Positions 1 to 64,000 of a DNA stretch of 64,000 nucleotides are shown in pieces. A model generated the notes under the pieces. It saw nothing but the letters and a program-made list of their open reading frames with translations. It ran no database searches and was not told the origin of the DNA. Made by a program: the position numbers and the translations under genes. Source of the DNA: Bacteroidia bacterium (lineage in GTDB: Bacteria; Bacteroidota; Bacteroidia; NS11-12g; UBA9320). Within the stretch, counting starts at the first letter, position 1. Each line of letters starts with the position of its first letter. The stretch is from the NCBI GenBank assembly GCA_020849295.1, contig JADLGN010000009.1:51705-115704 (forward strand). Direction: 5' to 3'.

Positions 1-97
1 ACTTATGTTTGGCAAAGCAGTTTAATTTTTGAAAATTAACATAAATTACAACTTTAATTTTTGCATTTTTGCGATAAAATAAAATCTATAAAATAAT

Positions 98-1417
98 ATG
101 GCGGAATTTCAATTGGTAATGCCAAAAATGGGCGAAAGTATTGCAGAAGCTACAATAATTAGATGGCTGAAAAATGAAGGTGATATTATAAACAAAGATG
201 AAGCTGTTCTTGAAATTGCTACCGACAAAGTAGATAGCGAAGTTCCATCACCATTCAGTGGCAAGCTAAGCAAAAAATTATTCAATGATGGAGATGTAGT
301 AAGTGTTGGAGCAGCCCTTGCCATTATTTCTTCAGAAATTGACAATTCAGCAGAACCGGAAAATAATATTACTGTTGTAGAAACTCCAAAAGTAGAAACA
401 ATTAAAATTACCGAGACAATAGTTCAAAATAATTCAGTAATTGAAACCAGTGAAAATAAAGCAAGCGTAAATAATAAATTTTATTCGCCACTTGTACTTT
501 ATATTGCTAAAGAAGAAGGTATATCAGTAACTGAACTTGAAAATATTACTGGTACTGGCAATGAAAAAAGAGTTACCAAAAGAGATATTTTATTATACAT
601 AGAAAACAAAAAATCAATAGCAATCCCTGATAAACAGCCGGCTTTACAGACACAAGCCAAATCGCAACCGGTAGTTATTCAAGAGCCAATAAAAATTACA
701 GCTTCTTCAGGTGATGAAATAATTGAGATGGACAGAATGCGTAAACTTATTGCAGAACACATGGTAATGAGTGTGCAAACATCGCCTCATGTTACATCAT
801 TTGTAGAAGCAGATGTTACCAATATTGTAAACTGGAGAAATAAAGTTAAAGATAAATTTAAAAACAGAGAAGGCGAAAACCTAACATTTACTCCAATTTT
901 TATTTATGCAATTGTAAAAGCAATAAAAGATTTTCCAATGATTAATGTATCTCTTAATGGCGATAAAATTATTAAAAAGAAAAATATAAATATAGGAATG
1001 GCAACCGCATTGCCAAGTGGTAATCTTATTGTCCCGGTAATTAAAAATGCTGACACTAAAAGTCTTCTTGGGATAACTAAGGAAGTGAATAATCTTGCCG
1101 CAAAGGCTCGAAATAATAAACTTCTGCCAGAAGATATTCAAGACGGAACTTATACAATTACAAATGTTGGTACATTTGGAAATGTTCTCGGTACACCTAT
1201 TATCAATCAGCCTCAGGTTGCAATTATGGCTACTGGTGCTATAAAGAAAAAACCCGCAGTAATTGAAACTGAATTTGGTGATGTTATTGCAATTAGACAC
1301 ATGATGTTTTTAAGCCACAGTTACGATCATCGAATTGTAGATGGCGCTTTAGGGGGGAGTTTTGTAAGGCGTGTTGCTGATTATTTAGAAAACTGGAATT
1401 CAGATTCAGAAATTTAG
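98..1417 (+). CDS. 2-oxo acid dehydrogenase complex E2 component (dihydrolipoyllysine-residue acyltransferase), single lipoyl domain
   Basis: N-terminal lipoyl-attachment motif (IATDKVD), a peripheral-subunit-binding region and a C-terminal catalytic domain with the DHRIVDGA motif. Which 2-oxo acid complex (PDH, OGDH or BCKDH) cannot be assigned from this gene alone. Confidence 0.85.
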   Translation: MAEFQLVMPKMGESIAEATIIRWLKNEGDIINKDEAVLEIATDKVDSEVPSPFSGKLSKKLFNDGDVVSVGAALAIISSEIDNSAEPENNITVVETPKVETIKITETIVQNNSVIETSENKASVNNKFYSPLVLYIAKEEGISVTELENITGTGNEKRVTKRDILLYIENKKSIAIPDKQPALQTQAKSQPVVIQEPIKITASSGDEIIEMDRMRKLIAEHMVMSVQTSPHVTSFVEADVTNIVNWRNKVKDKFKNREGENLTFTPIFIYAIVKAIKDFPMINVSLNGDKIIKKKNINIGMATALPSGNLIVPVIKNADTKSLLGITKEVNNLAAKARNNKLLPEDIQDGTYTITNVGTFGNVLGTPIINQPQVAIMATGAIKKKPAVIETEFGDVIAIRHMMFLSHSYDHRIVDGALGGSFVRRVADYLENWNSDSEI

Positions 1418-1547
1418 CCACAAATTTTATATTCAAAATTTTAAACGTTTATAATGTAGATAATTGTAATTATTTTTAAATATTATTTAGATTTCTTCTT
1501 GCATTAAAAATATTTTCTTCTACATTTGTTTTACTTTTTACCCACTT

Positions 1548-1562
1548 TTCTGAAGTTCAGAA
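1548..1562. promoter_or_regulatory. perfect 7-1-7 palindrome TTCTGAAgTTCAGAA in the intergenic region, operator-like
   Basis: Read directly. It lies about 30 nt upstream of a small 47-codon ORF (1593-1736) in the 467-bp E2/efflux intergenic gap. Confidence 0.25.
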
Positions 1563-1592
1563 ATGCCTAATTAAAGAAAAAATTATATAACT

Positions 1593-1736
1593 ATGAAAAG
1601 AAAGACAGTTAAAATTAAAGAATTTTTCAGTTCTAAAAATGAAAATTTCTCAAATTCTACTAATCAAAATACAACTACTTCTGCAGCTTACGAGTTATTC
1701 AAAAAAATAGAAAACAGTCGCAAATTTGCACTTTAA
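1593..1736 (+). CDS. small hypothetical ORF (47 aa, MKRKTVKIKEFF...RKFAL), not on the ORF track
   Basis: ATG to TAA ORF in an otherwise empty intergenic gap. Lys/Asn/Thr-rich, with no recognisable domain. Confidence 0.15.
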   Translation: MKRKTVKIKEFFSSKNENFSNSTNQNTTTSAAYELFKKIENSRKFAL

Positions 1737-1884
1737 TTTTGCACTTGTTTTTGATTTTTTAAATATTTCTTTAAAGAAAAACTTGAGTTAAACTTTTTTA
1801 AATTCAAATAATCGACAGATTTTATTTATTTAACGGAAATTTATTCATATTAATTTTTTATGCACCTAATCTTGCGACCTGAAA

Positions 1885-2307
1885 ATGCGGCTAAGGGTAA
1901 AATTTATTTCCTTCATCTTGTTGTTGACATGCCTCTCGTCATTACAAGCTAAAAATTTTTCAAATCCGGTTATCACAAGAAATTATTCTAAAATTTCTTA
2001 TTTAAATATTTTCAAATTTTCGGATAAAAATAAACAGATTTTAAAAGAAAACAACTGTTTATCATTAGCCAACTATGATATTAAGACAAATGATAATATC
2101 AAACAAAACAATAATAACTGTTATATTTTTCAAGATATAAGCATTGACGAAGACAATAAAATAAAAATACAATTAATAAACCCTGCCGAATTTGAATTTT
2201 CTTTAAAAAATTGTTTTTGCTTTAAAATTTCATATAATATCACTAAATACTATTCTGCATGTATAAATTGTAGAAAGTACATTTTTATTAGTACCTTTAG
2301 ATTATAG
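1885..2307 (+). CDS. hypothetical small protein with N-terminal hydrophobic signal-like segment
   Basis: 140-aa ORF. The N-terminus MRLRVKFISFILLLTCLSSLQA looks like a signal peptide. Low-complexity N/K/I-rich sequence, so it may be spurious. Confidence 0.3.
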   Translation: MRLRVKFISFILLLTCLSSLQAKNFSNPVITRNYSKISYLNIFKFSDKNKQILKENNCLSLANYDIKTNDNIKQNNNNCYIFQDISIDEDNKIKIQLINPAEFEFSLKNCFCFKISYNITKYYSACINCRKYIFISTFRL

Positions 2308-2432
2308 ATTTTCTTATAAACTTGATTTGAACGTTGCTTCAAATCTTTTTACCATTATATTATAAAACTTCAAAATTTTGCTTTTGGCTATTTGCAAAAC
2401 TTTAAGTTTTCTGTGTTTCAATTAAAAATAGT

Positions 2433-2452
2433 CAAATCAAATCAAATCAAAT
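2433..2452. repeat. (CAAAT)x4 microsatellite immediately 5' of the RND adaptor start codon
   Basis: Direct reading: caaatcaaatcaaatcaaat ends 3 nt before the ATG at 2456. A 7-1-7 inverted repeat AAAACTTtAAGTTTT lies about 40 nt further upstream. Confidence 0.8.
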
Positions 2453-2455
2453 AAA

Positions 2456-3544
2456 ATGTATAATAAAATAAAAATAATAATAGCCTCTATTCCTATAATA
2501 GCTATGGCAAGTTGCCATAAAAAAACCGAACATACTTTTGACGAATCATTTTATACTGTTTCTTGCCCTATACAAAAAGATACAGTAATAAACAAAGAAT
2601 ACGTATGTCAAATACATGCTATATCTCACATTGAAATTAGATCACAAGAGCGAGGATATCTGCAAAAAATTTATGTAGATGAAGGAAGTGTTGTAAAACA
2701 AGGACAAAATATGTTTCAAATTATGCCTATGCTGTATGAAGCTGAAACCGAAAAATCAAAAGCAGATGCAAATTATGCAAAGATTGAGTATGAAAATACC
2801 AAAATTTTGTACGAAAAAAATATAGTTTCTAAGCAAGAATTAGCTTTATCAAAAGCTAAGTATGACAAGGAAAATGCTAATTTGGATTTATCATTAACCC
2901 ATTTAAAACTTACAACTATTAAAGCACCATTTAATGGGATTATAGATAAGTTTCATGTTAGGATTGGGAGCCTAATAGAAGAAGGAGAATTGCTTACAAC
3001 ATTATCAGACAACAGCAAGCTATGGGTTTACTTTAATGTTCCCGAAGCCGAATACCTTGATTATTCAGAACGAATACGCAAAGAAGGAGGTCAAAAAGTA
3101 AAATTAATTATGGCTAATAATGAAATTTATAATCATGATGGGATTTTTGAAACAATTGAAGCTGATTTTAATAATGAAACCGGGAATATAGCTTTTAGAG
3201 CTACTTTTCCAAATCCGCAGAGATTATTAAGGCATGGACAAACAGGTACTATACTTTTGCCATCACACCTAAAAAATGCTATAATAATTCCCCAAAAAGC
3301 AACATTCGATATATTAGATAAAAAATTTGTATTTGTAGTTGATAAAAATGGAATTATTCATAGCAAACAAATTACTGTTGGTATAGAAATGCCTCACTTA
3401 TACACTGTAACAAGCGGGCTAACAGTAAATGATAAAATTTTGATTGATGGGCTTAGTAAAGTTAAAAATAATGATAAAATTAAGACTCATTTTCAACCTT
3501 TTGAAAAAGTGTTATCCGATTTAATTAATCTTCAAGCTGAATAA
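2456..3544 (+). CDS. RND efflux periplasmic adaptor subunit (membrane fusion protein, HlyD/AcrA family)
   Basis: Lipoprotein-like N-terminus (MASC), coiled-coil hairpin region and beta-barrel/MP domains typical of AcrA-like adaptors. Lies directly upstream of the RND permease. Confidence 0.85.
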   Translation: MYNKIKIIIASIPIIAMASCHKKTEHTFDESFYTVSCPIQKDTVINKEYVCQIHAISHIEIRSQERGYLQKIYVDEGSVVKQGQNMFQIMPMLYEAETEKSKADANYAKIEYENTKILYEKNIVSKQELALSKAKYDKENANLDLSLTHLKLTTIKAPFNGIIDKFHVRIGSLIEEGELLTTLSDNSKLWVYFNVPEAEYLDYSERIRKEGGQKVKLIMANNEIYNHDGIFETIEADFNNETGNIAFRATFPNPQRLLRHGQTGTILLPSHLKNAIIIPQKATFDILDKKFVFVVDKNGIIHSKQITVGIEMPHLYTVTSGLTVNDKILIDGLSKVKNNDKIKTHFQPFEKVLSDLINLQAE

Positions 3545-3568
3545 TTTAATAATCTAAGTAACAAAACA

Positions 3569-6500
3569 ATGTTTCGAATATTTATTAAAAGACCGGTTTT
3601 GGCAATTTCACTTTCATTGGCAATTGTATTTTTAGGTATTCTCGCAATATCAACGCGACCTGTTTCACAGTTTCCTGAAATTGCCCCTCCACGTGTAAGT
3701 ATTTTTATTGAATTTCCAGGCTCTAATGCAGAAGTATTAGTAAAATCAACTCTTACTATACTAGAAAGAGAAATAAACGGTGTGCCAGGTATGCAATATA
3801 TGATGTCTGATGCTACAAGTGCCAGCGAAGCAACTATAGAAATTGTATTTGAACCCGGAATTGACCCTACTATTGCTGCTTCAAGAGTAAAAACCCGTGT
3901 TGACCAAGTATGGGCAAACTTGCCAGAATTAGTGCAAAAAGAAGGTGTAATTATTACTCCAATTCAACCAAGTATGTTAATGTATGTCAATTTTTTTAGT
4001 ACTAAGAAGGAATTTGACCAAAAATTTTTATTCAACTACGCTAATACATACATAGTCCCCGAACTGCAAAGAATTAGTGGCGTAGGGCGCTCAGAGTTAG
4101 TTGGAAGTCGTGCTTTTGCAATTAGAGTTTGGCTAAATCCTGACAGAATGAGGGCTTATAAAATCTCTTCTGATGAAGTACTTAAAGCTATAGATGAACA
4201 AAGTGTTTTAGGTCGTCCAGGAAGAGTTGGTCTTAGCTCAGGCAAAAAAGCTCAATCTCTTGAATATGTATTTAATTATAAAGGATGGTATAATACGCCC
4301 GATCAATATAAAGATATTATTATTAAAGCTAATACTGACGGCGAAATACTAAGGCTAAAAGATATAGCAAATGTAGAAGTAGGAAGTGAATTTGTAGATA
4401 TATATACAAATAAAGATGGACATGCTTCTGCATCGTTGGTTTTAAAGCAAAATCCAGGAAGTAATTCAAATAAAATTATTGATGAAGTAAAACTAAAACT
4501 TGAAGAAATGAAAAAGGACTTTCCCCCTGGTGTTGATTATGAAATTAACTATGATGTATCAAACTTTGTAAATGCATCTATCGACAAAGTTATACATACT
4601 TTAATTGAAGCATTTATACTTGTATCAATCGTTGTTTTTGTCTTTTTAGGAGACTGGCGATCAACTTTGATTCCAACCTTGGCTGTTCCTGTATCATTAA
4701 TTGGTGCTTTTGTATTTATGCAAATGTTTGGTATAAGTATTAATCTTATAACATTATTTGCATTGGTTTTGGCTATAGGTGTTGTAGTAGATGATGCTAT
4801 AGTAGTAGTTGAGGCAGTTCATGTTAAAATGCATGAAGAAAATTTATCGCCATTTCAGGCTGTAAAAAAGGTACTAGATGAAATAAGTGGAGCAGTAATA
4901 GCCATTACACTTATAATGACAGCAGTTTTTGTCCCTGTTTCCTTTATGACAGGTCCGGTTGGGGTATTGTATCGTCAGTTTGCAATAACTATGGCATCTT
5001 CAATTGTATTATCTGGAGTAGTGGCACTTACTCTTACTCCAGTGTTATGTGCTATGATTTTGAAAAATACACATGGACAGCCTAAACGCAAAACACCTAT
5101 TAGCATTTTTATTGATTGGTTTAATAACAAATTTGAAAATTTAACAATTATTTACACTAAATTTTTATCGCACATAGTTAATAGACGAGTAATTACATTT
5201 GGAGCATTAATCATTTTTTCAATTTGTATTATTGGTATAAACAAAATTTTGCCAATTGGATTTATTCCAAATGAAGACCAAGGACAAATTTATGCCATTA
5301 TTCAAACACCTCCAGGGACTACTCTTGAACGTACAAATGCAGTTTCTTTAGAACTACAAAAAATAGCAAAAGAAATAGATGCTGTAAAATCAGTAACTGC
5401 AATGGCAGGCTATGAAATTTTGACTGAAGGACGTGGCTCTAATGCCGGCACATGTTTAATTAATCTTAAAGATTGGTCAAAGCGTACAAAAACAATAAAT
5501 CAGGTAATAGAAGAATTAGAGGAAAAAACAAAAAACATAGGTGCGGTAATTGAATTTTTTGAACCTCCCGCTGTGCCTGGTTATGGTGCATCTTCAGGTT
5601 TTGCATTGAGATTGCTCGACAAACAAAGTGATGTAGATTATCAAAAATTTGACGAAATAAACAGCAAATTTGTAAAAGATCTAAAAAAAAGAAAGGAACT
5701 CAGCGGTATTTTTTCATTTTATTCTGCTAAATATCCTCAATACGAAATTTCAATTGATAATGAGTTGGCAATGCAAAAAGGAGTTTCAATTGGCAAAGCA
5801 ATGGAAAATTTGAATATTCTAATTGGAAGCACTTACGAGCAAGGATTTATTAGATTTAATAATTATTATAAAGTATATACGCAAGCCGATCCTGAATTTA
5901 GAAAAGACCCAACTGACATATTAAATTTTTTTGTAAAAAATGATAATGGCGACATGGTACCTTATTCTTCATTTATGACAATTAAAAAAACACAAGGTCC
6001 TAATGAAATTTCAAGATACAATCTTTATACATCTTCGTTAATTAATGGAATTCCATCAAAAGGGTACACTTCTGGCGATGCTATAAAAGCAATTAAAGAA
6101 GTAGCCAAAACAAGTTTACCGAAAGGTTATGGAATTGCTTGGGAAGGTTTATCTTATGATGAATCAAAAAGAGGAAATGAAGCAATTATAATTTTTATGA
6201 TAGTAGTATTTTTCGTTTATTTAGTTTTAGCAGCGCAATATGAAAGCTTCATATTACCTTTTGCTGTTATTCTTTCTTTACCACCAGGTATTTTCGGTTC
6301 TTTTTTATTACTCAAAACTATGGGACTTAGTAATGATGTTTTTGCACAAATTGGTTTGATTATGTTGGCAGGGTTATTGGGCAAAAATGCTGTACTTATT
6401 GTTGAATTTGCAGTACAGAAAAATAATGAAGGTTTATCAATTTTTAAGTCAGCATTAGAAGGTGCAAAAGAGCGTTTCAGACCTATTTTGATGACATCAT

Positions 6501-6796
6501 TTGCTTTTATTGCAGGTATGATACCACTTGTAAGAGCAACAGGTGCAGGCGCTATTGGAAATAAAACTATTGGAACTTCTGCTTTGGGAGGAATGTTGTT
6601 CGGTACTTTGTTTGGTGTTCTTATAGTGCCCGGCTTGTATTACATTTTTGGTAAATTATCGGAAGGTAAAAAACTAATAAAAGATGAAGCTGTAGCTCCT
6701 CTTAGCGAAGATTTTGCTGAAAGTCAGAGTGAGGCAAGTCAAGATAATAATTTTAAAAAACTAATTGCAAAATTTTTGAAACGAAATGAAAAATAA
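3569..6796 (+). CDS. RND multidrug efflux permease, HAE1 family (AcrB/AcrD/AcrF-like)
   Basis: 1075 aa with 12-TM RND topology and large periplasmic loops. Conserved TM4 segment (GVVVDDAIVVVEAV). Confidence 0.92.
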   Translation: MFRIFIKRPVLAISLSLAIVFLGILAISTRPVSQFPEIAPPRVSIFIEFPGSNAEVLVKSTLTILEREINGVPGMQYMMSDATSASEATIEIVFEPGIDPTIAASRVKTRVDQVWANLPELVQKEGVIITPIQPSMLMYVNFFSTKKEFDQKFLFNYANTYIVPELQRISGVGRSELVGSRAFAIRVWLNPDRMRAYKISSDEVLKAIDEQSVLGRPGRVGLSSGKKAQSLEYVFNYKGWYNTPDQYKDIIIKANTDGEILRLKDIANVEVGSEFVDIYTNKDGHASASLVLKQNPGSNSNKIIDEVKLKLEEMKKDFPPGVDYEINYDVSNFVNASIDKVIHTLIEAFILVSIVVFVFLGDWRSTLIPTLAVPVSLIGAFVFMQMFGISINLITLFALVLAIGVVVDDAIVVVEAVHVKMHEENLSPFQAVKKVLDEISGAVIAITLIMTAVFVPVSFMTGPVGVLYRQFAITMASSIVLSGVVALTLTPVLCAMILKNTHGQPKRKTPISIFIDWFNNKFENLTIIYTKFLSHIVNRRVITFGALIIFSICIIGINKILPIGFIPNEDQGQIYAIIQTPPGTTLERTNAVSLELQKIAKEIDAVKSVTAMAGYEILTEGRGSNAGTCLINLKDWSKRTKTINQVIEELEEKTKNIGAVIEFFEPPAVPGYGASSGFALRLLDKQSDVDYQKFDEINSKFVKDLKKRKELSGIFSFYSAKYPQYEISIDNELAMQKGVSIGKAMENLNILIGSTYEQGFIRFNNYYKVYTQADPEFRKDPTDILNFFVKNDNGDMVPYSSFMTIKKTQGPNEISRYNLYTSSLINGIPSKGYTSGDAIKAIKEVAKTSLPKGYGIAWEGLSYDESKRGNEAIIIFMIVVFFVYLVLAAQYESFILPFAVILSLPPGIFGSFLLLKTMGLSNDVFAQIGLIMLAGLLGKNAVLIVEFAVQKNNEGLSIFKSALEGAKERFRPILMTSFAFIAGMIPLVRATGAGAIGNKTIGTSALGGMLFGTLFGVLIVPGLYYIFGKLSEGKKLIKDEAVAPLSEDFAESQSEASQDNNFKKLIAKFLKRNEK

Positions 6797-8213
6797 AAAT
6801 TTAATTAATTTAATATCATCAATTACATTTATAATATCATTAGCTTGTTGTAGTACCCCTAAATTATTTGTAAGAAAAGAAAAAAACAATCTACCTGACT
6901 TTTATTCATTTCAAAAAGATACAAGCAATAATGAGCTGATTTCTTGGAAAAAATATTATACCGATTCTTTTCTAATTTCACTTATTGATACTGCTCTTAA
7001 AAATAATCAAGAACTAAACATTATTTCTAGAGAAATTGAAATAAATAAAAACGAAATTTCTTCAAAAAAAGGAGAATATCTCCCTTTTGGTAATATCCAT
7101 TTTGGTACTGGTGCAGATAAAAGTGGTAATTATACATTTAACGGAATGTCAGAAGAGGATGTAAAAAATAAGAATAATGAATTTCCAAGATACATTGGAG
7201 ATAATTTAATGCTTTTAAATTTTTCATGGGAAATAGATGTTTGGGGAAAATTACACAATGCAAAAAAATCAGCAATTAAGCAGTATTTAGCAAGTATAGA
7301 AGGTAAAAATTTTTTAACAACCGAATTAGTTGCCGAAATAGCAAATTCATATTACGAATTACTTGTTTTAGATAACAAGTTGCAGATTATCGAGCAAAAT
7401 ATTGCAATACAAAAAGATGCCCTTGAAATGATAAAAATTCAAAAAAATGCTGCACGAGTAAATCAATTGGCTGTTAATAGATTTGAGGCTCAAATGATAA
7501 ACTCACAAAACATGATTTTTGAAATCAAGCAAAATATAATTGAAACTGAAAATAAAATAAATTATCTTGTTGGAAGAATTCCACAGCATATAAACAGGGT
7601 AAAAAGTGATTTAAAATCTCTTAGTCTGTTTCCATTGCTTATAAGCAATCCATCTCTATTACTTACAAATCGTCCAGATATAAGGCAAGCAGAAAAAGTT
7701 TTAGAAGCAAATAAATTAGATGTTAAAGTTGCTAGAGCAAATTTTTACCCAAGTATAAATTTTCAATCGTATATAGGATTTCAATCATTTAATCCGATAT
7801 ATCTAATAAATCCCAAATCAACTGCATTTAATTTGCTTGGCGAATTATTTTCACCGCTTATAAATCGTAATTATATTAAAACTTTGTATTACAATGCAGG
7901 TGAAAAACAATTGCAATCAGTTTATAAATATGAACAAACTGCATTAAAGGCTTACATAGAAGTTTATAATCAATTTGCTGGTATAAAAAACTACAGTGAA
8001 AGTTTTAATATTAAAACACATCAGGTTGATATTTTAAACGAGTCAATAGAAATTTCGGTAAATCTTTTTAAATCAGCAAGGGCAGATTATACCGAAGTTT
8101 TACTTACACAAAGAGAATTACTGGAAGCAAAAATGGAAATGATAGAGATTAAACAAAAACAAGTAATATCGTGTATAAATTTATACAAAGCTTTGGGTGG
8201 TGGATGGAAATAG
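6786..8213 (+). CDS. outer membrane efflux protein (TolC/OprM family, NodT-type lipoprotein)
   Basis: Lipobox (LACCS), two-repeat TolC-like architecture, and overlaps the permease stop (operon). Confidence 0.8.
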   Translation: MKNKNLINLISSITFIISLACCSTPKLFVRKEKNNLPDFYSFQKDTSNNELISWKKYYTDSFLISLIDTALKNNQELNIISREIEINKNEISSKKGEYLPFGNIHFGTGADKSGNYTFNGMSEEDVKNKNNEFPRYIGDNLMLLNFSWEIDVWGKLHNAKKSAIKQYLASIEGKNFLTTELVAEIANSYYELLVLDNKLQIIEQNIAIQKDALEMIKIQKNAARVNQLAVNRFEAQMINSQNMIFEIKQNIIETENKINYLVGRIPQHINRVKSDLKSLSLFPLLISNPSLLLTNRPDIRQAEKVLEANKLDVKVARANFYPSINFQSYIGFQSFNPIYLINPKSTAFNLLGELFSPLINRNYIKTLYYNAGEKQLQSVYKYEQTALKAYIEVYNQFAGIKNYSESFNIKTHQVDILNESIEISVNLFKSARADYTEVLLTQRELLEAKMEMIEIKQKQVISCINLYKALGGGWK

Positions 8214-8418
8214 CTTTTTCAACTCATCAAATAAAAAAGTGATAGCCACATAGCCCGATGACTCCATAAAAATAAAGATTGAATTTATAACAAACTATCT
8301 AATGTTTTTTGCAATATATAGTAATGACTGGTTGTTCTACTTAAATTTTCACATTAGGTTGCCTTGCTCCAAAAGAAAAATGATTGTAATAGATGCTTTA
8401 ATTTAAATAATAATACAA

Positions 8419-8667
8419 CTATTGTTTTATCCATTTGATTTGCTGGTAAGACCCATTCTCTCTTACTAAGACAATATAAAATCCTGGAGTTATTAAATCA
8501 ATACTTTCGTTAAAATGATTGGTCGGCTTTATTTCCCACTTTGAAATTAATTTACCTGTTAAGCTAAAGATTTGAATTGGATTTTTATCTGAATATGCCT
8601 CGCAAACCACACTATATTCAAGTGGTTTAACAGCATTATAGCTGATTGAGACTCCGATTAATTCTTA
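8419..8667 (-). pseudogene. remnant of a T9SS C-terminal sorting domain (CTD) from a decayed cargo gene
   Basis: The translation ...SISYNAVKPLEYSVVCEAYSDKNPIQIFSLTGKLIS...GFYIVLVRENGSYQQIKWIKQ matches the Por/T9SS CTD pattern. An in-frame stop sits immediately upstream and no catalytic part is present. Confidence 0.55.
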
Positions 8668-8961
8668 AGCATTTAAATTTTGAAAAATTCCAATTAACTT
8701 AATGATTAAAAAAGTTTTTTCATATATTATAAAGATATAAAATTTACATAAGGTTAACCATTTTAATTAAAAAAATTTTTGTTCAATAATTTTAAAAGAG
8801 TTTTTTATGAGAAAATATTTACCAACATATTTTAGTATTTTATTTTTTACACTTTTGGGTGTAATCTTATTTTAGGACAAGAAAATTCTGTTTAAATTTT
8901 TGAGTAATTCAAAAATTTAACTAATGTTAATTTTTATGTTATTTTGCAAGCCTGCAATTTG

Positions 8962-10140
8962 ATGAAAATATTATTTGTAGCTAACAGAGTTCCGTATCCT
9001 CCATACAGAGGAGATAAGCTGAAAATATACAACATTGCTCGCCGTCTTTCTATAAATCACGAACTGTTTTTGATAACATTTGCCGAATCAAAAAAAGAAT
9101 TAGATTATAAAATTGAACTTGAAAAAATATTTTCTAAAGTAATTATTATATACTTACCCAAATGGAAATCATTTTTTAATTGTTTTTTAGCAATTTTTAC
9201 TTCAATACCATTACAGGTGGCATACTTTAAAAGTAAATTGTTGCAACAAACTATCAAGCACTTTTTATTAAACAACAAAATTGATATTATTCATACTCAA
9301 CATTTGCGAATGTCGCAATTCACAAAAGACATAAAAATTGCCAAAATACTTGATTTTCCTGATGCTTTCTCTCTATACTGGAAAAGAAGATTAGAAAATA
9401 GAAAAAATAATTTATTTAAAATATTTGAAAATATTGAGTTCAAAAGGCTGTATAATTATGAAAAGAATATATTAAAATTTTACAATTTGGGTTTGGTTTG
9501 CTCTGTTGAAGACTTAAACTACATCAAGAAAGAACATAATATTCAAAATATTGCTTTGTTAAAAAATGGAGTTGATTTTGACACTTTCTCATCTGCTGCC
9601 CACGACTATTCAATAAATGATGTAATAATTTTTACGGGGAATATGAATTATTCGCCAAACATTGATGCTATACTTTATTTCGCTAATGATATTTTCCCGT
9701 TAATTTTAAATAAAAAAAATAACGTAAAATTTATAATTGCAGGACAAAAACCTGTAAAATCAATTTGCAAACTTAAAAGCCAAAATATAGAAGTAACAGG
9801 TTTTGTAGAAAACCTTAATGAATATTACAAGAAAGCATCAGTAGTGATATCACCACTAAGGTTTGGAGCAGGAACACAAAACAAAGTACTTGAAGCTATG
9901 GCAATGGGAATACCTGTAGTTTGTACAAAAATAGGCTTTGAAGGACTTGAAGTAAAAAACGGGGAAGGTGTATTTTGCGAAACAAACCCTATTGATTTTG
10001 CTTCAAGAGTAATTGAATTGCTTGAATCTGAACTTATGAGAAAAAAATGCGGAACTCAGGGAAATGAAATTGCAAAAAAGAATTTTTGTTGGGATATTAT
10101 TGTTAAACAATTAGAAAATTACATGATTAATAATCTTTAA
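8962..10140 (+). CDS. glycosyltransferase family 4 (GT-B fold, group 1 glycosyl transferase)
   Basis: N-terminal MKILFVANRVPYPPYRGDKL and a C-terminal E-x7-E region (VLEAMAMGIPVV), typical of GT4. The ORF-track start at 8944 is a TTG; the ATG at 8962 is more likely. Confidence 0.8.
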   Translation: MKILFVANRVPYPPYRGDKLKIYNIARRLSINHELFLITFAESKKELDYKIELEKIFSKVIIIYLPKWKSFFNCFLAIFTSIPLQVAYFKSKLLQQTIKHFLLNNKIDIIHTQHLRMSQFTKDIKIAKILDFPDAFSLYWKRRLENRKNNLFKIFENIEFKRLYNYEKNILKFYNLGLVCSVEDLNYIKKEHNIQNIALLKNGVDFDTFSSAAHDYSINDVIIFTGNMNYSPNIDAILYFANDIFPLILNKKNNVKFIIAGQKPVKSICKLKSQNIEVTGFVENLNEYYKKASVVISPLRFGAGTQNKVLEAMAMGIPVVCTKIGFEGLEVKNGEGVFCETNPIDFASRVIELLESELMRKKCGTQGNEIAKKNFCWDIIVKQLENYMINNL

Positions 10141-10218
10141 GTTTCATTTTTTGGTCATTTGTTGATTTGTAATTTTTCTTATATTCAAGTTTTGTCTAAA
10201 TTTGTTACTTAACTAACA

Positions 10219-11457
10219 ATGAGGAGTGCCGATAGAGAAAAATTGTCAAAAAAAGTAAGAATATCGTCTAATGTTTTTGCTTTGCTTGCCGGAGTTGGTA
10301 TTTTGATAATTTTAGTACAGTTTTATTCAGGAAAATCAGGGTTAGATTTTTTAGAAAACATCAGTTACTCTATTTCTAAGCTTTTTGCAGAACAATCTGA
10401 AAGTGCCCAAAACAAAGCTACTCATACATTTTCTCATAATGACAATGTAATTCCGACTAATGAAAATCTTAATTTACTAACATTAGAGGAAAGTAAAATT
10501 AAAGCAGAAGAGTTGCTAAATAATCAAATTTCAGTTAATCCTATTAGTTTTGAAACCCCACTAAATGAAATTCCAAAAGAAAATAATAAACCACAAAAAT
10601 TTTCTCTTATAAATATAAATTCAATACTTAAGAACATAGCTTTTGGTGAAACAACAATTGAAAACAATTACATTAGAAAAAACTTGAATTTGGGAGTATT
10701 GCCCGATTTTAAATCAATAAAGACAAGTAAATTTTCTATTGGATTTAATATCTCTACAGGTTTTTCAAATTGTATTGTTAATTATAAAAATAATAATACT
10801 TCAAATAATAAATACGGTAATTATCAGAATGAGAAAGAAAGAAATAATAATAATAATGCTTTATTAAAATATTCATTTGGAATTGATGTTTTTTACAGAT
10901 TAAATAACAAATTAACGTTTAATACCGGTTTGTATTTTATAAACACCGGCGAATCAGTACTTGTAAAAGAACCCGATGAATTATCGCTGTATAGCAATTA
11001 TAAATGTGCAAACGACTATTACTTTGAAGGGTATCCTGATTTTGAAACACCAAACCAGCAAGACAAATTTTCAAATGTGAGATTTTCAAATAATCTTTCA
11101 AGTTTTGAAATACCAATTATTTTGAATTTCAAAATAAGGAATAATGAAAAATTCACAGAAATTGAAACACAGACAGGAATTACTTATAGCCGACTTTACT
11201 CAGTAAATACAGTTGTTTACAATTTTGGTAATGATGCTTATTATATAGTATCTGGAATTAATCCTAAAATTTACAACTCAAATAATGCAAACTGCTTGCT
11301 GGGTATTATTTACAGCAAATACATCACAAGCAATATTCAATTATTTGCAAATCCACAATGCAAAATTGGGCTTACAAATGTTTTCTCAAAAAAATACGAT
11401 ATTGCCCAATATAACTATTCTAATTTACTACGATTAGGCATGAAAATTAACCTTTAA
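10219..11457 (+). CDS. hypothetical membrane-anchored protein with an Asn-rich, beta-strand-rich C-terminal domain (possible OM beta-barrel-like domain)
   Basis: Charged N-terminus, one TM helix (VFALLAGVGILIILVQF), then alternating hydrophobic beta-strand-like segments. No recognisable catalytic motif. Confidence 0.45.
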   Translation: MRSADREKLSKKVRISSNVFALLAGVGILIILVQFYSGKSGLDFLENISYSISKLFAEQSESAQNKATHTFSHNDNVIPTNENLNLLTLEESKIKAEELLNNQISVNPISFETPLNEIPKENNKPQKFSLININSILKNIAFGETTIENNYIRKNLNLGVLPDFKSIKTSKFSIGFNISTGFSNCIVNYKNNNTSNNKYGNYQNEKERNNNNNALLKYSFGIDVFYRLNNKLTFNTGLYFINTGESVLVKEPDELSLYSNYKCANDYYFEGYPDFETPNQQDKFSNVRFSNNLSSFEIPIILNFKIRNNEKFTEIETQTGITYSRLYSVNTVVYNFGNDAYYIVSGINPKIYNSNNANCLLGIIYSKYITSNIQLFANPQCKIGLTNVFSKKYDIAQYNYSNLLRLGMKINL

Positions 11458-11469
11458 GAAAGTAGAGTT

Positions 11470-11477
11470 TATTTTTG
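11470..11477 (+). promoter_or_regulatory. candidate Bacteroidota sigma-A -7 element (TATTTTTG, consensus TAnnTTTG) upstream of the M16 peptidase gene
   Basis: Motif match to the Bacteroidota -7 consensus, about 50 nt upstream of the start codon. Confidence 0.25.
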
Positions 11478-11527
11478 AAAATTAAATTAATTTCGCAATC
11501 CTTTTTAAGTATATCAATTATATAAAA

Positions 11528-14476
11528 ATGAAAAAATATATATCATTATTTTTACTGTTTGTATCATACAACTTATTTGCACAAGTTGAGCCTAAAATTG
11601 TTACTCTTGGCGAAGAAATCAAACATTCAGACGATGGAGCATTTACATACAAAACATATAGAAATGACCCATTAAAAAGCCGCTGGTACACCTTAGAAAA
11701 CGGGCTTACTGTTATTCTATCTCCAAATAAGCTCACTCCAAGAGTACAAACTCTTATAGCAACCAAAGCCGGCAGCAAAAGCGACCCATCAGACAATACC
11801 GGACTTGCTCATTACTTAGAGCACATGCTCTTTAAAGGTACTGATAAGTATGGAACCGCAGATTTTGAAAAAGAAAAAATATATCTTGACAAAATTGATG
11901 AATTATACGAAAAATATAACAACGAAACTAATGAATCAAAAAGGAAAATTATTTATCATCAAATAGATTCAGTTTCAGTTATTGCTTCAAAATATGCTAT
12001 TGCCAATGAATATGACAAGCTTTTGCAAAGTATAGGTGCTACAGGTACAAATGCTTTTACTAGCTTTGAGCAAACAGTTTATGTAAATGATATTCCTTCA
12101 AATGAAATCAGCCGTTGGTTGAGTATAGAATCAGAAAGATTTAGAAATCCGGTATTAAGACTTTTTCATACAGAACTCGAAGCAGTTTATGAAGAAAAAA
12201 ACCGTACTTTGGATAATGATGGCAGAAAAATGTTTTATGGTTTATTTTCAAACTTATTCAAGAATCATAATTACGGCTTACAAACTACAATAGGGACTGT
12301 AGAACATCTAAAAAATCCATCACTTAAAAAAATAAGAAATTATTTCAACAGTTATTATGTGCCAAATAATATGGCAATTATAATGTCGGGAGATTTTAAT
12401 CCTGATGAAGTGATAGCTGAAATAAATACTAAATTTTCATATATGAAACCCAAACCCGTACCTGTATATAATTTTATGCCAGAAATGCCAAGTACCACAA
12501 CAACCAAGGTAGATGTTTATGGTCCTGATGCAGAATATTTGTATATGGGATACAGAACTCCTGGTGCAGGAACTAAAGAATCAATAATGCTAATGTTAAT
12601 TGATTTGCTTTTGAGTAATAAAGGTGCTGGTCTTATTGATTTGGATTTGCTAAAAACACAAAAGGTATTAAGTGCTTCATCTCAGAGTTATATTTTAAAA
12701 GATTACAGCGTTCATATTTTTAGTGGCAAACCAAAACAAGGACAAACATTAGAAGAAGTTCAAAATTTGATTTTACAAGAATTAAATAAAATCAAACAAG
12801 GAGATTTTGATTTTAATATGGTAAAAAGTATTGTATTGAATAATAAAGTTGACCGAATGAAAGAATTTGAAAATAATTCTTCAAGGGCATATACATTACT
12901 CGAATTTTTCACTCTTGATGTAAATTATAAAACAGCTATTGAAACAGACCAAACTATGCTTGGTTTTACTAAAAAAGATATTATTGAATTTGCTAAAAAA
13001 TATTATACTGATGACTATGTAGTATGTTACAAACACAAAGGGATTGACACTTCAATCAGAAAAATTGATAAACCAATAATTACAAATGTAGAGGTAAACA
13101 GAGAAATGACTTCGGATTTTGTAAACAATATTTTGAATACAAATTCAAAAAAACTTACTCCAAACTATGTTGACTATAACAAAGACATTGAAAAAATAAA
13201 ACTTAAAAATGGTATAAATGCTTATTTGGTAAAAAATGAAATAAACCAGATTTTCAACCTATATTATGTGCTTGATGCGGGAAAATACAATGATTTAAAA
13301 CTTTCATTTGCCGTAAATTATTTACAATATTTAGGTACATCAAAATACTCTGCAGAACAAATCACTAAAGAGTTTTTTAAGCTTGCTTGCAACTATGGGG
13401 TATCAGTAGGAAATAAACAATCATATATATATTTAAGTGGTCTTACTGAAAATTTTGAAAAGGCTGTATCTCTTTTCGAAGATTTCCTTAAAGATGCCAA
13501 ACCTGACGAACAGGCTTTGCAAGGATTAATTCAACTAACATTAAAATCTCGTAAAGATGCAAAACAGAGTAAAAATGCAATTTTTAGTGGTGCCCTTAAA
13601 AATTATGCAATTTACGGAAGCGACAATCCATACAGAAATATGCTAAGTGAAGCAGACCTAAAAAAACTCACTGCTCAAGAACTGTGCGAATATATACACA
13701 ACCTTGTAAAATACGACCACAAAGTGTTTTATTACGGACCAGAAAATTCTGCAACTGTAAAAAGTACTTTAGACAAATTGCATAACAGCACATCAAAAAA
13801 ACTAAAAATTACACCTGTAAAAAAATATGAAAAGCGAAAAATAAACCAAACTGAAGTATATTTTGTAAACTACGATATGGTTCAAGCAGAAATTGGCTGG
13901 TACAACAGACTTGATAAGGTAAACCGCAATGATGATGCACTTATCGAACTGTTTAACGAATACTTTGGAGGCGGCATGAGCAGTCTTGTTTTTCAAACAA
14001 TAAGAGAAAGCAAAGCTCTTGCATACAGCACAAGTGCATATTATCTGCGAGGAAATGAACCTGATGAATATGATGGAGTTTCAGCATATATAGGTACTCA
14101 GGCTGATAAACTTCCTGATGCTATACCAGCTATGAACGAATTACTAAACAATTTGCCAAAATCTGATAATTTACTTTCAAATTCAAAACTTGCAATAAAG
14201 AGTAAAATTGAGAGTGAGCGAACTATCGGAACTAACATATTATTTTCTTTTGATGAAGCAACAAAATGGAAATTTAAGGTTGACCCTTCAAAATACATTT
14301 ATGAAAACGTAGATAAATATAAATTTGAAGACTTGCAAAACTTCCATAAACAAAGGCTTGCAAATAAATCTTATATCTATTTTATAATAGGGAATAAAGA
14401 TAAAATAAACATGAAAGAACTTGAAAAAACCGGAAAATTGATAGAGGTAAATCTTGAAGAAATTTTCGGATATTAA
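11528..14476 (+). CDS. M16 family zinc metallopeptidase (insulinase/pitrilysin-like), two M16 modules, secreted
   Basis: Signal peptide and the inverted zinc-binding motif HxxEH (HYLEHMLFKG). The 982-aa length is consistent with tandem active and inactive M16 halves. Confidence 0.88.
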   Translation: MKKYISLFLLFVSYNLFAQVEPKIVTLGEEIKHSDDGAFTYKTYRNDPLKSRWYTLENGLTVILSPNKLTPRVQTLIATKAGSKSDPSDNTGLAHYLEHMLFKGTDKYGTADFEKEKIYLDKIDELYEKYNNETNESKRKIIYHQIDSVSVIASKYAIANEYDKLLQSIGATGTNAFTSFEQTVYVNDIPSNEISRWLSIESERFRNPVLRLFHTELEAVYEEKNRTLDNDGRKMFYGLFSNLFKNHNYGLQTTIGTVEHLKNPSLKKIRNYFNSYYVPNNMAIIMSGDFNPDEVIAEINTKFSYMKPKPVPVYNFMPEMPSTTTTKVDVYGPDAEYLYMGYRTPGAGTKESIMLMLIDLLLSNKGAGLIDLDLLKTQKVLSASSQSYILKDYSVHIFSGKPKQGQTLEEVQNLILQELNKIKQGDFDFNMVKSIVLNNKVDRMKEFENNSSRAYTLLEFFTLDVNYKTAIETDQTMLGFTKKDIIEFAKKYYTDDYVVCYKHKGIDTSIRKIDKPIITNVEVNREMTSDFVNNILNTNSKKLTPNYVDYNKDIEKIKLKNGINAYLVKNEINQIFNLYYVLDAGKYNDLKLSFAVNYLQYLGTSKYSAEQITKEFFKLACNYGVSVGNKQSYIYLSGLTENFEKAVSLFEDFLKDAKPDEQALQGLIQLTLKSRKDAKQSKNAIFSGALKNYAIYGSDNPYRNMLSEADLKKLTAQELCEYIHNLVKYDHKVFYYGPENSATVKSTLDKLHNSTSKKLKITPVKKYEKRKINQTEVYFVNYDMVQAEIGWYNRLDKVNRNDDALIELFNEYFGGGMSSLVFQTIRESKALAYSTSAYYLRGNEPDEYDGVSAYIGTQADKLPDAIPAMNELLNNLPKSDNLLSNSKLAIKSKIESERTIGTNILFSFDEATKWKFKVDPSKYIYENVDKYKFEDLQNFHKQRLANKSYIYFIIGNKDKINMKELEKTGKLIEVNLEEIFGY

Positions 14477-14533
14477 AAAAGTAAATTTTTAATTTTACAT
14501 ACAATAAAATTTATCTTTGACATTTTATTAAAC

Positions 14534-15808
14534 ATGAGACTTTATATTTTTATTTTATTTTTAATATTAATAAAAATCTCAAATTCTCAAACATCACTTG
14601 AAACCTACTATAATAAGACTTTTGACCCACAGATAGAAACTGTATTGCTTAATTCTATAAGTGAGAGTGCCGACCCTGTTCCTTTAATTAGCCTTGGCTC
14701 TGCACAACAATTACAACTTGAATTTGATGTTTTAAAAACAACAAATGATTTTTTTCAATACACTTTTGAACATTGTAATGCCGAATGGCAGCCAAGCAAT
14801 ATGAGCAAAAATGAATATCTAAACGGAAATTACACAAATAATATTAGCAGTTTTTCATTTTCAACCAATACTTACCAAAAATATGTAAATTATAAATGCG
14901 CTTTCCCCAATAACGATGTTTCTTTTACACGATCTGGCAATTATGTAATTAAAGTATTTAAAGATTTTAGCGAAGAAGAGCCTGTACTTATCCGTAGATT
15001 TATGATAATTGACCAAAAAGTAACAATAACAGCTATGGTAAACAGTGCAACTGATGTGAAATTCAGATTTTCGAAACAAGAAATTGACTTTAATGTAGAT
15101 TATAAAAATTTCAGTATTCCTAATCCATTTAACGATGTAAAAGTAAGTATCACACAAAACAACAATCTGGGTGATGCAATTACTAATTTAAAACCAAATT
15201 TTGTAAACAATGGTCAACTTGTATATAATTACGAAACCGGAAACTTATTTAATGGTGGAAATGAATTCAGGCAATTTGACATTAGGTCACTTAGATTTTT
15301 TAGTTATAATGTAGCAGACAAATTTGTTGATTCAATGAAAAATGCAGTACTAAAAACCGATGAAATCAGAGCTCATTTAGCATATTTCAATCAGGCCGAT
15401 TATAACGGAAAACGCTCAATTCAAAACAAAGACGGTTCTAATACTTTGCCAGATGAAGATTATGCTCTTGTTCATTTTTCATTAAAAGCAAATAATGAAA
15501 TACATCCTAAGGGTGTTTACATTTTTGGAGAATTAACAGACTGGCAGATTAAAGAAAAATTCAAAATGGATTATTATCCTGACAAAAAATTATATTATAA
15601 AAAAGTAAAACTTAAGCAAAGTTATTATAACTACGAATATGTAACAATAGATGACGAAACAAATACTCCAGAAACAATTTTTACAGAAGGAAATCATTAC
15701 GAAACAGAAAACGATTACGATATCTATATTTATCATAAAAATCAACAATACGGTTATGATGAGTTAATTGGATATTCTCATTTCAATTCAAGTACAAACA
15801 AAAAATAA
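14534..15808 (+). CDS. conserved hypothetical secreted protein (Bacteroidota-type, unknown function)
   Basis: Signal peptide (MRLYIFILFLILIKISNSQ) and a 424-aa beta-rich sequence with no recognisable catalytic motif. Confidence 0.5.
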   Translation: MRLYIFILFLILIKISNSQTSLETYYNKTFDPQIETVLLNSISESADPVPLISLGSAQQLQLEFDVLKTTNDFFQYTFEHCNAEWQPSNMSKNEYLNGNYTNNISSFSFSTNTYQKYVNYKCAFPNNDVSFTRSGNYVIKVFKDFSEEEPVLIRRFMIIDQKVTITAMVNSATDVKFRFSKQEIDFNVDYKNFSIPNPFNDVKVSITQNNNLGDAITNLKPNFVNNGQLVYNYETGNLFNGGNEFRQFDIRSLRFFSYNVADKFVDSMKNAVLKTDEIRAHLAYFNQADYNGKRSIQNKDGSNTLPDEDYALVHFSLKANNEIHPKGVYIFGELTDWQIKEKFKMDYYPDKKLYYKKVKLKQSYYNYEYVTIDDETNTPETIFTEGNHYETENDYDIYIYHKNQQYGYDELIGYSHFNSSTNKK

Positions 15809-15823
15809 CTAAATTTACCGCAC

Positions 15824-16918
15824 TTGGAATTACTGAATCAAATAGCACTTACGCAAATTGAAGGTGTAGGAAATGTATTGGCTAAAAATCTTATAAGCTA
15901 CTGCGGAAGTGCATCAGATGTTTTTAAAACAAAAAAATCTTTATTATTAAAAATTCCCGATATAGGCGAATACACAGCAAAATCAATAATTTCATTTTCT
16001 GATTTCAGCAAAGCCGAAAAAGAATTAAAATTTATAGAACAACATAAAATAAAAACTTATTTTTATGCTTCGCAAAATTATCCTTACAGACTAAAAAGCA
16101 ATAATGATTGCCCAATTTTGCTATACCAACTTGGAGACGCAGATATAAATGCCGATAAAATAATTTCAATTGTAGGAACAAGAAAACCTACAGAATACGG
16201 AAAGAATTTTTGCGAAAATCTTATAGAAAATATTGCTGAAACAAATGCTACTATTATAAGTGGAATGGCTTATGGAATAGATATTTGTGCTCATAAGGCT
16301 TCTCTTAAAAACAATTTGCCTACTGTTGGAGTTCTTGCTCATGGATTAGACAAATTATATCCTGCAGAACATAAAAAATTTGCAAAAAATATTATTGAAA
16401 ACGGGGGTTCATTATTAACTGAATTTTTATCAGGGACAAACCCTGATCGCGAAAATTTTCCCAAAAGAAACCGTATAGTTGCAGGATTGAGCGATGCTGT
16501 AATTGTAATAGAAACTGCTATTCGCGGTGGTTCTATGATTACAGCAGAACTTGCTTGGCAATACGACCGCGTACTTATGGCTTTGCCAGGTAAAATAAAT
16601 GATGAAAAATCTGCCGGTTGCAATTTTCTTATTAAGACAAACAAGGCTGAAATGATTGAAAATGCTGTTGATTTATTGCACTCATTGGGTTGGGATATTA
16701 TAAAAGGTAAAAATACTAAACAAAAAGAACTACCCATAAACCTGAGTGAAGACGAAATGTTAATTTACAATTTATTAAATGAGAAAAAATTTATTGAAAT
16801 AGATGAAATTATAAGCTTATCGAGATTGAATAGTGGCAAAGTTGCTCTTACATTGCTCGATTTGGAAATAAAAGGATTTATAAAATCATTGCCAGGAAAG
16901 AGATTTCAATTATTATGA
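15824..16918 (+). CDS. dprA: DNA processing protein DprA (Smf)
   Basis: SAM-like N-terminal domain, a Rossmann-like DprA core (IVGTRKPT...GMAYGID) and a C-terminal winged-helix region. Overlaps the queA start by 4 nt. Confidence 0.9.
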   Translation: MELLNQIALTQIEGVGNVLAKNLISYCGSASDVFKTKKSLLLKIPDIGEYTAKSIISFSDFSKAEKELKFIEQHKIKTYFYASQNYPYRLKSNNDCPILLYQLGDADINADKIISIVGTRKPTEYGKNFCENLIENIAETNATIISGMAYGIDICAHKASLKNNLPTVGVLAHGLDKLYPAEHKKFAKNIIENGGSLLTEFLSGTNPDRENFPKRNRIVAGLSDAVIVIETAIRGGSMITAELAWQYDRVLMALPGKINDEKSAGCNFLIKTNKAEMIENAVDLLHSLGWDIIKGKNTKQKELPINLSEDEMLIYNLLNEKKFIEIDEIISLSRLNSGKVALTLLDLEIKGFIKSLPGKRFQLL

Positions 16919-18114
16919 TACCCGAAAATATCAGAAAAATTAAAATTAGCGACTTTAACTTTGCATTTACTGATGAATTAATAGCTCAACAACCTTTAAT
17001 AAACAGAGATGAATCAAAACTTTTACATTATAAAAATTCAATAATTCATCATAGGATATTCAAAGAATTTCCAGAATTGCTTAATTCAAATTCACAAATA
17101 ATTTTAAATAACGCTAAAGTAATTTCTGCAAGGTTATTTTTTTACAGAGATAGCGGCTCAAAAATAGAAATACTATTACTCGAACCTCATAATTCATTTA
17201 ATTCGCTTGAAACTGCACTAAGCAATAGCCAAAAAAGCATGTGGAAGTGCATGATTGGCAATTTGAAAAAATGGAAGAAAAATGAGATTTTAAAATCTAA
17301 AGTTGGTAAAATTGCTGTTTCGGCAAAGTTACTTGACAACATAAATCAAACTGTAGAATTTACATGGGACAACAATGTTTCATTTAGCGAAATTATTGAA
17401 CTGTCGGGCACAACCCCTCTCCCGCCCTACATAAAACGTGAGGCAAACGAAAATGATAAAAAAACGTATCAGACAATTTTTGCTAAAAATATAGGAGCAG
17501 TAGCTGCTCCTACGGCTGGTCTTCATTTTACAGAAAATATTTTAGATAAAATTAAAGATAAAAAAATAGATATTGCCGAAGTAACTTTGTATGTAAGTGC
17601 AGGTACTTTTTTACCTGTTAAGGCAGAATTTCCGATTGACCATTCTATGCACTCTGAAATGATATCGGTTTCAAAAAATACAATATCAAATCTAATAAAT
17701 AACAAATACAGAGTTGCAATAGGAACTACTTCACTTCGTACGCTTGAAAGTTTATATTGGATTGGTGTAAAAATATTAAAGTGTGAAGAAAACCCTTTTT
17801 ACATTGAAAAGTTATATCCTTACAATTTCTACAAATTACCTATTTCATGGAATGAATCAATGAGTGAAATAATAAATTATTTAGAAAAAAACTCAATTGA
17901 CACTGTAAATGCTAAAACTGAAATTATGATAATGCCGGGATATAATTTTTCATCTGTAAATTCTCTTTTAACTAATTTTCACTACCCAAACTCTACTCTT
18001 GTAATGCTAATTGCAGCATTTATTGGAGATAACTGGCACAATTTGTATCATAAAGCTATCGAAAATAGTTATCGCTTTTTAAGCTATGGCGATTGCTGCC
18101 TTCTTGACCCCTAA
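16915..18114 (+). CDS. queA: S-adenosylmethionine:tRNA ribosyltransferase-isomerase QueA
   Basis: Conserved QueA blocks (LLHYK, AAPTAGLHFT, TLYVSAGTF, GTTSLRTLES). Confidence 0.85.
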   Translation: MIPENIRKIKISDFNFAFTDELIAQQPLINRDESKLLHYKNSIIHHRIFKEFPELLNSNSQIILNNAKVISARLFFYRDSGSKIEILLLEPHNSFNSLETALSNSQKSMWKCMIGNLKKWKKNEILKSKVGKIAVSAKLLDNINQTVEFTWDNNVSFSEIIELSGTTPLPPYIKREANENDKKTYQTIFAKNIGAVAAPTAGLHFTENILDKIKDKKIDIAEVTLYVSAGTFLPVKAEFPIDHSMHSEMISVSKNTISNLINNKYRVAIGTTSLRTLESLYWIGVKILKCEENPFYIEKLYPYNFYKLPISWNESMSEIINYLEKNSIDTVNAKTEIMIMPGYNFSSVNSLLTNFHYPNSTLVMLIAAFIGDNWHNLYHKAIENSYRFLSYGDCCLLDP

Positions 18115-19238
18115 GACAAACCGCTTCTATTGTATTTTCTGCCTTTCCATTCTGATTTTAAAGGTAAAAAATAAAATATGATTGTAGAAAAAGTTATAAG
18201 ATAAAGGTATATTTCATAAATAAAATAGAATATTATTCCTTTATTAAATTCCATTTTTGTTTTTTTAAATAATGAGTAAATAAATACTGTCTGTAAAATG
18301 AATTTTAATAACCATAAAATAAAAGCAAATGAAGGACTAAAAACAAACAAAATAATAAGTGAGGGCAAAAATAAACCATAAATAATTATCATAATTTTCC
18401 AGTTTACAGGCAGTTCATTTCCCCCTATAAGCCAGCGTTTTCGCTGATGCAACAACTCTTTGATTGAAGAAATATATGTTGCAAGCCCAAGCGAATCTAC
18501 GTTTAGTAAATTTTGCCAATCCCAGCCACGTTTTGTTACTTCCGAAAATAATTTGTAATCTTCTGTTATAGAAAATTCTATTTTTTCATATCCGCCCGTT
18601 TGGCGATACGCCTCTGCCCTAACAGCCATATTATTACCGACTGATGTGCACGAAACTCCTGCATTGGCAAAAGCTTTTATGTAACCCATAAAATGCAGCC
18701 AGTCCATTGTTTGTAAATTTTCGAAAAAACCTCCCGTCTGGCATGTTGTAGTTCCTGAAACTATACCTACATTATCATTAAAATTAGAAAGTATTGATTT
18801 TATCCAATTTTTGTTCACAGCAACATCGCAATCTGTAATAAAATAAAATTCACCTTTTGCTTCATTTGCCAAGTGTGCAAGTACATTTGCCTTACCTGCT
18901 GATTTTCCTATATTATATTTTATATCTAATAATCTGAAATTACTCTTTCTTTTTATAAATTCAATTACAATATCTCTAGTATTATCTTGCGAATCGTCAT
19001 TACCAATTAAAAATTCAATCTTATCAAAAGGGTAGTCAATATTTGAAAAGGATTCAAGACATCTTTTTATTGTTTTCTCTTCATTTCTTGCAGCAAGCAA
19101 AACTGACACTATTGGTAATTCATCAAATTTTTTTGATGTTATTTTTCTATCTATAAAAATATATACAACACTAAAAATCTGTATTGATATGAAAATAGAA
19201 ATTATTAAAAGTGAAAAATAAATGAGTAAACTTTCCAT
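18111..19238 (-). CDS. processive family-2 glycosyltransferase (NodC/PgaC/IcaA/cellulose-synthase-like beta-glycan synthase)
   Basis: N-terminal TM helix, the GT2 DxD-type motifs (DDSQDNT, ITDCDVA) and the hallmark Q-x-x-R-W motif (QRKRW) followed by C-terminal TM helices. The start overlaps the deacetylase stop (TAATG). Confidence 0.8.
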   Translation of the reverse strand: MESLLIYFSLLIISIFISIQIFSVVYIFIDRKITSKKFDELPIVSVLLAARNEEKTIKRCLESFSNIDYPFDKIEFLIGNDDSQDNTRDIVIEFIKRKSNFRLLDIKYNIGKSAGKANVLAHLANEAKGEFYFITDCDVAVNKNWIKSILSNFNDNVGIVSGTTTCQTGGFFENLQTMDWLHFMGYIKAFANAGVSCTSVGNNMAVRAEAYRQTGGYEKIEFSITEDYKLFSEVTKRGWDWQNLLNVDSLGLATYISSIKELLHQRKRWLIGGNELPVNWKIMIIIYGLFLPSLIILFVFSPSFAFILWLLKFILQTVFIYSLFKKTKMEFNKGIIFYFIYEIYLYLITFSTIIFYFLPLKSEWKGRKYNRSGLS

Positions 19239-19855
19239 TACTCAAATACTTTTGATTTATAATTTTCATTTGAAAGAAATTTTAGATACTCAGGCAATAA
19301 AAATTCTAAATTTTTTCGAGCTTTTTCACTGTCATGAAATACAATAATATCTCCGCTTGCAGTATTTTTTATTAGCTTATTTATTTTTCTTGTTAAATTC
19401 AAATTAGGATTCCAATCTTCAGCGAGCAAACTCCACATTACTATCGAAAATTTTTTTTTAATTTGCCTTATTTGTGAAAATTTTAATTGCCCATGTGGAG
19501 GTCTAAAATATTTGCTTTTTACCAACTTTTCACATTGATTTATATTTTCAAAATAATTTTCATTTTTTGTTCTAAAACCTCTTAAATGATTGAAAGTGTG
19601 ATTTGCAACGCAATGACCTCTTTTTAATATTTCATTATATACAATAGGATATTTTTCTACATTATTTCCTATACAAAAAAAAGTAGCTTTAAAATTATAT
19701 TTATCTAATTCGTCAAGTACATAATTAGTAATTTCGGGGTGTGGACCATCATCAAAAGTAAGATATATTGACTTTTCAATATCTTTTATATTCCAAATCA
19801 GGTTTGGATATAAATATTTAAGAATAGATGGTGTTCGTGCCGGTAGCAGTTTTTT
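19238..19855 (-). CDS. polysaccharide deacetylase (NodB/CE4 family); complete domain but no canonical start codon
   Basis: Continuous frame encoding ...IYLTFDDGPHPE...CVANHTFNHL...YFRPPHGQ... with NodB motifs 1-3. The only ATG/GTG/TTG in frame is the TTG at 19525, which would remove motifs 1-2. The frame is contiguous with recA, separated only by its TAA stop. Confidence 0.6.
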   Translation of the reverse strand, partial: KKLLPARTPSILKYLYPNLIWNIKDIEKSIYLTFDDGPHPEITNYVLDELDKYNFKATFFCIGNNVEKYPIVYNEILKRGHCVANHTFNHLRGFRTKNENYFENINQCEKLVKSKYFRPPHGQLKFSQIRQIKKKFSIVMWSLLAEDWNPNLNLTRKINKLIKNTASGDIIVFHDSEKARKNLEFLLPEYLKFLSNENYKSKVFE

Positions 19856-20881
19856 TTAATTTGATGTTTGAACAGATTTCTCTGGCTTATTAAATTTATC
19901 TCTGATTTTTGCTTCAATTTCATCAGCAAGTTCAGGATTGTCGTGCAAAAGCTGTTTTACCGCATCTCGTCCTTGTCCTAATTTTGTACCGTTGTAGCTA
20001 AACCAAGAACCGCTTTTTTGAACAATCTCCAACTCAGTGCCAATATCAATTATTTCGCCAATTTTTGATATTCCTTCGCCAAACATTATATCAAACTCTA
20101 CAGTACGAAAAGGTGGTGCTACTTTATTTTTGGCTACTTTCACTTTTACTCGGTTTCCGGTAGCATCAAGTCCATCTTTTATTTGGTTCACTCTTCTAAT
20201 GTCAAGCCTTATTGATGCATAAAATTTTAGAGCATTGCCTCCGGTAGTTGTTTCCGGATTACCAAACATTATTCCTATTTTTTCGCGTAGCTGATTTATA
20301 AATATACAAATACATCCTGTTTTGTTAATAGTTCCTGTTAGCTTTCTTAATGCCTGGCTCATCAACCTTGCTTGCAAGCCCATTTTACTATCACCCATAT
20401 CTCCTTCTATTTCTGCTTTTGGAACTAATGCTGCCACAGAGTCAATCACTATAACATCAATGGCTCCCGAACGGATAAGATTATCTGCTATTTCAAGAGC
20501 CTGTTCGCCGTCATCAGGCTGCGATATAAGCATTTCAGATGTATTTATTCCTATTTTCTCAGCATAAGTTTTGTCAAACGCATGTTCTGCATCAATAAAT
20601 GCAGCCAAACCTCCTTTTTTTTGTGCTTCGGCTATACAATGCATTGCTAGAGTAGTTTTTCCACTACTTTCAGGTCCATAAATTTCAATTACCCTACCCT
20701 TCGGAAATCCACCTACTCCAAGTGCTATATCTAAACCTATAGAACCGGTTGAAATTACTTCCATTGTTCCAATTCCCGGATCATCCATTTTCATTACTAT
20801 TCCTTTTCCGAAACTCTTCTCGAGTTTATCTATAGTAAGTTTTAATACTTTTAATTTTTCTGATTGTTCATTTTGACTCAT
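19856..20881 (-). CDS. recA: recombinase RecA
   Basis: Walker A (GPESSGKTT), L1/L2 loops and a 341-aa length with end-to-end RecA similarity. Confidence 0.97.
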
Positions 20882-20888
20882 AATGTTT

Positions 20889-20896
20889 CAAAATTA
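20889..20896 (-). promoter_or_regulatory. candidate -7 element TAATTTTG (TAnnTTTG) 7 nt upstream of the recA ATG
   Basis: Reverse complement of caaaatta at 20889-20896. Position implies a very short recA leader. Confidence 0.25.
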
Positions 20897-20987
20897 ATAT
20901 ATTCTTAAAAGCTGTTTTTATAAAAATTATGTTTTATTTCCACATTTATAAAAAAATTAAAATACTCTATTATCCAATAAATTACTT

Positions 20988-22847
20988 TTGCATGGTTTGA
21001 GCACAAAATTTTCAGTACAAAATTTTCAGGTTTTTTTGTTGATTAAACGCTTTGTGGTAGCATTGGCGGTTTTGTTTACTGCAAGATTGTTTTTTTACAT
21101 TTACAATTTAAACTCTTTTAAAATTAGCAACCTATCAGAATTTGTGAATGTATTCTTTTGGGGGTCTTATTTTGATTTAATTTCGGTTTTTTATCTTTTG
21201 CTTCCTTTTATATTATTGAGTTTGCTGCCATTTAATTTTACTATTAACGCTTTTTATCAGAAAATATTAAAAGTATTTTTTATTGTAATAACTTTTTCAA
21301 TTTTAATACTTACAATTATAGATGCGGTTTATTATCCATTTTCAAAAACCCGAATTGGATTTGAAGTTTTTAAAATGGCTGCAAGTGAAGAAATAAGTAT
21401 TATTCAATATGTTTTTTCTTATTGGTATATTTTACCTTTTGCTGCTTTATTAGCTTATTTTATATTTAGAATTTATCCTGAAAACAAAAACAAAAATTTA
21501 ATAAAATGGCATGTTGAACTTCCTATAAATTTGATTTTTATTTTAGTTTTAGCTTTTACTATCAGAGGCGGGCTAAGATTGAAGCCCTTGCGAAGTATTG
21601 ATGCTTCATTGTTTGTAAAACCACAGCATACTCAACTAACTATAAGCACAGGGTTTAATATTATAGAATCTTTTCAAGCTGAAAGCATTGCCAATGTAAA
21701 CTATATAAATCAAATTCAATTTAGCAAGGTACAGAACAAAGATTATATCGCTATAAATAGTAATATAATTAAGCCAAAAAATATATTTATCATAATTCTT
21801 GAAAGTTTTGGGAAAGAGTACTGTTTCCCAAACATATCTAACACTGTTTACTATACTCCTTTTTTAAGCGAGCTTGCACTAAGGAGTGAATTTTACTCAA
21901 AAGCATACAGCAATGGCACTCGCAGTGTTGATGCTATTCCTGCTATACTCGAAGGTGTGCCTAAACTTACAAAGTCAGATTTTATGTATTCAAACTATAT
22001 AAAAAATATCACTCCCGGTTTTGCTTTTTATCTGAATAAAATAGGATATTCCTGTAATTTCTATCATGGCGGGATAAATGGTACATTGGGGTTTGAAGCA
22101 TTTCTTAAATCGAGGGGTTGGAATTATTACGGAAAAAACCAATATATCGGAAAAAAGGAAGATTATGACGGAAACTGGGGAATTTACGATGGTCCGTATC
22201 TCAATTATGTAAAAAATGAAGTAAATAAATATCAAAAACCTTTTGTAACTGTTGTATTTACTCTCAGCAGTCATCACCCTTATAAATTACCGGTTGAATA
22301 CATAGACAGTTTTAAAAAAATAAACAAACCCATCCATCGTACTGTAAAATATGTTGACAATTGTCTTAGAAATTTTTTCAAATCGATAAAAAATGAAGAA
22401 TGGTATAACAATACATTATTTATTATTACAGCCGACCACAGTGCTGAAAATTTTACAAAACAATACAACACCATTAATGGGAAATATGAAGTTCCACTTT
22501 TAGTTTATGAGCCTTTGAAAAACAAAAGTGACACCATAAATAAAATAATACAGCACATAGATATTTTACCATTAGCATTAAGTAAATCTGGCTATAACGG
22601 AAGAATTTTCACTATTGGAACTTTTTTAAAAAAAGATGCAGTAAAAATGTCTTTTCATAACGAAGACGGTATCTACACAGCTTTTACTGATTCTTTATGT
22701 ATTACTTTTGATGGGAAAAAATCAAAGTTTTTCAATTTATATAATAAGCAAAAACCAAAAGCAGAAAAAAGTAAAATTCTCGAGTATGAATTTAAATGTA
22801 TAATTCAGGATTTCAACAATCGAATTATTTCAAATAAGTTTTATTAA
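20988..22847 (+). CDS. LTA synthase family / sulfatase-like membrane phosphotransferase (alkaline phosphatase superfamily)
   Basis: Five N-terminal TM helices followed by an extracytoplasmic sulfatase-fold domain (ILESFGKEY, NGTRSVDA, SSHHPY). The true start may be the in-frame TTG at 21036 or 21039. Confidence 0.75.
   Translation: MHGLSTKFSVQNFQVFLLIKRFVVALAVLFTARLFFYIYNLNSFKISNLSEFVNVFFWGSYFDLISVFYLLLPFILLSLLPFNFTINAFYQKILKVFFIVITFSILILTIIDAVYYPFSKTRIGFEVFKMAASEEISIIQYVFSYWYILPFAALLAYFIFRIYPENKNKNLIKWHVELPINLIFILVLAFTIRGGLRLKPLRSIDASLFVKPQHTQLTISTGFNIIESFQAESIANVNYINQIQFSKVQNKDYIAINSNIIKPKNIFIIILESFGKEYCFPNISNTVYYTPFLSELALRSEFYSKAYSNGTRSVDAIPAILEGVPKLTKSDFMYSNYIKNITPGFAFYLNKIGYSCNFYHGGINGTLGFEAFLKSRGWNYYGKNQYIGKKEDYDGNWGIYDGPYLNYVKNEVNKYQKPFVTVVFTLSSHHPYKLPVEYIDSFKKINKPIHRTVKYVDNCLRNFFKSIKNEEWYNNTLFIITADHSAENFTKQYNTINGKYEVPLLVYEPLKNKSDTINKIIQHIDILPLALSKSGYNGRIFTIGTFLKKDAVKMSFHNEDGIYTAFTDSLCITFDGKKSKFFNLYNKQKPKAEKSKILEYEFKCIIQDFNNRIISNKFY
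21003..21029. repeat. tandem direct repeat acaaaattttcag x2 at the 5' end of the LTA-synthase-like gene, in the recA-divergent region
   Basis: Direct reading: cACAAAATTTTCAGtACAAAATTTTCAGg. Confidence 0.7.
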
Positions 22848-22850
22848 TTT

Positions 22851-23864
22851 TTAATTTTTAATTCTTAATAATGCTTCTTTAGCTAATGAAAAATTTGGAT
22901 TTATTTGAAGACATTGCTGATAATACTGTTTTGCTTTTACTTTATCATTTTTAGCTTCATAAGTTAATCCGAGCATATACACAGGTTTTTCAAAATTATT
23001 ATTTGCTCTTGCGGCAAGTTCAAAATGCCTTATTGCCAAATCCCATTTTTTCAATTCAAAATAAATATATCCGGCATTATAATATGCTTTAGAATTATAT
23101 GGGTTGATAGTGATTGTTTGCTGATAATCTGCCAATGCTTTAGGAAAATTATTTGTCAATTGATAATAATAACCTCTGGAATACCACGATTCATCAATTC
23201 CACTATTTGTATTTATTGCTGCATCAAGATATTTAAGAGCTTCGGGATTTAATTTAATTGAATATAAAATCCCAAGTTGAAGATATGCATTGTAGTCGCC
23301 GGCTTCTGTTTGAATTGCTCGCTTGTAATACAAAATTGCATTTGCTGTATCACCGGTTTCTTTAAGTGTTTGTGCAAAAAGAAAATATGCTTTAGGATAA
23401 CTTTCGTCTTTCTTAATAGCTTCGTTAAGATAAAGTCGTGCTTCTTTATACTTTCTTACAATCAAAAAAAAACTTCCTGCCTTAAAGTATGCTTCGGCAT
23501 TTGGGTTTTTTTCAACAGCTTTTAGATACATATCACGAGCTTTAAAAGTTTGGTTATTCCCAAAATAAGCATCTGCAAGTTTTAAATAATTACTGTTTTT
23601 TTCAGGTTTTAGTTTTATTGCATATTCCAAATCTGAGATAGCAAGTTTAAAATTTTTATCATTATTAATTAACGACAAAGCTCTTTCTGTATAAAATTCA
23701 TCATTACTTGGTTGTTCATATATTTTTTGCGACCAAGCTCTTGTTTCGGCATGAAAAGCAGTATCATGAGCCATTGTATAATTTTTGTTTTTTTTATTAC
23801 AAGAAATTATAAATTGCATGCCCAAAATAAAAACTACTAAAAAAATTAAAACTTTTATTTTCAT
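22851..23864 (-). CDS. tetratricopeptide-repeat lipoprotein
   Basis: Signal peptide/lipobox (IISC) followed by repeated TPR units (AYFKAG..., AYLQLG..., AYYNAG...). Confidence 0.8.
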   Translation of the reverse strand: MKIKVLIFLVVFILGMQFIISCNKKNKNYTMAHDTAFHAETRAWSQKIYEQPSNDEFYTERALSLINNDKNFKLAISDLEYAIKLKPEKNSNYLKLADAYFGNNQTFKARDMYLKAVEKNPNAEAYFKAGSFFLIVRKYKEARLYLNEAIKKDESYPKAYFLFAQTLKETGDTANAILYYKRAIQTEAGDYNAYLQLGILYSIKLNPEALKYLDAAINTNSGIDESWYSRGYYYQLTNNFPKALADYQQTITINPYNSKAYYNAGYIYFELKKWDLAIRHFELAARANNNFEKPVYMLGLTYEAKNDKVKAKQYYQQCLQINPNFSLAKEALLRIKN

Positions 23865-23925
23865 ATATAGTTTATAAATATGTGAGCAAATTATATTGAA
23901 AATTAATTAAAACAAACTTAAAGTT

Positions 23926-25083
23926 ATGCCATTTTATCACCGAGCAGGAATTATACCTCAAAAACGCCATACACAGTTTAGAAAATCTGACGGCAGTTTG
24001 TATGCTGAAGAGCTAATAAGTACACTTGGATTTTCAAGTATATACTCTATTGTTTATCATTGCCACCCGCCTACATTGGTTAAAGACATTGGCAAACCAA
24101 TAAATGTAGAGCCTGATTATGTAATAAGAAAACATCTTCAAAATAGATGTTATTTAACTTTTGCCAATAAAAAATCAGATGATTATTTGAAAAGCAGAGT
24201 AATACTTATGGGGAATAATGATTTAACTATAGGTACATCGCATACTAGCCACGGTACAAAAGATTACTATTTTAAAAACTCAGATGCAGATGAATTGATA
24301 TTTGTTCATGAGGGAAATGGGAAATTACAAACTATATATGGAGAAATAGAATTTGAATACGGTGATTATTTAGTAATACCAAGAGGCACTATATACAAAA
24401 TTGATTTTGAGACAAAAAACAATCGCTTATTAATAATTGAATCATTTTCGCCAATAATACCACCTAAGAGATATTGTAATGAATATGGTCAGTTTCTCGA
24501 ACATTCACCTTTTTGCGAAAGAGATATAAAATTACCTTCAAATCTAATTACTAATGATGAAAAAGGTGATTTTAAAGTTTTCATTAAAAAGCAAAACACT
24601 ATATATCCTTATACATATTCTACCCACCCGTTTGATGCAGTAGGCTGGGATGGATTTGTATATCCTTACGCATTTTCAATACACAATTATGAACCAATAA
24701 CCGGCAGAATTCACATGCCTCCGCCAATTCATCAGAATTTTGAAGGACATAATTTTGTAATTTGTTCTTTTGTACCACGTCTTTATGATTATCACCCAAT
24801 GGCAATTCCTGCTCCATATAATCACAGCAACGTAGATTCTGACGAAATTCTATATTACGTTGACGGAGATTTTATGAGTAGAAATCATGTTGAAAAAGGA
24901 ATGATAACTTTACACCCAAAAGGTATTCCGCATGGACCTCACCCAGGAGCTGCAGAAAGAAGCATTGGAGCTAAAGAAACCGGCGAACTTGCTGTAATGA
25001 TTGACCCTTTTTATCCATTAAGCATAACCAAACAAGCATTAGAAATTGAAAATCCGGATTATTGGAAAAGTTGGATTGAGTAA
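23926..25083 (+). CDS. hmgA: homogentisate 1,2-dioxygenase
   Basis: 385-aa cupin-fold protein with an N-terminus (MPFYHRAGIIPQKRHTQFR) and overall pattern matching short bacterial HmgA. Confidence 0.7.
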   Translation: MPFYHRAGIIPQKRHTQFRKSDGSLYAEELISTLGFSSIYSIVYHCHPPTLVKDIGKPINVEPDYVIRKHLQNRCYLTFANKKSDDYLKSRVILMGNNDLTIGTSHTSHGTKDYYFKNSDADELIFVHEGNGKLQTIYGEIEFEYGDYLVIPRGTIYKIDFETKNNRLLIIESFSPIIPPKRYCNEYGQFLEHSPFCERDIKLPSNLITNDEKGDFKVFIKKQNTIYPYTYSTHPFDAVGWDGFVYPYAFSIHNYEPITGRIHMPPPIHQNFEGHNFVICSFVPRLYDYHPMAIPAPYNHSNVDSDEILYYVDGDFMSRNHVEKGMITLHPKGIPHGPHPGAAERSIGAKETGELAVMIDPFYPLSITKQALEIENPDYWKSWIE

Positions 25084-25130
25084 TTTTATTTTCTAATAAT
25101 TACATATTCTAATTTTATTAATTTTGTTAA

Positions 25131-27071
25131 ATGACAAAGAGAATACTTACTACTGTTGTTTTATTTTTTTTAGTATTTCAAGGAATTTCACAAGACTCAG
25201 AATGTAGCAAATTCAAATCACGGTATATTTTGAACAAAAAATCCGAAACAGTCAATTTAGGAGAACTTGATTATGATATTCAGTATGTAAAGCTTGATTT
25301 AAAACTTACTAATAAAAATCAATATATAACTGGAAATGTTTTAACAAAAGCAAAAGTTGTATCAACGGTTACAGATAAATGGATTTTCGAACTTCATTCA
25401 AATTTTACTATTGATTCAATAAAAATGAACAGCAAAAAATTGTCTTTTATTAGAAATGGAAATTATATAACAACAACGCTTGATAAACAATATTCAAAAA
25501 ACAGTTATTTTGAAGGTACAATTTTTTACAATGGATTTTCACCGTCAGGAGGTTTTTTCAATGGGTATAGCAGTGCTTCAAGTAGTTCTTGGGGAACAAG
25601 AGCCTCATGGTCATTAAGCGAACCATTCAATGCTCATCATTGGTGGCCCAGCAAACAAGTACTGACAGACCTGATTGACAGCAGTGATGTTTGGATAACA
25701 TGCGACACTTCACAAATGGCCGGCTCAAACGGCACTTTACAACAAATAACAAAACTCGATTCTTTGCACCGTTTTGAATGGAAAAACCGCACTTCTATAG
25801 CATATTATCTTATTAGTGTAGCAGTAAGTAATTATATTGATTATTCATTTACAGTAAATATCCCAGGAATTAGTAAGCCTGTTTTAATTCAAAATTACAT
25901 TTATAACAACCCTAAAACACTCGAAAACTTTAAAACCGAAATTGATAAAACGACTGATATTATTAAGTTTTTTTCAGAAAAATACGGAATTTACCCATTT
26001 TGGAAAGACAAATACGGACATTGTATGGCTCCTTTTAGCGGCGGTATGGAACATCAAACTATGACTACTCTCGGATTATTTAACACAAATCTTACTGCAC
26101 ATGAACTTGCACACCAATGGTTTGGCGACAATGTTACATGCAAATCATGGCGTGATATTTGGATTAATGAAGGTTTTGCAAGGTACTCCGAAGTTTTATA
26201 TTCAGAAAAAACAAACCCTGGATATGCACGAAGTCAAATGGACGAATATCATAATTCTGTACTAACAGACTCAAGTGGGAGTGTATATGTAGATGATACT
26301 ACAAATGCACTTAGAATTTTTAGTTCGCGACTTACATATAACAAAGGTGCGGCAGTAATTCACACATTAAGATATGAAATAATGAACGACACAGTTTTTT
26401 TTGATATTATCAAAAAATTTCAAATTAAGTTTTCATTTAAAAACGCATCAATTGCTGATTTTAGAGATTTATTAGAAAAAGAAACCGGTAAAAACTGGCA
26501 TTATTTTTTTGACCAATGGCTGTACGGCGAAGGGTATCCTACATATAATATTCATTACCGTACTTACGATAAAGGAAATTTGATTCTTGTAAAGCAGAAA
26601 ACAAGCAAAATATCATCAATAAAACTTTTTACAGGCAATATTGATTTAAAAATAAAATTTAAATCAAAAGACTCACTTATAAGAGTGAAAATAGTAAGTG
26701 ACAGTCAGTTATTTGTTATTAAAAATACAGATTCAATAAAATCAATTCAAGTTGACCCAAACCAATGGGTACTGAATGATACAGGTTATGTAATTTTTGA
26801 TTCTACCATAAAAGCACCTGCTAATGTGGGCTTTGGAAAAATTATAAATAAAATTAATTACAAAATCTATCCAAATCCATGTGATGATTATTTTATTGTA
26901 ACTGACATTAAAAATGAAAGCAAATGGGAAATATACAGTATTAATGGTAAAAAATTTTCAAATGGAATTTGTTCAAAAGAGTGCAAAATTGATACCTCTG
27001 TACTGCCAGAAGGAATGTATTACATAAAAATTAATTCAAGCTACTATCCTTTGTGTATTATTAGGGAGTAA
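25131..27071 (+). CDS. M1-family zinc aminopeptidase with a T9SS C-terminal sorting domain
   Basis: Signal peptide, HEXXH...E gluzincin motif (HELAHQWFGD...WINEGFARY) and a C-terminal ~80-aa Por-type CTD (KIYPNPCDDYFIV...YYIKI). Confidence 0.85.
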   Translation: MTKRILTTVVLFFLVFQGISQDSECSKFKSRYILNKKSETVNLGELDYDIQYVKLDLKLTNKNQYITGNVLTKAKVVSTVTDKWIFELHSNFTIDSIKMNSKKLSFIRNGNYITTTLDKQYSKNSYFEGTIFYNGFSPSGGFFNGYSSASSSSWGTRASWSLSEPFNAHHWWPSKQVLTDLIDSSDVWITCDTSQMAGSNGTLQQITKLDSLHRFEWKNRTSIAYYLISVAVSNYIDYSFTVNIPGISKPVLIQNYIYNNPKTLENFKTEIDKTTDIIKFFSEKYGIYPFWKDKYGHCMAPFSGGMEHQTMTTLGLFNTNLTAHELAHQWFGDNVTCKSWRDIWINEGFARYSEVLYSEKTNPGYARSQMDEYHNSVLTDSSGSVYVDDTTNALRIFSSRLTYNKGAAVIHTLRYEIMNDTVFFDIIKKFQIKFSFKNASIADFRDLLEKETGKNWHYFFDQWLYGEGYPTYNIHYRTYDKGNLILVKQKTSKISSIKLFTGNIDLKIKFKSKDSLIRVKIVSDSQLFVIKNTDSIKSIQVDPNQWVLNDTGYVIFDSTIKAPANVGFGKIINKINYKIYPNPCDDYFIVTDIKNESKWEIYSINGKKFSNGICSKECKIDTSVLPEGMYYIKINSSYYPLCIIRE

Positions 27072-27123
27072 TATTGAATTGTAATAAAATAGCAAAACAC
27101 CTCCTCAAAAAATCAATTAAAAT

Positions 27124-27810
27124 TTACTTAAAAAATTTCCAATAACCGGTTTCAGGAATAGGACATTCAATTTTTATTGTTTCTTTTTTTACAGGGTGTT
27201 CAAATTCGAGAGAGCTTGCATGAAGACATATACTGCCATCTGTATTACTTCTGGGCGAACCATATTTAAGATCACCATAAATCGGACATAAAATTTTAGA
27301 AAGATGAACCCTTATTTGATGATGTCTGCCTGTATATGGCGTTACTTTAAGGAGATAGAAACTATCTGATTTTTGTAAAACCTGATAATGTGTTTTTGAC
27401 AATTTTGCTCCTTTTATTTCTTTGTTAAATGATTTTGAGATATTTTTTTGTGAATCTTTTATAAGATAGCTCTCAATAAAACCATCATCAACCGGCGGTT
27501 TGTTTTTTACAAGTGCAAAATATATTTTAATTATTTCACGAGTTTTGAATAATTCGTTCATTCTGGCAAGAGACTTACTTGATTTTGCAAAAACAACAAT
27601 TCCACTTACAGGGCGGTCTAATCTGTGTATAATACCCAAATATACATTGCCTGGTTTAGTGTCGCGTTTTTTAATATAACTTTTCAATATATCTTCAAGA
27701 GCCAACTCGCCCTCTGGGTTTGGCTGTACAAGCATTCCAGAAAGTTTGTTGAATGCAAGCAAATGATTGTCTTCAAAAATAATTCTCGCTTTAATTTCTG
27801 CTTCGTTCAT
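27124..27810 (-). CDS. RluA-family pseudouridine synthase
   Basis: Catalytic motif HRLDRPVSG. The start overlaps the murB stop by 4 nt. Confidence 0.85.
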   Translation of the reverse strand: MNEAEIKARIIFEDNHLLAFNKLSGMLVQPNPEGELALEDILKSYIKKRDTKPGNVYLGIIHRLDRPVSGIVVFAKSSKSLARMNELFKTREIIKIYFALVKNKPPVDDGFIESYLIKDSQKNISKSFNKEIKGAKLSKTHYQVLQKSDSFYLLKVTPYTGRHHQIRVHLSKILCPIYGDLKYGSPRSNTDGSICLHASSLEFEHPVKKETIKIECPIPETGYWKFFK

Positions 27811-28826
27811 AGTATATTTACTTCCGGGTTTAGTACTATGCCATATTTTTCTTTTACTTTTTCAATAATAAAATTGGCAAGTTGCAATATGTTTTTTCCT
27901 GTAGCATTTCCGTTGTTTATCAAAACAAGTGCTTGTTTGTCGTTTACTTTTGCGTTTCCAAGCTCAAATCCTTTAAGTCCTGCATTTTCAATAAGCCATG
28001 CTGCTGATATTTTTACTTTGCAATTCTCCTCTGCAAAGTGTCTTATGTCTGGAAATTTTTGAATAATTAATTTAAAATCACTTTCTGCAAGTACCGGATT
28101 TTTAAAGAAACTTCCGGCATTGCCTATAATTTCAGGGTTTGGCAGTTTATTCATTCTTATTTCTTTTACTATATTGCTCACATCCGCAATTGTCGCTTTT
28201 TTAATCCCTTTTTCTTTTATAAGTTTTGAAATATCACCATAAGCTGTATTTAACACAGGTTTTTTATTTAATCTAAAGAAAACATTTGTTATGAAATATT
28301 TATTTTTAGCTTCATTTTTAAAGATACTGTCGCGATAAGCAAATTTACATTCAGAATTATTAAAAATTACTTTTTCTCCGTTTGACAATTTAACAGCTTC
28401 AATCTTATGCAAAGTATCTTTTACTTCAACACCATAAGCACCTATATTTTGAATTGGTGCTGCACCTACTGTTCCTGGTATTAGCGATAAATTTTCTATC
28501 CCTCCCCAATCATTTTTTACACAATAATCTACAAAATCGCTCCAAATTTCTCCTGAGGCTACTTTTAAAACAATTTGGCTTGAATCTTCAAAATATACAA
28601 ATATTCCTTTAAGAGAATTTTTAAGCACCAATCCATCAAAATTTTTAGTAAAAAGAATATTGCTTCCGCCTCCAATTATCAAAAAATTTTCTTCTAGCCT
28701 GCTTTCTTTAATAACTTTTTGTAATTGAATTTCATTCTTTATCTCAACAAGTTCATTACAATAGGCTGATATTTTAAAAGTGTTGTATGGCAGAAGACTT
28801 ATCAAATTTTTGATATTTTTTTGCAA
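27807..28826 (-). CDS. murB: UDP-N-acetylenolpyruvoylglucosamine reductase MurB
   Basis: FAD-binding PCMH domain (IIGGGSNILF), 339 aa, with MurB C-terminal domain patterns. Confidence 0.88.
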   Translation of the reverse strand: MQKNIKNLISLLPYNTFKISAYCNELVEIKNEIQLQKVIKESRLEENFLIIGGGSNILFTKNFDGLVLKNSLKGIFVYFEDSSQIVLKVASGEIWSDFVDYCVKNDWGGIENLSLIPGTVGAAPIQNIGAYGVEVKDTLHKIEAVKLSNGEKVIFNNSECKFAYRDSIFKNEAKNKYFITNVFFRLNKKPVLNTAYGDISKLIKEKGIKKATIADVSNIVKEIRMNKLPNPEIIGNAGSFFKNPVLAESDFKLIIQKFPDIRHFAEENCKVKISAAWLIENAGLKGFELGNAKVNDKQALVLINNGNATGKNILQLANFIIEKVKEKYGIVLNPEVNIL

Positions 28827-28858
28827 AATTAATCAATGACATGTAGCTTTTTGTAAAT

Positions 28859-30565
28859 TTAGTAAATCTTATATAGCAAATGTTTTGAAGTAAAATATTT
28901 TTTAAATTTTATATTCAATAAAATATCATCAAATACAGGTTCGAAACTTTTTATATATTTTTTCTCTATCAAAATATATCTAATGTTTTTGGGCATTTTC
29001 AATTTACAGTTTGATAATGTTTCCCCATTTTGAATCTTTACTATTTTGTTGTAAAAATCTGTTTTACAATTAGCAAACAAATCTTTGTCAAGCCTCGAAA
29101 TATATCCGTCTGTCATTGGTTTATTGTGTTTGGTTTGATAAAATAGTTTATTTGTATTGAAACTGCCAAATTCTACAAATCCATCTCTAATCCCAAAAGG
29201 TATATTGAGCAAAACTCCATTAGGTTGCTTTGATAGAAACTTAATCATCGCAGGAATTTCACTTTCTCTTATTAATTGGTAGTTCTTAGGCTTATATTCT
29301 AATATAGTAGATACAAAAATAATTAGAACTAAAAAATTACGATATCTGATTTTTTTTAAAAATTCACTCAAAACAACTGTTATTATTGGCAAAACTGTAA
29401 AAAGAAGCATTGGATACATTCTCGTAGGCGATCTAAGATTATTTAGAAATGGAATGTAATGAAATATTGAAACTGGATTATTTAAAAGTGATTTGCCATA
29501 TACTTTAAAATCGGGCAATGTCATTAAAAAAAATAAAAAACAAATAAATGTAAATGGTTTTAAAGCCTCAGAACTTGTCATTTTTCTTTTTATAATAAAT
29601 GAAAAAATTATTACCCCCATAAAAACAAAACCGGTAAACATGCAGTATTCTACCGATTCGGGATAATGATATATAATTTTTTCTATATTTCTGAAATAAG
29701 AAAAATCAAACCACATACTGTTTGGTGAAGGAATAATATATGAAAGCAAATCACCACTCCACCAAATCCCGCCTTTATTGTCAACTCCAAATACTTTAAA
29801 CTGATGAAAACTGATATGTGATAATATAAGTACGACTATTGTGTAAATCCAAAATCTTAATGAACGCAAGTTTACAACAGAAACTAATTTGAAATACAAA
29901 GCATAAAAAAGACAAAAATATATAACATAAAATGTAGCGTAATAATCGCTAAGAAATATACCAAACCCAAGTAAAACACAGTAAATAAAATATCTTACAT
30001 TTACTGTTTCGGGTAAAAACTTTTTTTGTTTAAAAACAAAACCTTTTAAAAAGAATAAAACAAAAAAAGGTACAAATGCAGTAAGTAGCAAATGATAATG
30101 TTCTGTAAGTCTAAGCATTTTATATGGGCAAAAACCATAAATAAAACCGGCTAATACTGCTAATAAAAAATTTGATTTTAAATATCTGCAAAGAATAAAA
30201 ACTCCATAAGCCGAAAGTACATAATTAAGTAATAAAAATGTGTTAAGAGCTAAATAGTTATTCTCGAAAAACAAAGAAAACAAGCCAATAATTGGCGTAT
30301 AGGTGTGCATTATAAGCGGTGAACCAAAAGGATAAAATAAAAGCTTTGTATTAAATGGATTTTTTAATTCATAAATACATCTTTTGAAATTATAAATATT
30401 CCAGAAATACTGATTTGTATCACTATTAGGTAGAGAACCTGTGTATGCACTATCAAAATATAAAACAAGAGGAAATGTAAACCAGATGAAGATGGAAATA
30501 TAAAAACAAAGCACTAAAATCTTTGTCAGCATTAACTTATGTTTCTCTCCAAATTTTATTTCCAA
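28859..30565 (-). CDS. polytopic integral membrane protein of unknown function (possibly GT-C-fold glycosyltransferase-like)
   Basis: 568 aa with at least 12 predicted TM helices, aromatic-rich, and no soluble catalytic domain recognised. Divergent from htpG. Confidence 0.45.
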   Translation of the reverse strand: MEIKFGEKHKLMLTKILVLCFYISIFIWFTFPLVLYFDSAYTGSLPNSDTNQYFWNIYNFKRCIYELKNPFNTKLLFYPFGSPLIMHTYTPIIGLFSLFFENNYLALNTFLLLNYVLSAYGVFILCRYLKSNFLLAVLAGFIYGFCPYKMLRLTEHYHLLLTAFVPFFVLFFLKGFVFKQKKFLPETVNVRYFIYCVLLGFGIFLSDYYATFYVIYFCLFYALYFKLVSVVNLRSLRFWIYTIVVLILSHISFHQFKVFGVDNKGGIWWSGDLLSYIIPSPNSMWFDFSYFRNIEKIIYHYPESVEYCMFTGFVFMGVIIFSFIIKRKMTSSEALKPFTFICFLFFLMTLPDFKVYGKSLLNNPVSIFHYIPFLNNLRSPTRMYPMLLFTVLPIITVVLSEFLKKIRYRNFLVLIIFVSTILEYKPKNYQLIRESEIPAMIKFLSKQPNGVLLNIPFGIRDGFVEFGSFNTNKLFYQTKHNKPMTDGYISRLDKDLFANCKTDFYNKIVKIQNGETLSNCKLKMPKNIRYILIEKKYIKSFEPVFDDILLNIKFKKYFTSKHLLYKIY

Positions 30566-30665
30566 AATGAGTTCAATATTAATAAAATTTAAACTGACAA
30601 TTTTTCATTTTTTTCTTATGGTTTAACTTTTGCCAATAGATAAAACAAAAAAAATAAATTAAAAA

Positions 30666-32477
30666 ATGCAAAAAGGTAATATTTCTGTTCACACCGAAAA
30701 TCTGTTTCCGATAATTAAAAAATTTTTATACTCTGACCATGAAATTTTTCTCAGAGAACTTATATCAAATGCCGTAGATGCTACTCAAAAACTAAGTGTT
30801 CTTTCTTCAAGAGGAGAAATTGAAGGCGAGCTTGGTGATTTGAAAATAAAAGTGAGTGTTGATGAAAAAGCTAAAACAATTACAATAAGCGACAGAGGTA
30901 TTGGTATGACTGAAGATGAAATTGAAAAATATATAAATCAAATAGCATTTTCGGGTGCCGAAGAATTTGTAAACAAGTACAAAGATTCTACCGACACTCA
31001 AATTATTGGACATTTCGGGCTTGGATTTTATTCATCATTTATGGTTGCTCATACTGTAGAAATTAATAGCTTGAGTTATCAGAAGGGTTCAACAGCAGCC
31101 TATTGGAAATGTATTGGAAATACAGAATTTGAACTTGGAAAAGGTAAAAGAAAAAACAGAGGAACAGATATTATCCTACATATTTCAGAAGATTCAACCG
31201 AGTTTTTAGAAAAATGGAAAATAAATGAGTTGCTGAATAAATATTGTAAATTTTTGCCAATTGAAATTGAATTTGACGGAAAAGTAATTAACAATCCATC
31301 TCCTATTTGGAAAAAATCTCCAACTGAACTTGTTGATGAAGACTATACCAAGTTTTATAACGAACTTTATCCTTTTCAAGAAGCACCGCTTTTCTGGATA
31401 CATATTAATGTAGATTACCCGTTTAATCTTACAGGTATTTTGTATTTCCCAAAAAGCAGACGCGAAATAGAATTGTCAAAAGATAGAATAAAACTTTACA
31501 GCAATCAGGTATTTGTAACTGACCACGTAAACGAAATAGTGCCGGATTATCTTATGTTACTTCAAGGGGTAATTGACTCGCCCGATATTCCATTAAACGT
31601 ATCAAGAAGTTCGCTTCAGGCTGACAGTAATGTTAAAAAAATTACATCACATATAAGTAAAAAAGTGGCTGACAAGCTTCACGAACTTTATAAAAAAGAT
31701 GCAAATGAATTCGAAAATAAATGGGAAAGCATGAGTTTGTTTGTAAAATACGGAATTATAAGTGATGAAAAGTTTGATGAACGTGCAAAAACATTTTGTT
31801 TGCTTAAAAATATAAATAATGAATATTTTACAATTGAAGAATACATTAACAAAATTTCAATTTCACAACTCGACAAGGACAATACGAAAGTAGCATTATA
31901 TACAAACGATAAAGACAAACAATTTTCATTTATTGAACCATTGTTGGCGAAAGGATACGATATTCTGCTTTTTGATGAGCCAATTGACAATCACTTTATA
32001 ATGCATCTTGAGCAAAAAAATGAGAAACTGCAAATAAAAAGGGTTGACTCTGCAGCAGCTGATAAAATTATAGATAAGGGGCAAATCCTTGAATCTGTAT
32101 TAAATGAAGATGAGAAAAAAACCTTGACAGATTTGATGGAAAATCAATTTGACAAAGAAAAATTTAAAGTTGATTTACAGGCATTATCTCCTGATGAGCA
32201 ATTTATTTCAATAATCAAAAATGAGTTTGATCGCCGTATGCGTGAAATGAATCAAATGGGTGGCGGTATGTATTCTTTTATGGCTAATTTACCTGAAAAA
32301 TATGATGTAATTATAAATACAAATCATAGTTCTATTGGAAAACTTGTAAAAGAAACAGACGAACTAAAAAGAAACAACTCTGCACGACAATTGGCAGACC
32401 TCGCTTTGTTAGCACAAAATATGCTTTACGGTGAAGCTTTGAATAGTTTTATAAAGCGAAGTACCGAAAATTTATAA
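30666..32477 (+). CDS. htpG: molecular chaperone HtpG (Hsp90)
   Basis: GHKL ATPase motifs (ELISNAVDA, GxGxG-type GIGMT) and Hsp90 middle and C-terminal domains; 603 aa. Confidence 0.95.
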   Translation: MQKGNISVHTENLFPIIKKFLYSDHEIFLRELISNAVDATQKLSVLSSRGEIEGELGDLKIKVSVDEKAKTITISDRGIGMTEDEIEKYINQIAFSGAEEFVNKYKDSTDTQIIGHFGLGFYSSFMVAHTVEINSLSYQKGSTAAYWKCIGNTEFELGKGKRKNRGTDIILHISEDSTEFLEKWKINELLNKYCKFLPIEIEFDGKVINNPSPIWKKSPTELVDEDYTKFYNELYPFQEAPLFWIHINVDYPFNLTGILYFPKSRREIELSKDRIKLYSNQVFVTDHVNEIVPDYLMLLQGVIDSPDIPLNVSRSSLQADSNVKKITSHISKKVADKLHELYKKDANEFENKWESMSLFVKYGIISDEKFDERAKTFCLLKNINNEYFTIEEYINKISISQLDKDNTKVALYTNDKDKQFSFIEPLLAKGYDILLFDEPIDNHFIMHLEQKNEKLQIKRVDSAAADKIIDKGQILESVLNEDEKKTLTDLMENQFDKEKFKVDLQALSPDEQFISIIKNEFDRRMREMNQMGGGMYSFMANLPEKYDVIINTNHSSIGKLVKETDELKRNNSARQLADLALLAQNMLYGEALNSFIKRSTENL

Positions 32478-32582
32478 ACTATGTATAGCATTTGCAAAGT
32501 GCTGTGCTGGCATTTTGATTAGTGAAAATATTTGTTTAACTAAAAAATATAATTACATTTGCTTAATAATTATAAAAAATAA

Positions 32583-32978
32583 TTGAAGCAATTAGTTAAA
32601 TATTCAATTTTATTATTTGTAGCTGTTTATATACTACAAACAGCAGGAATTAATATTTCTGTACATTATTGCGGCAATAATATTTCATCTGTTTCTTTTT
32701 TTGAAAAAGCTAAAAAATGCAAATGTTTGAGTAAAAAAATGAAACCTAACTGTTGTAAAGACAAATCAGCCAAAATTAAGATTTCTTCTTTTCAGCAAAA
32801 ATCAAATCATTTAACTCAACCTATCAAGTTTGTTCATATAAATGCATTGTTCATTTCAATAAATGAAAGCACTTCTTTTAATTTTACTAAACTTTCAATT
32901 ACTAGTAATAATAAAAACAAACCTCCGGATGATATAAGCCATCCAATTTATATTCGCAATAGGGTTTTTACCATTTAG
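32583..32978 (+). CDS. small secreted protein of the HYC_CC_PP type, recurrently linked to Bacteroidota metal-efflux loci
   Basis: TTG start and a signal-like N-terminus. The motifs VHYCG, PNCCKD and NKPPDD appear in the order expected for the HYC_CC_PP family, as recalled from RefSeq naming. Confidence 0.5.
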   Translation: MKQLVKYSILLFVAVYILQTAGINISVHYCGNNISSVSFFEKAKKCKCLSKKMKPNCCKDKSAKIKISSFQQKSNHLTQPIKFVHINALFISINESTSFNFTKLSITSNNKNKPPDDISHPIYIRNRVFTI

Positions 32979-33086
32979 AATTTTTTTTCATTTTTTGTAC
33001 GGTTCTTCGTTGATTTTTCAATTTTAAAAAATTAATTAACTTATATAGAATAATCATTAAAAAAATAAATTTTAAAAAAAAATAAA

Positions 33087-33305
33087 ATGAAAAAAAATAT
33101 TAAAACATATACAACAGCAATAGTATTTGCAATGTCTTTTATAATGTATTCATGTAACAGTTCAAAATCTGATGGTGCAAAATATTACTGTCCGATGAAA
33201 TGTGAAGGTGAAAAAACTTATGACAAACCGGGTTCATGTCCTGTGTGTGAAATGGATTTGGAAATAGTAAAAGCAACAAGTCCTAAAACTGATACTGCCA
33301 AGTAA
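33087..33305 (+). CDS. standalone heavy-metal-binding domain (HMBD) lipoprotein
   Basis: Lipobox (MYSC) plus YYCPMKCEG...PGSCPVCEMDL, the CxxC...CPxC HMBD pattern otherwise found at CusB N-termini. Confidence 0.75.
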   Translation: MKKNIKTYTTAIVFAMSFIMYSCNSSKSDGAKYYCPMKCEGEKTYDKPGSCPVCEMDLEIVKATSPKTDTAK

Positions 33306-33326
33306 TTTTATTAATTCTTAATAAAA

Positions 33327-36300
33327 ATGATTGAGCGTATTATTCGCTGGTCAACCCATAACAGATTTTTTGTTTGGGTAATAATTCTTGTATTAACTGC
33401 AGGTGGAATATGGTCTGTGTATAACACACCAATTGACGCAATACCTGATTTGTCAGAAAATCAAGTAATAGTTTATACAGAATGGATGGGGAGAAATCCT
33501 CAGATAATTGAAGACCAGATAACATATCCCCTTGTGTCAAGTCTGCAGGGCATACCAAAAGTAAAAGCTATACGAGCATCATCAATGTTTGGGATGAGTT
33601 TTGTTTTTGTAATTTTTGATGATAATGCAGAAATTTATTGGGCACGAACACGTGTACTCGAAAGATTGAATTTTGCACAAAATAATTTACCACAAGGCGT
33701 TGTACCTTCACTTGGACCCGACGGAACAGGTGTTGGACATGTATTTTGGTACACACTGCAAGGCAAAGGATATGACCTTGGTGAACTTAGGGCTATACAA
33801 GACTGGTATTTAAAATATGCTTTGCAAAATGTAGAAGGTGTTAGTGAAATTGCATCTTTTGGAGGATTTCAAAAAAATTATCAGATAAGTATTAATCCTG
33901 AAAAACTAATATATTTTGATGTGTCGGTAATGGAAATTTCTGAAGCGTTAAAAAACAATAACCGCGATGCCGGAGGAAGTATTGTTGACATAAATAGTGC
34001 AGGATATATGATAAAAGGTAATGGCTACATTAAAAGTGTTGAAGATATAGAAGATATTTCGATTAAATCAGAAAATACAATTCCTATAAAAATAAAAGAT
34101 GTAGCAGATGTACAAATTACAAGTACTCAAAGACTTGGTTTTACTGATGAGAATGGCGAAGGTGAAGTAACAGGAGGTGTTGTTGTAGCAAGATATGGTG
34201 AAAACCCCGGTGAAGTAATTAAGCGCATTAAATCAAAATTGAAAGATATAGAAAAAGGGCTACCACCAGGAGTAAAAATAAAAACAGCCTACGACCGTAC
34301 AGATTTGATTAATGCATCAATTGCTACATTAAAAGAAGCCTTGTGGAGCGAAATTCTTGTTGTTTCGTTGGTAGTACTTGTTTTCTTATTCCATTTACAA
34401 AGTGCTATAGTAGCTATAATTACTATCCCACTTTCTGTTTTAATTGGTTTTATAATGATTAAAACTTTTGGAATTACTTTAAATATAATGACTCTCGGCG
34501 GTATAGCACTTGCCATTGGCGACTTGATTGATGCCGGAATAGTAATGACAGAAAATGCTTATAAAAATCTTGTTAAGGAGGTGTTAAATGAAGGATAAAA
34601 AACAAAAAACCAGAATTGGCAATACAAATGAGCTAAGCGAAGAAAGACGAATTGAGATTATTGAAAAATCATCGCTTACAATTGGCAGAGCAGTATTTTA
34701 TTCAATTCTTGTAACATTGATTTCATTTGCTCCTATTCTATTTTTAGAAGGACAGGAAAAAAAGCTTTTCACACCTCTTGTACTCACCAAAACCTTTACA
34801 ATGATAGGCTCTGCACTAATTGCTTTATTTATTGTTCCAATGTTATTAAGAACAATGATGAAAGGTAAACTGATACCAGAAAGCCGAAATTGGGTTTCTA
34901 ACTTTTTTATTACAATATATAGCCCAATTCTTAGGTTTTGCCAAAATAATGTAAAATCAGTTTTAGTTGTTTCGTTGCTTATAGTTATATCAGGAATTCC
35001 GCTTGTAATAAAAACAGGTTCTGAATTTATGCCCGAATTAGATGAAGGCTCTTTACTTTTTATGCCTGTAACATTGCCCGATGTATCAAACAGTGAAGCA
35101 AAAAGAATTTTGCAGGTACAAGATAAAATTATAAGCAGTTTTCCTGAAGTAGAATATGTTTTGGGAAAAGCCGGAAGAGCAAATACAGCTACTGACAATG
35201 CTCCTGTGAGTATGATTGAAAGTATTATTATTCTAAAACCAAAATCAGAATGGAGAAAAGGAATGACTACCCAGAAACTCGTTTCAGAATTAAATTCAAA
35301 AGTGCAAATACCTGGTGTGTCAAACGGTTGGACTATGCCTATTATTAACCGAATAAATATGCTTTCAACCGGTATAAGAACTGACATTGGAGTAAAAGTA
35401 TTCGGACAAAATTCTGACACTATTTATTCTATCTCTAAAAAAATTGAAAAGTCTTTGAAAAATATTGAAGGACTTACTGATTTGTATGCCGAACAACTTA
35501 CCGGAGGAAAATATATAGAAATAACCCTTAAACGCGAACAAGCTGCAAGGTATAATCTAAATATTGAAGAAATAAATATGATTATTGAAATGGCTTTGGG
35601 AGGTATGTCTATCTCAAAAACTGTTGAAAAAAGACAAAGATTTGATATTTCATTGCGAATAGCTCAAGATTTCAGAAAGGATATTAGCGAAATAAAAAAT
35701 ATTCCGATAAAAACAAAAAACTACGGTGTAATTCCTCTTTCATCAGTTGCAAACATTGAATTTACAGAAGGGCAGCCAATGATTAACTCCGAAAATGCTA
35801 TGCTTAGAGGTACTGTACTTTTCAATGTAAGAGGCAAGGATATGGGAACTGTAGTAAAAGAAGCAAAGAATAAAATAGATAATGAATTTAAAAAATTACC
35901 TCCTGGATATTATATAGAATGGAGCGGGCAATACGAAAGTAAAATTAGAGCCGAAAACAGACTAAAAGTTATCATTCCTGTAACATTACTAATAATTGCC
36001 TTTGTACTTTTTATAACTTTCAATTCAGCAAAAAAAATGCTTATAGTACTTACAAGTATTCCGGTAGCACTAATTGGCGGAGTTTATTCAATGTACTTTT
36101 ATGACGTAAATTACTCAGTTGCGGTAGCAGTAGGATTTATAGCTTTGTTTGGAGTAGCAGTAGAAACCGGAGTTTTAATGATTGTTTATCTTGACGAAGC
36201 TTTTGAAAATATGAAAGCCGAAAATAGTGTTCATATTTACGAAAGTGAAATTAAGAAAGCTGTATTTGCAGGTGCTGTAATGCGTGTAAGACCAAAACTA

Positions 36301-36489
36301 ATGACTGTAATGGCAGATATGATTGGGCTTTTGCCAGTAATTGCAGCTACAGGTACAGGAAGCGACGTAATGAAACCTATTGCTATACCATTTGTTTTCG
36401 GGCTGATATCCTCTACCCTATTTGTTCTTATAGTACTACCATTAATATACCAAGTAATTAAAAAAAAGGAACTAAAAGTTGCAGCATGA
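33327..36489 (+). pseudogene. cusA: heavy-metal RND efflux permease CusA/CzcA (HME family), interrupted by a frameshift in an A-rich run near 34590
   Basis: ORFs 33327-34598 and 34588-36489 are collinear with the N- and C-terminal parts of CusA/CzcA. They overlap in gaaggataaaaaacaaaaaacc, and a +1 shift restores ...KEVLNEG-KKQKTRIGNTNEL... Confidence 0.8.
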
Positions 36490-37727
36490 AAAAAACAATA
36501 ATATTCATAATTATAATTTTTCCAGTAATTTTATTTGCACAACACAAACCAACTTCGCTAAATGAAATTATTGAAAAAGTAATTACTGATTTTCCATCAG
36601 TAATACAAAACAAATATACCATAGAAGCTATAAAAGCTAAAGCAGAAGGCGCTAAAACATGGATGAATCCAACTTTTAATGCTGGATTTACTCGTGTGCC
36701 TTATGATTTTTCTATACTGGCTAACAGAAAAAGTTCAATGAACCAAGCAGGTTTTACATTTAATGTGCAGCAAATGATTCCTAATTTTAAAAATCAAAAT
36801 GCTAATCAAAAATATATTCTTTCACTTGCAGATATTGAAAAATGTAACATCGAAAAACAAAAAAACGAGCTAAGACTTTCAGTAAAACAACTTTATTTTA
36901 ATCGTCTTATTGCAGAAAAAAAAATAATAGAAATTGAAAAATCAGAAGAAATTTTACATTTACTAATAGAAACAGAAACAGCAAAACTTGAGTATAACAA
37001 ATCTGATTTACTCAATATTTACAAAACAAAGGCAAAACTTGCCGAATACAAAAACATGAAACTAATGCTGCAAGGCATGATAAATGAAAGTAATGCCGGA
37101 CTAAACACTTTGCTGCAAAGAGATGTTAGTACAAAATTCAATATTGATACCACATTTGCCCTATTCAAATATGACATTGTTGCAAAAGTAGAAAATACCA
37201 CATCAAGAAGTGATATAGAGGCAATGGGCAGTATGATAAAATCAATGAAATTAGAGCAAAATGCAGTAAAGCTAAAATTACGCCCCGAATTTGGTATAAT
37301 GGCAGAACACATGCAAATGCTTGCCATGCCGAGCCAGTGGGCTATTATGGGTATGATGACCTTGCCTATAAAATCATTTAGCGACAAAATGGTAAAATCT
37401 GAAATTAAAGCCATGGATTACAAAATAAAATCAATGGAAGAAGAAAAAAATGCAATGAAAATAATGATTGACAAAATGACTAATGAAAAATTAGAAATTC
37501 TTAAAAGTCGTTATCTGATGTACAAAAATTTTACTGATGAAATTATCCCTCAATATATAAAAAATTATGAAGTAAGTTTATATTATTACAGACAAAATTC
37601 AACTGATTTTGCCAAAGTAACTGATGCAATTGAGATGCTGTATATGAAAAAAACTGAAATGTTGGATTTGCTAAATGAAATATTAAACACAGAAGCTGAA
37701 TACGAATATGAAAAAGAAATCAAATAG
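36486..37727 (+). CDS. outer membrane efflux protein (TolC/CusC/CzcC family)
   Basis: Signal peptide, a 413-aa two-repeat coiled-coil-rich pattern, and an ATGA overlap with the cusA stop. Confidence 0.7.
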   Translation: MKKTIIFIIIIFPVILFAQHKPTSLNEIIEKVITDFPSVIQNKYTIEAIKAKAEGAKTWMNPTFNAGFTRVPYDFSILANRKSSMNQAGFTFNVQQMIPNFKNQNANQKYILSLADIEKCNIEKQKNELRLSVKQLYFNRLIAEKKIIEIEKSEEILHLLIETETAKLEYNKSDLLNIYKTKAKLAEYKNMKLMLQGMINESNAGLNTLLQRDVSTKFNIDTTFALFKYDIVAKVENTTSRSDIEAMGSMIKSMKLEQNAVKLKLRPEFGIMAEHMQMLAMPSQWAIMGMMTLPIKSFSDKMVKSEIKAMDYKIKSMEEEKNAMKIMIDKMTNEKLEILKSRYLMYKNFTDEIIPQYIKNYEVSLYYYRQNSTDFAKVTDAIEMLYMKKTEMLDLLNEILNTEAEYEYEKEIK

Positions 37728-38961
37728 TTTGAAAATATTAGTTTTAATTAATGTTCTGTTGGCTTTTACTTACTGTAAAAAAACTTACAATTCGTCAAAT
37801 ATAAAAAAAGAAATACTGTATCAATGTCCAATGGATACACAGATAATAAGCAAAGTGCAAGGCAAATGTCCAATCTGTAAAATGAAGCTCGAGTTTAAAG
37901 CTGATGATGCAGTTTTGCAAAGCATATCTCCATCTAAACTTGTATTTTCATCACAAAAAACAATAAAAATTACTGATAAAAATATTTCATCCAATATTAT
38001 TCTTTCAGGAATTACAGCACTTGCAGAAAATCTCAACAAAAATGTATCAGCCAAATTTGGCGGAAGAATAGAAAAACTATATGTAAAATACAATTACAAG
38101 TACGTAAACGAAGGAGATAAAATTATGGAAATTTTTAATCCCGAATTACTTGCTATGCAAGAAGAATACTTGTTTTTGCTTAAAACAAAAAATGAAAAGA
38201 TTTTTATTGAAAAATCAAGAAAAAAATTATTGCTTAGCAATATTTCTGAAAGCCAAATTGTAGAAATTGAAAAGACTCATAAAGTAAAAAGAACAATAAC
38301 TATTTACAGCCCATACAGTGGCTTTGTATTTTTTAATGATATAAATAAAGCCACAGCAGATAATGAAACTGCACAAAGTGACGGAATGAATATGAGTAAA
38401 ACAATTGTGGAAGAACCCACTTACAATTATTCTAAAATATACGAAGGTAGCTATGTAAACAATCGCTCTACACTTTTTCAAGTAAATGACATGAGCAAAA
38501 TATGGGCTTGGATATCTGTGCCTGCAATGTTTATAGAGAAAATAATACCTGGCACTCCTGTAGATTTAGCTTTGGAAAACAATTCACTTATAAAAACTAA
38601 AATTGATTTGATTGACAGAAATAATGAGAATGGTCAAAGCAAATTTGCAAAGTTTAAAATTACTTTAGACAACTTTGATAACAAAATTCTCATAAACGCA
38701 ATTGTTAAAGCAACTGTAAAATCGAGTATTAACAATAAAATATATATACCTCAACAGTCAATTTATTTTACTGGGAAAAACTCAATAGTATGGCTTAAAA
38801 CAGCAAACGCTAAAAACGGAAACGTTATTTTTGAAATTAAAAAAATTATAACCGGCGAAAAAATAGATGGAAATGTAGAAGTAATTAGCGGACTTAATGT
38901 AAATGATGAAATAGCTGCTAATGCAGGAATGATGACAGACAGTGAAACTATTTTAGAATAA
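37708..38961 (+). CDS. CusB-like RND adaptor (MFP) with N-terminal heavy-metal-binding domain, paralogue 1
   Basis: Lipobox (FTYC), HMBD motif YQCPMDTQ...GKCPICKMKL, then a membrane-fusion beta-barrel. Confidence 0.8.
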   Translation: MKKKSNSLKILVLINVLLAFTYCKKTYNSSNIKKEILYQCPMDTQIISKVQGKCPICKMKLEFKADDAVLQSISPSKLVFSSQKTIKITDKNISSNIILSGITALAENLNKNVSAKFGGRIEKLYVKYNYKYVNEGDKIMEIFNPELLAMQEEYLFLLKTKNEKIFIEKSRKKLLLSNISESQIVEIEKTHKVKRTITIYSPYSGFVFFNDINKATADNETAQSDGMNMSKTIVEEPTYNYSKIYEGSYVNNRSTLFQVNDMSKIWAWISVPAMFIEKIIPGTPVDLALENNSLIKTKIDLIDRNNENGQSKFAKFKITLDNFDNKILINAIVKATVKSSINNKIYIPQQSIYFTGKNSIVWLKTANAKNGNVIFEIKKIITGEKIDGNVEVISGLNVNDEIAANAGMMTDSETILE

Positions 38962-38966
38962 AGGAT

Positions 38967-40148
38967 ATGAAAAAAATTATTTATTTAATTTTTGTTTTTT
39001 TAACTACCATTTATGCTTGTAATGATAAAAGTTCTGAAAACAAATCAAAATCTGACTCTTATTACACATGCCCTATGCATCCATCTGTAGAAAGTAATAA
39101 TCCAGGCTCGTGCCCTGTATGTAATATGTCTTTAATAAAGGTAAACAGAAAAGATATTGACGGAAAATTACCAAAAGGAAATTTTATTACTCTTGACAGT
39201 AGAAGTCTTAAATTGGCAGGAGTAAAACTTGATACTATTAAATTTTCAAACATTTCAAACTCTGAGTTTATTACAGGAATTACAGTACAAGACCCAGAAA
39301 AGACATATAGTGTAAATGCCCGAATTAGTGGTAGAATTGAAAATTTGTATGCAAATTTCAAAGGTTTTTATATTGAAAAAGGAAAATTGATATATAGCTT
39401 ATTCAGCGAAAAACTGATAGGACAGCAAAAAGAACTTATAGAATTATTGAAATATAAAGAAAAAGAAAGAAAAAACGACAAACTAACATTGGATATGATA
39501 GAATCTGCCAAAAACAGATTACTTACAAGCGGAATGTCAAACTCTCAAATTGATGAAATAATTATTAGAACAAAAATTATTAAATATATTAATTTTTATG
39601 CTGCCGAAAGCGGATATATAAGTAAATTGAATGTAAAGGAAAATATGTATGTGGAAGAAGGACAAGAAATATTTACTTACAACTCTCAAAATACCCTTTG
39701 GGTAGAAGCAAAATTGTTTGACGATAAAAACTTTTCTACCGAGCAAAACAAAATATATAGCATTTTGCCCATTAGCAATCCTAATAAAAAATACAATGGA
39801 GTGCTAATAATTGCCGAACCACAAGTTGCTGATGGCAAAAGGTATTCATTACTTAAAATTAAAATTGACAATACTGATAAAAAACTTGTAGAAGGAATGC
39901 AAGTAAAAGTTTTTGTAAGTAAAAATGAAAATAACTCAAAAATTGTAATATCAAAATCTGCAATTATTAATGGAAAAGTAAAATATATTTGGAAACTTGC
40001 TCACGACAATACTTTTGAGCAAGTAGAAATAATTACCGGCAAAGAAAATGAAAAAAATATTGAAATTTTGAAAGGAATAACTCATGGTGATATTATAATT
40101 ACAAATGGAGCATATCTTGTTAATAGTGAATTTTTATTGAAAAAATAA
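38967..40148 (+). CDS. CusB-like RND adaptor (MFP) with N-terminal heavy-metal-binding domain, paralogue 2
   Basis: Lipobox (IYAC), HMBD motif YYTCPMHPSVESNNPGSCPVCNMSL, then the MFP core. Confidence 0.8.
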   Translation: MKKIIYLIFVFLTTIYACNDKSSENKSKSDSYYTCPMHPSVESNNPGSCPVCNMSLIKVNRKDIDGKLPKGNFITLDSRSLKLAGVKLDTIKFSNISNSEFITGITVQDPEKTYSVNARISGRIENLYANFKGFYIEKGKLIYSLFSEKLIGQQKELIELLKYKEKERKNDKLTLDMIESAKNRLLTSGMSNSQIDEIIIRTKIIKYINFYAAESGYISKLNVKENMYVEEGQEIFTYNSQNTLWVEAKLFDDKNFSTEQNKIYSILPISNPNKKYNGVLIIAEPQVADGKRYSLLKIKIDNTDKKLVEGMQVKVFVSKNENNSKIVISKSAIINGKVKYIWKLAHDNTFEQVEIITGKENEKNIEILKGITHGDIIITNGAYLVNSEFLLKK

Positions 40149-40282
40149 TATTAATTGTAAAACATGAATTATCTTGTAAGCTTTAAAAATAAAATTATTT
40201 TGATGGTTAATTTAAGCACTTTTATAATATGTAAAACACATCAGAACAATTTTTTTATTCTCAATATAAGATAATTATAAAA

Positions 40283-40310
40283 TATTTTTATATTTTTATA
40301 TTTTTATATT
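40283..40310. repeat. (TATTTTTA)x3 tandem repeat in the promoter region of the secreted-protein operon
   Basis: Direct reading, about 20 nt upstream of the ATG at 40332, inside a near-pure A/T stretch. Confidence 0.75.
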
Positions 40311-40331
40311 TGCATTTTAATATTTATAATT

Positions 40332-40754
40332 ATGAAAACTATTCTTTATTTATTATTATTTTTTTATTCTAGTTTTGTTTCCTCTAAATCAAACACAATT
40401 AATCAGCAAAGACCAGTAACAGTTACAATTGAAGTAAAAGGAGGATTTATTAGGACTGATAGATGGGAAGACCCGTCAACTTGTCGTACATTTGATAGAA
40501 TAATTTGCGACCCAACCTATGCTAACTCCATTTGCTATACAATAACTTACACTTATGATGATGGTACAATAGCTACCAATGGATTAGGGCTTGATGAGGG
40601 TCAACATCAATATCCAATTTATGTTAAATTAATTAAAAATGATGGACAGGTAATAAACGAAGGACTTGTATCTTTTTATGATTATACTTCAACTTTTGAA
40701 AATAATCATATTAACTCATTATACCAATTCACTTTTGAAAACTGTGGTAATTAA
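40332..40754 (+). CDS. hypothetical small secreted protein A (6 Cys in the mature part)
   Basis: Signal peptide MKTILYLLLFFYSSFVSS; mature part about 120 aa with paired Cys (STCRTFDRIICD, NSICYT, FENCGN). No recognisable domain. Confidence 0.5.
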   Translation: MKTILYLLLFFYSSFVSSKSNTINQQRPVTVTIEVKGGFIRTDRWEDPSTCRTFDRIICDPTYANSICYTITYTYDDGTIATNGLGLDEGQHQYPIYVKLIKNDGQVINEGLVSFYDYTSTFENNHINSLYQFTFENCGN

Positions 40755-40764
40755 TTATAAGTTT

Positions 40765-41178
40765 ATGAAAAATATTTTAACAATATTATTAATAGGATTT
40801 TTTTTTAATTGTTTTGCACAAAGCCCTGAGCAAAACACCGATGACACAAAGACTTATATAGAAAAGGGAGATTTTTTAGGAATTTATACCTCCCAATTAT
40901 CAAATGGTCAAACAGAGACAATTATTGCATGTCATTGTTCAGAAAATACTTGTTATACAGATACAACAAATCAAACATCTAATATTTCAAACATTAGTAA
41001 TATATTAACAGATGACTGTGTTGGCACATTAATTAAAACAATACAACCAGAAACTTTTATTCAAATAAGATTAGAAAATGGTACATTAATTTGTGAAGGA
41101 AAATTAATTAATTTTTCAAACAATCCTAATTCTACAAATTTGTTATATAGAAGTAGTAGTTTTATAATTGGTAATTAA
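40765..41178 (+). CDS. hypothetical small secreted protein B (6 Cys in the mature part)
   Basis: Signal peptide MKNILTILLIGFFFNCFAQ; Cys pattern IIACHCSENTCYTD...DDCVGT...LICEG. The ORF-track extension to 40666 overlaps gene A and is rejected. The stop overlaps the next start (TAATG). Confidence 0.5.
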   Translation: MKNILTILLIGFFFNCFAQSPEQNTDDTKTYIEKGDFLGIYTSQLSNGQTETIIACHCSENTCYTDTTNQTSNISNISNILTDDCVGTLIKTIQPETFIQIRLENGTLICEGKLINFSNNPNSTNLLYRSSSFIIGN

Positions 41179-42677
41179 TGAAATTTTTTATATTAAATAT
41201 ATTTGTTTTTTATATATTAAGTACAGCATTTTGTCAATCAACAATTCTCAATCCTAATGAAATTGATTTGATAAAAAGTATAACAAAAAACAATCAAAGC
41301 AAAATTAACTATTTTGTATTTATAGATAAGAATGATTGTTTTAATTGTACAATTGCTTCATCGTTATTAAAACAAGAATTAGACAGTTCAAGGGTTTATA
41401 TTTTATCAAACCAAATAGAAAAAAATGAATTAGATGACTATATTAACTTTTATCAATTAAGTAATTCTTTTAATTATGTATTTAGAGAAGAAATATTTAA
41501 AATATTTATCAAAAAAGCTGAACAACTATTTAAAGATAAATCTTTTATAGCCGAGGTTAATTCTTCGATTGTAACAATTATACCACTAAAAAAATTTAAT
41601 AGCCAAATGTCATTTGGAGATAAAATAGACATATCAAAAGAAAAAGTAGTTTTTAACAAAGGGCACTTTATAACCGCTATTACAAAATTTGCTTCATATG
41701 AAAAAGATTTCATAGCTTTTTCAAGTCCAAAAAGTTTGTTACATTATTTTTCATCTGATAGTATTCGCTCAAATATTTATCTTGATAGTAACATTTTAAA
41801 ACTAGCCTATAATTACATTATCATGCAGCAGCATGATTCAATAAAATTAAAGAATTCATTTACAAAAAGTATAGAAGTTTATAACAAGCAACTTTTAAAA
41901 TATGGATTTACATTATTTTCGGCTCAAAATTTTACAATATCAGATAATAAGTGTATTGCACTTTTACAAGTTTCAATGCCAATAAGTACATCATCAACAA
42001 ATATTGTTTTAGAAAAAGAATTATTTCTTGCAATAATAAATCTTAATAAATCAAATTACTGGAATATAAGTAAATTTACGCCTATTGATAATTCAAATTT
42101 ACCAAAAGGCAAAGTAATTTTTGCTTACAATTTCTTTTCATATAACCCAATTGATGAAACTTTTGAAGTCGGCTTTTATCAAGATTCAAATTTAATTAAA
42201 AATATAAATTACAATCAAATGCATTGTACATACAAAATTTTAAATGGTGTATATAGTAGTACAACAAAATGTATGAAAAGTTATCCTTCAGATGTTATTA
42301 CAAATTATACAACTTTACAAAACATTGCATTAATACACTATAGTGCTGAAAATAACAAAGTTAAATTTACTTACTTGCCAATAATAGTAAATAGCGATAC
42401 AAACATAATCTTGCCATTAAACCTTACAAAGGATGACTTATATCATAGTTTTGCTTCAGTTTCTATCGAAAATAAATTTTTAGATTTTTGTTCAATAAAT
42501 GGAGTTTATTATTTTATAATATATAAAGTAGCAAACAACAAGTACATAATTGAATCAATTAATAAAAAAGAAATAAAGGGGACTATACAATCAGTAGAAA
42601 AAGTTAATGATAGCTTTAACTACATAAGGTATGAAAATGGGTATTTTTATAAAAACAATATAAGTAATAAATTTTAA
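41178..42677 (+). CDS. hypothetical secreted protein C (499 aa) with an N-proximal CxxC (CFNC) motif
   Basis: Signal peptide MKFFILNIFVFYILSTAFCQ, with FVFIDKNDCFNCTIA resembling a thioredoxin-like CxxC. The rest has no recognisable domain. Translationally coupled to gene B. Confidence 0.5.
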   Translation: MKFFILNIFVFYILSTAFCQSTILNPNEIDLIKSITKNNQSKINYFVFIDKNDCFNCTIASSLLKQELDSSRVYILSNQIEKNELDDYINFYQLSNSFNYVFREEIFKIFIKKAEQLFKDKSFIAEVNSSIVTIIPLKKFNSQMSFGDKIDISKEKVVFNKGHFITAITKFASYEKDFIAFSSPKSLLHYFSSDSIRSNIYLDSNILKLAYNYIIMQQHDSIKLKNSFTKSIEVYNKQLLKYGFTLFSAQNFTISDNKCIALLQVSMPISTSSTNIVLEKELFLAIINLNKSNYWNISKFTPIDNSNLPKGKVIFAYNFFSYNPIDETFEVGFYQDSNLIKNINYNQMHCTYKILNGVYSSTTKCMKSYPSDVITNYTTLQNIALIHYSAENNKVKFTYLPIIVNSDTNIILPLNLTKDDLYHSFASVSIENKFLDFCSINGVYYFIIYKVANNKYIIESINKKEIKGTIQSVEKVNDSFNYIRYENGYFYKNNISNKF

Positions 42678-43011
42678 ATCGAAAGCAGCTTTGACTCCTC
42701 TTTAATAAACTGTGCTACTTTGTTTTCAAAATCATTAAATAACTTTATAGTATTTTTACCAGCATTGGTTATTACCGCACCACCTCCGCTTTTTCCTCCA
42801 AGTTTTTTTTCAACCAGTGGTATCTTTGCTCTATCATTCATTTCTTCTACCATTTGCCAAGCTTGGCGATACGACATTTTCATTGATTTTGCGGCATTTG
42901 AAATAGACCCTAACTCATCAATTTTCTGAAGCAATTCTACTCTACCTTTGCCTAAAAGTTTTTCATCACCCGAAAAAAACCAAATTCTAAAACTAACCGA
43001 TAATTTTTTAT
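42674..43011 (-). CDS. ModE-N-like winged-helix DNA-binding protein (molybdate-regulator N-terminal domain only)
   Basis: LLGKGRVELLQKIDELGSISNAAKSMKMSYRQAWQMVEEMN...GGKSGGGAVIT matches the ModE N-terminal wHTH signature. No TOBE domains. A TTG start at 43011 is proposed because the longer ORF has an implausible N-terminus. Confidence 0.6.
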
Positions 43012-43115
43012 TATTTGACAATGCTAAATTAATTAATAAGTTTAATAATTTGCAATTTATTCTATTTATACGCAAATTGAATAAAAAAAATAATATTTTT
43101 ACTTCATAATTTATA

Positions 43116-44084
43116 ATGAATTCTTTTTGGAAAAAAATCATAATCAATACTGTTCTTAAAAACAATAATTCTCCCAAAAAATATTATTCAAAATTTGCTT
43201 TAGCTAAAGCCCACAGAATATTATTAATTACAATAAATAGACATATTAAAGATGTTTTCCTTATATTAATCGGAGTTTTTTCAGCTTCTTTTGGTTTTAA
43301 GGGATTTCTTTTGACAAATAAATTTATTGATGGTGGTGCCACTGGCATTTCGTTACTTATTTCGGCATTATCAGATATACCGCTTTATATTTTAATAATA
43401 TTTGTAAATATTCCATTTATTTTACTAGCTATAAATGTAATGGGAAAACAGTTTGCAATAAAAACTTCATTATCAATTACTGCACTTGCTATAGTATTGG
43501 CTACTTTTAATTTTCCAAATGTTACAAACGACAATTTATTAGTTGCTGTATTTGGCGGTTTTTTTCTTGGTGCCGGTATTGGATTTGCCATTAGAGGAGG
43601 AGCCGTAATAGACGGGACAGAAGTACTTGCAATTTATTTAAGTCGAAAATTTGGAGTAACAATTGGCGATATTATCATAATAATTAATATCTTTATTTTT
43701 TCTGCAGCTGCATATTTTTTAGGTATCGAAAAGGCTTTGTACTCTATGATTACATATTTGGCAGCATCAAAAACTTTAGATTTTATTGTAGAAGGAATTG
43801 AAGAATATATTGGTGTTACAATTGTATCTGCACATTGCGATGAATTAAGAGTAATGATTACTAATAAACTTGGCAGGGGAATTACTGTTTACAACGGGAA
43901 AAGAGGATATGGCAAAAGAGGCGAGTCTTCTGATGTTGATATAATTTATACAGTAATAACAAGACTTGAACTTAATAAACTAAATACCGAAATTGAAAAG
44001 ATAGACCCTGTGGCTTTTGTAGTAATGAATAGCGTAAAAGACATTAAAGGTGGTATGATAAAAAAGCGACCACTTAGTAAATAA
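43116..44084 (+). CDS. YitT-family membrane protein with C-terminal DUF2179 domain
   Basis: Four or five TM helices (GGATGISLLI...) and a C-terminal soluble domain (...GRGITVYNGKRGYGK...DPVAFVV) typical of YitT/DUF2179. Confidence 0.7.
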   Translation: MNSFWKKIIINTVLKNNNSPKKYYSKFALAKAHRILLITINRHIKDVFLILIGVFSASFGFKGFLLTNKFIDGGATGISLLISALSDIPLYILIIFVNIPFILLAINVMGKQFAIKTSLSITALAIVLATFNFPNVTNDNLLVAVFGGFFLGAGIGFAIRGGAVIDGTEVLAIYLSRKFGVTIGDIIIIINIFIFSAAAYFLGIEKALYSMITYLAASKTLDFIVEGIEEYIGVTIVSAHCDELRVMITNKLGRGITVYNGKRGYGKRGESSDVDIIYTVITRLELNKLNTEIEKIDPVAFVVMNSVKDIKGGMIKKRPLSK

Positions 44085-44153
44085 ATATCTTTTTCAATAA
44101 GCATAAAATAAAAAAATAGAAAAAAGCTATTTTTAGTTGGGCTTTACAATTAT

Positions 44154-44161
44154 TAGTTTTG
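44154..44161 (+). promoter_or_regulatory. candidate -7 promoter element TAGTTTTG 7 nt upstream of the uvrA GTG start
   Basis: Matches the Bacteroidota -7 consensus TAnnTTTG and implies a near-leaderless transcript. Confidence 0.25.
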
Positions 44162-44168
44162 CAGATAA

Positions 44169-46985
44169 GTGTCAGCTCAAGAAAAATTCATAAAAATAAA
44201 AGGTGCAAAACTTCATAATTTAAAAAATATAGATGTAAATATTCCCCGAAATAAACTTGTTGTGGTTACTGGAGTTTCAGGTTCAGGAAAATCTACACTT
44301 GTATTTGATACACTTTTTGCCGAAGGACAAAGGCGATATGTAGAAAGTTTATCATCTTATGCCCGACAATTTCTTGGAAAACTTGAAAAACCCGAAGTAG
44401 ATAGTATAAGCGGACTTTCTCCTTCAATAGCAATAGAACAAAAAGTAAATACACGAAACCCAAGAAGCACAGTAGCAACAAGTACCGAAATTTATGAATA
44501 CCTAAAATTACTTTTTGCCCGTGCAGGACATACTTTTAGTCCTGTTAGCAACAAAGAAGTGAAATGTTTCGAAATTAAAGATGTTGTTAATTTTATAAAT
44601 TCTTTAGATGAAGAAAGTCAAATTTTAATTACTGTAAAGCTATCTGCATCTAAAGATTTGATAAGTAAAATAAGGACTTTAATGCAAAATGGGTTTACAA
44701 GAATTATGATAGACAATAGTCTTGTAAAAATTGAGGATGTATTAAAATCACCTAATGATTTTAAATTAAAAAATGTTTATCTGATTATTGATCGTCTTAT
44801 AATAGACAAAAATGAAACAATGGCTGATTCACGTATTGCCGACTCAGTAGAAACAGCTTTTTACGAAGGTCATGGTGAAATTGAAATAATTGTAAAACAC
44901 AATGATGTTCAACAAAAACATAACTTTTCAAATCGTTTTGAATTAGATGGAATTAAATTTGAAAAGCCCAGTGTAAATCTTCTTAGTTTTAATAATCCTT
45001 ATGGAGCATGTAAACGCTGCGAAGGTTTTGGTAATATAATAGGAATTGATGAAGATTTAGTAATTACAGACAAAAATTTATCATTTTACGAAGGTGCAGT
45101 TGTTCCATGGAGAAGTGAAGGAATGACCGAGTGGAAAAACAATTTTATAAAAAAATCAATAAATTATGATTTCCCAGTTCACAGGGCATACAATCAACTT
45201 ACAGAAAGAGAAAAACAACTATTGTGGAATGGTAATAATGAAATTGAAGGAATTTACAATTTCTTTAAATACATTGAAGAACAATCGTACAAAATTCAAT
45301 ACCGTGTAATGCTAAGCAAATACCGTGGTAAAACAGTATGTCCTGATTGCCGTGGTGTAAGGCTTCGCAAAGATGCTTCATACATAAAACTTGTAAATAA
45401 AAACAATATAAATCTCGATTTCATATTTAGTGGTAAATATGCATCAATAAATGATATTTTACTAATGCCGGTAGAAACAGCTTTTAATTATTTTGACAAA
45501 ATAAAACTGAATGACCATGATGAAAAAATTGCAAACAGACTGCTTTTGGAAATTAAAAACAGATTAAAATACTTACTTGATGTTGGGCTTGGATACCTTT
45601 CACTTAATAGATTAAGCAACAGTTTGAGCGGTGGAGAATCGCAAAGAATAAATCTTGCCACATCGCTTGGCAGCAGCCTTGTTGGCAGCACATATATTCT
45701 TGATGAACCAAGTATAGGGTTGCATCCGCGTGACACTGAAAAACTCATTCAAGTTTTACATAATCTTAAAAAATTAGGCAATTCAGTTATTATTGTAGAG
45801 CACGATGAAGAAATAATGAACTCATCAGATCATATAATTGATATAGGACCACGAGCAGGAACCCTTGGCGGAAAGGTTGTATTTGAAGGCCATTTTAATG
45901 AAATTTTCAAAAGTGATAGCTTAACAGGCAAATATCTTTCTGGTAAAATGAAAATTGAAACACCACTAAAAAGAAGAAGTTGGAGTAATTTTATAAAACT
46001 TGAAAAATGCAGTTTGAATAACTTGAAAAATATTGATGTTGTTTTTCCATTGAATATTATTACATGTGTAACCGGAGTAAGCGGAAGCGGAAAAACATCT
46101 TTAGTGAAAGGAATATTTTATCCGGCAATACAAAAGGCATCAGGAAATTTTACTAATCTTAAAACAGGCAAATTTGAAAATATTTCGGGTGATTTTAAAT
46201 CTATTAAATCAGTAGAATTAATAGACCAAAATCCAATAGGAAAATCAACAAGAAGCAATCCTGTAACATATATTAAGGCTTGGGATAGTATTCGCGATTT
46301 GTATTCAGAACAAGCATTAGCAAAAAGAAATGGCTTTAAGCCACAGCATTTTTCATTTAATGTTGACGGTGGGCGATGTGAGCAATGTAAGGGCGAAGGG
46401 GAAGAAACCATTGAAATGCAATTTATGGCTGATTTGCATATAACATGCGAGTCATGCAAGGGCCAAAAGTTTAAAAATGAAGTTTTAGAAATAACTTATA
46501 AAGGTAAAAATATTTACGAGATTTTATGCCTGACAATAGATGAAGCAATTGATTTTTTTGCCGACAAAGCAAATATTTCATTAAAACTAAAACCTTTGCA
46601 GGAAGTAGGACTTGGATATGTAAAACTTGGTCAAAGCAGTGCATCTCTTAGTGGCGGCGAAGCTCAAAGGGTAAAACTTGCATCTTTTCTTTCTGCAGGC
46701 AAAAACACTGAGCATGTAATGTTTATTTTTGATGAACCTACAACAGGACTTCATTTTAATGATATCGAAAAGTTATTAAAGTCTTTTAATTCATTAATTG
46801 CAAACGGACATACTGTAATAATAATTGAGCATAATATTGAAGTAATAAAATGTGCAGACTGGATAATAGATATAGGACCCGATGGTGGCGAAAACGGTGG
46901 AAATATAATATTTGAAGGGACCCCCGAATTATTAATAAAAACGAAAAACAGCCATACTGCAAAATTTCTAAAATCTAAACTTTAG
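44169..46985 (+). CDS. uvrA: excinuclease ABC subunit UvrA
   Basis: Two ABC ATPase modules (Walker [10 protein letters not shown] twice), zinc-finger CxxC clusters, 938 aa, GTG start. Confidence 0.95.
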
Positions 46986-46995
46986 CTTAAAATTT

Positions 46996-48297
46996 TCAAT
47001 CATTTTCTAATGCCGCTTTTCCTTCTTTCGCACCAATTCTTAGCAATAAGGCAAATCCGACAATAAATAGAATAATAAGAAATATTATTGACAAACGCAT
47101 ATTATGAGTAAGTCCTTCAATAAAACCAAAAAGGAAAACCCCTATTACAAGACCAATTTTTTCTGATACATCAAAAAAACTAAAATACGATGTATTGTCA
47201 GTAGTTGCTGGAATTAACTTAGAAAATGTACTTCTACTCATTGATTGAATTCCTCCCATTACAAAACCAACAATGCCTGCAAGAAAATAAAATTGAGTTT
47301 CGGTTTTTATAAAATAACCCAAAACACAAATTGTCATCCATACAAAAACAGTTATTTTTATAACACTAAAATTACCAATTTTTATAGATAATTTACTCAA
47401 CAACCATGCTCCTACTGCTCCTACTATTTGAATAATAATTACTGCTGCAATTAAACCTGATTTATCTTCACCTATAAAAATCTCTTTACTTGCAAAAGGC
47501 ACTGCAACAATCATCACAGTTTGCACTCCGCAATTGTAAACAAAATAAGAAAGTAGAAATTTTCTCATCACAAATTGTTCTTGTATTTCTTTAAAAACTT
47601 TTTTCAACTCTCTAAAACCATTTAAAATAGGATTTTTTATATTTTTTCTTACAACTGATTTTGGCAATCTAAAGTATGTAACCTGTGCAAAACCAATCCA
47701 CCACAACCCCACAAGTACAAACACATATCTTACATTAATTCCGAAAACCTTTATAGCTATAAGCGATGCAACAAGTAAAAGTGTACTTCCAATATATCCC
47801 ATGGTAAATCCTTTTGCACTTAGTTTGTCATGTAAATGCGGCTCTGCTATTTCAGGTAAATATGCATTGTAAAAAACCAGACTACCCCAAAAACCAACAC
47901 AAGCTGACATCACTACAAACATGCTCAATTCAAGTTGATTTGAATTGAAAAAATATAAACCCATGCAACTTACTGCACCTATGTAACAAAATAGCTTGAG
48001 AAAAAACTTTTTATTTCCCCAGTAGTCGGCTACCCCACTTAATATTGGCGTTGTAAAAACTACAATTAAATAAGCAAATGAAAAAACATAATTGTAAAGT
48101 TCAGTATTTATAAAATGAAATCCCCAAAAACTCACAACATCATTAATTTCTCCAGTAACACTATTTTTAAAAGTAGTTTGGTTTTGATAAAAAATAGGAA
48201 ATATTGCTGAAGCTATTACTAGGTTGTAAACAGAATTTGCCCAATCGTACATAGCCCAGCCATTCATTACTTTTGGGTTGTTCTTTTCAATAATCAT
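46996..48297 (-). CDS. MFS transporter (12 TM)
   Basis: Hydropathy pattern of 12 TM helices and MFS-like loop motifs. Substrate unknown. Confidence 0.7.
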   Translation of the reverse strand: MIIEKNNPKVMNGWAMYDWANSVYNLVIASAIFPIFYQNQTTFKNSVTGEINDVVSFWGFHFINTELYNYVFSFAYLIVVFTTPILSGVADYWGNKKFFLKLFCYIGAVSCMGLYFFNSNQLELSMFVVMSACVGFWGSLVFYNAYLPEIAEPHLHDKLSAKGFTMGYIGSTLLLVASLIAIKVFGINVRYVFVLVGLWWIGFAQVTYFRLPKSVVRKNIKNPILNGFRELKKVFKEIQEQFVMRKFLLSYFVYNCGVQTVMIVAVPFASKEIFIGEDKSGLIAAVIIIQIVGAVGAWLLSKLSIKIGNFSVIKITVFVWMTICVLGYFIKTETQFYFLAGIVGFVMGGIQSMSRSTFSKLIPATTDNTSYFSFFDVSEKIGLVIGVFLFGFIEGLTHNMRLSIIFLIILFIVGFALLLRIGAKEGKAALEND

Positions 48298-48471
48298 GAG
48301 CCAAAAGTAATATTTTTAGTTTAATTCAATTTTTTTTTTGAAAATTATTCATAAAGAATTTAATAAAAATCTGCCAATTTGTAACCATAAGGCAATAAGG
48401 AACGAAAATTGACGTTACTACACTTTGTATTTTATAAAAAAAAAGTTTAATTCGCACAACTCAAAAAAAAG

Positions 48472-49278
48472 ATGTTTAAAAAGTCAATAGCTTTAATTTT
48501 AATCAGTTTAACTTTTCAATCTTTTAAATCATCTGAAAATTTATTTAATAATTTTAAAAATAATACAATTTCAGAAAACTACATTGATATTAAAGCATCG
48601 ATTTTACCTAATGTTTCATTTGCTCTTACCCATGGAGATACTAATGCAATTATAAAACAAGATATTTTCAGCGAAGTAACTCAAAGCAAATTCGACGATT
48701 TTGATTTTAAAAAATGGAATGAAATAAATTTTGAAATTTTTTATCAAGCCTACAAAGGCTACAATGTAATGCTAAATGAAGGTATAATTTCAAATAGTAG
48801 ATATCTTACAATAATTAATTACGAAATATCATCAAACAAAAAAAGGCTTTGGGTGCTTGATATGCAAAAAAATAAAGTGATTATACACGATTTAGTTTCA
48901 CATGGCAAAAATAGTGGAGAAGAATATGCTCATATTTTCTCAAACTCACCCGAGAGTTTTAAAAGCAGCCTTGGATTTTTTGTTACAGGCAAACCATATT
49001 TAGGTAAAAACAATTATTCATTGAAACTGCACGGTGTTGAAGATGGAATTAATGACAATGCTTATGATAGAGGAATAGTAATACATGGGGCAGATTATGT
49101 AAGTACAAAATTTATTCGTTCACATAAGAGATTGGGTCGCAGCCAAGGTTGTCCTGCAGTATCAGAAAAATTAAATCCATGGTTAATCAACACTATTCAG
49201 GGAGGTTCTTGCGTGTTTGTATATTATCCTTCTGAAAAGTATTTTAGAATTTCTCCTATATTAAATTCTGAAATTTAA
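48472..49278 (+). CDS. murein L,D-transpeptidase catalytic-domain family protein (YkuD-like, secreted)
   Basis: Signal peptide and the catalytic His...Cys signature (IHGADYV...LGRSQGCPAVS). Confidence 0.65.
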   Translation: MFKKSIALILISLTFQSFKSSENLFNNFKNNTISENYIDIKASILPNVSFALTHGDTNAIIKQDIFSEVTQSKFDDFDFKKWNEINFEIFYQAYKGYNVMLNEGIISNSRYLTIINYEISSNKKRLWVLDMQKNKVIIHDLVSHGKNSGEEYAHIFSNSPESFKSSLGFFVTGKPYLGKNNYSLKLHGVEDGINDNAYDRGIVIHGADYVSTKFIRSHKRLGRSQGCPAVSEKLNPWLINTIQGGSCVFVYYPSEKYFRISPILNSEI

Positions 49279-49322
49279 AAGAAAATTTTCATAATTAATC
49301 TTTAAGTTTATATTTGCCATGA

Positions 49323-51119
49323 TTGATAAAATCACGACATTCATACCTTATTGTATCTGCAATTTTTATTTTTGCTATAGTTTTTCATTCATGCAAAAAA
49401 TCAAGGAAACTTGAAACTACTATTAATGTTGAGGAACTAATTAAAGGTTTAGACCATTCAAAACTTTCTCAGCTATTGGTATATAAGGCTAAAAACAGCA
49501 ACTATAAACCACCCGGAGTAAAATACACAGAACATGCCGATACACTTAATTACTTTTATATAGAAAATGAAGGCGAACCGGTATGGCTCGGTTTATTAAA
49601 AGATTCTATTTTCAGAATTAAACTTATTGAAATTTTAAATTCTTCAGAAAAGCACGGGCTTAAATCATCATATTATAATACAAAAATCATAGAAAAGTAT
49701 TTGATGAAATTTGATAGTTTGAATGAGATTAGAACAAATGAAGATTATAATTTTTTATCAGACCTTGATTACACAATTTCTTTATCAGTTATAAGTCTTT
49801 ATTCAGACTTGGCGTTGGGACATATTAATCCATATAAATTTTACAAACCAAACTATACTCTTATTTCGTCCAAATCAATTAATTTTAATATTTTTTCGGT
49901 ATTATATCATCCTTTTTCTTTTGGTGACTCAATAGCTATAAAATCTCCTTGCAGTATTAGATATCATACATTACAGTTGATTTATCAAAATTATCTCGAT
50001 TACATTAATAACAATAACATTTTAGATTATGATACTTCTTTAAATGGAAATTCAGAACATAATATAAAAGTAATAGATCAAAGGCTCGATTTGCTATGGA
50101 ACACTTTAAATAAAATAGAGCAAAAACCTTTAGTAAATATAACTGCAAACAGAGAGAAGCTAATTTCAAAAACAAGAATAATGTATGGATTGCCGGCAGG
50201 GAAAACTGACTCAATATTTATTGAAAGATTTTACAAACCAGCCAATGAATTAACAGATGAAATATTAAGCAATCTTGAGCAGGAAAGATGGTTTTCAATA
50301 CCGGACACCGGACAGTTTGTATTAGTAAGGCTTACGCAATACATTGCCGAAATACACACAGACAGTGTAAGACAAATGAAAGTATGTATAGGAAAAAATA
50401 AAGCAATAGATTTCGACGAAAAATATAAGCGATATTTAAAAACTAAAAATTATTTACAAAAGCCCATAAATACTGAAACACCAATAATTCAAGGATATTT
50501 GAGCGAAATAGTTATTAATCCTACTTGGACTGTCCCAAATAGTATTATTGGTAAAGAAATGTATTCAAAAATATTGAGTAATCCTGATTACTTAACCAAC
50601 AAAGGATATGAAGTTTTGTTGAATGGCAAAGTTATTTCGCCACGCAGTTTGAATTGGAATAAATACAGTCCTTATAATGTTCCTGTAAAAATTAGACAAA
50701 AATCAGGAACAACTAATTCTCTAGGAATTTTAAAGTTTAATTTCCCAAATGCTTTTAATATCTATATGCATGATACCCCCGAAAAAAATAAATTTAATAA
50801 TACAAATAGAGCAGTAAGCCATGGTTGTATAAGGCTGCATAAGCCAGTAAAGATGGCTGAAATATTATTGAACATACAGTCAGATTCATCACTTACTGAT
50901 AAACTCAGACTAAAACTTGGACTACAGCCTTATGATACTTCTCTTCATGTAGTTGATTCATTATTAAAACCAATTAAGAACACAGAGTCAATTAAACTAA
51001 AAAAACAAATACCAGTATATTTATATTATCGCACAATAAATGTTGAAAGAAATGGAAATATAAGTTTTAATCATGACATTTATAAGCGAAACAAAGCAAT
51101 TGCAAAAAAATTAAAATAA
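49323..51119 (+). CDS. L,D-transpeptidase (YcbB/YkuD family) with N-terminal peptidoglycan-binding-like region
   Basis: Canonical YkuD active site HDTPE...SHGCIRL near the C-terminus; 598 aa with a membrane anchor or signal. Confidence 0.8.
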   Translation: MIKSRHSYLIVSAIFIFAIVFHSCKKSRKLETTINVEELIKGLDHSKLSQLLVYKAKNSNYKPPGVKYTEHADTLNYFYIENEGEPVWLGLLKDSIFRIKLIEILNSSEKHGLKSSYYNTKIIEKYLMKFDSLNEIRTNEDYNFLSDLDYTISLSVISLYSDLALGHINPYKFYKPNYTLISSKSINFNIFSVLYHPFSFGDSIAIKSPCSIRYHTLQLIYQNYLDYINNNNILDYDTSLNGNSEHNIKVIDQRLDLLWNTLNKIEQKPLVNITANREKLISKTRIMYGLPAGKTDSIFIERFYKPANELTDEILSNLEQERWFSIPDTGQFVLVRLTQYIAEIHTDSVRQMKVCIGKNKAIDFDEKYKRYLKTKNYLQKPINTETPIIQGYLSEIVINPTWTVPNSIIGKEMYSKILSNPDYLTNKGYEVLLNGKVISPRSLNWNKYSPYNVPVKIRQKSGTTNSLGILKFNFPNAFNIYMHDTPEKNKFNNTNRAVSHGCIRLHKPVKMAEILLNIQSDSSLTDKLRLKLGLQPYDTSLHVVDSLLKPIKNTESIKLKKQIPVYLYYRTINVERNGNISFNHDIYKRNKAIAKKLK

Positions 51120-51124
51120 AAAAT

Positions 51125-51150
51125 TACCCTGCACTTTTAGGTACAGGGTA
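51125..51150. terminator. bidirectional stem-loop (TACCCTGcac-ttttag-gtaCAGGGTA) between convergent genes
   Basis: 7-bp GC-containing inverted repeat, extendable to 9 bp with one mismatch, flanked by T-runs when read from the minus strand. Lies between the L,D-transpeptidase and caspase-like gene ends. Confidence 0.5.
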
Positions 51151-51183
51151 GTAATCAAAAAAAAACGAGCAATTAATTTTTTA

Positions 51184-53193
51184 TTAATCTACAATTTTAA
51201 ATGTAATTGAATATACGTTTGCACTACCTTGTGGAACATTAGGCATAGCAGGACCTCTTGACCCCGAAGATTTAAATGTTTCAGCAAATAAAGCAGAAAA
51301 CGGACTATCGTTTTCGCCTCTGCTTCCAGAGCCTCTAGTACTTATTATACTTGACAAATCCAAGGGTTTTTCGGTAGCAATAATTTTAAAAACTTCATTT
51401 CCTGTTGGTGGATAAAAAACAACTATATCATCATCGCCTAGCTCTTTACTCTCTCCTCTTTTTATAAAATAATCGTTAGCTGTTCTCCCTGTTTCTGCAT
51501 TAGGTACCACTAGATTTATTTTATTGTCAGGTTGAATATCTATTATAGTAAAGTACAAATCTTTTGTACCGTTATTTGTTACTTTAATTTTGAATGCTTC
51601 TCCGGCTTTAATAATTAATACTCCTGACGAATCATATTTTGTTTTTATATCACCTCTTGATTTTTCGACAATTTTATCGCCATTTTCGGTAGTTTCAATC
51701 GGAATGAACTCAAATTTTACATCAAGTTTTGCATCACTCACCTCCAGACCTCTTATATAATTTGCCTGACTGTAATCTTTTATTTTTGAAATTATACTTT
51801 CTGTAGTTACTTCAATATTGCTGTTTACAGTTTCGTCAAGTAGTACATAATCAGAATTTGAAGTGATTTTAATCTGCGACCCCCTGCTGTGCTTATTGCC
51901 TTCATCAATTATCAAATCTGCTCCTTCGTTTACAATAGTAATAAACGGATATTTTTTCAATTCTTCGTTTATAGAGTTTTTCAAGCTAGCATTACTTACC
52001 TCCATTTTAACTTTCAAACTAATTTTACCATAATTTTTTTCAGTTACATATATCCAAGAATTTAATGCTGTATTTTTATCTAAAGGATTATCAAGTGTAA
52101 CTTCGGCATTTGTTAGTCCTGCTGAGGTAATTTTGCCTGTTGCTTTTGGTTTTGCTTTTGAAAAGTCTTTTATGTCTATGTCATAAAACGCAACTTTCGT
52201 ATTAGCATATAATCCAAGTAATTCGCCTCCATTTATAGTTACAGTTTTATCACTTTTCCATTTCTCAACCTTATAATACTCTGTTTTACCATTAATTTTT
52301 CCACCTAAAATTGTATAATCAAGTTGACCTTCTGCCTGTGGAGTTTGACGTGGGGCAAAACCACTCATTTCTACTTTTATTTTGTCAAATATTCCTCTAT
52401 ATGTAGAATTTTTTCCTGCATTTGAAAATACTCTACTGAAGGCATAACTCAACGAACCAACACCGTTATGGTTTTCATCTTCTGTTTCATAATTAAGTTC
52501 ATTTGGGCTTGCTCCGAAAAAACTAACCATAGAAGCCATTTTATCTGTTGAACCTGAATTTGAAACTATTGAATTTTTTTCTCCATTATTATTTCCTTTT
52601 GGCGAATATCCTTCAGGGGCACAAGGTTTATCGCTTCCCCTGTGTTTTTTTATTCCATCTCCTCTGGTACCTGTTCCAGAATGGCAAGCATCAAGTATTA
52701 CCATTACGTTTCCTTTTGCTCCAAGTTTTTTTCTTAACTCATCCATTTTGGCACCAAGCTCTTCATCTCTAAGGTGATTTTCTCCTTCATATATTCCTTT
52801 TTGATAACGCATGTTGGCATTGTATGATACAAGTGCTTCATCATATCCGTCAATTTCATCGCCATTGTTATCAATTACTTGCTGCCCATGTCCTGAATAA
52901 TGAAAAACTGCAATTCCATCTTTGGTTGATTTAGCAATTAGGTGCTCATTTATTGCTTTCAAAATTCCGTCTTTAGTTGCTTGTGCATCTCTAATTACAA
53001 GTATATCTTTTTCAGAAAAGCCTTGTTTAATCAATGCAGCTTTTATTAGTGGCACATCATTTTGAGAACTAATATTTGACCATCCTGTGCTTGGATCATA
53101 GTTGCCTATTGCTACTATGAGTGCTATTTTACTTTGAGCCTGAGCATAAGCCACTATGAGCATAACTCCCATTAAAATCATTAACTTTTTCAT
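51184..53193 (-). CDS. secreted caspase-family (peptidase C14) protein with a ~400-aa C-terminal beta-rich extension
   Basis: Signal peptide (MKKLMILMGVMLIVAYAQAQ), catalytic His (FHYSGHG) and Cys (ILDACHSG) dyad in caspase spacing. The C-terminal domain is unassigned. Confidence 0.8.
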   Translation of the reverse strand: MKKLMILMGVMLIVAYAQAQSKIALIVAIGNYDPSTGWSNISSQNDVPLIKAALIKQGFSEKDILVIRDAQATKDGILKAINEHLIAKSTKDGIAVFHYSGHGQQVIDNNGDEIDGYDEALVSYNANMRYQKGIYEGENHLRDEELGAKMDELRKKLGAKGNVMVILDACHSGTGTRGDGIKKHRGSDKPCAPEGYSPKGNNNGEKNSIVSNSGSTDKMASMVSFFGASPNELNYETEDENHNGVGSLSYAFSRVFSNAGKNSTYRGIFDKIKVEMSGFAPRQTPQAEGQLDYTILGGKINGKTEYYKVEKWKSDKTVTINGGELLGLYANTKVAFYDIDIKDFSKAKPKATGKITSAGLTNAEVTLDNPLDKNTALNSWIYVTEKNYGKISLKVKMEVSNASLKNSINEELKKYPFITIVNEGADLIIDEGNKHSRGSQIKITSNSDYVLLDETVNSNIEVTTESIISKIKDYSQANYIRGLEVSDAKLDVKFEFIPIETTENGDKIVEKSRGDIKTKYDSSGVLIIKAGEAFKIKVTNNGTKDLYFTIIDIQPDNKINLVVPNAETGRTANDYFIKRGESKELGDDDIVVFYPPTGNEVFKIIATEKPLDLSSIISTRGSGSRGENDSPFSALFAETFKSSGSRGPAMPNVPQGSANVYSITFKIVD

Positions 53194-53219
53194 TTTTATT
53201 TTTTTTTTTTTTAAAACTA

Positions 53220-54692
53220 TTAGTAGTAAATAGTTGATTTAAGAACTGAACTATTACCTGATAAATGCTGGCGGTACAACTGAGCTTGTGCAGATGGATT
53301 ACTTGCATCTGTAATATAATAATCAAACACTCCGCTAAGACTGCTATATCTTATTGCAGCACCAAGTTCAGATAATTTTAAAACTTTCCACATATTTGGA
53401 TTGCTTTCGTTATATATTCCACCACATAATACAAAATATGTTTTACCCTTATATTCTCCTCTTTGATTTTTAAATCTCTTTTCGCCCTCTGAATACTGAT
53501 ATTGATTTCCACCTTCACTATAATCAAATGCTACTTGTCCATAAGAAGTATTTAATGAAACTCCTGGTATTTGTGTCAATACATAGGTAGCAATTGTTTC
53601 AAGTTCTGATTGTTTTAGCTCTCCAGCAGTAAAACTTACTGTTTCAGTTGTCCCAGAGGCTGACTTAAGTACAAGCGTAACTTTTGTATTTGGATTTATT
53701 TTTTCAAATTCACCAAGTACCTCTTCTACATTTCTAACTTCTACACCATTAACTTTAGTTACAAAATAACCAATTTTTGAACTTAAAGCACTATATGCAT
53801 TGCTTTCGGGTATAACACCATAAATTTTTGCTGCTTCGTCTTTAATATAATAATTTTGTCCATCAACATCATACGCTTGTGCTACTTCAATACCAAGGTA
53901 AGCACGTTTTACTCTGCCATTATTTGCAAATACATCTTTTATTATTTTTTCGGTAATTTTTGGCTCAAGCGAAAAATTTATTTGCTGTTGCAAAACCTGA
54001 CTACCATCAGGAGCAGTTGCAAATGCTATTTGAGAGTTCACACCCACAACTTCACCTTTTTCATTAATCAATGGTCCGCCACTATTTCCCCAAATAATTG
54101 TTGCTGTGTGTTGCAAAAATCCGAATTTACCCGTAAGACCTCCTCTTGCACGATTTTTTGCACTAATAATACCATCAGTTACTGTATAAGGATATGTGCC
54201 TAATGGATTTCCTATTGCATATACTTTGTCTCCTATTTTTGGCTCAGATTTTGTAAAATCTACATAATCTATTTCTGACCCAGGAGTTGTTACAAATTCA
54301 AGAATTGCAAGATCGTAAAATGAATCTCCGCCTAATACTCTTACTTCATATTTTGTTTGATTGATAGAAAAAACATAAATACTTCCGCTTGAAGTTGATG
54401 CTGATTCTATAACGTGAGCATTTGTTACTACATAATACTTCCCGTTTCTTTTAATAATAAACCCAGAACCGCTTCCTTTTGCATTTGATAAGTCAAGGGC
54501 TTTCCTGTATGCCTCTTCAGAAACTTCACCTCTCATACCAAGAGTCATTTTGCCATAAGGCTCTGTTTGATAAACTGCAACTGTAACTACTGCCGCAAGG
54601 CATTTGTCTAATACTGCTGATGCACTTTGTGCAAATGATGATACTACTAAACTAAGTAGCGCTAATGATGTTAAAATTGTACGTCTCATTTT
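53220..54692 (-). CDS. secreted trypsin-like serine peptidase (S1 family, DegP/HtrA-like protease domain) with C-terminal extension
   Basis: Signal peptide MRRTILTSLALLSLVVSSFAQ, catalytic His (VTNAHV) and Ser (GNSGGPL). Start trimmed from the ORF-track 54779. A 26-bp T-run separates it from the caspase-like gene. Confidence 0.8.
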   Translation of the reverse strand, partial: KMRRTILTSLALLSLVVSSFAQSASAVLDKCLAAVVTVAVYQTEPYGKMTLGMRGEVSEEAYRKALDLSNAKGSGSGFIIKRNGKYYVVTNAHVIESASTSSGSIYVFSINQTKYEVRVLGGDSFYDLAILEFVTTPGSEIDYVDFTKSEPKIGDKVYAIGNPLGTYPYTVTDGIISAKNRARGGLTGKFGFLQHTATIIWGNSGGPLINEKGEVVGVNSQIAFATAPDGSQVLQQQINFSLEPKITEKIIKDVFANNGRVKRAYLGIEVAQAYDVDGQNYYIKDEAAKIYGVIPESNAYSALSSKIGYFVTKVNGVEVRNVEEVLGEFEKINPNTKVTLVLKSASGTTETVSFTAGELKQSELETIATYVLTQIPGVSLNTSYGQVAFDYSEGGNQYQYSEGEKRFKNQRGEYKGKTYFVLCGGIYNESNPNMWKVLKLSELGAAIRYSSLSGVFDYYITDASNPSAQAQLYRQHLSGNSSVLKSTIYY

Positions 54693-54802
54693 TTTGTTTT
54701 TTTTATTTTTTTTAGGTAATACTTTTAAAATATAGAAGGTAAATAATATGACAAAATAAGTATTTTTTTTATTAATCATTTTAAAATTTTACTTAACTAT
54801 AT

Positions 54803-55528
54803 TTGTATGCAAATCAAATGCTAAAATTTTTAACTTCAATATTATTTATATTATTTTCATTTTGTGTATTTTCACAACCGATTGCAAGTTTCGAAAAAAA
54901 ACAAATTGATTTTGGAACAGTAACAGAAGGGACAATATGTAAATATACATTTAAGTTTAGAAATACAGGCAATAAACCATTAATTATTTACAAAGTTGAT
55001 GTTACATGTGGATGCACAACTCCAAGGTGGTCATCTCCTATAAAACCTGGCGATACATCTTCTGTTTACGTTGAACTTAATACAAGTTTTAAAACCGGTT
55101 ATTTGGCAAAAGGAGTAAATCTTACTGTAAATGCTGATGACCCTGAAGTAAACTTAGTATTAATAGCCAATGTTGTTCCTGACACTAATTTTAAAACTAA
55201 AATTGATTCTGTTACTTATTTCCCTATAAAAACAATATGCTACAAATCTTTATGTCAAATTGAAATTTCATTAAATAATCTACATAAGAAAAAATTTAAA
55301 GGCGATGTTGAAAATGCAGAAAATCTTGTTAAATATATTTTAAGAAAACAAAATTACCAAGTGCTTAGTAATATTTGGTATAGTTCAAATTCTGATTTTG
55401 TACAGATAAATACAACAAATGAAGATTATAACTTAATTTTAGCAAAAACGCTTTACAAAGAACTTAAATCTAAATGCAGAATAAAACGATTACAGAAAAA
55501 AATGAAAAGAACTAAATGGTCGAATTAA
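54803..55528 (+). CDS. DUF1573-domain protein (secreted, Bacteroidota-specific Ig-like domain)
   Basis: Signal peptide plus the DUF1573 signature (IDFGTVTEGT...YKVDVTCGCTTP). Confidence 0.7.
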   Translation: MYANQMLKFLTSILFILFSFCVFSQPIASFEKKQIDFGTVTEGTICKYTFKFRNTGNKPLIIYKVDVTCGCTTPRWSSPIKPGDTSSVYVELNTSFKTGYLAKGVNLTVNADDPEVNLVLIANVVPDTNFKTKIDSVTYFPIKTICYKSLCQIEISLNNLHKKKFKGDVENAENLVKYILRKQNYQVLSNIWYSSNSDFVQINTTNEDYNLILAKTLYKELKSKCRIKRLQKKMKRTKWSN

Positions 55529-56313
55529 TTTCAAGTTTTAAGAATCCATTAATAAAAAATATAAATAAACTTAGTAAATCAAAAGAAAGAAAAGAACAAA
55601 ATCTTATTACTATCGAAGGTTTAAGAGAATGTTATCATGCTATTCATTCGGGATTTAATATAAAAAAAATCATTTTTTGCAGCAAACATATTAGCGAAAT
55701 CAACTTAAAAGACAAACTTAAAATTTCTAATGAATTAAATATTACAGATGTTTCTCCTGAGGTATTTGATTCACTTGTTTATCGCAAGGGAATTGAAAAT
55801 TGCTTAGCAATCGCAGAACCTGTTTTCTATACTTTTCAAAATTTAAATTTACCATCAAATCCTCTTATATTAATTATAGATTCGGTTGAAAAACCTGGCA
55901 ATATGGGTGCTATGTTGCGTACTTGTGATGCTGCCGGAACTGATGCAGTAATAGTTACAGACAGCGTAACAGATTTGTACAACCCAAATTGTATAAGAGC
56001 AAGTCTTGGGGCTGTTTTTACCCAAAAAATAATTTTATCATCTGTTGGCGAATGTATTGATTGGTTAAAATCAAATAAAATTTCAACTTATTTAACTTAT
56101 TTGGATTCATCTGACTTTTATTATAAACACAATTTCACTTCTGCAAGTGCAATTGTTGTTGGCTCAGAAGCAAATGGAATCAATAAAAAATGGCTCGAAC
56201 ACAATTTTAATTGTATAAAAATTCCACAAAAAGGTGCTATAGATTCTATGAACGTTTCAAACTCTGCTTCAGTTATACTTTATGAAGCAATAAGGCAAAG
56301 AAATATAGAATAA
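55516..56313 (+). CDS. TrmH/SpoU-family RNA 2'-O-methyltransferase (RlmB-like)
   Basis: SPOUT motifs (VEKPGNMGAMLRTCDAAG; IPQKGAIDSMNVSNSASVILYE). Confidence 0.8.
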   Translation: MVELISSFKNPLIKNINKLSKSKERKEQNLITIEGLRECYHAIHSGFNIKKIIFCSKHISEINLKDKLKISNELNITDVSPEVFDSLVYRKGIENCLAIAEPVFYTFQNLNLPSNPLILIIDSVEKPGNMGAMLRTCDAAGTDAVIVTDSVTDLYNPNCIRASLGAVFTQKIILSSVGECIDWLKSNKISTYLTYLDSSDFYYKHNFTSASAIVVGSEANGINKKWLEHNFNCIKIPQKGAIDSMNVSNSASVILYEAIRQRNIE

Positions 56314-56317
56314 CCGA

Positions 56318-57130
56318 TTAAATACCCATAGAATTAAGCACTTCTTCGCTTGCTCCGGTAAATGAATATCCGCCATCGTGAAAAAGATTTTGCATTGTTA
56401 CCATTTTTGTATAATCAGAAAACATTACAACACAATACTCTGCACACTCATCGGCAGATGCATTTCCAAGTGGCGACATTTTTTCTGAATAACTCAAAAA
56501 CGAATCAAAACCGCCAACACCAGAACCTGCTGATGTAAATGTAGGAGATTGTGAAATTGTATTAATTCTTACCTTTTTCTTTTTACCATAATGAAATCCC
56601 ATACTTCTTGTTATAGATTCAAGCAAGGCTTTAGTATCTGCCATTTCATTGTAATTAGGAAATACTCTTTGTGCAGCAATATAAGTAAGTGCAACTACGC
56701 TTGACCATTCTTTCAATGCGTCTAAATTATAACATGTTTGAAGTAGCCTATGAAATGAAATTGCAGATACATCCAAAGTTTTTTTCATAAGTTCATAGTC
56801 AAGTTCAGTATAAGAATGTTTTTTTCTAATATTAAAACTCATACCGACCGAATGTAAAATAAAATCTAATTTACCACCCAACTTTTGCATTGATTGTTCA
56901 ATCAGATTTTTCATATCATCATCAACACTAACATCACATGGTATAATTTCCGAACCTGTCTTTTGAGCTAATTCATTAATAGTACCCATTCGCAAAGCAA
57001 TAGGTGCGTTAGTCAAAACAAAACTGGCACCTGCTTCATTGCATTTTTCGGCTACTTTCCATGCAATAGAACGTTCATCAAGTGCTCCAAAAATAATTCC
57101 TCTTTTACCTTCAAGAATTTTGTAATTCAT
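56318..57130 (-). CDS. fabI: enoyl-[acyl-carrier-protein] reductase FabI (NADH)
   Basis: N-terminal LEGKRGIIFG...SIAWKVAEK dinucleotide-binding pattern and the catalytic Y-x6-K (YIAAQRVFPNYNEMADTKALLE), which matches FabI rather than generic SDRs. Confidence 0.8.
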   Translation of the reverse strand: MNYKILEGKRGIIFGALDERSIAWKVAEKCNEAGASFVLTNAPIALRMGTINELAQKTGSEIIPCDVSVDDDMKNLIEQSMQKLGGKLDFILHSVGMSFNIRKKHSYTELDYELMKKTLDVSAISFHRLLQTCYNLDALKEWSSVVALTYIAAQRVFPNYNEMADTKALLESITRSMGFHYGKKKKVRINTISQSPTFTSAGSGVGGFDSFLSYSEKMSPLGNASADECAEYCVVMFSDYTKMVTMQNLFHDGGYSFTGASEEVLNSMGI

Positions 57131-57190
57131 TCTGCAATTTTAAGTAATTGTTCACTTAAATTAAAATTTTTGATTGAATAAAGTTGATAA

Positions 57191-58219
57191 TTGGTAAATT
57201 TGAATTTTTTAATGAAGAAAAAAACTGAAGCTGAACGAAAATCAGAACATATAAAACTTGCATTAAAGTCTCAAATTTCTGAAGCAGATACACGATTTTA
57301 TTATGAACCTGCAATTAATTGCAATATAAACGAAACAGATATTTCTGTAGAATTTTTGAATTACAAATTTGGTGCTCCTATTTGGGTATCGAGTATGACG
57401 GGCGGAACAGCAAATGCAAATAAAATTAATAATAATCTGGCTCTGGCTTGCAAAAAGTATAATCTTGGTATAGGGCTTGGCTCTTGCAGGTCTTTGCTTT
57501 ATAGTGATGAATTTCTTAATGATTTTAATCTGAGAAAAATTGCAGGAGATAATGCTGTAATTTTTGCAAATCTTGGCATTGCTCAAGTTGAACAATTGTT
57601 AATTTCAGATAAACTAAATAAAATAAGCGAACTTATAGATAAAACCAACACAAATGGCTTGATTATTCATATTAATCCTCTTCAAGAATGGCTTCAACCG
57701 GAGGGTGATAAAATATCTTTAAATCCATTTCATACTATTTCTGAAGTTCTCAATAAAAAAGATATTAATATTATTGTAAAAGAAGTTGGTCAGGGAATAG
57801 GTCCTGAAAGTATTAAAAAACTTATGGAATTACCTCTAAAAGCAATTGAGTTTGGAGCATTGGGAGGAACAAATTTTTCTCAAATTGAAATATCCAGAAA
57901 TGACAATATTCTAAAAAGTGAATTTACTCCTGTTACCAAAGTAGGTCATACTGCAATTGAAATGGTTGATTTTGTAAATAATTTGACCAAAAATAAAAAC
58001 TTCAAACCTTTGTGTAACAATTTTATTATTTCAGGTGGAATAAAAGGATTTTTAGATGGCTATTACCTGACTTCAAAAATTAATTCACCTTCAATTTATG
58101 CTCATGCTTCCGGATTTTTGAAGTATGCTCAACTTGATTTTGAAAACTTATGCAATTATATCGAAACTCAAATTTCAGGATTAAAAATGGCTAAAACATT
58201 ACTTGTTCCCAGATTTTAA
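57191..58219 (+). CDS. fni: type 2 isopentenyl-diphosphate delta-isomerase (FMN-dependent)
   Basis: TIM-barrel IDI-2 motifs (RKSEHIKL, WVSSMTGGT, GALGGTNF); 342 aa. Confidence 0.8.
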   Translation: MVNLNFLMKKKTEAERKSEHIKLALKSQISEADTRFYYEPAINCNINETDISVEFLNYKFGAPIWVSSMTGGTANANKINNNLALACKKYNLGIGLGSCRSLLYSDEFLNDFNLRKIAGDNAVIFANLGIAQVEQLLISDKLNKISELIDKTNTNGLIIHINPLQEWLQPEGDKISLNPFHTISEVLNKKDINIIVKEVGQGIGPESIKKLMELPLKAIEFGALGGTNFSQIEISRNDNILKSEFTPVTKVGHTAIEMVDFVNNLTKNKNFKPLCNNFIISGGIKGFLDGYYLTSKINSPSIYAHASGFLKYAQLDFENLCNYIETQISGLKMAKTLLVPRF

Positions 58220-59244
58220 GATTTTAAATTTCTTATAAATTCATACTTTATCAAACAAATAATTTTTCTGCTCACTTTATTATCTCCAATAGTAATTCTA
58301 ACTGCATTAGGTTGCCCAAAAACTTTCATATCACAAATAATAATATTGTTTTGAGCAAGAACATTATAAAAACAATCTTTTTCTTTTTCGCTGTCAAACC
58401 ATAAATATATAAAATTTGCCTGACTTGGAAATATATTTAATCCTAATTTTACAAAATTTTCATATAGATACTTCAAATTTATTCTATTTTTCTCCCTTGA
58501 ATTTTCAATAAAATTATCATCTTCAATAGAAGCTATTGCTGCTGCTTCTGCAATTGTATTGAGCGTAAAAGGCAACATTTTTGATGACATTTTTACAATA
58601 TTTTTTTCATCTGCTATACCAAATCCGACACGAATCCCTGCAATTCCATAAATTTTAGATAATGAGTGTAAAATAATTAGATTTTTATATTTTTCCTGTA
58701 ATTTTATTGAATCCGGAAAATTGTCATCGAATACGTATTCAGAATATGCTTCATCGATTGCTACAATTATTTCTGGTGAAATTTCTGATAAAAAACTTTC
58801 AAGCTCATTATGTGAAATAATTGTACCTGTCGGATTATTAGGATTTGCAATAAAAATAAGTTTAGTTTTTTTATTAATTAATGGTAACAATTTTTTTGGA
58901 TCACACCTGCCATTATCAAGTTTTGCCATAACACATTTCTTATTATGAAACGAGCATAGTTGTTTGTATGCAACAAAACTATTGTCAAAAATCAGTACTT
59001 CTTCATCATCTTTTACAAAGGTTAAAATTAAATTTTCTATTATTCGAACCGAGCCTGCTCCTATTATCAATTTATTAGCCGAAATATTATATTTATTGGC
59101 TAATACTTCCTTTAATTTTAGTGGAGCATTTGGATAAAGGCTTATGTTTTCTGTTTGTGAATTAATTGCTTTAAATACATTTGGCGAGCAACCATAAAAA
59201 TTCTCATTTGCCGAAAGTCTTACATTTATTATATTTCTTTTCAT
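58216..59244 (-). CDS. PLP-dependent aminotransferase, HisC (histidinol-phosphate/aromatic aminotransferase) family
   Basis: LSANENFYGCSP near the N-terminus and the PLP lysine region HSLSKIYGIAGIRVGFG; 342 aa. Last gene of the redox operon. Confidence 0.7.
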   Translation of the reverse strand: MKRNIINVRLSANENFYGCSPNVFKAINSQTENISLYPNAPLKLKEVLANKYNISANKLIIGAGSVRIIENLILTFVKDDEEVLIFDNSFVAYKQLCSFHNKKCVMAKLDNGRCDPKKLLPLINKKTKLIFIANPNNPTGTIISHNELESFLSEISPEIIVAIDEAYSEYVFDDNFPDSIKLQEKYKNLIILHSLSKIYGIAGIRVGFGIADEKNIVKMSSKMLPFTLNTIAEAAAIASIEDDNFIENSREKNRINLKYLYENFVKLGLNIFPSQANFIYLWFDSEKEKDCFYNVLAQNNIIICDMKVFGQPNAVRITIGDNKVSRKIICLIKYEFIRNLKS

Positions 59245-60131
59245 TAATTCGTCTTTGAAAATTCTTCTAAAATACTTTTGCTAATATTGAAAAGAACCTG
59301 CTTTCTGTACCATGCTGTTGCCCTTAAATCATCTATTGGAGATGCATATTTTAATATATGGTTTGCAAATTCATCAATTTCGTTGTTTTTAAGTTCAGTT
59401 ATATTTTTATTAATCAAAAAATCACAAGCGTCGTAAGCAAAAATAACAGTTGGGGCAGATGCTCCAAAGGCCAAACCGGCACTTATCACTTTATAATTTT
59501 CGTTTAACTGAATATGATAAGCAAGGGAAACCACAGAACATTCCATAGATTTTCGTGTACCAATCTTGATAAACCCTGAATACATATTTTTAGGATTTAC
59601 TTTATTTAAATCTATTTCTATTGATGATAAAAATTCACTTTTTTTTAGATCAGTAATTCGTACTCCTTTATAAAACTCAAGAATCGAAACAGATCTTTTG
59701 TTTCCGGCAAAATCGATTATTTCAAGATTTGCTTTTAAAGCCATAAGGGCACAAATTAAATCACCAGAAGGTGAAGCTGTACATATATTTCCTCCAATAG
59801 TTGCAACTTGTCTAATTTGATTTGAAGCAAGGTTTTGTGCAGCTTCTTTCAATGTAGGAAAATTTGTTACAACTTCATTATTTGTGCAAATTTTAACAAC
59901 ATTTGTATTTGCGCCAATTACAATTTTATTGTTTGAAAGTTTAATATTATTAAAATCTTCATCATTTATTTGAGAAATATTTATTACTGTTAAGTCATCT
60001 TCAGGTTTCTTTCTCAGTTCCATTATCAAATCTGTGCAACCAGCACCAATTCTGTATTTTTTGTTTTTGTACTCACTCAACAATTCAATAAGTTCATTTT
60101 TGCTGGCGGGAATTTCTATATTAAAATTCAT
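59244..60131 (-). CDS. molybdenum hydroxylase (xanthine dehydrogenase family) FAD-binding medium subunit (CoxM/XdhB-like)
   Basis: FAD_binding_5-type pattern (GAGCTDL...; ATIGGNIC) and the CO-dehydrogenase-flavoprotein C-terminal pattern; 295 aa. Confidence 0.75.
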   Translation of the reverse strand: MNFNIEIPASKNELIELLSEYKNKKYRIGAGCTDLIMELRKKPEDDLTVINISQINDEDFNNIKLSNNKIVIGANTNVVKICTNNEVVTNFPTLKEAAQNLASNQIRQVATIGGNICTASPSGDLICALMALKANLEIIDFAGNKRSVSILEFYKGVRITDLKKSEFLSSIEIDLNKVNPKNMYSGFIKIGTRKSMECSVVSLAYHIQLNENYKVISAGLAFGASAPTVIFAYDACDFLINKNITELKNNEIDEFANHILKYASPIDDLRATAWYRKQVLFNISKSILEEFSKTN

Positions 60132-60138
60132 TCAATTT

Positions 60139-62430
60139 TTATTTTTTAAAATTAATAGCTTTCAAAACTCTTTCAGGGGTAAGAGGCAATTCTAAAACTT
60201 CAATGTCCAATGCGTCGCAAACTGCATTAGCAATAGCGGCAGCAGTTGGAATAAGAGGCGCTTCTCCTACTCCTTTTGCTCCATAAGGTCCTTGTTTGTC
60301 ATTTGTTTCAATTGGATAAAAATGAATATTTGGGACATCAGAGGCAGTAAGAAGTTTATAGTTATGAAAATTTGGATTTAGTAACTTTCCTTCTTCATAA
60401 ATCATTTCTTCTGAAATTGCATAACCTATTCCCTGTAAAATTCCACCATGTATTTGTCCATCTAAAAGTAAAGGATTTAGTACTTTGCCTACATCCTGAG
60501 CAGTATGAACATTTGTAATTTCAATATTTCCTGTATAAGTATCTACTTTTACTTCTATAGCCTGCGATGCAAAAGCATAAGTGCCCGAAACATTACCTTT
60601 AAATTCTTTATTTTGAAATTGGCTTAATGGCTCATAAAAATAACTTGCTATGGCAAGTTCGCTTGGTTCTGAAAAATGCATTTCTCTTACAACTTTGTCA
60701 AGCGCTAGTGCCTCGTTTGCATTTTCAATTGCAATCATTCCGTTTTGGTATATAAAATCTGAGTTTTCAGTATTTAATAATTGTTTGGCTTTATTATTTA
60801 ATTTATCTTTTAAAATATTAATTGCTCCAAGCAATGAATTTCCAGCCACAAAACTTGTACGTGAAGCATGTACCCCTACATCCCATGGTTTAATATCAGT
60901 ATCGGTATTTATTACTTTTATTTTTGATAGTTCAATACCTAATTCTTCTGATGCTATCATTGCAAGAACAGTTTCTGAGCCTTGCCCAATTTCATTTGAG
61001 CCAGTAATAATTGTACAATATCCGTAAGGGTCAATTTTTAATGTAGTTCCACAGCCATCAGAACGGTAAATTTTGGCTCCGCCACCTACATGCAACATTG
61101 ACGCAAGCCCAATTCCTTTTCTGAATCTGCCATTTTCTGTATTTTTTTTATTATAAAAATTACTTTCTGAAATTACCTTTTCAAGACACTCAATATGACC
61201 GCATGTTTCGTAATGTAAGCCCTGTCCTGTAATTTCATTTTTATAGTTTGCGTTTTTTAGTCTTATTTCAGCTTTACTAATTTTTAGCTTATCTGCTAAT
61301 AAATCAATAATTCTTTCAAGAGCAAAAGTAGCCTGTGGATTGCCATACCCTCTGAAAGAGCCGGCAAATACATTATTAGTATAAACTGCAGTTGCTTCAA
61401 ATTTGCATGCTTTTACCTGATAAAGTGATGAAAATGCTTGCATAATTACAAATGGAGTTGTTGCCCCCCATGATGTATAGGCGCCGTTATCTTTTATGAT
61501 TTTTATATCTCGATATGTAAAATTTCCATCTTTATCAGCACCACATGCAATATCTATAATCATTGGTTGTCTTGTAGGTGAGGCAATAAACTCTTCCTGT
61601 CTTGAATAAATAATTTGAACAGGTTTGCCTGTTTTAATTGAAAGTAATGCACAAATTGGTTCAAATGGATACATATCAAGTTTGCTGCCAAATCCCCCAC
61701 CAATCACAGGCTGAATAATTCTAATATCAGATGGATTCATTTTTAAGGCATGTGCCATATCTCTCTGATATAAAAATGGCACTTGGGTAGAACTATATAA
61801 AACTAACTTGCCACTAAGTTTATCAAAATGAGCAGTAATATTACTTGTTCCCATACATGCATGAGTTACTCTAGGCAATGTAAATCTGCGTGAAACATTT
61901 ACTATACTTTTCTTTTTTTCTTCTTCAATGTTTCCATGTGAATATTTAAATACTTCGGCTGTATTTTTGTTTTTGTATTTGCCACTTATAAATTTATTTA
62001 TTTGTGGCGAACTTTCTTCAAGAGCTTCTATCGGGTCGTATATTCCTTTTCTTATTTTATATTCTACTCTTATAAGTTTAATTGCATTTTGGGCTACTTC
62101 TTTTGATGTTGCTGCTACTGCGGCAATTTCATCTCTTATACAATTTACTTCTCCCTTTTTCAGTATAGGATGGTCTCTTTTATAACTAATATTATTTACA
62201 TCAATATCGTCAGCAGTAATTATACATTCAACTCCTTCAAGTTTTAAAGCCTCTGAAATATCAATTTTTTCAATAATTGCAGATGGATGTTCTGTACGAA
62301 GAATTGCACCATATAACATCCCTGTCAAATTAATATCATGCCCATATACTGCCTGACCGCTTACTCTTATTTTTCCATCATGTTTTGGTACGGGAGTACC
62401 TATGATATTTAATTTCCTTTTTTTAAGCAT
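60139..62430 (-). CDS. molybdenum hydroxylase (xanthine dehydrogenase/aldehyde oxidase family) molybdopterin-binding large subunit
   Basis: 763 aa with an a/b-hammerhead N-terminus, the GGGFGSK motif and conserved active-site Glu region. Substrate not assignable. Confidence 0.85.
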   Translation of the reverse strand: MLKKRKLNIIGTPVPKHDGKIRVSGQAVYGHDINLTGMLYGAILRTEHPSAIIEKIDISEALKLEGVECIITADDIDVNNISYKRDHPILKKGEVNCIRDEIAAVAATSKEVAQNAIKLIRVEYKIRKGIYDPIEALEESSPQINKFISGKYKNKNTAEVFKYSHGNIEEEKKKSIVNVSRRFTLPRVTHACMGTSNITAHFDKLSGKLVLYSSTQVPFLYQRDMAHALKMNPSDIRIIQPVIGGGFGSKLDMYPFEPICALLSIKTGKPVQIIYSRQEEFIASPTRQPMIIDIACGADKDGNFTYRDIKIIKDNGAYTSWGATTPFVIMQAFSSLYQVKACKFEATAVYTNNVFAGSFRGYGNPQATFALERIIDLLADKLKISKAEIRLKNANYKNEITGQGLHYETCGHIECLEKVISESNFYNKKNTENGRFRKGIGLASMLHVGGGAKIYRSDGCGTTLKIDPYGYCTIITGSNEIGQGSETVLAMIASEELGIELSKIKVINTDTDIKPWDVGVHASRTSFVAGNSLLGAINILKDKLNNKAKQLLNTENSDFIYQNGMIAIENANEALALDKVVREMHFSEPSELAIASYFYEPLSQFQNKEFKGNVSGTYAFASQAIEVKVDTYTGNIEITNVHTAQDVGKVLNPLLLDGQIHGGILQGIGYAISEEMIYEEGKLLNPNFHNYKLLTASDVPNIHFYPIETNDKQGPYGAKGVGEAPLIPTAAAIANAVCDALDIEVLELPLTPERVLKAINFKK

Positions 62431-62433
62431 AAT

Positions 62434-62955
62434 TTACTCTTCATTAATCAACACTTTTTCGGCGGCATCTATAATTTTTATATAACCTGTGCATCTGCAC
62501 AAATTTCCTTCAAGCCATTTTTTAATTTCTTCTTTGTTTGGTTTTTTCTTATTTTTTACATTATTATTTTGACTTAAATAATAGTTCTCAATTGATTTGA
62601 TTGACATTATCATACCAGAGGTACAAAATCCGCATTGAACGGCACCATTATCAATTATTGCTTTTTGAACATGGTCAAGTGTACCGTCATTTTTTACTAA
62701 ACCTTCAATAGTTGTAATTTCTTTTCCGTTTGCATTTACTGCAAGGTATAGGCACGAATTTATTGCATTTCCATTAATCAAAACAGTACATGCCCCACAT
62801 TCACCTTCATTACAGCCCGGTTTTGTACCCTTCATACCAAGTTCATCTCTTAAAATATCAAGCAGTAATGATGAAGGCTTTACATCCATATTAATTTTTC
62901 GATTGTTAAGCTCAAATGAAATTTTTATTTTTTTGCTTACTTCAGTTTTTTGCAT
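62434..62955 (-). CDS. molybdenum hydroxylase [2Fe-2S]-binding small subunit (CoxS/XdhC-type)
   Basis: Plant-type ferredoxin cluster (CNEGECGACTV) and a second [2Fe-2S] motif (CGFCTSGM...CRCTGY). Confidence 0.85.
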   Translation of the reverse strand: MQKTEVSKKIKISFELNNRKINMDVKPSSLLLDILRDELGMKGTKPGCNEGECGACTVLINGNAINSCLYLAVNANGKEITTIEGLVKNDGTLDHVQKAIIDNGAVQCGFCTSGMIMSIKSIENYYLSQNNNVKNKKKPNKEEIKKWLEGNLCRCTGYIKIIDAAEKVLINEE

Positions 62956-62969
62956 TTTTAATATTATAT

Positions 62970-63557
62970 CTATATTGTGGTTTCTTCAAGTAATCCCATT
63001 TTAAAAATTCTTAATGATTTTTCTTTATTTTTTCCTTCAACTATGTTTTCTATTGCTCTCTCAATGATATTAGCACTAAGGGGAAAGTCAGGCAAGACTG
63101 CCATTTTACCTAATAAATATAAATTGTAATTTACAGCATCTATACTTTCAGGAAAATTCTCAACAAAAACTACCTTTCTACACTGTGATTTTAAAAATTC
63201 CATTAATTTAACAATATCAGGATATACTGATGTTCCTGCATTTACAGAGTATGGCAGCATTTTGTAGTTCCCAAAAACCACACAACTATTTTTATGTAAA
63301 TAATTAAGACATCTTTGAGTCTCTAATGGTTCAAGTCCAATCAAAAAATCTACTCCTGCATTTTTCATAAAACCAGAGCAATTTTCTCCAAGTCCAATAC
63401 CGGCTGTTACTACTCCTCCTCTTTGAGATAATCCGTGAATTTCACTTACACTTACAGAAATATCAGAAATCATAGCTGCTTCTACTAAAATATTTGTAAG
63501 GTAAACTATACCTTGCCCTCCTACTCCTGCTATAAGAATTTTTGTTTTTACACTCAT
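62970..63557 (-). CDS. 2-oxoacid:ferredoxin oxidoreductase gamma-like subunit (POR-gamma / IorB-like)
   Basis: N-terminal ILIAGVGGQGIVYLTNIL motif of the POR-gamma domain; 195 aa, matching IorB/KorC size. Confidence 0.7.
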   Translation of the reverse strand: MSVKTKILIAGVGGQGIVYLTNILVEAAMISDISVSVSEIHGLSQRGGVVTAGIGLGENCSGFMKNAGVDFLIGLEPLETQRCLNYLHKNSCVVFGNYKMLPYSVNAGTSVYPDIVKLMEFLKSQCRKVVFVENFPESIDAVNYNLYLLGKMAVLPDFPLSANIIERAIENIVEGKNKEKSLRIFKMGLLEETTI

Positions 63558-64000
63558 TAATTTATCGTTTCTTCTTCAACTGTTGCCCAACTTATAGCAT
63601 TATTAGGACATACATCAATACACAAACCACATAATGTACATCTCGACATATCAATTTGAACTTTTCCATTAACCTTAACCATTGCAGGACAACCGAAATT
63701 ATCAATACAATGATTGCATTTCTGACAAGACTGGAACAAATCATATTTCTCAAGTTCTTTTTTATCAATATCAAAATTATTAGTTCTATAGTGAGGTATT
63801 TGAGTATCGTTTAATCTTTTTAAAGCAAAATCTCCTTCATAATCGTATTTATAGTTCTCAAGAAATTTTCTTACTTGTATTGCTGCTTTTTTGCCAGACG
63901 CAATGGCTCCAATCAAACTCATATTGTTACCGGCACAAACATCTCCTGCTACAAATACTTTATCTATTTCCAATTTATTTTCAAAATTATTTATTCTGCC
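63557..64000 (-). CDS. partial (C-terminal): FAD/NAD(P)-dependent oxidoreductase, GltD/PreT-like, with a C-terminal 2x[4Fe-4S] ferredoxin domain; continues beyond the window
   Basis: The ORF is open to the window edge. VFVAGDVCAGNNMSLIGAIASGKKAAIQVRKFL is the classic C-terminal FAD motif of GltD-like flavoproteins, followed by CQKCNHC...CP and CTLCGLCIDVCP clusters. It could alternatively be an IorA-like subunit, though no TPP motif is seen. Confidence 0.5.
   Translation of the reverse strand, partial: GRINNFENKLEIDKVFVAGDVCAGNNMSLIGAIASGKKAAIQVRKFLENYKYDYEGDFALKRLNDTQIPHYRTNNFDIDKKELEKYDLFQSCQKCNHCIDNFGCPAMVKVNGKVQIDMSRCTLCGLCIDVCPNNAISWATVEEETIN

Follow-up and report, generated by a model that had tools for sequence, protein, structure and literature searches.

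Introduction

The bacterial translation table 11 includes the rare non-canonical start codons CUG, AUU, AUC and AUA. Among the described cases, infC (encoding IF3) and pcnB carry a conserved AUU start on otherwise normal genes, which is taken to set or regulate their expression level; for infC the AUU codon is part of an autoregulatory loop, since IF3 itself discriminates against AUU. A switch to CUG is known but very rare, having been recorded for one of 2,468 ancestral UUG starts (PMC5622118), and initiation at CUG in E. coli amounts to about 0.02-3% of that at AUG (bioRxiv 10.1101/063800). The start determinants of Bacteroidia are an A-rich, unstructured start region and the lack of competing start-like triplets (PMC6847099, PMC13000453). 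For genes on the same strand, an intergenic distance of -8 to +10 nt is the predictive range for translational coupling; termination-reinitiation tolerates gaps up to about +10 nt and has ceased by about 20-40 nt (Huber et al., 2023; PMC10666635). Our literature search found no paper on CUG starts in Bacteroidetes and no study of reinitiation in Bacteroidia.

The polysaccharide deacetylase gene studied here lies between recA and a glycosyltransferase gene in a 64-kb stretch of DNA from a member of the Bacteroidia (the window). Comparison with its relatives indicates an intact gene that is very likely translated from the CUG codon at 19847-19849, yielding a CE4 enzyme of 203 residues. As in other rare non-canonical starts, a near-cognate codon occupies the position of the orthologues' AUG and low initiation efficiency is expected. 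Unlike them, the putative CUG start of the deacetylase has persisted throughout a clade in which protein identity falls to 65%, and its hosts are Bacteroidia, the ribosomes of which ignore Shine-Dalgarno sequences. With infC and pcnB it shares evolutionary conservation on an otherwise normal gene; it differs from infC in the codon itself, CUG instead of AUU, and in that a CE4 deacetylase offers no obvious basis for autoregulation. The arrangement also resembles the coupled gene pairs of Huber et al. (2023; PMC10666635), with all genes on the same strand and distances of +6 nt between recA and deacetylase and -1 nt (TAATG) between deacetylase and glycosyltransferase, both within -8 to +10 nt. 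In the cases reported there, however, translation restarts at canonical codons and was tested in E. coli and Haloferax, and one relative of the gene studied here (L174, see below) argues that dependence on recA is not essential.

Results and discussion

Organization of the locus

The features relevant to this work are listed below, with positions referring to the window.

19856-20881, minus strand: recA, 341 aa, from the list of open reading frames; Pfam RecA, E=1.6e-134; stop codon TAA at 19856-19858; exact NCBI product MCC6721007.1
19850-19855, minus strand: spacer AAAAAA, 6 nt, from the recA stop to CTG; an A8 run together with the stop
19847-19849, minus strand: CTG, proposed deacetylase start codon; aligns with the methionine of homologues; NCBI MCC6721006.1 begins here
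19238-19849, minus strand: polysaccharide deacetylase (CE4/NodB) coding sequence, 203 codons plus TAA; PF01522
19799-19801, minus strand: second in-frame CTG (Leu17), an ordinary leucine codon that is TTG, TTA or CTT in other lineages
19742-19759, minus strand: CE4 motif 1, TFDDGP; invariant in 50 homologues
19586-19600, minus strand: CE4 motif 2, HTFNH (H84, H88); both histidines invariant in 50 homologues
19523-19525, minus strand: first canonical start codon, TTG (codon 109), downstream of motifs 1 and 2
18111-19238, minus strand: GT2 glycosyltransferase, 375 aa; NCBI MCC6721005.1; its ATG overlaps the deacetylase stop

Translation from 19858 to 19238 on the minus strand yields an uninterrupted frame of 205 sense codons between the recA TAA and the TAA at 19238-19240, in which the TTG at 19523-19525 is the first ATG, GTG or TTG. 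A start at this codon would remove both motif 1 and motif 2, and there is no ATG, GTG or TTG able to give a product with the essential motifs. An earlier note made from the DNA of the window had described just this, a complete CE4 frame devoid of canonical starts ahead of the TTG with both motifs upstream of it, together with the TAATG overlap in which the ATG of the GT2 gene (19236-19238) meets the deacetylase TAA, and all of these observations are borne out. Its statement that the frame follows directly in phase behind the recA stop is correct for the window and does not hold generally, as the frames are out of phase in L167.

The long run free of canonical starts is not unusual by itself. 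Runs of at least 112 codons without in-frame ATG, GTG or TTG occur in 10 of the 40 long open reading frames of the window, and for a given stretch the probability of a 108-codon run is about 0.014; only its location at the N-terminus is exceptional. Within the 64-kb window the deacetylase is the sole real gene without a canonical start codon at its N-terminus, which led us to reject a genome-wide habit of CTG starts.

The deacetylase belongs to the CE4 family

The encoded protein matches Pfam PF01522 with E=4.5e-26 and 91.7 bits (gathering cut-off 23.1). A search for the CE4 motif patterns TFDDG, H(S/T)xxH, RPPxG, DxxDW-like and (I/L)VxHD recovered all five, in the form of TFDDGP, HTFNH, RPPHG, EDWNP and IIVFHD. 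The residues D33, D34, H84, H88, R116, P117, P118, D145, H172 and W19 do not vary across 50 homologues, and P7 and P15 are each conserved in at least 90% of them. The protein shares the PF01522 domain and the five motifs with its closest solved relative, the peptidoglycan GlcNAc deacetylase 5o6y (E=5e-26). Like NodB, which is paired with NodC, it is encoded beside a GT2 protein, here of the PgaC/NodC type, and on visual inspection it seems to lack a signal peptide at the N-terminus, as does the cytoplasmic NodB. In contrast to the named CE4 enzymes, it stays far below the cut-offs of all matching NCBIfam equivalogs (NodB, PgdA, PdaA, PdaB; for example 85.8 versus 240 for NodB) and possesses an additional N-terminal segment of 25 residues that is specific for Bacteroidota and to which solved relatives do not align. 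Judged by these sequence features, the protein is a CE4/NodB-homology polysaccharide deacetylase outside any named equivalog. An AF2 model has a pLDDT of 96.2, with 78 for residues 1-10 and 92 for residues 11-20.

The CTG codon aligns with the start of homologues

The alignment of orthologues that the earlier note had recommended for finding the ancestral start points to a common start column. Nearly all of about 160 homologous loci in Bacteroidota have ATG here, about 33-37 codons before TFDDGP. Full-length homologues begin with M-LPTRTP where the window reads CTG-LPARTP, such that their methionine aligns with the CTG at 19847-19849; a near-cognate codon thus stands where the orthologues have their start. 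Eight sister loci of the recA clade (L007, L008, L087-L091 and L176) have TTG at this position; CTG is kept in all six lineages of the window's own clade (65-89% protein identity) and is also present in L173 and L174. Codon 1 is solely TTG or CTG, that is NTG, in 15 of 15 lineages. The adjacent codon for Leu2 uses the four synonyms CTA, TTA, CTT and CTC, CTG accounts for 4% of the leucine codons in the open reading frames of the window, and nine of twelve all-leucine alignment columns vary, the two other invariant ones being TTA, the commonest leucine codon. The CTG is thus held against synonymous drift. Coding constraint sets in directly behind it, as seen at P7, P15 and W19, with none before. 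The preceding spacer differs among relatives in both sequence and length (6, 7 or 9 nt), as would be expected of untranslated sequence, and CTG is the sole near-cognate codon that all lineages share.

Of the non-canonical initiation codons that the earlier note had offered, the CTG at 19847-19849 is strongly supported by this comparison and by the NCBI product, while the ATT and ATA candidates are not conserved. A start further upstream in another frame is impossible, as each lineage has in-frame stops 2-5 codons upstream. The short product of P0052, considered as a further start-codon case, was rejected because it reflects a contig edge with Illumina adapter. Metagenome and genome scans yielded no further members of the CTG clade, only relatives with TTG and ATG.

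The surroundings of the CTG in the window have A at -3, -6, -12 and -13 and contain no ATG, GTG or TTG from -30 to +33; in L168 and L170, position -3 is T, not A. No significant RNA structure was found at the recA-deacetylase junction (z = -0.45), and the window contains neither an Rfam match nor a tRNA. An RNA element at the junction was therefore rejected. Shine-Dalgarno-blind ribosomes of Bacteroidia would choose the CTG by virtue of an A-rich, unstructured mRNA without competing start-like triplets, and the initiator tRNA would read it as methionine. We envisage that the start codon was weakened from the ATG of most Bacteroidota to TTG in the recA-linked sister lineages and to CTG in the window's clade, where it would since have been retained as an N-T-G codon. 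A neighbour-joining tree without support values suggests two or more separate origins of CTG in the deacetylase gene. Such a weak start probably holds the deacetylase and the TAATG-coupled glycosyltransferase at a low level; since CUG attains only about 0.02-3% of AUG in E. coli, output of the deacetylase may be very low.

Alternative explanations for the missing canonical start

The absence of a canonical start, together with the products of 160, 187 and 157 aa given by Prodigal-type gene callers, could point to recent loss of the start, leaving a pseudogene, or to a sequencing or assembly error at this site, both of which had been brought up in the earlier note. Over codons 2-108, the part without a canonical start, dN/dS is 0.09-0.26 and thus in the same range as in the C-terminal half, with pS reaching 0.69 among the compared coding sequences, which indicates purifying selection and not a pseudogene. 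Seven coding sequences of 612 nt contain no indel and no stop, and all five CE4 motifs are kept. The same CTG is present in L001 and five further lineages assembled from independent samples, so that a sequencing error does not explain it; decay and error are both highly improbable. A RecA-deacetylase fusion arising by readthrough of the recA stop or by frameshifting on the A8 run, the former likewise proposed previously, draws on the in-frame recA TAA of the window and on the A8 run that spans the junction. It is contradicted by the 7-nt spacer of L167, which places the recA stop out of frame, by tandem TAA TAA in L168 and L170, by A-runs that are shorter or absent in other lineages, and by the TTG relatives, in which the gene is expressed from a site of its own at a distance of 90-1400 nt; nor does the window, which is part of the genome, contain a suppressor tRNA. 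We judge such a fusion to be the most remote of all readings, and slippage on the A8 run, be it transcriptional or translational, was rejected because the run is not conserved. Initiation further downstream in the window, at ATT 19823-19825, CTG 19799-19801 or ATA 19787-19789, all of which are in frame, would shorten the protein by 8-20 residues and retain the catalytic motifs, and in two of the lineages (L002 and L004) codon 17 is a canonical TTG that gene callers choose as the start. However, codon 9 varies between ATT, GTT, CTC, CTG, CTA, TTA, CTT and TTG and codon 17 between CTG, TTG, TTA, CTT, CTC and GGT, residues 2-16, including P7 and P15, are conserved with mostly synonymous changes, and residues 8-20 are ordered in the AF2 model. 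A downstream start is therefore unlikely.

A further aspect of a start at CUG 19847-19849 is its possible dependence on translation of recA. In all six lineages of the clade the recA stop is located 6-9 nt upstream of the CTG, and the 6 nt of the window fall into the range reported for coupled genes, which renders reinitiation after recA plausible. Having completed recA, ribosomes may restart at the CUG 6 nt downstream and could supply part or most of the initiation events. The alternative goes further: the CUG would serve exclusively or predominantly those ribosomes that come directly from termination at the recA UAA, such that synthesis of deacetylase and glycosyltransferase is tied to RecA translation. 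In its favour, the six clade lineages with 6-9 nt and L173, where the CTG follows a different upstream gene after 11 nt, stand against TTG relatives with upstream gaps of 90 nt or more; between recA and deacetylase there is no promoter- or terminator-like signal above background; and reinitiation is compatible with distances up to +10 nt and lost by about 20-40 nt (PMC10666635). The gap also leaves no room for a promoter or terminator, and the two genes may share one transcript. On the other hand, L174 has kept the CTG 164 nt away from the nearest upstream gene along with a conserved N-terminal peptide, codons 2-12 differing from those of L007 by seven synonymous and two non-synonymous changes. 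The CUG thus seems usable without a nearby stop. Furthermore, the initiation region of the window also fits de novo initiation in Bacteroidia, and the association of CTG with tight spacing may go back to just one or two events in evolution, the neighbour-joining tree having no support values. Obligatory dependence on termination at recA is accordingly possible, though not probable. We are more doubtful still that the pair has lost its own start altogether and is translated essentially only by recA-terminating ribosomes that restart 6-9 nt downstream at CUG. If true, Shine-Dalgarno-blind ribosomes would here reinitiate naturally at a non-canonical codon, and this would tie a glycan-modifying gene pair to RecA synthesis, possibly including induction by DNA damage. 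Termination-reinitiation at the recA stop, as suggested in the earlier note, agrees with the spacing of 6-9 nt in the clade and is not needed in L174; for the window's clade we regard it as a plausible contribution to initiation at the CUG that is not required.

Annotation and significance

A CUG start of this sort is rare but not without precedent, and the annotation in GenBank already uses it. NCBI MCC6721006.1 (203 aa) corresponds exactly to methionine plus codons 2-203 and NUM30790.1 is the equivalent product for the L004 lineage; these calls stem from an automated pipeline that follows the same homology logic and do not constitute independent proof. Prodigal-type callers shorten members of the deacetylase family to 157-187 aa or less, the shortest of these products being devoid of the catalytic Asp motif. 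Such truncated calls would make the deacetylase look broken; NCBI's pipeline calls the CTG start.

By itself, the CTG start reveals no new mechanism. A clade-wide CUG at the end of an ATG to TTG to CTG series would illustrate cleanly how a start codon weakens in nature in the absence of Shine-Dalgarno recognition, and the locus is suited for asking whether ribosomes of Bacteroidia use CUG de novo or only after nearby termination. In some relatives, canonical start codons occur a short distance into the gene, namely TTG at codon 17 in L002 and L004 and at codon 13 in L174, and shorter products are possible there.

Reading frame and gene content

The minus-strand frame behind the recA stop codon (TAA 19856-19858) is open on translation for 205 codons and ends at TAA 19238-19240. 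It encodes an entire CE4/NodB-homology deacetylase (Pfam PF01522, E=4.5e-26), and its first in-frame ATG, GTG or TTG is TTG 19523-19525. Translation and Pfam match confirm the earlier note, which had described an open frame with a full CE4 domain and no canonical start ahead of this TTG; the reported overlap with the GT2 gene is likewise present.

19742-19759, minus strand: CE4 motif 1, TFDDGP, upstream of TTG 19523-19525
19586-19600, minus strand: CE4 motif 2, HTFNH, upstream of TTG 19523-19525
18111-19238, minus strand: GT2 gene, its ATG overlapping the deacetylase stop as TAATG

RPPHG, EDW and IIVFHD all lie downstream of this TTG. Stretches of 108 codons without an in-frame canonical start are common in the 29.5% GC sequence of the window, and 10 of its 40 long ORFs contain runs of at least 112 such codons. 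The oddity of the deacetylase frame is solely the absent start at the N-terminus, unique among the real genes of the window, and not the run length. Weak canonical starts seem to occur fairly often in this genome: five long ORFs apparently start with TTG or GTG and have their first ATG more than 120 codons in (15809-16918, 20988-22847, 44169-46985 and 49323-51119 on the plus strand, 27807-28832 on the minus strand), one of them being the sulfatase-family gene divergent from recA, with its TTG start at 20988.

The deacetylase is a CE4 member on all tested features, and no named equivalog fits. Since the neighbouring GT2 is of the PgaC/NodC type, action on a GlcNAc-containing product is suggested. 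GT2 and the plus-strand queA gene (16915-18114) converge and share their last 4 nt (18111-18114), where no terminator-like site was found.

Evidence for a probable CTG start codon

Most of the 120 best homologues comprise about 202 aa with the N-terminus MLPTRTPQLLKWLYPSLIW. In the alignment of orthologues that the earlier note had called for, their initial methionine falls on CTG 19847-19849 of the window, whose N-terminus reads (CTG)L-LPARTPSILKYLYPNLIW. Gene calls of the closest relatives are suspiciously short (160, 187 and 157 aa) because, as the fetched contigs show, these genes carry CTG at the aligned codon. CTG occupies the aligned codon in six lineages with 65-89% protein identity, namely that of the window and its independent assembly L001 and those of loci L002, L004, L167, L168 and L170. 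All share the order sulfatase / recA / deacetylase / GT2 / queA / dprA. L002 and L004 have a TTG as codon 17; otherwise a canonical start upstream of TFDDGP is missing throughout. As these lineages stem from many independent samples, a sequencing error that had erased a normal start, as the earlier note had considered, is excluded. The 156-aa call P0052 on contig L172 was rejected as another startless gene; it is an assembly-edge artefact, the contig opening with an Illumina adapter (CAGACGTGTGCTCTTCCGATCT, positions 1-22).

The CTG does not behave like an ordinary leucine codon. Codon 1 is restricted to TTG and CTG in the 15 lineages compared, and its T and G never change, whereas the leucine codon directly after it appears as CTA, TTA, CTT or CTC. 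Within the six CTG lineages 9 of 12 all-leucine columns vary, and the two other invariant columns are TTA, the commonest codon; CTG provides 4% of leucine codons in the long ORFs of the window.

Constraint sets in directly after the CTG: among 50 homologues P7 and P15 are conserved to at least 90% and W19 is invariant, while the sequence before it varies freely among lineages (AAAAAA, AAAAATAAT, GAAAACACT, TATCAAT, TAAAAATAT). The CDS measures exactly 612 nt in 7 of 7 cases, and AlphaFold predicts the 203-aa product with high confidence (pLDDT 96.2 for the whole chain, 78 for residues 1-10, 92 for residues 11-20). At synonymous divergence of up to about 0.7, dN/dS is 0.09-0.26 for codons 2-108, the same level as for codons 109-203 (0.07-0.34); these values and the intact motifs rule out a pseudogene, and with it the recent inactivation that had been proposed. 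The downstream near-cognate codons ATT 19823 and CTG 19799 are not conserved, whereas the residues ahead of them are; CTG 19847-19849 is the only near-cognate codon common to all lineages. On this comparative evidence, which favours the non-canonical start among the earlier options, the gene is likely to be functional and to use a conserved CTG start.

Probable initiation and possible coupling to recA

Initiation in Bacteroidia proceeds without Shine-Dalgarno pairing and is reported to depend on low structure, on A at positions -3, -6, -12 and -13 and on a scarcity of AUG triplets nearby (PMC6847099, PMC13000453). At the window CTG each of these four positions is an A, RNA folding is not significant (z = -0.45), and the stretch from -30 to +33 is free of ATG, GTG and TTG in every frame. 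The CUG would probably serve as start through low structure, A-rich context and the absence of competing start triplets. In E. coli, CUG initiates at about 0.02-3% of the AUG level (bioRxiv 10.1101/063800), from which we infer low-level synthesis of the deacetylase and the TAATG-coupled GT2.

Readthrough into a RecA-deacetylase fusion, another earlier suggestion, is ruled out, since L167, with its 7-nt spacer, has the recA stop in a different frame, and in L168 and L170 a second stop follows it directly (TAA TAA). The in-frame position of the recA stop therefore holds for the window but is incidental and no general feature. Slippage on the A8 run is equally ruled out, as the run is not conserved. 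This homopolymer (19850-19857) covers the entire spacer plus the two A that end the recA stop, and is of equal length in L001.

Termination-reinitiation is permitted by short gaps but has disappeared once they reach about 20-40 nt (PMC10666635). In 6 of 6 clade lineages 6-9 nt separate the recA stop from the CTG behind it; gaps in the TTG relatives range from 90 to about 1400 nt, and some contain an additional 150-aa gene. Coupling to recA is thus plausible from the spacing, and a contribution of reinitiation in the window is a reasonable assumption. That it should be the main route is doubtful, however, because L174 retains the CTG inside a 164-nt intergenic region, which argues that reinitiation is not required, and differs from the TTG locus L007 by seven synonymous and two non-synonymous changes in codons 2-12. 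Moreover, very few evolutionary events underlie the correlation between CTG and short gap. Throughout the CTG clade recA ends with AAT TAA (19856-19861 in the window); five lineages (L002, L004, L167, L168 and L170), the window not among them, have a Met codon three codons ahead of this stop, with the ATG at position -21 or -19 relative to the CTG.

Annotation and known parallels

Bacteria are known to use CUG starts, though rarely. Closest in concept is the AUU start of infC, which is likewise conserved and non-canonical, although no autoregulatory logic is evident for the deacetylase. A start codon very seldom switches to CUG; of 2,468 ancestral UUG starts, for instance, one did so (PMC5622118). 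An exact-sequence look-up identified M plus codons 2-203 as MCC6721006.1, from a Bacteroidia bacterium MAG (148,852 bp contig) and flanked by RecA MCC6721007.1 and glycosyltransferase MCC6721005.1; the deposited annotation therefore already starts the CDS at the CTG. The equivalent product of the L004 lineage is NUM30790.1. Since the NCBI call is automated and homology-based, it agrees with the CTG start but does not prove it independently. In the gene calls of Logan, ENA and JGI the protein is shortened instead. The gene represents a well-documented case of a known start class, with the same start already in the public record.

Evolution of the start codon

About 160 further Bacteroidota loci nearly always have ATG, some 33-37 codons ahead of TFDDGP. 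The recA-linked sister lineages (L007, L008, L087-L091 and L176; 53-67% identity) all carry TTG at the exact aligned codon. CTG recurs there in L173, 11 nt behind a different upstream gene, and in L174. In a neighbour-joining tree without support values the recA-adjacent CTG clade is monophyletic and L174 falls among TTG lineages, so that CTG probably arose at least twice. L175 (around 535-570) reads TTT at the homologous position, preceded directly by an ATT codon, with TTG as codon 9; the start of this family member may be a further non-canonical one (ATT) or may have shifted.

A lipoprotein-like hypothetical gene of about 150 aa separates recA and deacetylase in L008 (1944-2396), L173 (1474-1926) and L174 (1345-1800); the window's clade lacks it and has recA next to the deacetylase. 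In L174 (2001-2676) queA directly follows the deacetylase without a GT2, so the deacetylase-GT2 pairing is not universal.

Follow-up and report, generated by a model that had tools for sequence, protein, structure and literature searches.

Organization of the locus

All seven elements of the block lie on the forward strand of the window, the 64,000-nucleotide stretch analysed here, where ORF and profile annotation shows them densely packed from position 32583 to 40148 (Table 1). The element families and coordinates named in the original prediction were all found, and the motifs quoted there (YQCPMDTQ...CPICKM and YYTCPMHPS...CPVCNM) are present in the translations. The permease is the exception: it had been described as one gene, cusA, and consists of two overlapping ORFs. 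From the standalone HMBD gene to the second adaptor gene, the intergene spacings are 21 nt, -11, -4, -20 and +5 nt, the outer-membrane factor start overlapping the C-fragment stop by 4 nt (ATGA). The block most probably constitutes a single operon encoding a tripartite Cu(I)/Ag(I) efflux pump of the CusCBA type, organized as is typical of a large clade of Bacteroidota (probability about 0.7). A tentative promoter element, TACATTTG, ends 21 nt 5' of the HYC start codon; it matches TAnnTTTG, which we take to be the -7 consensus of the Bacteroides promoter literature. A sigma-70 scan gave no more sites than were found in shuffled sequence.

Table 1. Features of the block (positions in the window).
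Feature	Position	Strand	Evidence
Possible Bacteroidota -7 promoter element (tentative)	32554..32561	+	TACATTTG matches TAnnTTTG; read from sequence
HYC_CC_PP / DUF8199 protein, 131 aa	32583..32978	+	NF047658 E 1.2e-13, 51.7 bits vs cutoff 28; Pfam PF26622
Standalone HMBD protein, 72 aa, lipoprotein-type signal (…IMYSC)	33087..33305	+	PF19335 E 2.8e-12
CusA N-fragment, 423 aa	33327..34598	+	ACR_tran 2-415; TIGR00914 1-423, 463 bits; E. coli CusA E 4e-128
Split junction, 11-nt overlap, +1 frame	34588..34598	+	C-fragment ATG within last N-fragment codons
CusA C-fragment, 633 aa	34588..36489	+	ACR_tran 417-1020; TIGR00914 429-1041, 616 bits; E. coli CusA E 2.8e-158
TolC-family outer-membrane factor, 413 aa, signal peptide	36486..37727	+	OEP E 5.8e-13, 49.5 bits
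Adaptor 1 (MFP1), 417 aa	37708..38961	+	HlyD_D23 119.8 bits; HMBD 4e-10; HlyD_D4
Adaptor 2 (MFP2), 393 aa	38967..40148	+	HlyD_D23 128.9 bits; HMBD 4.5e-12; E. coli CusB E 8e-13

Gene order was compared across 80 loci, the closest of 474 relatives. In 43 of 63 related loci the gene for the outer-membrane factor lies directly 3' of the permease, in 15 more an insertion separates the two, and 54 loci have both adaptors in a fixed order. The conserved core of the clade runs from the permease through the outer-membrane factor to adaptors 1 and 2, and neighbouring Bacteroidota HME systems are likewise ordered permease, outer-membrane factor, adaptor. The layout, which had been proposed to be non-canonical, is therefore not peculiar to this genome. 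The HYC_CC_PP and standalone HMBD genes, in contrast, are accessories whose presence varies: a HYC gene occurs within 1 kb upstream in 9/68 related loci and an HMBD ORF within 400 nt in 19/68. Of the arrangement that would have made the locus ordinary, the A-C-B-B part is indeed the core of this clade, while the HYC/HMBD prefix is not universal.

The permease is encoded by two genes

The N-fragment comprises TM1, the first periplasmic porter/docking loop and TM2-TM4, and holds the proton-relay aspartate D402 (CusA D405). The C-fragment comprises TM5-TM7, the second periplasmic loop and TM8-TM12, and carries the Met triad M159, M209 and M258 (CusA M573, M623 and M672). Four hydrophobic segments in the former and eight in the latter add up to 12, and the break falls in the cytoplasmic loop that joins TM4 to TM5. 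At the junction, AAGGAGGTG and an in-frame TAA lie upstream of the C-fragment ATG; two independent SRA assemblies show the identical junction.

Of 78 related Bacteroidota loci, 71 have the permease interrupted in this same loop, a figure that describes this clade, the closest of the 474 relatives, and not all Bacteroidota HME pumps. Nine isolate genomes are among the split loci (Flavobacterium coralii, Flavobacterium sp. H122, Olivibacter sp. XZL3, two Pontibacter, Adhaeribacter terrigena, two Solitalea and Cytophaga aurantiaca), and the best 120 N-fragment homologs in the database are, with two exceptions, 420-425 aa long (about 424). The 71 junctions take the form of TAATG, ATGA, an 11-nt overlap or short gaps, some with in-frame stops. 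Because junctions vary by lineage in this way, neither one sequencing error nor a frameshift signal shared by the clade can explain the split. Comparison of two of the related loci (L030 and L033) gave dN/dS values of 0.042 (N-fragment) and 0.041 (C-fragment), indicating strong purifying selection. The split is real and maintained. It is the most unusual feature of the locus and had been overlooked in the original prediction; no description of a split permease or of paired Cus adaptors was found in the literature searched. By sequence comparison, the two-gene permease with two different adaptors appears to be a design conserved across the phylum.

Both fragments match E. coli CusA far better than ZneA. 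Residues M573, M623, M672, D405, E567, D617, E625 and R669 (CusA numbering) are invariant in 64/64 clade members; in a neighbouring HME permease, the triad positions are occupied by E/R/E. CusA M403 is replaced by Leu here, and K984 (CusA numbering) is replaced in 8 of the 64 relatives.

Adaptors, outer-membrane factor and accessory proteins

Each adaptor has a lipoprotein-type signal, an N-terminal HMBD (CPMD…CPICKM in MFP1, CPMH…CPVCNM in MFP2) and a CusB-like body, which in MFP1 includes a three-helix bundle. The MFP2 alignment with E. coli CusB passes through the Met-rich N-terminus of the latter. Both proteins score under the NCBIfam CusB and RND_mfp cutoffs, and they are 27% identical to each other. 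The adaptor phylogeny, called for earlier as a means of telling duplication from distinct lineages, yielded two reciprocally monophyletic clades, of first-position (57 sequences) and second-position (54 sequences) adaptors, with MFP1 in the former and MFP2 in the latter; like all our trees, it was built by neighbour-joining, without bootstrap support. Neither adaptor was found alone except at contig ends, and their order is fixed. MFP1 and MFP2 thus appear to be old paralogues. An HMBD is present in 44/58 first-position and 47/54 second-position adaptors; the pump can therefore do without one.

The outer-membrane factor has an OEP match in 14/14 orthologs, and the ortholog profile matches PDB TolC at 2.1e-9 in two stretches. 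The HYC_CC_PP protein has one N-terminal hydrophobic helix (residues 5-23) followed by a His/Cys cluster, and H28, C30, C46, C57, C58 and P115 are invariant in 14 orthologs. In the standalone HMBD protein, which gave a weak match to the LpCopA metal-binding domain (8OVL), the HMBD residues C35, P36, M37, C51, P52, C54 and M56 are invariant. The HMBD aligns with the metal-binding N-terminal Met region of E. coli CusB and with the LpCopA domain, whose Ag+/Cu+ ligands are M44, C59 and M61 (PMC11970713); the equivalents of these ligands are invariant in the HMBDs here. In the Cus system, CusF hands metal to the CusB N-terminus (PMC4446572), and a role for the standalone HMBD protein as a candidate CusF-like periplasmic Cu(I)/Ag(I) chaperone is plausible.

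Alternative explanations

A decaying operon, with cusA either a pseudogene broken by a frameshift or an artefact of assembly, might be suspected from its two ORFs in different frames, from the A-rich runs just 3' of the junction and from the failure of either fragment alone to reach the CusA/CzcA family cutoff (TIGR00914). We regard this as extremely unlikely, given the recurrent break point with its several junction architectures, the agreement of isolate genomes and independent assemblies, two halves intact along the whole ACR_tran profile with dN/dS of about 0.04 each, and the retention of all catalytic and metal residues. Recent acquisition of the block as a genomic island, also suggested earlier, is improbable in this organism. 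One relative (L003) has the same seven-gene block with different flanks, DNA of Chitinophagaceae and Olivibacter family members is 99% identical, and the members from Flavobacterium coralii and a Chitinophagaceae MAG are nearly identical; the family as a whole does move horizontally. Several observations speak against a recent gain in this genome, however. At 0.28-0.33, the G+C of the block does not stand out from the remainder of the window; housekeeping genes flank it; and no tRNA, meaningful flanking repeat or mobility gene was found. In a relative whose permease is 84% identical, the block occupies the equivalent position, following pseudouridine synthase, murB and htpG.

The two adaptors had been thought to reflect either a hetero-oligomeric ring or two metal specificities, for example Cu/Ag versus Zn/Cd. 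The second possibility, in which they would form alternative homo-hexamers giving two specificities or two condition-specific modes, draws on their low identity (only 27%) and on HMBDs that differ at non-ligand positions, CPMD in one and CPMH in the other, the His of the CPMH type being a possible fourth ligand of a zinc-type site (PMC11970713). We consider it unlikely: there is a single permease, 64/64 relatives keep its Cu(I)/Ag(I) Met triad unchanged, and two specificities are disfavoured because the three HMBD copies keep the same Met/Cys/Met ligands. In addition, the adaptors do not occur singly, their order is fixed over deep divergence, and some lineages (L043 and L052, for instance) have lost both HMBDs and kept both adaptors. 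It is very unlikely that one adaptor serves a transporter other than the split CusA, such as a neighbouring P-type ATPase or another permease. P1B-ATPases with an HMBD do lie immediately upstream in many relatives, and unrelated genes stand between the permease and the outer-membrane factor and adaptor genes in 15 loci, but the block in this window has no further transporter, and the outer-membrane factor and the two adaptors always travel together and with the permease. We know of no adaptor-dependent P-type ATPase, which also counts against this reading. The hetero-oligomeric ring gains support from old paralogy, reciprocal clades, fixed order, co-occurrence and the TriA/TriB precedent. From co-conservation, the pair fits a TriAB-like hetero-hexamer.

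Proposed mechanism

The proton-driven RND permease would be made as two polypeptides, one with TM1-4 and the first periplasmic half, the other with TM5-12 and the second half including the Met site. Translation of the two is probably coupled through the stop and start codons, which overlap or abut, yielding equal amounts, and the fragments may then join in the membrane as a normal 12-TM protomer and trimer. CusBA adaptors form a trimer of dimers, and TriA and TriB are both needed (PMC4446572, PMC4338810). By analogy with the CusBA crystal structure, the two non-redundant CusB paralogues here probably take the two non-equivalent adaptor positions on each CusA protomer, and the ring would be an (MFP1-MFP2)x3 hexamer, as in TriABC. 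Their N-terminal HMBDs, as presumed homologues of the CusB metal-binding N-terminus, would receive Cu(I)/Ag(I) from the small HMBD lipoprotein, which is likely to act in the CusF role, and the TolC-like channel would span the outer membrane. HYC_CC_PP may be a membrane-anchored Cys/His-rich accessory, for which we favour, with low confidence, a role in metal binding or sensing.

Comparison with known systems

The closest known system is E. coli CusCFBA (HME-RND; 3K07, 3NE5, 3T51), to whose permease both fragments gave their best PDB match; the three-Met site and the charged relay residues are shared. It likewise has a TolC-family channel, a small metal protein in the periplasm and an adaptor of the CusB type whose N-terminus binds metal. 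Here, in contrast, the permease is encoded by two genes, two adaptor paralogues replace one, and the order is permease, outer-membrane factor, adaptor, adaptor instead of C-F-B-A. An HMBD domain takes the place of the CusF fold in the chaperone candidate, the ligands at the adaptor N-termini are the Cys/Met residues of the HMBD where CusB has three Met, and no cusRS regulator lies near this locus.

P. aeruginosa TriABC-OpmH also has two diverged adaptor genes adjoining in one operon, implying a hetero-oligomeric ring; this RND pump needs two membrane fusion proteins, which are 36% identical, compared with 27% for the adaptors here (PMC4338810). It differs in being an HAE1 drug (triclosan) pump of Proteobacteria with an unsplit permease, and a need for both adaptors is putative in the present pump. 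SecD/SecF and MdtBC/MuxBC resemble the split CusA in that an RND unit is built from separately encoded membrane polypeptides. SecD/SecF is cut at the internal-repeat boundary, 6+6 TM, and MdtB and MdtC are two full-length paralogues, whereas a single 12-TM protomer is cut asymmetrically here, 4+8, after TM4. The N-terminal domain of LpCopA (8OVL; HMBD PF19335) shares the CPM…CxxCxM motif and the invariant M44, C59 and M61 equivalents (PMC11970713); it is cytosolic and regulatory, unlike the HMBDs here, which are periplasmic and either standalone or adaptor-fused. In SilB of Cupriavidus metallidurans, too, a chaperone-type metal domain exists in two versions, one as part of the adaptor and one as a protein of its own (PMC4446572), the fused domain being a C-terminal CusF fold there and an N-terminal HMBD here.

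Organization of the block

All seven genes of the block lie on the forward strand and follow each other nearly without spacers, in the order HYC_CC_PP, standalone HMBD protein, permease N- and C-fragments, outer-membrane factor (OMF) and the two adaptors MFP1 and MFP2. From the HMBD gene through MFP2, successive spacings are +21, -11, -4, -20 and +5 nt, and these genes appear to form one operon, with HYC_CC_PP located 108 nt upstream. TACATTTG, found before HYC_CC_PP, is a tentative candidate for a Bacteroidota -7 element. A promoter and terminator scan gave counts no higher than in shuffled sequence, and no Rfam match was found within 30000-43500.

Features of the block and of other window regions discussed
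Feature	Position	Strand	Length	Remark
Whole block	32583-40148	+		seven genes
HYC_CC_PP/DUF8199 protein	32583-32978	+	131 aa	family model match
Standalone HMBD protein	33087-33305	+	72 aa	PF19335
Permease N-fragment	33327-34598	+	423 aa	ACR_tran 2-415
Permease C-fragment	34588-36489	+	633 aa	ACR_tran 417-1020
OEP/TolC-family protein (OMF)		+	413 aa	OEP match
CusB-like adaptor MFP1	37708-38961	+	417 aa	N-terminal HMBD
CusB-like adaptor MFP2	38967-40148	+	393 aa	N-terminal HMBD
Second RND system	2456-8213			one adaptor, unsplit 1075-aa permease
Membrane protein, murB-htpG gap	28859-30565	-	568 aa	polytopic, no family match
Three consecutive ORFs	40332-42677		140, 170, 499 aa	directly downstream of the block

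Housekeeping genes flank the block: on the upstream side pseudouridine synthase, murB and htpG, on the downstream side a ModE-like protein, YitT and uvrA. The three ORFs directly downstream of the block have hydrophobic N-terminal leaders, the first two overlapping by 89 nt, and no match was found for them in Pfam or NCBIfam. They are missing from the relative L083 and were therefore placed outside the cus block. The 568-aa membrane protein is likewise missing from L083, which is otherwise syntenic.

The permease is encoded in two pieces

An RND permease is regarded as one 12-TM chain made up of two 6-TM repeats, and for the CusA/CzcA family a single chain of about 1040 aa is expected. The original prediction had placed one cusA gene in the block. 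A permease is indeed present, but it is divided between two ORFs, which are read in different frames and share 11 nt. The second ATG is closely preceded by AAGGAGGTG and an in-frame TAA. With the CusA/CzcA family model TIGR00914 the N-fragment scored 463 bits and the C-fragment 616 bits, each below the cutoff of 701 alone and above it when summed. Because they fall below this cutoff the fragments carry generic names, the public annotation of both being only "efflux RND transporter permease subunit". Hydropathy analysis detected four hydrophobic segments in the N-fragment and eight in the C-fragment, so that the cut falls within the cytoplasmic loop joining TM4 to TM5 rather than at the TM6/TM7 boundary of the internal repeat. 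We assign the 12-TM CusA fold because both fragments match the solved E. coli CusA over their full length.

Several observations bear on whether the split is an error, and together they show that it is genuine. The junction was identical in two independent SRA assemblies, and the 120 database proteins most similar to the N-fragment (75-100% identity) measured 420-425 aa, with two exceptions. We compared the nearest 80 loci of 474 relatives, assigning genes by tblastn. Among the 78 loci with both halves, the permease was split in the same loop in 71 and fused in seven; isolates with the split belong to Flavobacterium, Olivibacter, Pontibacter, Adhaeribacter, Solitalea and Cytophaga. The second RND system of the window, arranged in the usual order adaptor, permease, OMF, served as an internal control: its permease is unsplit, which shows the split to be confined to the Cus-like pump. 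When a representative library was searched with the N-fragment, the split clade amounted to very few 50% clusters, many matches being metagenome fragments.

A further possibility was that a full-length CusA is still produced by programmed frameshifting or readthrough. The junction types differ between lineages: TAATG is the commonest, others being ATGA, the 11-nt overlap of the window's lineage, a 17-nt overlap, and gaps of 2-58 nt including in-frame stops. The frame of the C-fragment relative to the N-fragment is +1, -1, or the same with a stop, or the two are separated by gaps of up to 58 nt. Such variety leaves no conserved frameshift or readthrough device, and programmed production of the full-length protein was ruled out on this ground. 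The same variety is consistent with translational coupling of two separate products.

Shine-Dalgarno use is uncommon in Bacteroidota. In some lineages strong Shine-Dalgarno-like runs (AAGGAGGTG, GGGAGG and GGAAGGAG) stand before the C-fragment start; they were seen at window 34571-34590 and at the junctions of L003, L062, L064 and L065, whereas the common TAATG junctions have no such run.

Both halves of the permease are under strong purifying selection, with dN/dS values of 0.042 and 0.041 between L030 and L033, two loci for which dS is unsaturated. The seven loci with an uninterrupted cusA are L073, L074, L077 and L079-L082. In a neighbour-joining tree, built without support values, the fused forms were nested within the split clade in three places, which suggests an old fission followed by later re-fusions. 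Two gene arrangements involving ATPases were also observed. One database homolog of the N-fragment, P0118 (620 aa), joins P-type ATPase hydrolase domains to an RND N-fragment, which could reflect either a fusion or an artefact of gene calling. At L013, an HMBD-bearing P1B-type ATPase (7881-10004) overlaps the start of the CusA N-fragment by 4 nt.

Substrate of the pump

The three-methionine binding site and the relay residues of CusA were reportedly described by Long et al. in 2010. We compared the two fragments with these residues as listed in PMC11213822. M159, M209 and M258 of the C-fragment are the equivalents of the Cu(I)/Ag(I) triad M573/M623/M672, which is invariant in 64/64 clade members, as are D405, E567, D617, E625 and R669. 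The position of CusA M403 is occupied by Leu, and K984 varies in 8/64. In the PDB, E. coli CusA was matched with E values of 4e-128 (N-fragment) and 2.8e-158 (C-fragment), ZneA being far weaker for both. The CusA match, the invariant methionine triad and the relay residues argue for a pump of Cu/Ag type. A second HME permease adjoining the block at L006 has E/R/E in the triad positions.

HMBD domains and metal class

The HMBD motifs originally quoted for the two adaptors are present in the ORFs. PF19335, with its CPM…CxxCxM motif, was matched with 46.8 bits by the standalone protein, 39.9 by MFP1 and 46.1 by MFP2 (cutoff 23.6), the ligand columns being invariant. The adaptor HMBDs align to the Met-rich N-terminus of E. 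coli CusB, a region that receives metal from CusF (PMC4446572), and also to the N-terminal domain of LpCopA (8OVL), in which Ag+/Cu+ is bound by M44, C59 and M61 (PMC11970713). The Met, Cys and Met equivalents are invariant across the standalone HMBD protein, its orthologs and the two adaptors. These identical ligands argue against the proposal that the two adaptors serve different metals, Cu/Ag and Zn/Cd, and point to a single metal class. Among orthologous adaptors the HMBD was found in 44/58 at the first position and 47/54 at the second; since it is missing from some, it is accessory.

The 72-aa protein had been described as not homologous to CusF, and this holds: its only Pfam match is HMBD, its PDB matches are HMBD-type or Cys-rich domains, and neither search returned a CusF fold or family. 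By analogy, a CusF-like chaperone role for this lipoprotein is plausible. A further domain, DUF3347, recurs in these copper loci: in L061 (1794-3575) it is fused C-terminally to an HMBD adaptor, and in L013 (6667-7542) to an HMA domain.

The HYC_CC_PP protein

The assignment of the first gene to HYC_CC_PP was upheld, with a score of 51.7 bits for NF047658 (cutoff 28), a match to DUF8199 (PF26622) and the expected motifs. The residues of the HYC, CC and PP motifs (H28, C30, C57, C58, P114 and P115) are conserved. In 14 orthologs drawn from the compared loci we found one N-terminal helix, with H28, C30, C46, C57, C58 and P115 invariant. An HYC_CC_PP gene lies within 10 kb upstream of the permease in 26/68 loci, and within 1 kb in 9/68 only; in several loci it is followed by an HMBD gene or an HMBD-bearing P1B-ATPase. 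HYC_CC_PP is a leader gene that recurs in copper operons of this kind.

Adaptors and outer-membrane factor

Both adaptors have the barrel-sandwich, beta-barrel and membrane-proximal domains of an MFP: they match HlyD_D23 well above the cutoff of 30 bits (119.8 for MFP1, 128.9 for MFP2), as well as HlyD_3, and PDB CusB (E 1.7e-5 and 8e-13, respectively). They did not reach the cutoffs of NF007303, the NCBIfam CusB model (47.5 and 71 against 390 bits), or of TIGR01730, RND_mfp (57.4 and 86.4 against 94.9 bits). By these scores MFP1 and MFP2 are divergent CusB-like adaptors and not CusB equivalogs. For the OMF, OEP scored 49.5 bits (cutoff 22) with the first repeat alone detected, and TIGR01844 was not reached (23 against 225 bits). 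OEP was found in 14/14 OMF orthologs, whose profile matches TolC at 2.1e-9 in two stretches.

MFP1 and MFP2 share 27% identity. In a tree of the adaptor ORFs found downstream of the permease in all loci, rooted on the window's own drug-pump adaptor, 57 first-position and 54 second-position adaptors formed two reciprocally monophyletic groups. Both occur together in 54 loci, and the three loci with one adaptor end where the available DNA ends. As the pair also accompanies fused permeases, the pairing of adaptors does not depend on the split, nor the split on the pairing. Sister HME systems in the same loci have a single adaptor, after permease and OMF in L061 and after a permease-OMF fusion in L006, indicating that the A-C-B order is a Bacteroidota habit and that the doubled adaptor is specific to the CusA-like clade.

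On CusA, CusB forms a trimer of dimers with two non-equivalent positions, and such positions can be filled by paralogues, as with TriA/TriB (PMC4446572, PMC4338810). Two-position binding and this precedent make an (MFP1-MFP2)x3 ring the best reading of the pair, and we infer that the adaptors would assemble in this way.

Variant loci were also seen. L043 and L050 (Pontibacter) keep the split permease and both adaptors, with no OMF found in about 8 kb downstream; in L043 both adaptor N-termini are without the HMBD motif. The L006 fusion is a 1454-aa ORF (4683-9047, reverse strand) comprising a complete RND permease (ACR_tran 1-1020) and two OEP repeats, topologically puzzling unless the product is cleaved. 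Matches of 1420-1470 aa were numerous in the representative search, suggesting that permease-channel fusion is recurrent. In 15 loci (including L013, L005, L009, L011, L016, L026, L030, L033, L041, L048 and L049) 3.6-7.3 kb of unrelated genes separate the C-fragment from the OMF; the L013 insert (13194-18616) encodes a P-type cation ATPase, an Mrr/ATP-cone protein, a beta-CASP nuclease and an AAA_28 protein.

Mobility of the block

The block had been proposed to be an acquired accessory island. Its G+C content (0.28-0.33) is that of the window, no tRNA was found within the window and no mobility gene, and a search for boundary repeats returned AT-rich chance matches and no island borders. In a relative with an 84% identical permease, the block likewise follows pseudouridine synthase, murB and htpG. 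Elsewhere the family has moved. In L003 (83% identical) these seven genes lie amid unrelated neighbours. L016 (a Chitinophagaceae MAG) and L019 (Olivibacter sp. XZL3; 6111-21260) share 99.1% DNA identity over 15 kb, covering the cus block and adjoining copper ATPase genes, and cusA of L013 (Flavobacterium coralii; 10001-13191) differs from that of L016 by five substitutions in 3.2 kb. Such identity indicates a very recent transfer between Bacteroidota classes. On these findings we regard the block as an accessory module of a mobile family; a recent gain at this site is not supported.

Significance and comparison with known pumps

A more far-reaching reading, to which we give a probability of about one half, is that of a widespread, horizontally mobile class of Bacteroidota Cu/Ag RND pumps. 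Its protomer would be obligately two-chained, co-translated and cut asymmetrically after TM4, and its adaptors an obligate hetero-hexamer of HMBD-bearing CusB paralogues. Among the RND permeases of tripartite pumps, this one would be the first found split in nature, the re-fused forms nested in the clade serving as natural controls. HYC_CC_PP would then be a so far undescribed protein, anchored in the membrane, that acts as a metal-binding partner or sensor of such operons. The mechanistic statements on the pump are those that we infer.

In the full text searched (subscription journals being outside its scope), no account was found of an HME or tripartite-pump RND permease in split form, of split cusA/czcA or RND gene fission, or of paired Cus adaptors in Bacteroidetes, and no mention of HYC_CC_PP, DUF8199 or PF26622. 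A split also goes unmentioned in a phylogenomic survey of HME pumps from 2024. Polytopic membrane proteins seldom undergo natural fission (PMC3464245). The strongly conserved 4+8 split shows that the loop between TM4 and TM5 can be interrupted in an RND protomer and that the interruption is retained, and split permeases beside re-fused relatives offer a ready system for studying how RND proteins fold and assemble and in what stoichiometry. Surveys of copper-resistance genes in metagenomes rich in Bacteroidota may overlook the split genes or count them double, and the 99% DNA identity of the block between bacterial classes bears on the spread of copper and silver resistance.

Confirmation of the paired Cus adaptors would mean that the TriAB principle, in which hetero-dimers form a trimer, also holds for metal pumps and in another phylum. 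Known asymmetric pumps in reviews are TriABC and MdtBC (PMC8277102, PMC4338810). TriABC-type pumps have two distinct adaptor genes in the operon, as here. What is unfamiliar is not the type of pump but its two-chain permease and its fixed pair of adaptors.

Follow-up and report, generated by a model that had tools for sequence, protein, structure and literature searches.

What do three adjacent genes for exported, cysteine-containing proteins contribute to a member of the Bacteroidia when none of them resembles a described family? The question is raised by genes A, B, and C in a 64,000-nucleotide stretch of contig from a Bacteroidia bacterium (the window). ORF calling recovered the three co-oriented reading frames that had been predicted (Table 1), and the TAATG overlap between the B stop and the C start is present in the window. 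An overlap of this kind (TAATG or ATGA) also occurs in L004, L006, L007, L009, L016, and L018, and would keep partner proteins made together. A, B, and C are a co-transcribed three-gene unit. Upstream of it in the window are genes for a split RND pump, an OEP, and two CusB-like proteins with HMBD, and downstream are a convergent HTH_1 (ModE-N-like) gene, YitT, and UvrA; these are the metal-efflux and ModE-like flanks described in the original prediction. The intergenic region 5' of gene A is 183 nt long and has a GC content of 13%.

Table 1. Features of the three-gene unit and its upstream region, in window coordinates.
Feature	Position	Strand	Description
Tandem repeat ATATTTTT x3.8, perfect	40282..40311		TRF score 60, 100% matches; 5' of gene A
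TATATTTG, putative operon promoter element	40305..40312	+	Exact TAnnTTTG match, 20 nt before ATG
Gene A	40332..40754	+	ORF, 140 aa; exported small protein, signal peptide of ~18 residues
Cys pair C59...C68 of A (C-x8-C-Y), codons	40506..40535	+	From the A+B alignment
Gene B	40765..41178	+	ORF, 137 aa; exported paralog of A, signal peptide of ~18–19 residues
Cys pair C56...C63 of B (C-x6-C-Y), codons	40930..40953	+	Columns homologous to C59/C68 of A
Gene C	41178..42677	+	ORF, 499 aa; exported, signal peptide of ~19 residues
CFNC of C (C54-x-x-C57)	41337..41348	+	Residues 54–57, preceded by near-invariant D53

The prediction that the proteins have no recognisable domain or family held up. Searches of Pfam, NCBIfam, PADLOC, and PHROGs returned nothing significant for A, B, C, or superfamily members. 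For C there was no Pfam or NCBIfam match at E ≤ 1, ten members of its superfamily had none at E ≤ 0.1, and A had no match in Pfam, NCBIfam, or PDB sequences; for B and C, too, no PDB sequence match was found. Weak matches to GldH_lipo, a phage tail-tube, and pyruvate-kinase were set aside; they fell below threshold and did not recur across members. An HMM search that covered 1.84 billion cluster representatives exhaustively turned up only 31 relatives of C. Among the 11 independent lineages that could be inspected, 10 have an A-like gene, a B-like gene, or both ahead of C, and the order A-like, B-like, C was found in window/L003, L004/L013/L015, L006, L007/L008, L009/L010, L016, L017, L018, L019/L020, and L022; L021 has B and C on a truncated contig. 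Neither of the two outcomes that would have downgraded the prediction, homology to a characterised family or a lack of conservation of the trio, was found. Judged from these comparisons, the trio is a rare unit, kept together in a few Bacteroidota and matching no described family.

The module consists of A, B, and C alone in every lineage, and its neighbourhood differs in every lineage. Neighbours elsewhere include mfd, carotenoid genes, purE/purK, ppk2, mscS/ftsZ, osmC/pirin, and lptD-like genes. L011, which is 92% identical to L016, retains C and has three unrelated genes in place of the A-B gene, indicating either that C is not strictly dependent on A/B or that the L011 module is decaying. 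Beside C, L011 encodes a 176-aa protein that by eye looks thioredoxin-like (CKPC); it has no Pfam match and no profile similarity, and we give it no weight as evidence.

The direct position of the trio downstream of, and co-oriented with, the RND pump, OEP, and CusB-like adaptor genes in the window and L003 could make it a metal accessory of the neighbouring Cus-type efflux, in which the D-C-x-x-C motif of C would bind Cu(I), Ag(I), or another thiophilic metal and A/B would be periplasmic metal carriers. Soft metals can be coordinated by Cys pairs that have an Asp beside them, and the two CusB-like adaptors carry heavy-metal-binding domains. However, efflux genes adjoin the trio in only one of the 11 lineages (that of the window and L003), the trio and the last Cus gene are 183 nt apart with a separate promoter-like element in between, and A/B have no conserved Met- or His-rich motifs of the type found in periplasmic Cu(I) proteins. 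We regard a role in metal efflux as very unlikely.

Base composition and substitution rates were compared with those of surrounding genes. The region had been described as even more A/T-rich than its surroundings, which holds for B (GC 0.246) and C (0.225), whose GC is below that of every other ORF among the 44 compared (mean 0.302, sd 0.024), but not for A (0.293), which is ordinary. The outlier composition of B/C and the changing neighbourhoods are consistent with the accessory insertion proposed at first. Direct repeats or insertion scars flanking the trio in the window were sought, and only chance-level A/T-rich matches were found. The dN/dS values of A, B, and C are 0.72, 0.49, and 0.33, compared to 0.07–0.28 for flanking genes.

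The predicted tandem repeat before the first ATG is present, its end lying 21 nt upstream of the ATG of A. This array of the 8-nt unit ATATTTTT has the top TRF score in the window, and a perfect periodic run of 30 nt was reached in 0 of 200 Markov simulations. Its copy number is 3.8 in all three assemblies compared (the window, L001, and L003, with dS from the window of ~0.05–0.18 for the latter two), in which other intergenic bases differ, and the repeat was not found upstream of the trio in any other lineage inspected. Both the constant copy number and the absence of the repeat elsewhere speak against the phase variation that had been suggested for it. The 3' end of the repeat forms TATATTTG. 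TAnnTTTG, the Bacteroidetes -7 promoter consensus, occurs only once within 160 nt 5' of A, is kept in L003, and has a frequency of ~0.9 per kb in the window; going by this match, TATATTTG is a plausible operon promoter. No Rfam match to a riboswitch or leader RNA was found upstream in the window or in eight loci, and no upstream DNA conserved across lineages was found.

All three proteins begin with the predicted signal peptides, with K/R in the n-region, a hydrophobic core that averages ≥ 2.2 on the Kyte-Doolittle scale over 10 residues, and small side chains at -3/-1 near residue 18–20. The same features are present in all homologues of A, B, and C. Cleavage candidates are of the AxA↓ or xxA↓Q types, and the B leader ends in ...CFA↓Q. 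In L016 (4273–5001) A and B form a single fusion protein, in which the B part lacks its leader precisely as far as the start of the predicted mature protein, arguing that this leader is a cleaved signal peptide. The proteins had been called secreted, and the part of this that stands is Sec export: A, B, and C have no T9SS C-terminal domain (Por_Secre_tail, Pfam search), and none of their signal peptides ends in a lipobox ([LVI][ASTVI][GAS]C). The A leader has no Cys, and the Cys in the B and C leaders follows N, F, I, or V and is missing from several homologues. Without a T9SS domain or lipobox, the periplasm is the default location in the Gram-negative Bacteroidota cell, and all three proteins are therefore most likely periplasmic, as far as targeting signals can tell.

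A and B do not each carry the six or so cysteines counted at first. A has four, of which C51, C59, and C68 are invariant in an alignment of the nine A family members, and B has six, including one in the signal peptide; C56, C58, C63, and C85 are invariant in the B family. The A motif is RTDRWEDPSTCRTFDRIxC...CYTxTYTYDDG and the B motif is ETIIAC.CSEN.CYT. Profiles of the two families match each other with an hhalign probability of 93.9% (E 1.6e-7), by which A and B are paralogs. The only invariant columns in the combined A+B alignment (20–21 sequences) are one Cys pair, C-x6-8-C[YF]. The ...GN ending that they share in the window is not kept in homologues and is thus coincidental. Fusion of A and B in L016 is a classic indicator that the two proteins act together. 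A is predicted to be β-rich with low confidence only, its AF2 model (pLDDT 42) is unusable, and a PDB sequence-profile search with the A+B family gave no significant match. We also discarded the idea of a TTQ/CTQ-type cofactor-bearing small subunit: A has one conserved Trp, which neither B nor distant A proteins share, and the trio has no radical-SAM or maturation genes near it. The A motifs are nearly identical across lineages whose C proteins are only 37%–45% identical.

This conservation bears on the original prediction that the genes encode a secreted effector or a bacteriocin-like system, with A/B as disulfide-stabilised toxins matured by C and switched by promoter-repeat phase variation. 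Small, Cys-containing, exported proteins beside a CxxC protein would fit such a module, as would the low GC of B and C, the variable contexts with replacement of the cassette in L011 relative to L016, and the raised dN/dS of all three genes relative to flanking genes. Yet the long A motifs are kept across distant lineages rather than diversified, unlike arms-race toxins, and the module is single-copy, chromosomal, and placed among housekeeping genes. It also comes without a T9SS domain, dedicated exporter, ABC or peptidase domain, immunity gene, or PADLOC or PHROG match, and the repeat on which switching would depend is constant where present and absent in other lineages. We give this explanation a very slim chance. 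What survives of the predicted pairing of two small disulfide proteins with a CxxC partner is the linkage of Cys-pair proteins with C; a role in bacteriocin maturation is not supported.

The CFNC motif predicted in C is present (C54-x-x-C57), and CxxC proved to be a hallmark of the protein. In the C superfamily (30 members, down to 15% identity) only C54, C57, and N226 are invariant, and D53 is near-invariant. Residues between the two cysteines vary freely (FN, IN, GY, NS, SN, NR, HR); the motif reads D-C-[FY]-N-C within the close clade and D-C-x-x-C over the superfamily as a whole, with D-C-I-N-C in six distant members. The AF2 model consists of an alternating α/β N-domain (~20–140), whose topology is compatible with a thioredoxin fold, and a six-bladed β-propeller (~156–499), with C ending at the last blade. 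CFNC comes after a strand (44–48) and at the start of a helix (54–67), which is the strand-then-helix placement expected of thioredoxin-fold oxidoreductases, at a local pLDDT of <50 (residues 55–57). The best PDB matches to the N-domain profile are two thioredoxin-fold disulfide oxidoreductases, aligned CxxC on CxxC, at non-significant E-values of 0.24 and 0.56; the best such matches place CFNC on the CxxC of a Pyrococcus protein disulfide oxidoreductase. Weak Pfam matches of the N-domain (Thioredoxin_2, Thioredoxin_16, and Glutaredoxin) did not pass threshold, Thioredoxin_2 being matched by only 2 of 25 members (best E 0.048), and the hhalign probability with E. coli TrxA was 2.5%. No Pfam match to Thioredoxin_8 or AhpC-TSA was found for C, PDB profile searches with the full superfamily and the N-domain gave no significant match, and Foldseek searches of PDB and a viral library brought up nothing beyond generic propellers at low TM scores. 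The N-domain alignment has no conserved cis-Pro, and a near-invariant Ser122 stands before the corresponding strand instead.

We tentatively favour a Sec-exported periplasmic thiol-disulfide module that resembles a split NHLRC2/SOQ1, a reading whose chances we put somewhat short of even. C would be a thioredoxin-like α/β domain with D-C-x-x-C, fused to a six-bladed propeller as a protein-docking platform; we infer the thioredoxin fold and redox activity from the features above. A and B (~115–120 aa) would act as a pair, probably a heterodimer, and their invariant Cys pair, flanked by strand-like sequence, might close a β-hairpin by a disulfide, which is a guess. The propeller would bind the A/B pair and the CxxC would exchange a disulfide (electrons) with the A/B Cys pairs. 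C might form or isomerise the A/B disulfides, with A/B as dedicated clients, or A/B might themselves be small domains that relay or carry electrons, comparable to the nDsbD-like domain of SOQ1/NHLRC2 but separately encoded.

Several observations run against a redox role. A Cys pair can be invariant for structural reasons alone, the fold proposed for A/B is a guess given the poor model of A, the N-domain has neither a significant thioredoxin sequence signal nor a cis-Pro and is modelled with low confidence at the motif, and L011 keeps C with the A-B gene replaced. The module has no gene for an electron donor or acceptor (DsbD/CcdA, DsbB/VKOR). A rival reading is that A, B, and C form a non-redox periplasmic or outer-membrane-associated complex, for example for ligand binding or envelope maintenance, in which all conserved cysteines including the CxxC are structural disulfides made in the oxidising periplasm. 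The missing cis-Pro, thioredoxin sequence signal, and redox partner genes fit this reading. [quoted passage not shown] On the other hand, a CxxC at a strand-to-helix junction that is invariant to 15% identity with free middle residues is the pattern of a reactive dithiol, and the cysteines of the equivalent motif in SOQ1 are functionally essential. A purely structural complex is in our judgement unlikely, if well short of negligible.

A narrower form of the thiol-disulfide reading likens the module to the photoprotection switch that plants have in SOQ1, as an operon-encoded bacterial counterpart: periplasmic C would set the redox state of A/B under (photo-)oxidative stress. We consider this quite unlikely. 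Post hoc hints come from genes near the trio: in L006 and the P0030 lineage, which are distant from each other, it adjoins carotenoid biosynthesis genes; in the window, uvrA follows downstream, past the HTH_1 and YitT genes; mfd is immediately downstream in L004, and osmC, pirin, FMN reductase, and lipocalin genes surround it in L017. Were such a switch real, A and B would be the first genetically linked client proteins for Trx-propeller proteins, in a tractable system. NHLRC2 is the FINCA disease protein, and we know of no direct substrates of either NHLRC2 or SOQ1. Their architecture is of medical (NHLRC2, human) and agricultural (SOQ1, plant) relevance, and a bacterial analogue would be an easy experimental model. 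To our knowledge, the periplasmic disulfide machinery of Bacteroidota is poorly understood. If the general redox reading is correct, the trio would add to it a compact, unannotated envelope thiol-disulfide system that pairs a CxxC-propeller protein with two dedicated, linked small partners; if the cysteines are merely structural, it would be a rare conserved hypothetical operon. A, B, and C define three orphan families without Pfam/NCBIfam coverage, and their hallmark motifs could serve to build family models.

We compared the module to known systems. DUF4221 and related Bacteroides propellers (PDB 3s9j, BVU_1028; 4raa, BF0058) resemble C in structure only, with 8% sequence identity; C has no Pfam/NCBIfam match to the DUF4221 family HMM or to a 6-bladed-propeller model, and the 3s9j/4raa proteins (354–362 aa) are, judged by length, without the ~140-residue N-terminal CxxC domain of C. 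No literature was found on DUF4221, NVEALA, or BVU_1028. TlpA-ScoI/CoxB, the DsbD nDsbD-cDsbD relay, and ResA/CcmG follow the same logic as the favoured reading, an exported CxxC protein that passes electrons to or from a specific small β-sandwich partner bearing a Cys pair (in part from PMC6107167 and the SOQ1 preprint). Proteins of the TlpA, DsbD, and ResA/CcmG types have Pfam thioredoxin/redoxin matches, W-C-x-x-C, and a cis-Pro, none of which was found for C. They are also without a propeller and need a membrane electron transporter, whereas C has a predicted propeller and the module has no transporter gene. [quoted passage not shown] C differs from both in that Asp replaces the first Cys of the CC(I/V)NC motif of their TlpA/DipZ-like Trx domain, and in that the C-terminal nDsbD-like β-domain with its Cys pair is absent from C; the candidate functional equivalents of that domain are the separate proteins A and B.

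The calls for genes A, B and C agree exactly with the three ORF positions of the original prediction, and one base is common to the stop of B and the start of C (TAATG). Each product begins with a Sec signal, in which one or two K/R precede a 10-residue hydrophobic core (mean Kyte-Doolittle at least 2.2) and small residues occupy -3/-1 near position 18-20. All homologues of A, B and C have the same features. No lipobox and no T9SS C-terminal sorting domain was found in A, B or C, which in a Bacteroidota cell would make the periplasm, rather than the medium, their default destination. Cysteines number four in A (51, 59, 68, 138), six in B (16 within the leader; 56, 58, 63, 85, 110) and seven in C, with the CFNC motif at 54-57 among them. 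The GC contents of B (0.246) and C (0.225) are the two lowest among the 44 ORFs of the window (mean 0.302, sd 0.024), and that of A (0.293) is ordinary.

Features of the trio region in the window and on other contigs (L handles) carrying relatives of C
Feature	Sequence	Position	Strand	Description
CusA-like RND pump (Pfam ACR_tran)	window	33327-36489		two ORFs, 423 + 633 aa, 11-nt overlap
CusB-like membrane-fusion genes	window	37708-40148		tandem pair, N-terminal HMBD in each
Tandem repeat ATATTTTT x3.8	window	40282-40311		perfect array; best TRF match in window
Gene A	window	40332-40754	+	ORF, 140 aa
Gene B	window	40765-41178	+	ORF, 137 aa, ATG start
Gene C	window	41178-42677	+	ORF, 499 aa
ModE-N-like HTH_1 ORF	window	42674-43177	-	3' end overlaps C stop codon by 4 nt
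uvrA	window	44169-46985
RND pump halves	L003	151-1422, 1412-3313
Phage-type integrase, T9SS-tail fragment, orphan gene	L004	4846-6590		fragment 55 aa, orphan 191 aa
mfd	L004	9361-12669
Carotenoid genes	L006	5567-8845
Cassette with the A-B fusion gene	L016	4252-4999
53-bp direct repeat	L016	3987-4039, 6496-6548
Replacement cassette	L011	5683-7999		three genes (275, 281, 176 aa)
53-bp direct repeat	L011	5417-5469, 9496-9548
Stress-related genes	L017	1003-7228
XRE-family HTH gene	L019	1184-1594
Short B-like gene and gap before C	L019	2177-2733		112 aa, then 218 nt
XRE-family HTH gene	L020	4452-4862
Gene for T9SS-sorted protein, after C	L021	2100-3380		426 aa
XRE-family HTH gene	L022	2210-2575

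The trio is a very rare, conserved unit. Among 5.8 billion proteins, word-indexed searching turned up seven relatives of C, six of A and one of B. Searched exhaustively with an HMM of C (E <= 1e-3), 1.84 billion cluster representatives yielded only 31 proteins, nearly all of ~500 aa, and two carriers, both Bacteroidota MAGs, were identified among 185,579 species genomes. The family belongs to Bacteroidota, judging from T9SS-tail genes on several contigs and from what the three annotated MAGs are named. Genomic contexts were compared for 11 independent lineages, and A-like, B-like and then C genes follow each other directly in nine (window/L003, L004/L013/L015, L006, L007/L008, L009/L010, L017, L018, L019/L020 and L022). 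L021 has B and C on a truncated contig, and L016 has a fusion of A and B, a single 242-aa ORF from which exactly the signal peptide of B is absent. The stop of B overlaps the start of C in at least seven lineages. Neighbors differ from lineage to lineage, including Cus efflux, mfd, carotenoid genes, ppk2/rnpA, purE, mscS/ftsZ, osmC/pirin, an lptD-like gene and purK/purE. The original observation is largely right and withstands the refuting conditions set with it: the trio is conserved as a unit, and its families have no database coverage.

Several of these contigs have features of their own. The B-like gene is called short in L019 and also in L020; in the L019 gap the absent C-terminus of B (…YTNQHTPPDILIREHTFILSH) is readable, pointing to a frameshift or an error in sequencing, and a hairpin follows it. 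In two distant clades a divergent XRE-family HTH gene (HTH_3/HTH_19), which may encode a dedicated regulator, lies directly upstream of A. The window lacks this gene, and the regulator gene closest to the trio there is the convergent HTH_1 gene. In the distant lineage L021, the gene after C encodes a protein whose T9SS C-terminal sorting domain is clear (E 2.9e-10), the only case of a secreted-protein gene adjoining and co-oriented with the module.

Alignment of the A and B families with hhalign (93.9%, E 1.6e-7) shows that the two are paralogs. Their joint alignment (20-21 sequences) has only two invariant columns, both Cys (C59/C68 in A, C56/C63 in B), 6-8 residues apart with strand-like flanks (…I-I-x-C … C-Y-T-I-T…), and in the most distant pair (L022) these are the only cysteines in each protein. 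The A family also keeps the motif RTDRWEDPSTCRTFDRIxC. The '...GN' ends that the window proteins share are not kept by their relatives. No Pfam or PDB relatives of A or B were found, and the AF2 model of A (pLDDT 42) was unusable.

Across 30 members of the C superfamily, down to 15% identity, only C54, C57 and N226 are invariant; D53, S122, P184, G243, P268 and P401 are nearly so, and the residues between C54 and C57 vary freely. A thioredoxin-like fold is plausible for the N-domain but not proven. Its best PDB matches are two thioredoxin-fold disulfide oxidoreductases, aligned CxxC on CxxC but at a non-significant E 0.24-0.56, and Pfam thioredoxin-clan matches are weak and limited to few members. 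Comparison with TrxA using hhalign gave no significant match, and no cis-Pro is conserved in the alignment. A non-redox structural or binding complex is an unlikely reading of the trio.

We tentatively infer that C and the A/B pair are dedicated partners in periplasmic thiol-disulfide exchange, a possible role that falls somewhat short of probable, because all components carry export signals, C has a CxxC, A and B have a Cys pair, and the genes are fused or translationally coupled. In C, the CxxC is the only invariant motif and lies at a strand-to-helix junction beside a protein-binding propeller; in A and B, the Cys pair is the sole thing common to both small partners. A and B could be clients matured by C or, alternatively, relay domains that C uses.

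The flanks are as originally described, with metal efflux on one side and a ModE-like regulator on the other. Upstream are the split RND pump, an outer-membrane factor and two CusB-like adaptors with heavy-metal-binding domains; downstream are the convergent HTH_1 gene, YitT and UvrA. A metal-handling accessory of the Cus island would fit this position, but Cus adjacency occurs in one lineage only, making that role improbable. The pump halves match ACR_tran profile positions 2-415 and 417-1020. L003, a relative from the same lineage as the window, shows the same split, which is therefore not one sample's assembly error and may reflect either a stably split gene or a frameshift that has been conserved. 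The doubled adaptor is an unusual arrangement for a Cus-type operon. The HTH_1 ORF matches HTH_1 at residues 80-140 only and was called from a TTG start; because it overlaps the YitT start (43116) by 62 nt, translation probably begins at a later codon.

In 200 Markov simulations the repeat array upstream of A was never reached, not even when the model had been trained on that same intergenic stretch, and the array is therefore a genuine tandem duplication. TATATTTG, formed by the 3' end of the array 20 nt ahead of the ATG of A, exactly matches TAnnTTTG, the Bacteroidetes -7 promoter consensus. Phase variation through the repeat, as originally proposed, is not supported: copy number is unchanged across the three assemblies compared, the window and two others of its lineage. 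One of the two is L003; its genes are separated from those of the window by dS 0.05-0.18, and other substitutions are present in its intergenic region. The repeat was found upstream of the trio in no other lineage and is treated as part of a lineage-specific A/T-rich promoter. The accompanying proposal of a secreted bacteriocin-like effector also lacks support: export, processing and immunity genes are lacking and the motifs are conserved, not diversified, leaving it very improbable. A share of the probability goes to explanations of other kinds. The trio is instead read as a rare and conserved module of the periplasm, in which a CxxC-propeller protein has two paralogs with cysteine pairs as its partners.

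At the protein level, the trio evolves faster than the five efflux genes next to it: the comparison of the window with L003 gives dN/dS values of 0.72 in A, 0.49 in B (counts for both are small) and 0.33 in C, against 0.07-0.28 in the efflux genes. L011 is an exception to the gene order: nucleotide identity to L016 is 91-93% on both sides, and directly upstream of an intact C the A-B gene is replaced by three unrelated genes, of which the first has a weak match to a T9SS sorting domain. One breakpoint falls ~20 nt ahead of the first gene and the other at the start codon of C. A 53-bp direct repeat (87-89% identical), which includes a small hairpin (ATATGAC-GGAT-GTCATAT), flanks cassette and C in both contigs; it may represent a terminator that was duplicated, or a scar left by recombination that marks the module as a mobile unit. 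In L004, the integrase, T9SS-tail fragment and orphan genes lie directly upstream of the trio, with the integrase 1 kb away, hinting that this copy is on or beside a genomic island. No insertion scars were found around the trio in the window. The dN/dS values, low GC of B and C, varied location, L004 integrase and L016/L011 cassette with its repeats fit an accessory envelope module.

Photo- and oxidative-stress genes recur near the trio, a post-hoc observation. They include carotenoid genes (crtI, crtB, lycopene cyclase) in two distant lineages (L006 and P0030), uvrA in the window, mfd in L004, a Dps-type ferritin gene in L006, and lipocalin, osmC, pirin and FMN reductase genes in L017. These are post-hoc hints of a link to photo-oxidative stress.

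The nearest precedent, by analogy, would be NHLRC2/SOQ1, in which a Trx-like domain with C-C-I-N-C is joined to a six-bladed NHL propeller with the motif at the domain interface, and the Cys pair of a small nDsbD-like β-domain is proposed to exchange with C-C-I-N-C (PMC6107167; bioRxiv 10.1101/2021.03.16.435614). SOQ1 function depends on these cysteines, and the SOQ1 pathway controls a small lipocalin of the lumen that contains Cys (PMC6107167; bioRxiv 10.1101/2021.03.16.435614). Sequence-level tests for the NHLRC2/SOQ1 family fail in the trio, so the likeness is one of design, not membership. In our reading, a putative thioredoxin-like domain, a propeller and a small Cys-pair β-partner recur in the trio, which would be a variation on this known design made up of three protein families without database coverage.

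Follow-up and report, generated by a model that had tools for sequence, protein, structure and literature searches.

The locus described here raises the question of why two exported proteases, a trypsin-like serine protease and a caspase-fold cysteine protease, are encoded side by side in a Bacteroidia bacterium, and whether they work together. The window, that is, the whole stretch of DNA analysed, comprises 64,000 nucleotides (64 kb), and both genes lie on its minus strand, to which all coordinates below refer unless stated otherwise. According to the ORF listing, the gene of an HtrA/DegQ-like S1C serine protease comes first (53220..54689; 489 aa, NCBI MCC6721032.1) and is followed by that of a metacaspase-like C14 protease with a C-terminal DUF4384 module (51184..53193; 669 aa, NCBI MCC6721031.1). 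The longest ORF that holds the HtrA gene (53220..54779) gives a 519-aa form, but the start is the ATG at 54689 (MRRT...), shared by all homologues and by the NCBI entry; the preliminary description had placed this end of the gene at 54692, 3 nt away from the supported ATG. Between the genes lies a spacer of exactly 26 nt (53194..53219), which is T-rich on the plus strand, as described earlier, because it is A-rich on the coding strand. No terminator-like site was found within these 26 nt. A terminator-like hairpin with a T-run (51125..51150; 10-bp stem, 5 GC) sits between convergent genes, 34 nt past the caspase stop, and of the two genes only that of the caspase has such a structure downstream. 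In agreement with the single transcription unit proposed earlier, the HtrA and caspase genes therefore look, by their sequence, like one unit with a short, terminator-free gap. Its presumed promoter region is the divergent intergenic region 5' of the HtrA gene (54690..54802); the exact Bacteroidota -7 motif TAnnTTTG is absent from the minus strand between 53100 and 54900, and sigma-70-like matches show no excess over shuffled expectation. The DUF1573 gene, correctly reported as a divergently encoded neighbour (54803..55528; Pfam E 4e-25), accompanies the pair in its closest relative (L001) only and is outside the conserved module.

The serine protease contains both motifs on which its assignment to S1 had been based (VTNAHV for His and GNSGGPL for Ser), and its triad H92/D126/S203 is invariant in an alignment of 28 family members. 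It matches Pfam Trypsin_2 (E 5.7e-29) and the NCBIfam model TIGR02037 (E 2.7e-52; residues 52-396 of the 519-aa form, a coverage that reaches the PDZ domain), and DegP-like, DegS and DegQ structures align with it at E ~1e-28. A signal peptide (54630..54689, residues 1-20) precedes a chymotrypsin-fold protease domain (54039..54470, residues ~74-217, carrying the triad; Pfam Trypsin_2), PDZ1 (53610..53906, residues ~262-360), which has a YLGI carboxylate-binding-type loop and is spanned by the alignment to DegP-like 5y28, DegS and DegQ, and a divergent second PDZ-like domain (53223..53579, residues 371-489) with a conserved ...LWY/IYY C-terminus. Hence the S1 assignment and the extension of roughly 250 aa both stand, but the protein is specifically of the HtrA/S1C type, in which one or two C-terminal PDZ domains are found, and the extension consists of PDZ1 and the PDZ-like second domain. 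Since its score of 178 bits lies below the curated Do-family cut-off of TIGR02037 (416 bits) and its scores with the DegP, DegQ and DegS equivalog models all fall far under their cut-offs, we regard it as a member of the HtrA family that belongs to a separate subfamily, and not as DegP, DegQ or DegS proper.

With these S1C proteases it shares the signal peptide, the chymotrypsin fold, the His-Asp-Ser triad and the YLGI-type PDZ1 loop, and with DegP and DegQ also a second PDZ-type domain. It differs from them in that its PDZ2 is not recognisable by sequence, in having its own conserved LA-loop segment (LGxRGE..AY) and invariant aromatic C-terminus, and in that its subfamily is nearly always encoded beside caspase/CHAT proteases. 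Unlike DegS, it is without a membrane anchor, and HtrA-containing loci are without an adjacent anti-sigma gene. Site-1 proteolysis of the DegS-RseA type, as in sigma-E signalling, was considered and rejected: DegS is membrane-anchored with a single PDZ domain, whereas the HtrA protein has two PDZ-type domains and, with its cleavable signal peptide, is predicted to be soluble, and ECF sigma/anti-sigma genes adjoin HtrA-less caspase loci only, with none in the window. A functional analogy to DegS-RseA proteolysis is possible.

In the cysteine protease, both motifs of the His-Cys dyad reported earlier (HYSGHG and DACHSG) are present, Pfam Peptidase_C14 covers residues 22-288 (E 4e-21), and H102 and C170, invariant in 24 sequences, align to HYSGHG and DSCHSG of Yca1. 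An unbroken alignment of the family profile (E 1e-17) spans p20 and p10 of both Yca1 (residues 54-335) and Candida Mca1 (CaMca1, residues 119-377); in p10, SGSKDNQTSAD, GAMSHAF and QKPQ stand opposite fgasxxelNyEt, GSLSYAF and RQTPQ. A p10-like region after p20 distinguishes metacaspases from p20-only orthocaspases, so that 'caspase-like', while right as to the C14 fold, can be sharpened to metacaspase-like. In metacaspases the pocket for basic residues and the Ca2+ site are built from the ND motif and an acidic DxxDExDGxDE cluster; the protein studied here has D46 (ND motif), D168 (DxC) and D108/E113/D115/D118/E119 as invariant residues, which the alignment places on the corresponding metacaspase motifs. 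The p20, linker and p10-like region (52330..53130, residues 22-288, with the dyad H102/C170) follows a signal peptide (53137..53193, residues 1-19); the linker itself (~180-218) is variable and is flanked by invariant R177-G178 and R185-G186.

The remaining tail, of about 400 aa and earlier called unassigned and beta-rich, is now mostly resolved into a beta-barrel domain (51994..52308, residues 296-400), an alpha/beta domain in the AF2 model (51748..51990, residues 402-482), for which a fold search gave no specific match, and an Ig/macroglobulin-like beta-sandwich (51187..51720, residues 492-669; Pfam, AF2 and generic sandwich matches) that belongs to an existing Pfam family, DUF4384 (PF14326, residues 529-610, E 1.3e-8, 35.2 bits versus a cut-off of 27). 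In a loop of this last domain (~615-655) the AF2 pLDDT dips to 65-76; the loop carries conserved TRG...NPF.xLF...(T/S)RG motifs, in which R646 is invariant. DUF4384 is annotated in most caspase homologues (precomputed annotation), and the three-domain module is present in 943 clusters at 50% identity. Among the best 150 matches of a representative search, the full-length ones, proteins of ~640-720 aa, have it starting at about residue 300, and as judged by these matches the ~375-residue module is found only in this caspase family.

Compared with yeast Yca1, Candida Mca1 and T. brucei MCA2, which are type I metacaspases, and with bacterial orthocaspases such as Microcystis MaOC1 (MEROPS C14B), the protein has the same caspase-haemoglobinase fold and His-Cys dyad, and its variable linker between p20 and p10 contains conserved Arg residues like those of known autoprocessing sites. 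It differs in its ~375-residue tail of beta-barrel, alpha/beta and DUF4384 domains, in its genetic link to HtrA, and in its N-terminus, where a signal peptide replaces the prodomain and an extracytoplasmic location is therefore expected. DUF4384, for which we know of no function in any protein, is here the last of three C-terminal domains and differs from its other occurrences in its conserved, probably disordered Arg-Gly loop.

The cleavable signal peptides previously noted on both proteins were judged by eye: in both MKKLMILMGVMLIVAYAQA/Q and MRRTILTSLALLSLVVSSFA/Q the n-region is basic, the core hydrophobic and the residues at -3/-1 small, with predicted cleavage at SFA/Q21 in HtrA and at AQA/Q20 in the caspase. 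HtrA Q21 is invariant in 28 family members and fits, as a Gln at +1, the Bacteroidota Q-rule; caspase homologues begin with a signal peptide or a lipobox-type N-terminus. Neither the HtrA nor the caspase of the window has a lipobox, neither matches a type IX secretion system (T9SS) C-terminal domain of the TIGR04183 or TIGR04131 type (NCBIfam, E <= 0.01), and no carbohydrate-binding signature was found in either extension. Of the export to the periplasm or cell surface suggested earlier, export is thus retained and the surface is not, and since T9SS domain and lipobox are both lacking, the periplasm is the default location.

As to the pairing itself, 19/80 of the best caspase loci have an HtrA orthologue of full length (residues 1-489, 45-90% identity) as their immediate upstream neighbour in the same orientation; these include Cesiribacter, Cyclobacterium, and Bacteroidales and Flavobacteriales MAGs. 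The caspase is without an adjacent HtrA in the other 61/80 genome loci, among them whole clades of Saprospiraceae and Chitinophagaceae, and HtrA is therefore not obligatory for it. Seen from the HtrA side, with 37 evaluable subfamily loci, a caspase of this family is immediately downstream in 21/37 and somewhere in the locus in 28/37, and some caspase/CHAT protease is present in 35/37; around a distant member (P0229) lie three C14 genes and a gene for CHASE2. Generic HtrA matches (L152-L162) have caspase/CHAT neighbours in 0/11 loci. Altogether HtrA-caspase adjacency was seen in 41 loci (39 non-identical) of several clades, with approximate gaps of 11-187 bp. In relatives the pair lies within a larger cluster, together with a small secreted protein (c7), a TPR protein and CHASE2 as a stand-alone membrane protein, with c11/c13, caspase-TPR and TPR-CHAT genes as further linked genes; in the HtrA-less caspase clades the cluster also has ECF sigma and anti-sigma genes. 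The 64-kb window contains the bare pair and none of the cluster's sensor and regulator genes.

Several explanations of the pairing have to be weighed against one another. Secreted proteases are numerous in Bacteroidota genomes, and synteny by descent is found among close relatives (L001, L005), so two unrelated exported proteases might be neighbours by chance or merely by history. Yet the adjacency recurs across caspase clades only ~40-45% identical to one another, the reciprocal view from the HtrA side agrees, the pair persists through complete turnover of its flanking genes, and among the closest relatives (L001-L005) it is intact while the neighbours differ. Further, the two proteins diverge together, as their pairwise identities show over the 41 adjacent pairs (r = 0.93 overall, r = 0.47 for distant pairs, Mantel p = 0.001, for loci that are not phylogenetically independent). 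We consider chance adjacency largely refuted and its probability negligible. The preliminary description, which had asked whether the pair is conserved in related genomes, would have accepted coincidence had the orthologues never been adjacent and the extensions matched T9SS or carbohydrate-binding domains; since orthologues are often adjacent and neither extension is of these kinds, the pairing is not coincidental. It is also very improbable that the two are type IX-exported digestive or virulence proteases of the secreted or surface type, with the beta-rich tail as a carbohydrate- or surface-binding anchor. Gingipains and PorU, clan CD cysteine proteases of Bacteroidota, are tied to T9SS and lend this idea some plausibility, but type A and type B C-terminal-domain families went unmatched here, the C-termini are DUF4384 and a PDZ-like fold, and the tail is confined to one caspase family among the best 150 matches.

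A role in phage defence or biological conflict, through a caspase-effector system (like EACC1/EACC2, or with a toxin activated by a protease) in which both peptidases activate or act as effectors, deserves mention because caspase and trypsin-like peptidases recur in predicted conflict systems, relatives have multi-caspase clusters, and PADLOC gives weak domain-level matches ('caspase' at E 2.8e-10, and the RT-Protease_XI and LmuA protease domains). These matches are limited to generic catalytic domains, however, and no known anti-phage system in PADLOC was matched over its full length. The EACC1-associated caspase model NF047832 scores 25 bits against a cut-off of 140, over residues 24-105 only, no NTPase, effector-associated or toxin domain and no EACC-like neighbour lies beside the pair, and both proteins have signal peptides and would therefore act outside the cytoplasm. 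We consider this explanation improbable. Metacaspase-sigma70 operons and a metacaspase-CHASE2 fusion have been described (Asplund-Samuelsson 2012, PMC3501461), as have EACC2-caspase systems (Kaur 2021, PMC8195603), and the relatives' clusters, with CHASE2, TPR, ECF sigma/anti-sigma and an extra caspase-TPR or TPR-CHAT, resemble the caspase/CHAT clusters of these two studies. In the published systems, however, the caspase is predicted to face the cytoplasm and comes with effector-associated adaptor domains, whereas both proteases of the pair discussed here are secreted, and relatives encode CHASE2 as a membrane protein of the stand-alone kind. The literature searched yielded no example of the specific HtrA-C14-DUF4384 pairing.

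Starting from what was observed directly, namely the structure of the two genes, the domains of their products, the intact active sites, the signals for export and the conserved linkage, we judge about evenly poised the reading that the pair are co-transcribed, functionally coupled proteases of the periplasm which a large part of Bacteroidota inherits as one unit. In this reading the core enzyme would be the metacaspase. It may be Ca2+-responsive and Arg/Lys-specific, because of its p20/p10 fold, His-Cys dyad and acidic cluster and by analogy with characterised metacaspases, and it may be made as a zymogen that is processed at the conserved Arg-Gly sites of the p20-p10 linker and the disordered DUF4384 loop. 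These Arg-Gly motifs are candidate processing sites by conservation only. HtrA would be a dedicated accessory from a specialised DegQ-like subfamily that is hardly ever met without a caspase/CHAT-type protease nearby. Its two PDZ-type domains would read C-termini or exposed loops, and it would mature or restrain the caspase, or clear it or its cleavage products; whichever the direction of action, both enzymes would then work one after the other on shared envelope target(s). Because relatives link the module to a c7, a TPR and a CHASE2 protein, and HtrA-less clades link it to ECF sigma/anti-sigma genes, the evidence suggests regulated proteolysis or envelope signalling, and not bulk digestion, with the lineage of the window having perhaps kept the two-protease core alone. 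Against this reading stand the many caspase loci without an adjacent HtrA, the absence of the sensor and regulator genes from the window, and the usual preference of HtrA proteases for cleavage after small aliphatic residues, which does not match the candidate Arg-Gly sites.

A more far-reaching form of this coupled-protease reading, which we put forward only tentatively, is that the pair is the minimal core of an undescribed extracytoplasmic 'caspase cascade' of Bacteroidota, in which a Ca2+-dependent Arg-specific metacaspase and a two-PDZ HtrA would activate or inactivate each other by cleavage and so pass on an envelope signal. Cleavage might fall at the conserved Arg-Gly motifs of the caspase, both in its linker and in its DUF4384 loop, and at the invariant LGxRGE stretch in the LA-loop region of HtrA; other lineages might receive or relay the signal through stand-alone CHASE2, the c7 protein and ECF sigma/anti-sigma pairs. 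Alternatively, HtrA may be an ordinary quality-control protease/chaperone and the metacaspase an unrelated periplasmic peptidase (e.g. for nutrient peptides or turnover), which share an operon for envelope proteostasis without cascade or signalling. The classical DegP/DegQ layout of HtrA and its good alignment to DegP, DegQ and DegS structures would fit such housekeeping, as would the frequent absence of HtrA beside the caspase, the lack of a regulator adjoining the pair in the window and the presence there of neighbouring cell-wall enzymes, the YkuD L,D-transpeptidases (Pfam). However, these YkuD genes are common to close relatives only, the shortfall against the TIGR02037 cut-off marks HtrA as a distinct subfamily, the caspase/CHAT neighbours of nearly all its loci have no counterpart among generic HtrAs, and the caspase's links to CHASE2, ECF sigma/anti-sigma and further caspases in relatives are atypical for housekeeping; we regard this alternative as unlikely.

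Finally, although bacterial metacaspases are widespread, to our knowledge almost none has a known substrate or role, and their discussion mostly presumes cytoplasmic, cell-death-type functions. The caspase family described here is large (943 clusters), exported, intact in its catalytic residues and often tied to a specialised HtrA, and further to CHASE2, TPR and ECF-sigma genes. Should the pair serve ordinary envelope proteostasis, the value would be confined to annotation, in which 'S1C serine protease' would be replaced by DegQ-like HtrA associated with a caspase, and 'caspase family protein' by secreted metacaspase carrying a DUF4384 module. Beyond that, the pair suggests a module of two proteases in the cell envelope, unstudied so far and built from known families; it is a testable two-enzyme system for a periplasmic metacaspase role, with Cesiribacter andamanensis and Cyclobacterium spp. 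as cultured carriers, and through it both DUF4384 and stand-alone CHASE2 proteins would be placed in a functional context for the first time.

On the minus strand of the window, two consecutive ORFs encode an exported S1C serine protease of the HtrA type and, directly downstream, a C14 metacaspase-like protease with a DUF4384 tail (here the caspase). The preliminary description had placed two adjacent minus-strand protease genes here around a 26-bp T-rich spacer, and the ORF calls agree: the HtrA stop and the start of the caspase gene (53193..51184; 669 aa; MCC6721031.1, 'caspase family protein' of a Bacteroidia bacterium MAG) are exactly 26 nt apart, the spacer being rich in A on the coding strand and hence in T on the plus strand. 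The longest HtrA ORF runs from 54779 to 53220 (519 aa from an upstream ATG); since the homologue alignment, in which the start at 54689 is common to all aligned homologues, agrees with the NCBI record (MCC6721032.1, also 489 aa), we prefer the 489-aa form beginning at that ATG (MRRTIL...). The 30-codon extension at 54690..54779 on the minus strand is possible, and the 519-aa form is used by some entries (HtrA-family database proteins P0244 and P0245). A consensus scan detected no terminator-like site in the spacer and, 34 nt past the caspase stop, a terminator-like hairpin (51150..51125; 10-bp stem plus T-run). The hairpin, with T/A runs on its flanks, occupies part of the 64 bp that separate the caspase gene from the convergent YkuD gene and may be a bidirectional terminator. 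Sigma-70-like promoter matches were at background level and no exact Bacteroidota TAnnTTTG was present on the coding strand between 53100 and 54900; the GC content (~0.30–0.33) is unremarkable.

The upstream protein is matched by Pfam Trypsin_2 (E 5.7e-29), also by Trypsin, and by the NCBIfam Do/HtrA family model TIGR02037 (E 2.7e-52), whose match runs from the protease domain into a PDZ domain, with a score of 178 bits against a curated cut-off of 416; it falls far under every cut-off of the NCBIfam DegP, DegQ and DegS equivalog models. Its closest solved structures are DegP-like proteins, DegS and DegQ, the alignments extending through PDZ1. H92, D126 and S203 of the catalytic triad are invariant across 28 aligned family members, as are an LGxRGE...AY segment, which by our reading of the alignment would occupy the position of the DegP LA loop, and the last residue, Y489.

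In Pfam the caspase matches Peptidase_C14 (residues 22–288, E 4e-21) and, with a score exceeding the cut-off, DUF4384 (residues 529–610, E 1.3e-8). When 24 family members are combined in a profile, it aligns with the type-I metacaspases Yca1 and Candida Mca1 over p20, linker and p10 (E ~1e-17), taking in the ND motif, HYSGHG, the acidic DxxDExDGxDE cluster, DxCHSG and the p10 motifs; H102, C170, D46, D168 and the acidic cluster are invariant in the family, so too R177-G178 and R185-G186 on either side of a variable-length linker. Judged by published metacaspase structures, these motifs would indicate Arg/Lys specificity, Ca2+ responsiveness and autoprocessing within the linker. A structure model of residues 296–669, based on 104 sequences (pLDDT 91, pTM 0.85), has a beta-barrel followed by an alpha/beta domain and then DUF4384 as an Ig-like sandwich, which is broken by a lower-confidence loop (~615–655) with conserved TRG...NPFxxLF...(T/S)RG motifs, in which R646 is invariant. 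When the 374-residue tail was searched exhaustively, 943 representative clusters were found, the best 150 of which are proteins of ~640–720 aa with the tail starting at about residue 300, except for shorter entries that are probably truncated. As a whole, the C-terminal module is thus specific to this single caspase family.

By inspection, each N-terminus has a basic n-region and a hydrophobic core that lead up to a small-residue cleavage motif (AQA|Q in the caspase, SFA|Q in HtrA), in agreement with the cleavable signal peptides noted previously; in homologues the N-terminus is likewise a signal peptide or resembles a lipobox. Gln is predicted at +1 of both mature proteins (53134 and 54629 regions), and every aligned member of the HtrA subfamily has Q21. 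This fits the Bacteroidota pyroglutamate 'Q-rule', under which signal peptidase I substrates have Gln at +1. Because neither a lipobox nor a T9SS domain was found in the two window proteins, the periplasm is their predicted default location.

The linkage of the two genes is conserved and reciprocal. On the caspase side, 80 loci came from a scan in which each species was represented by one genome; 19 of them have a full-length orthologue of the window's HtrA (45–90% identity) directly upstream on the same strand, among them loci of Cesiribacter andamanensis, Cyclobacterium plantarum, several Bacteroidales MAGs and a Flavobacteriales MAG. From the HtrA side, metagenomes returned 80 loci, of which 37 were evaluable (a full-length subfamily member with enough downstream sequence): this caspase lies directly downstream in 21/37 and anywhere in the locus in 28/37, and some caspase/CHAT-type protease is present in 35/37, against 0/11 for the generic HtrA matches at the bottom of the list. 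The association is asymmetric, the HtrA subfamily being almost never without a caspase-type neighbour whereas the caspase is often without HtrA. P0229, a distant member of the subfamily, is flanked by genes for a 575-aa C14 protein, a CHASE2 protein and two C14-TPR proteins. Gaps in the 41 adjacent pairs range from ~11 to 187 bp, and adjacency is found in several caspase clades only ~40–45% identical to each other. Pairwise identities of HtrA and caspase correlate across loci that are non-independent samples (r = 0.93 overall and 0.47 where the caspases share less than 55% identity; Mantel p = 0.001).

The pair is intact in its five or six nearest relatives, although the genes on either side of it differ. 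Two L,D-transpeptidase genes (48472..51119, plus strand), encoding a 268-aa YkuD_2 protein and a 598-aa Scaffold+YkuD protein that partly matches the YcbB-type model NF007891, converge on the caspase gene in the window; the same arrangement recurs in relative locus L005, and we therefore regard it as synteny by descent, outside the module. The YkuD genes, shared only with this near relative, were rejected as module members, as was the DUF1573 gene, which accompanies the pair only in L001, another of the nearest relatives.

Clustering of the neighbouring ORFs of all loci yielded three recurrent layouts. Bacteroidales and Cytophagales have c7 (~137 aa, small, secreted, two conserved Cys), a TPR protein, HtrA, the caspase, a stand-alone CHASE2 membrane protein (~398 aa) and, after CHASE2, secreted c13 (~304 aa) or c11 (~264 aa); Chitinophagaceae have caspase, c7, CHASE2 and c11 without HtrA. 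CHASE2, c13/c11 and c7 flank the caspase at L007, L029, L030, L044, L048, L052, L058, L065, L070, L075 and other loci. The third layout, of Saprospiraceae and Lewinellaceae, has c5 (~527 aa, Gly-rich in the middle and conserved towards the C-terminus) always directly after the caspase (L021, L024, L026, L031, L034, L036, L038, L042, L045, L046, L054, L059, L060, L064, L068, L069, L071, L073, L074, L078), with caspase-TPR paralogues and a divergent upstream trio of ECF sigma, TPR anti-sigma-like and c9 genes often close. One of these loci, L042 (JAKLJF010000367.1), comes from a MAG assigned to Thermoanaerobaculia (Acidobacteriota); either the family extends beyond Bacteroidota or this 5.5-kb contig is mis-binned. 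TPR-CHAT and WD40-caspase genes are common neighbours too. No Pfam or NCBIfam family was found for c7, c13, c11 or c5; c11 has a weak match to the LapA retention module (E 0.0016). A tblastn search of the 64-kb window with all members of 12 clusters (c7, TPR, CHASE2, c11, c13, c5, caspase-TPR, CHAT, ECF sigma, anti-sigma, c9, WD40-caspase) detected no accessory gene, the matches being a generic TPR at ~22.9–23.7 kb and the caspase itself; in the window's clade the module consists of the two-gene core alone. Far from the pair, a 337-aa ORF (22851..23864, minus strand) is ~25% identical to the TPR parts of the relatives' caspase-TPR and small TPR proteins, which is probably generic TPR similarity.

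Surveys of prokaryotic metacaspases have described N-terminal helices, possibly signal peptides, operons with other proteases, conserved metacaspase–sigma-70 operons and a metacaspase–CHASE2 fusion (PMC3501461). The two genes are new representatives of known families and already carry generic GenBank annotations. A literature search of incomplete coverage returned general surveys only and no secreted C14–DUF4384 metacaspase with a dedicated HtrA, an absence that is weak evidence; the HtrA–metacaspase linkage and the extended cluster appear undescribed.

Several readings of the pair have to be weighed. Conflict systems have been predicted for EACC2-caspase proteins, whose tails vary (CHASE2, PDZ or trypsin-like) and which have ECF/TPR neighbours (PMC8195603). 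In relatives of our locus, the caspase is clustered with CHASE2, ECF and TPR genes. The defence reading was rejected, as PADLOC matched the catalytic domains only, the EACC1 caspase model was far under its cut-off and signal peptides are present, and we consider a conflict system unlikely. Also unlikely are export as T9SS cargo, for two secreted proteins in which no T9SS domain was found, and chance juxtaposition, for a pair kept together in divergent clades. Plain envelope proteostasis is the main rival: Do/HtrA affinity would suit it, the near-constant caspase-type neighbour of this HtrA subfamily less so, and we judge it rather unlikely. The preliminary description had suggested a zymogen-activation cascade or an exported substrate-processing module, and this interpretation is partly supported: the pairing is conserved from both sides (19/80, 21/37), and a true reciprocal activation cascade between the two enzymes seems doubtful. 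What the analysis observed is the gene structure, the domains, intact active sites, export signals by inspection and the linkage; substrate specificity, Ca2+ dependence, processing sites, direction of action and a signalling role are predictions.

We give about an even chance to the two being co-transcribed, functionally coupled periplasmic proteases that act serially on shared targets. The metacaspase would be the core enzyme and HtrA a specialised accessory enzyme, which may mature, restrain or clear the caspase or its products, its PDZ domains perhaps recognising freshly exposed termini. In relatives, the output may be regulated proteolysis or signalling.
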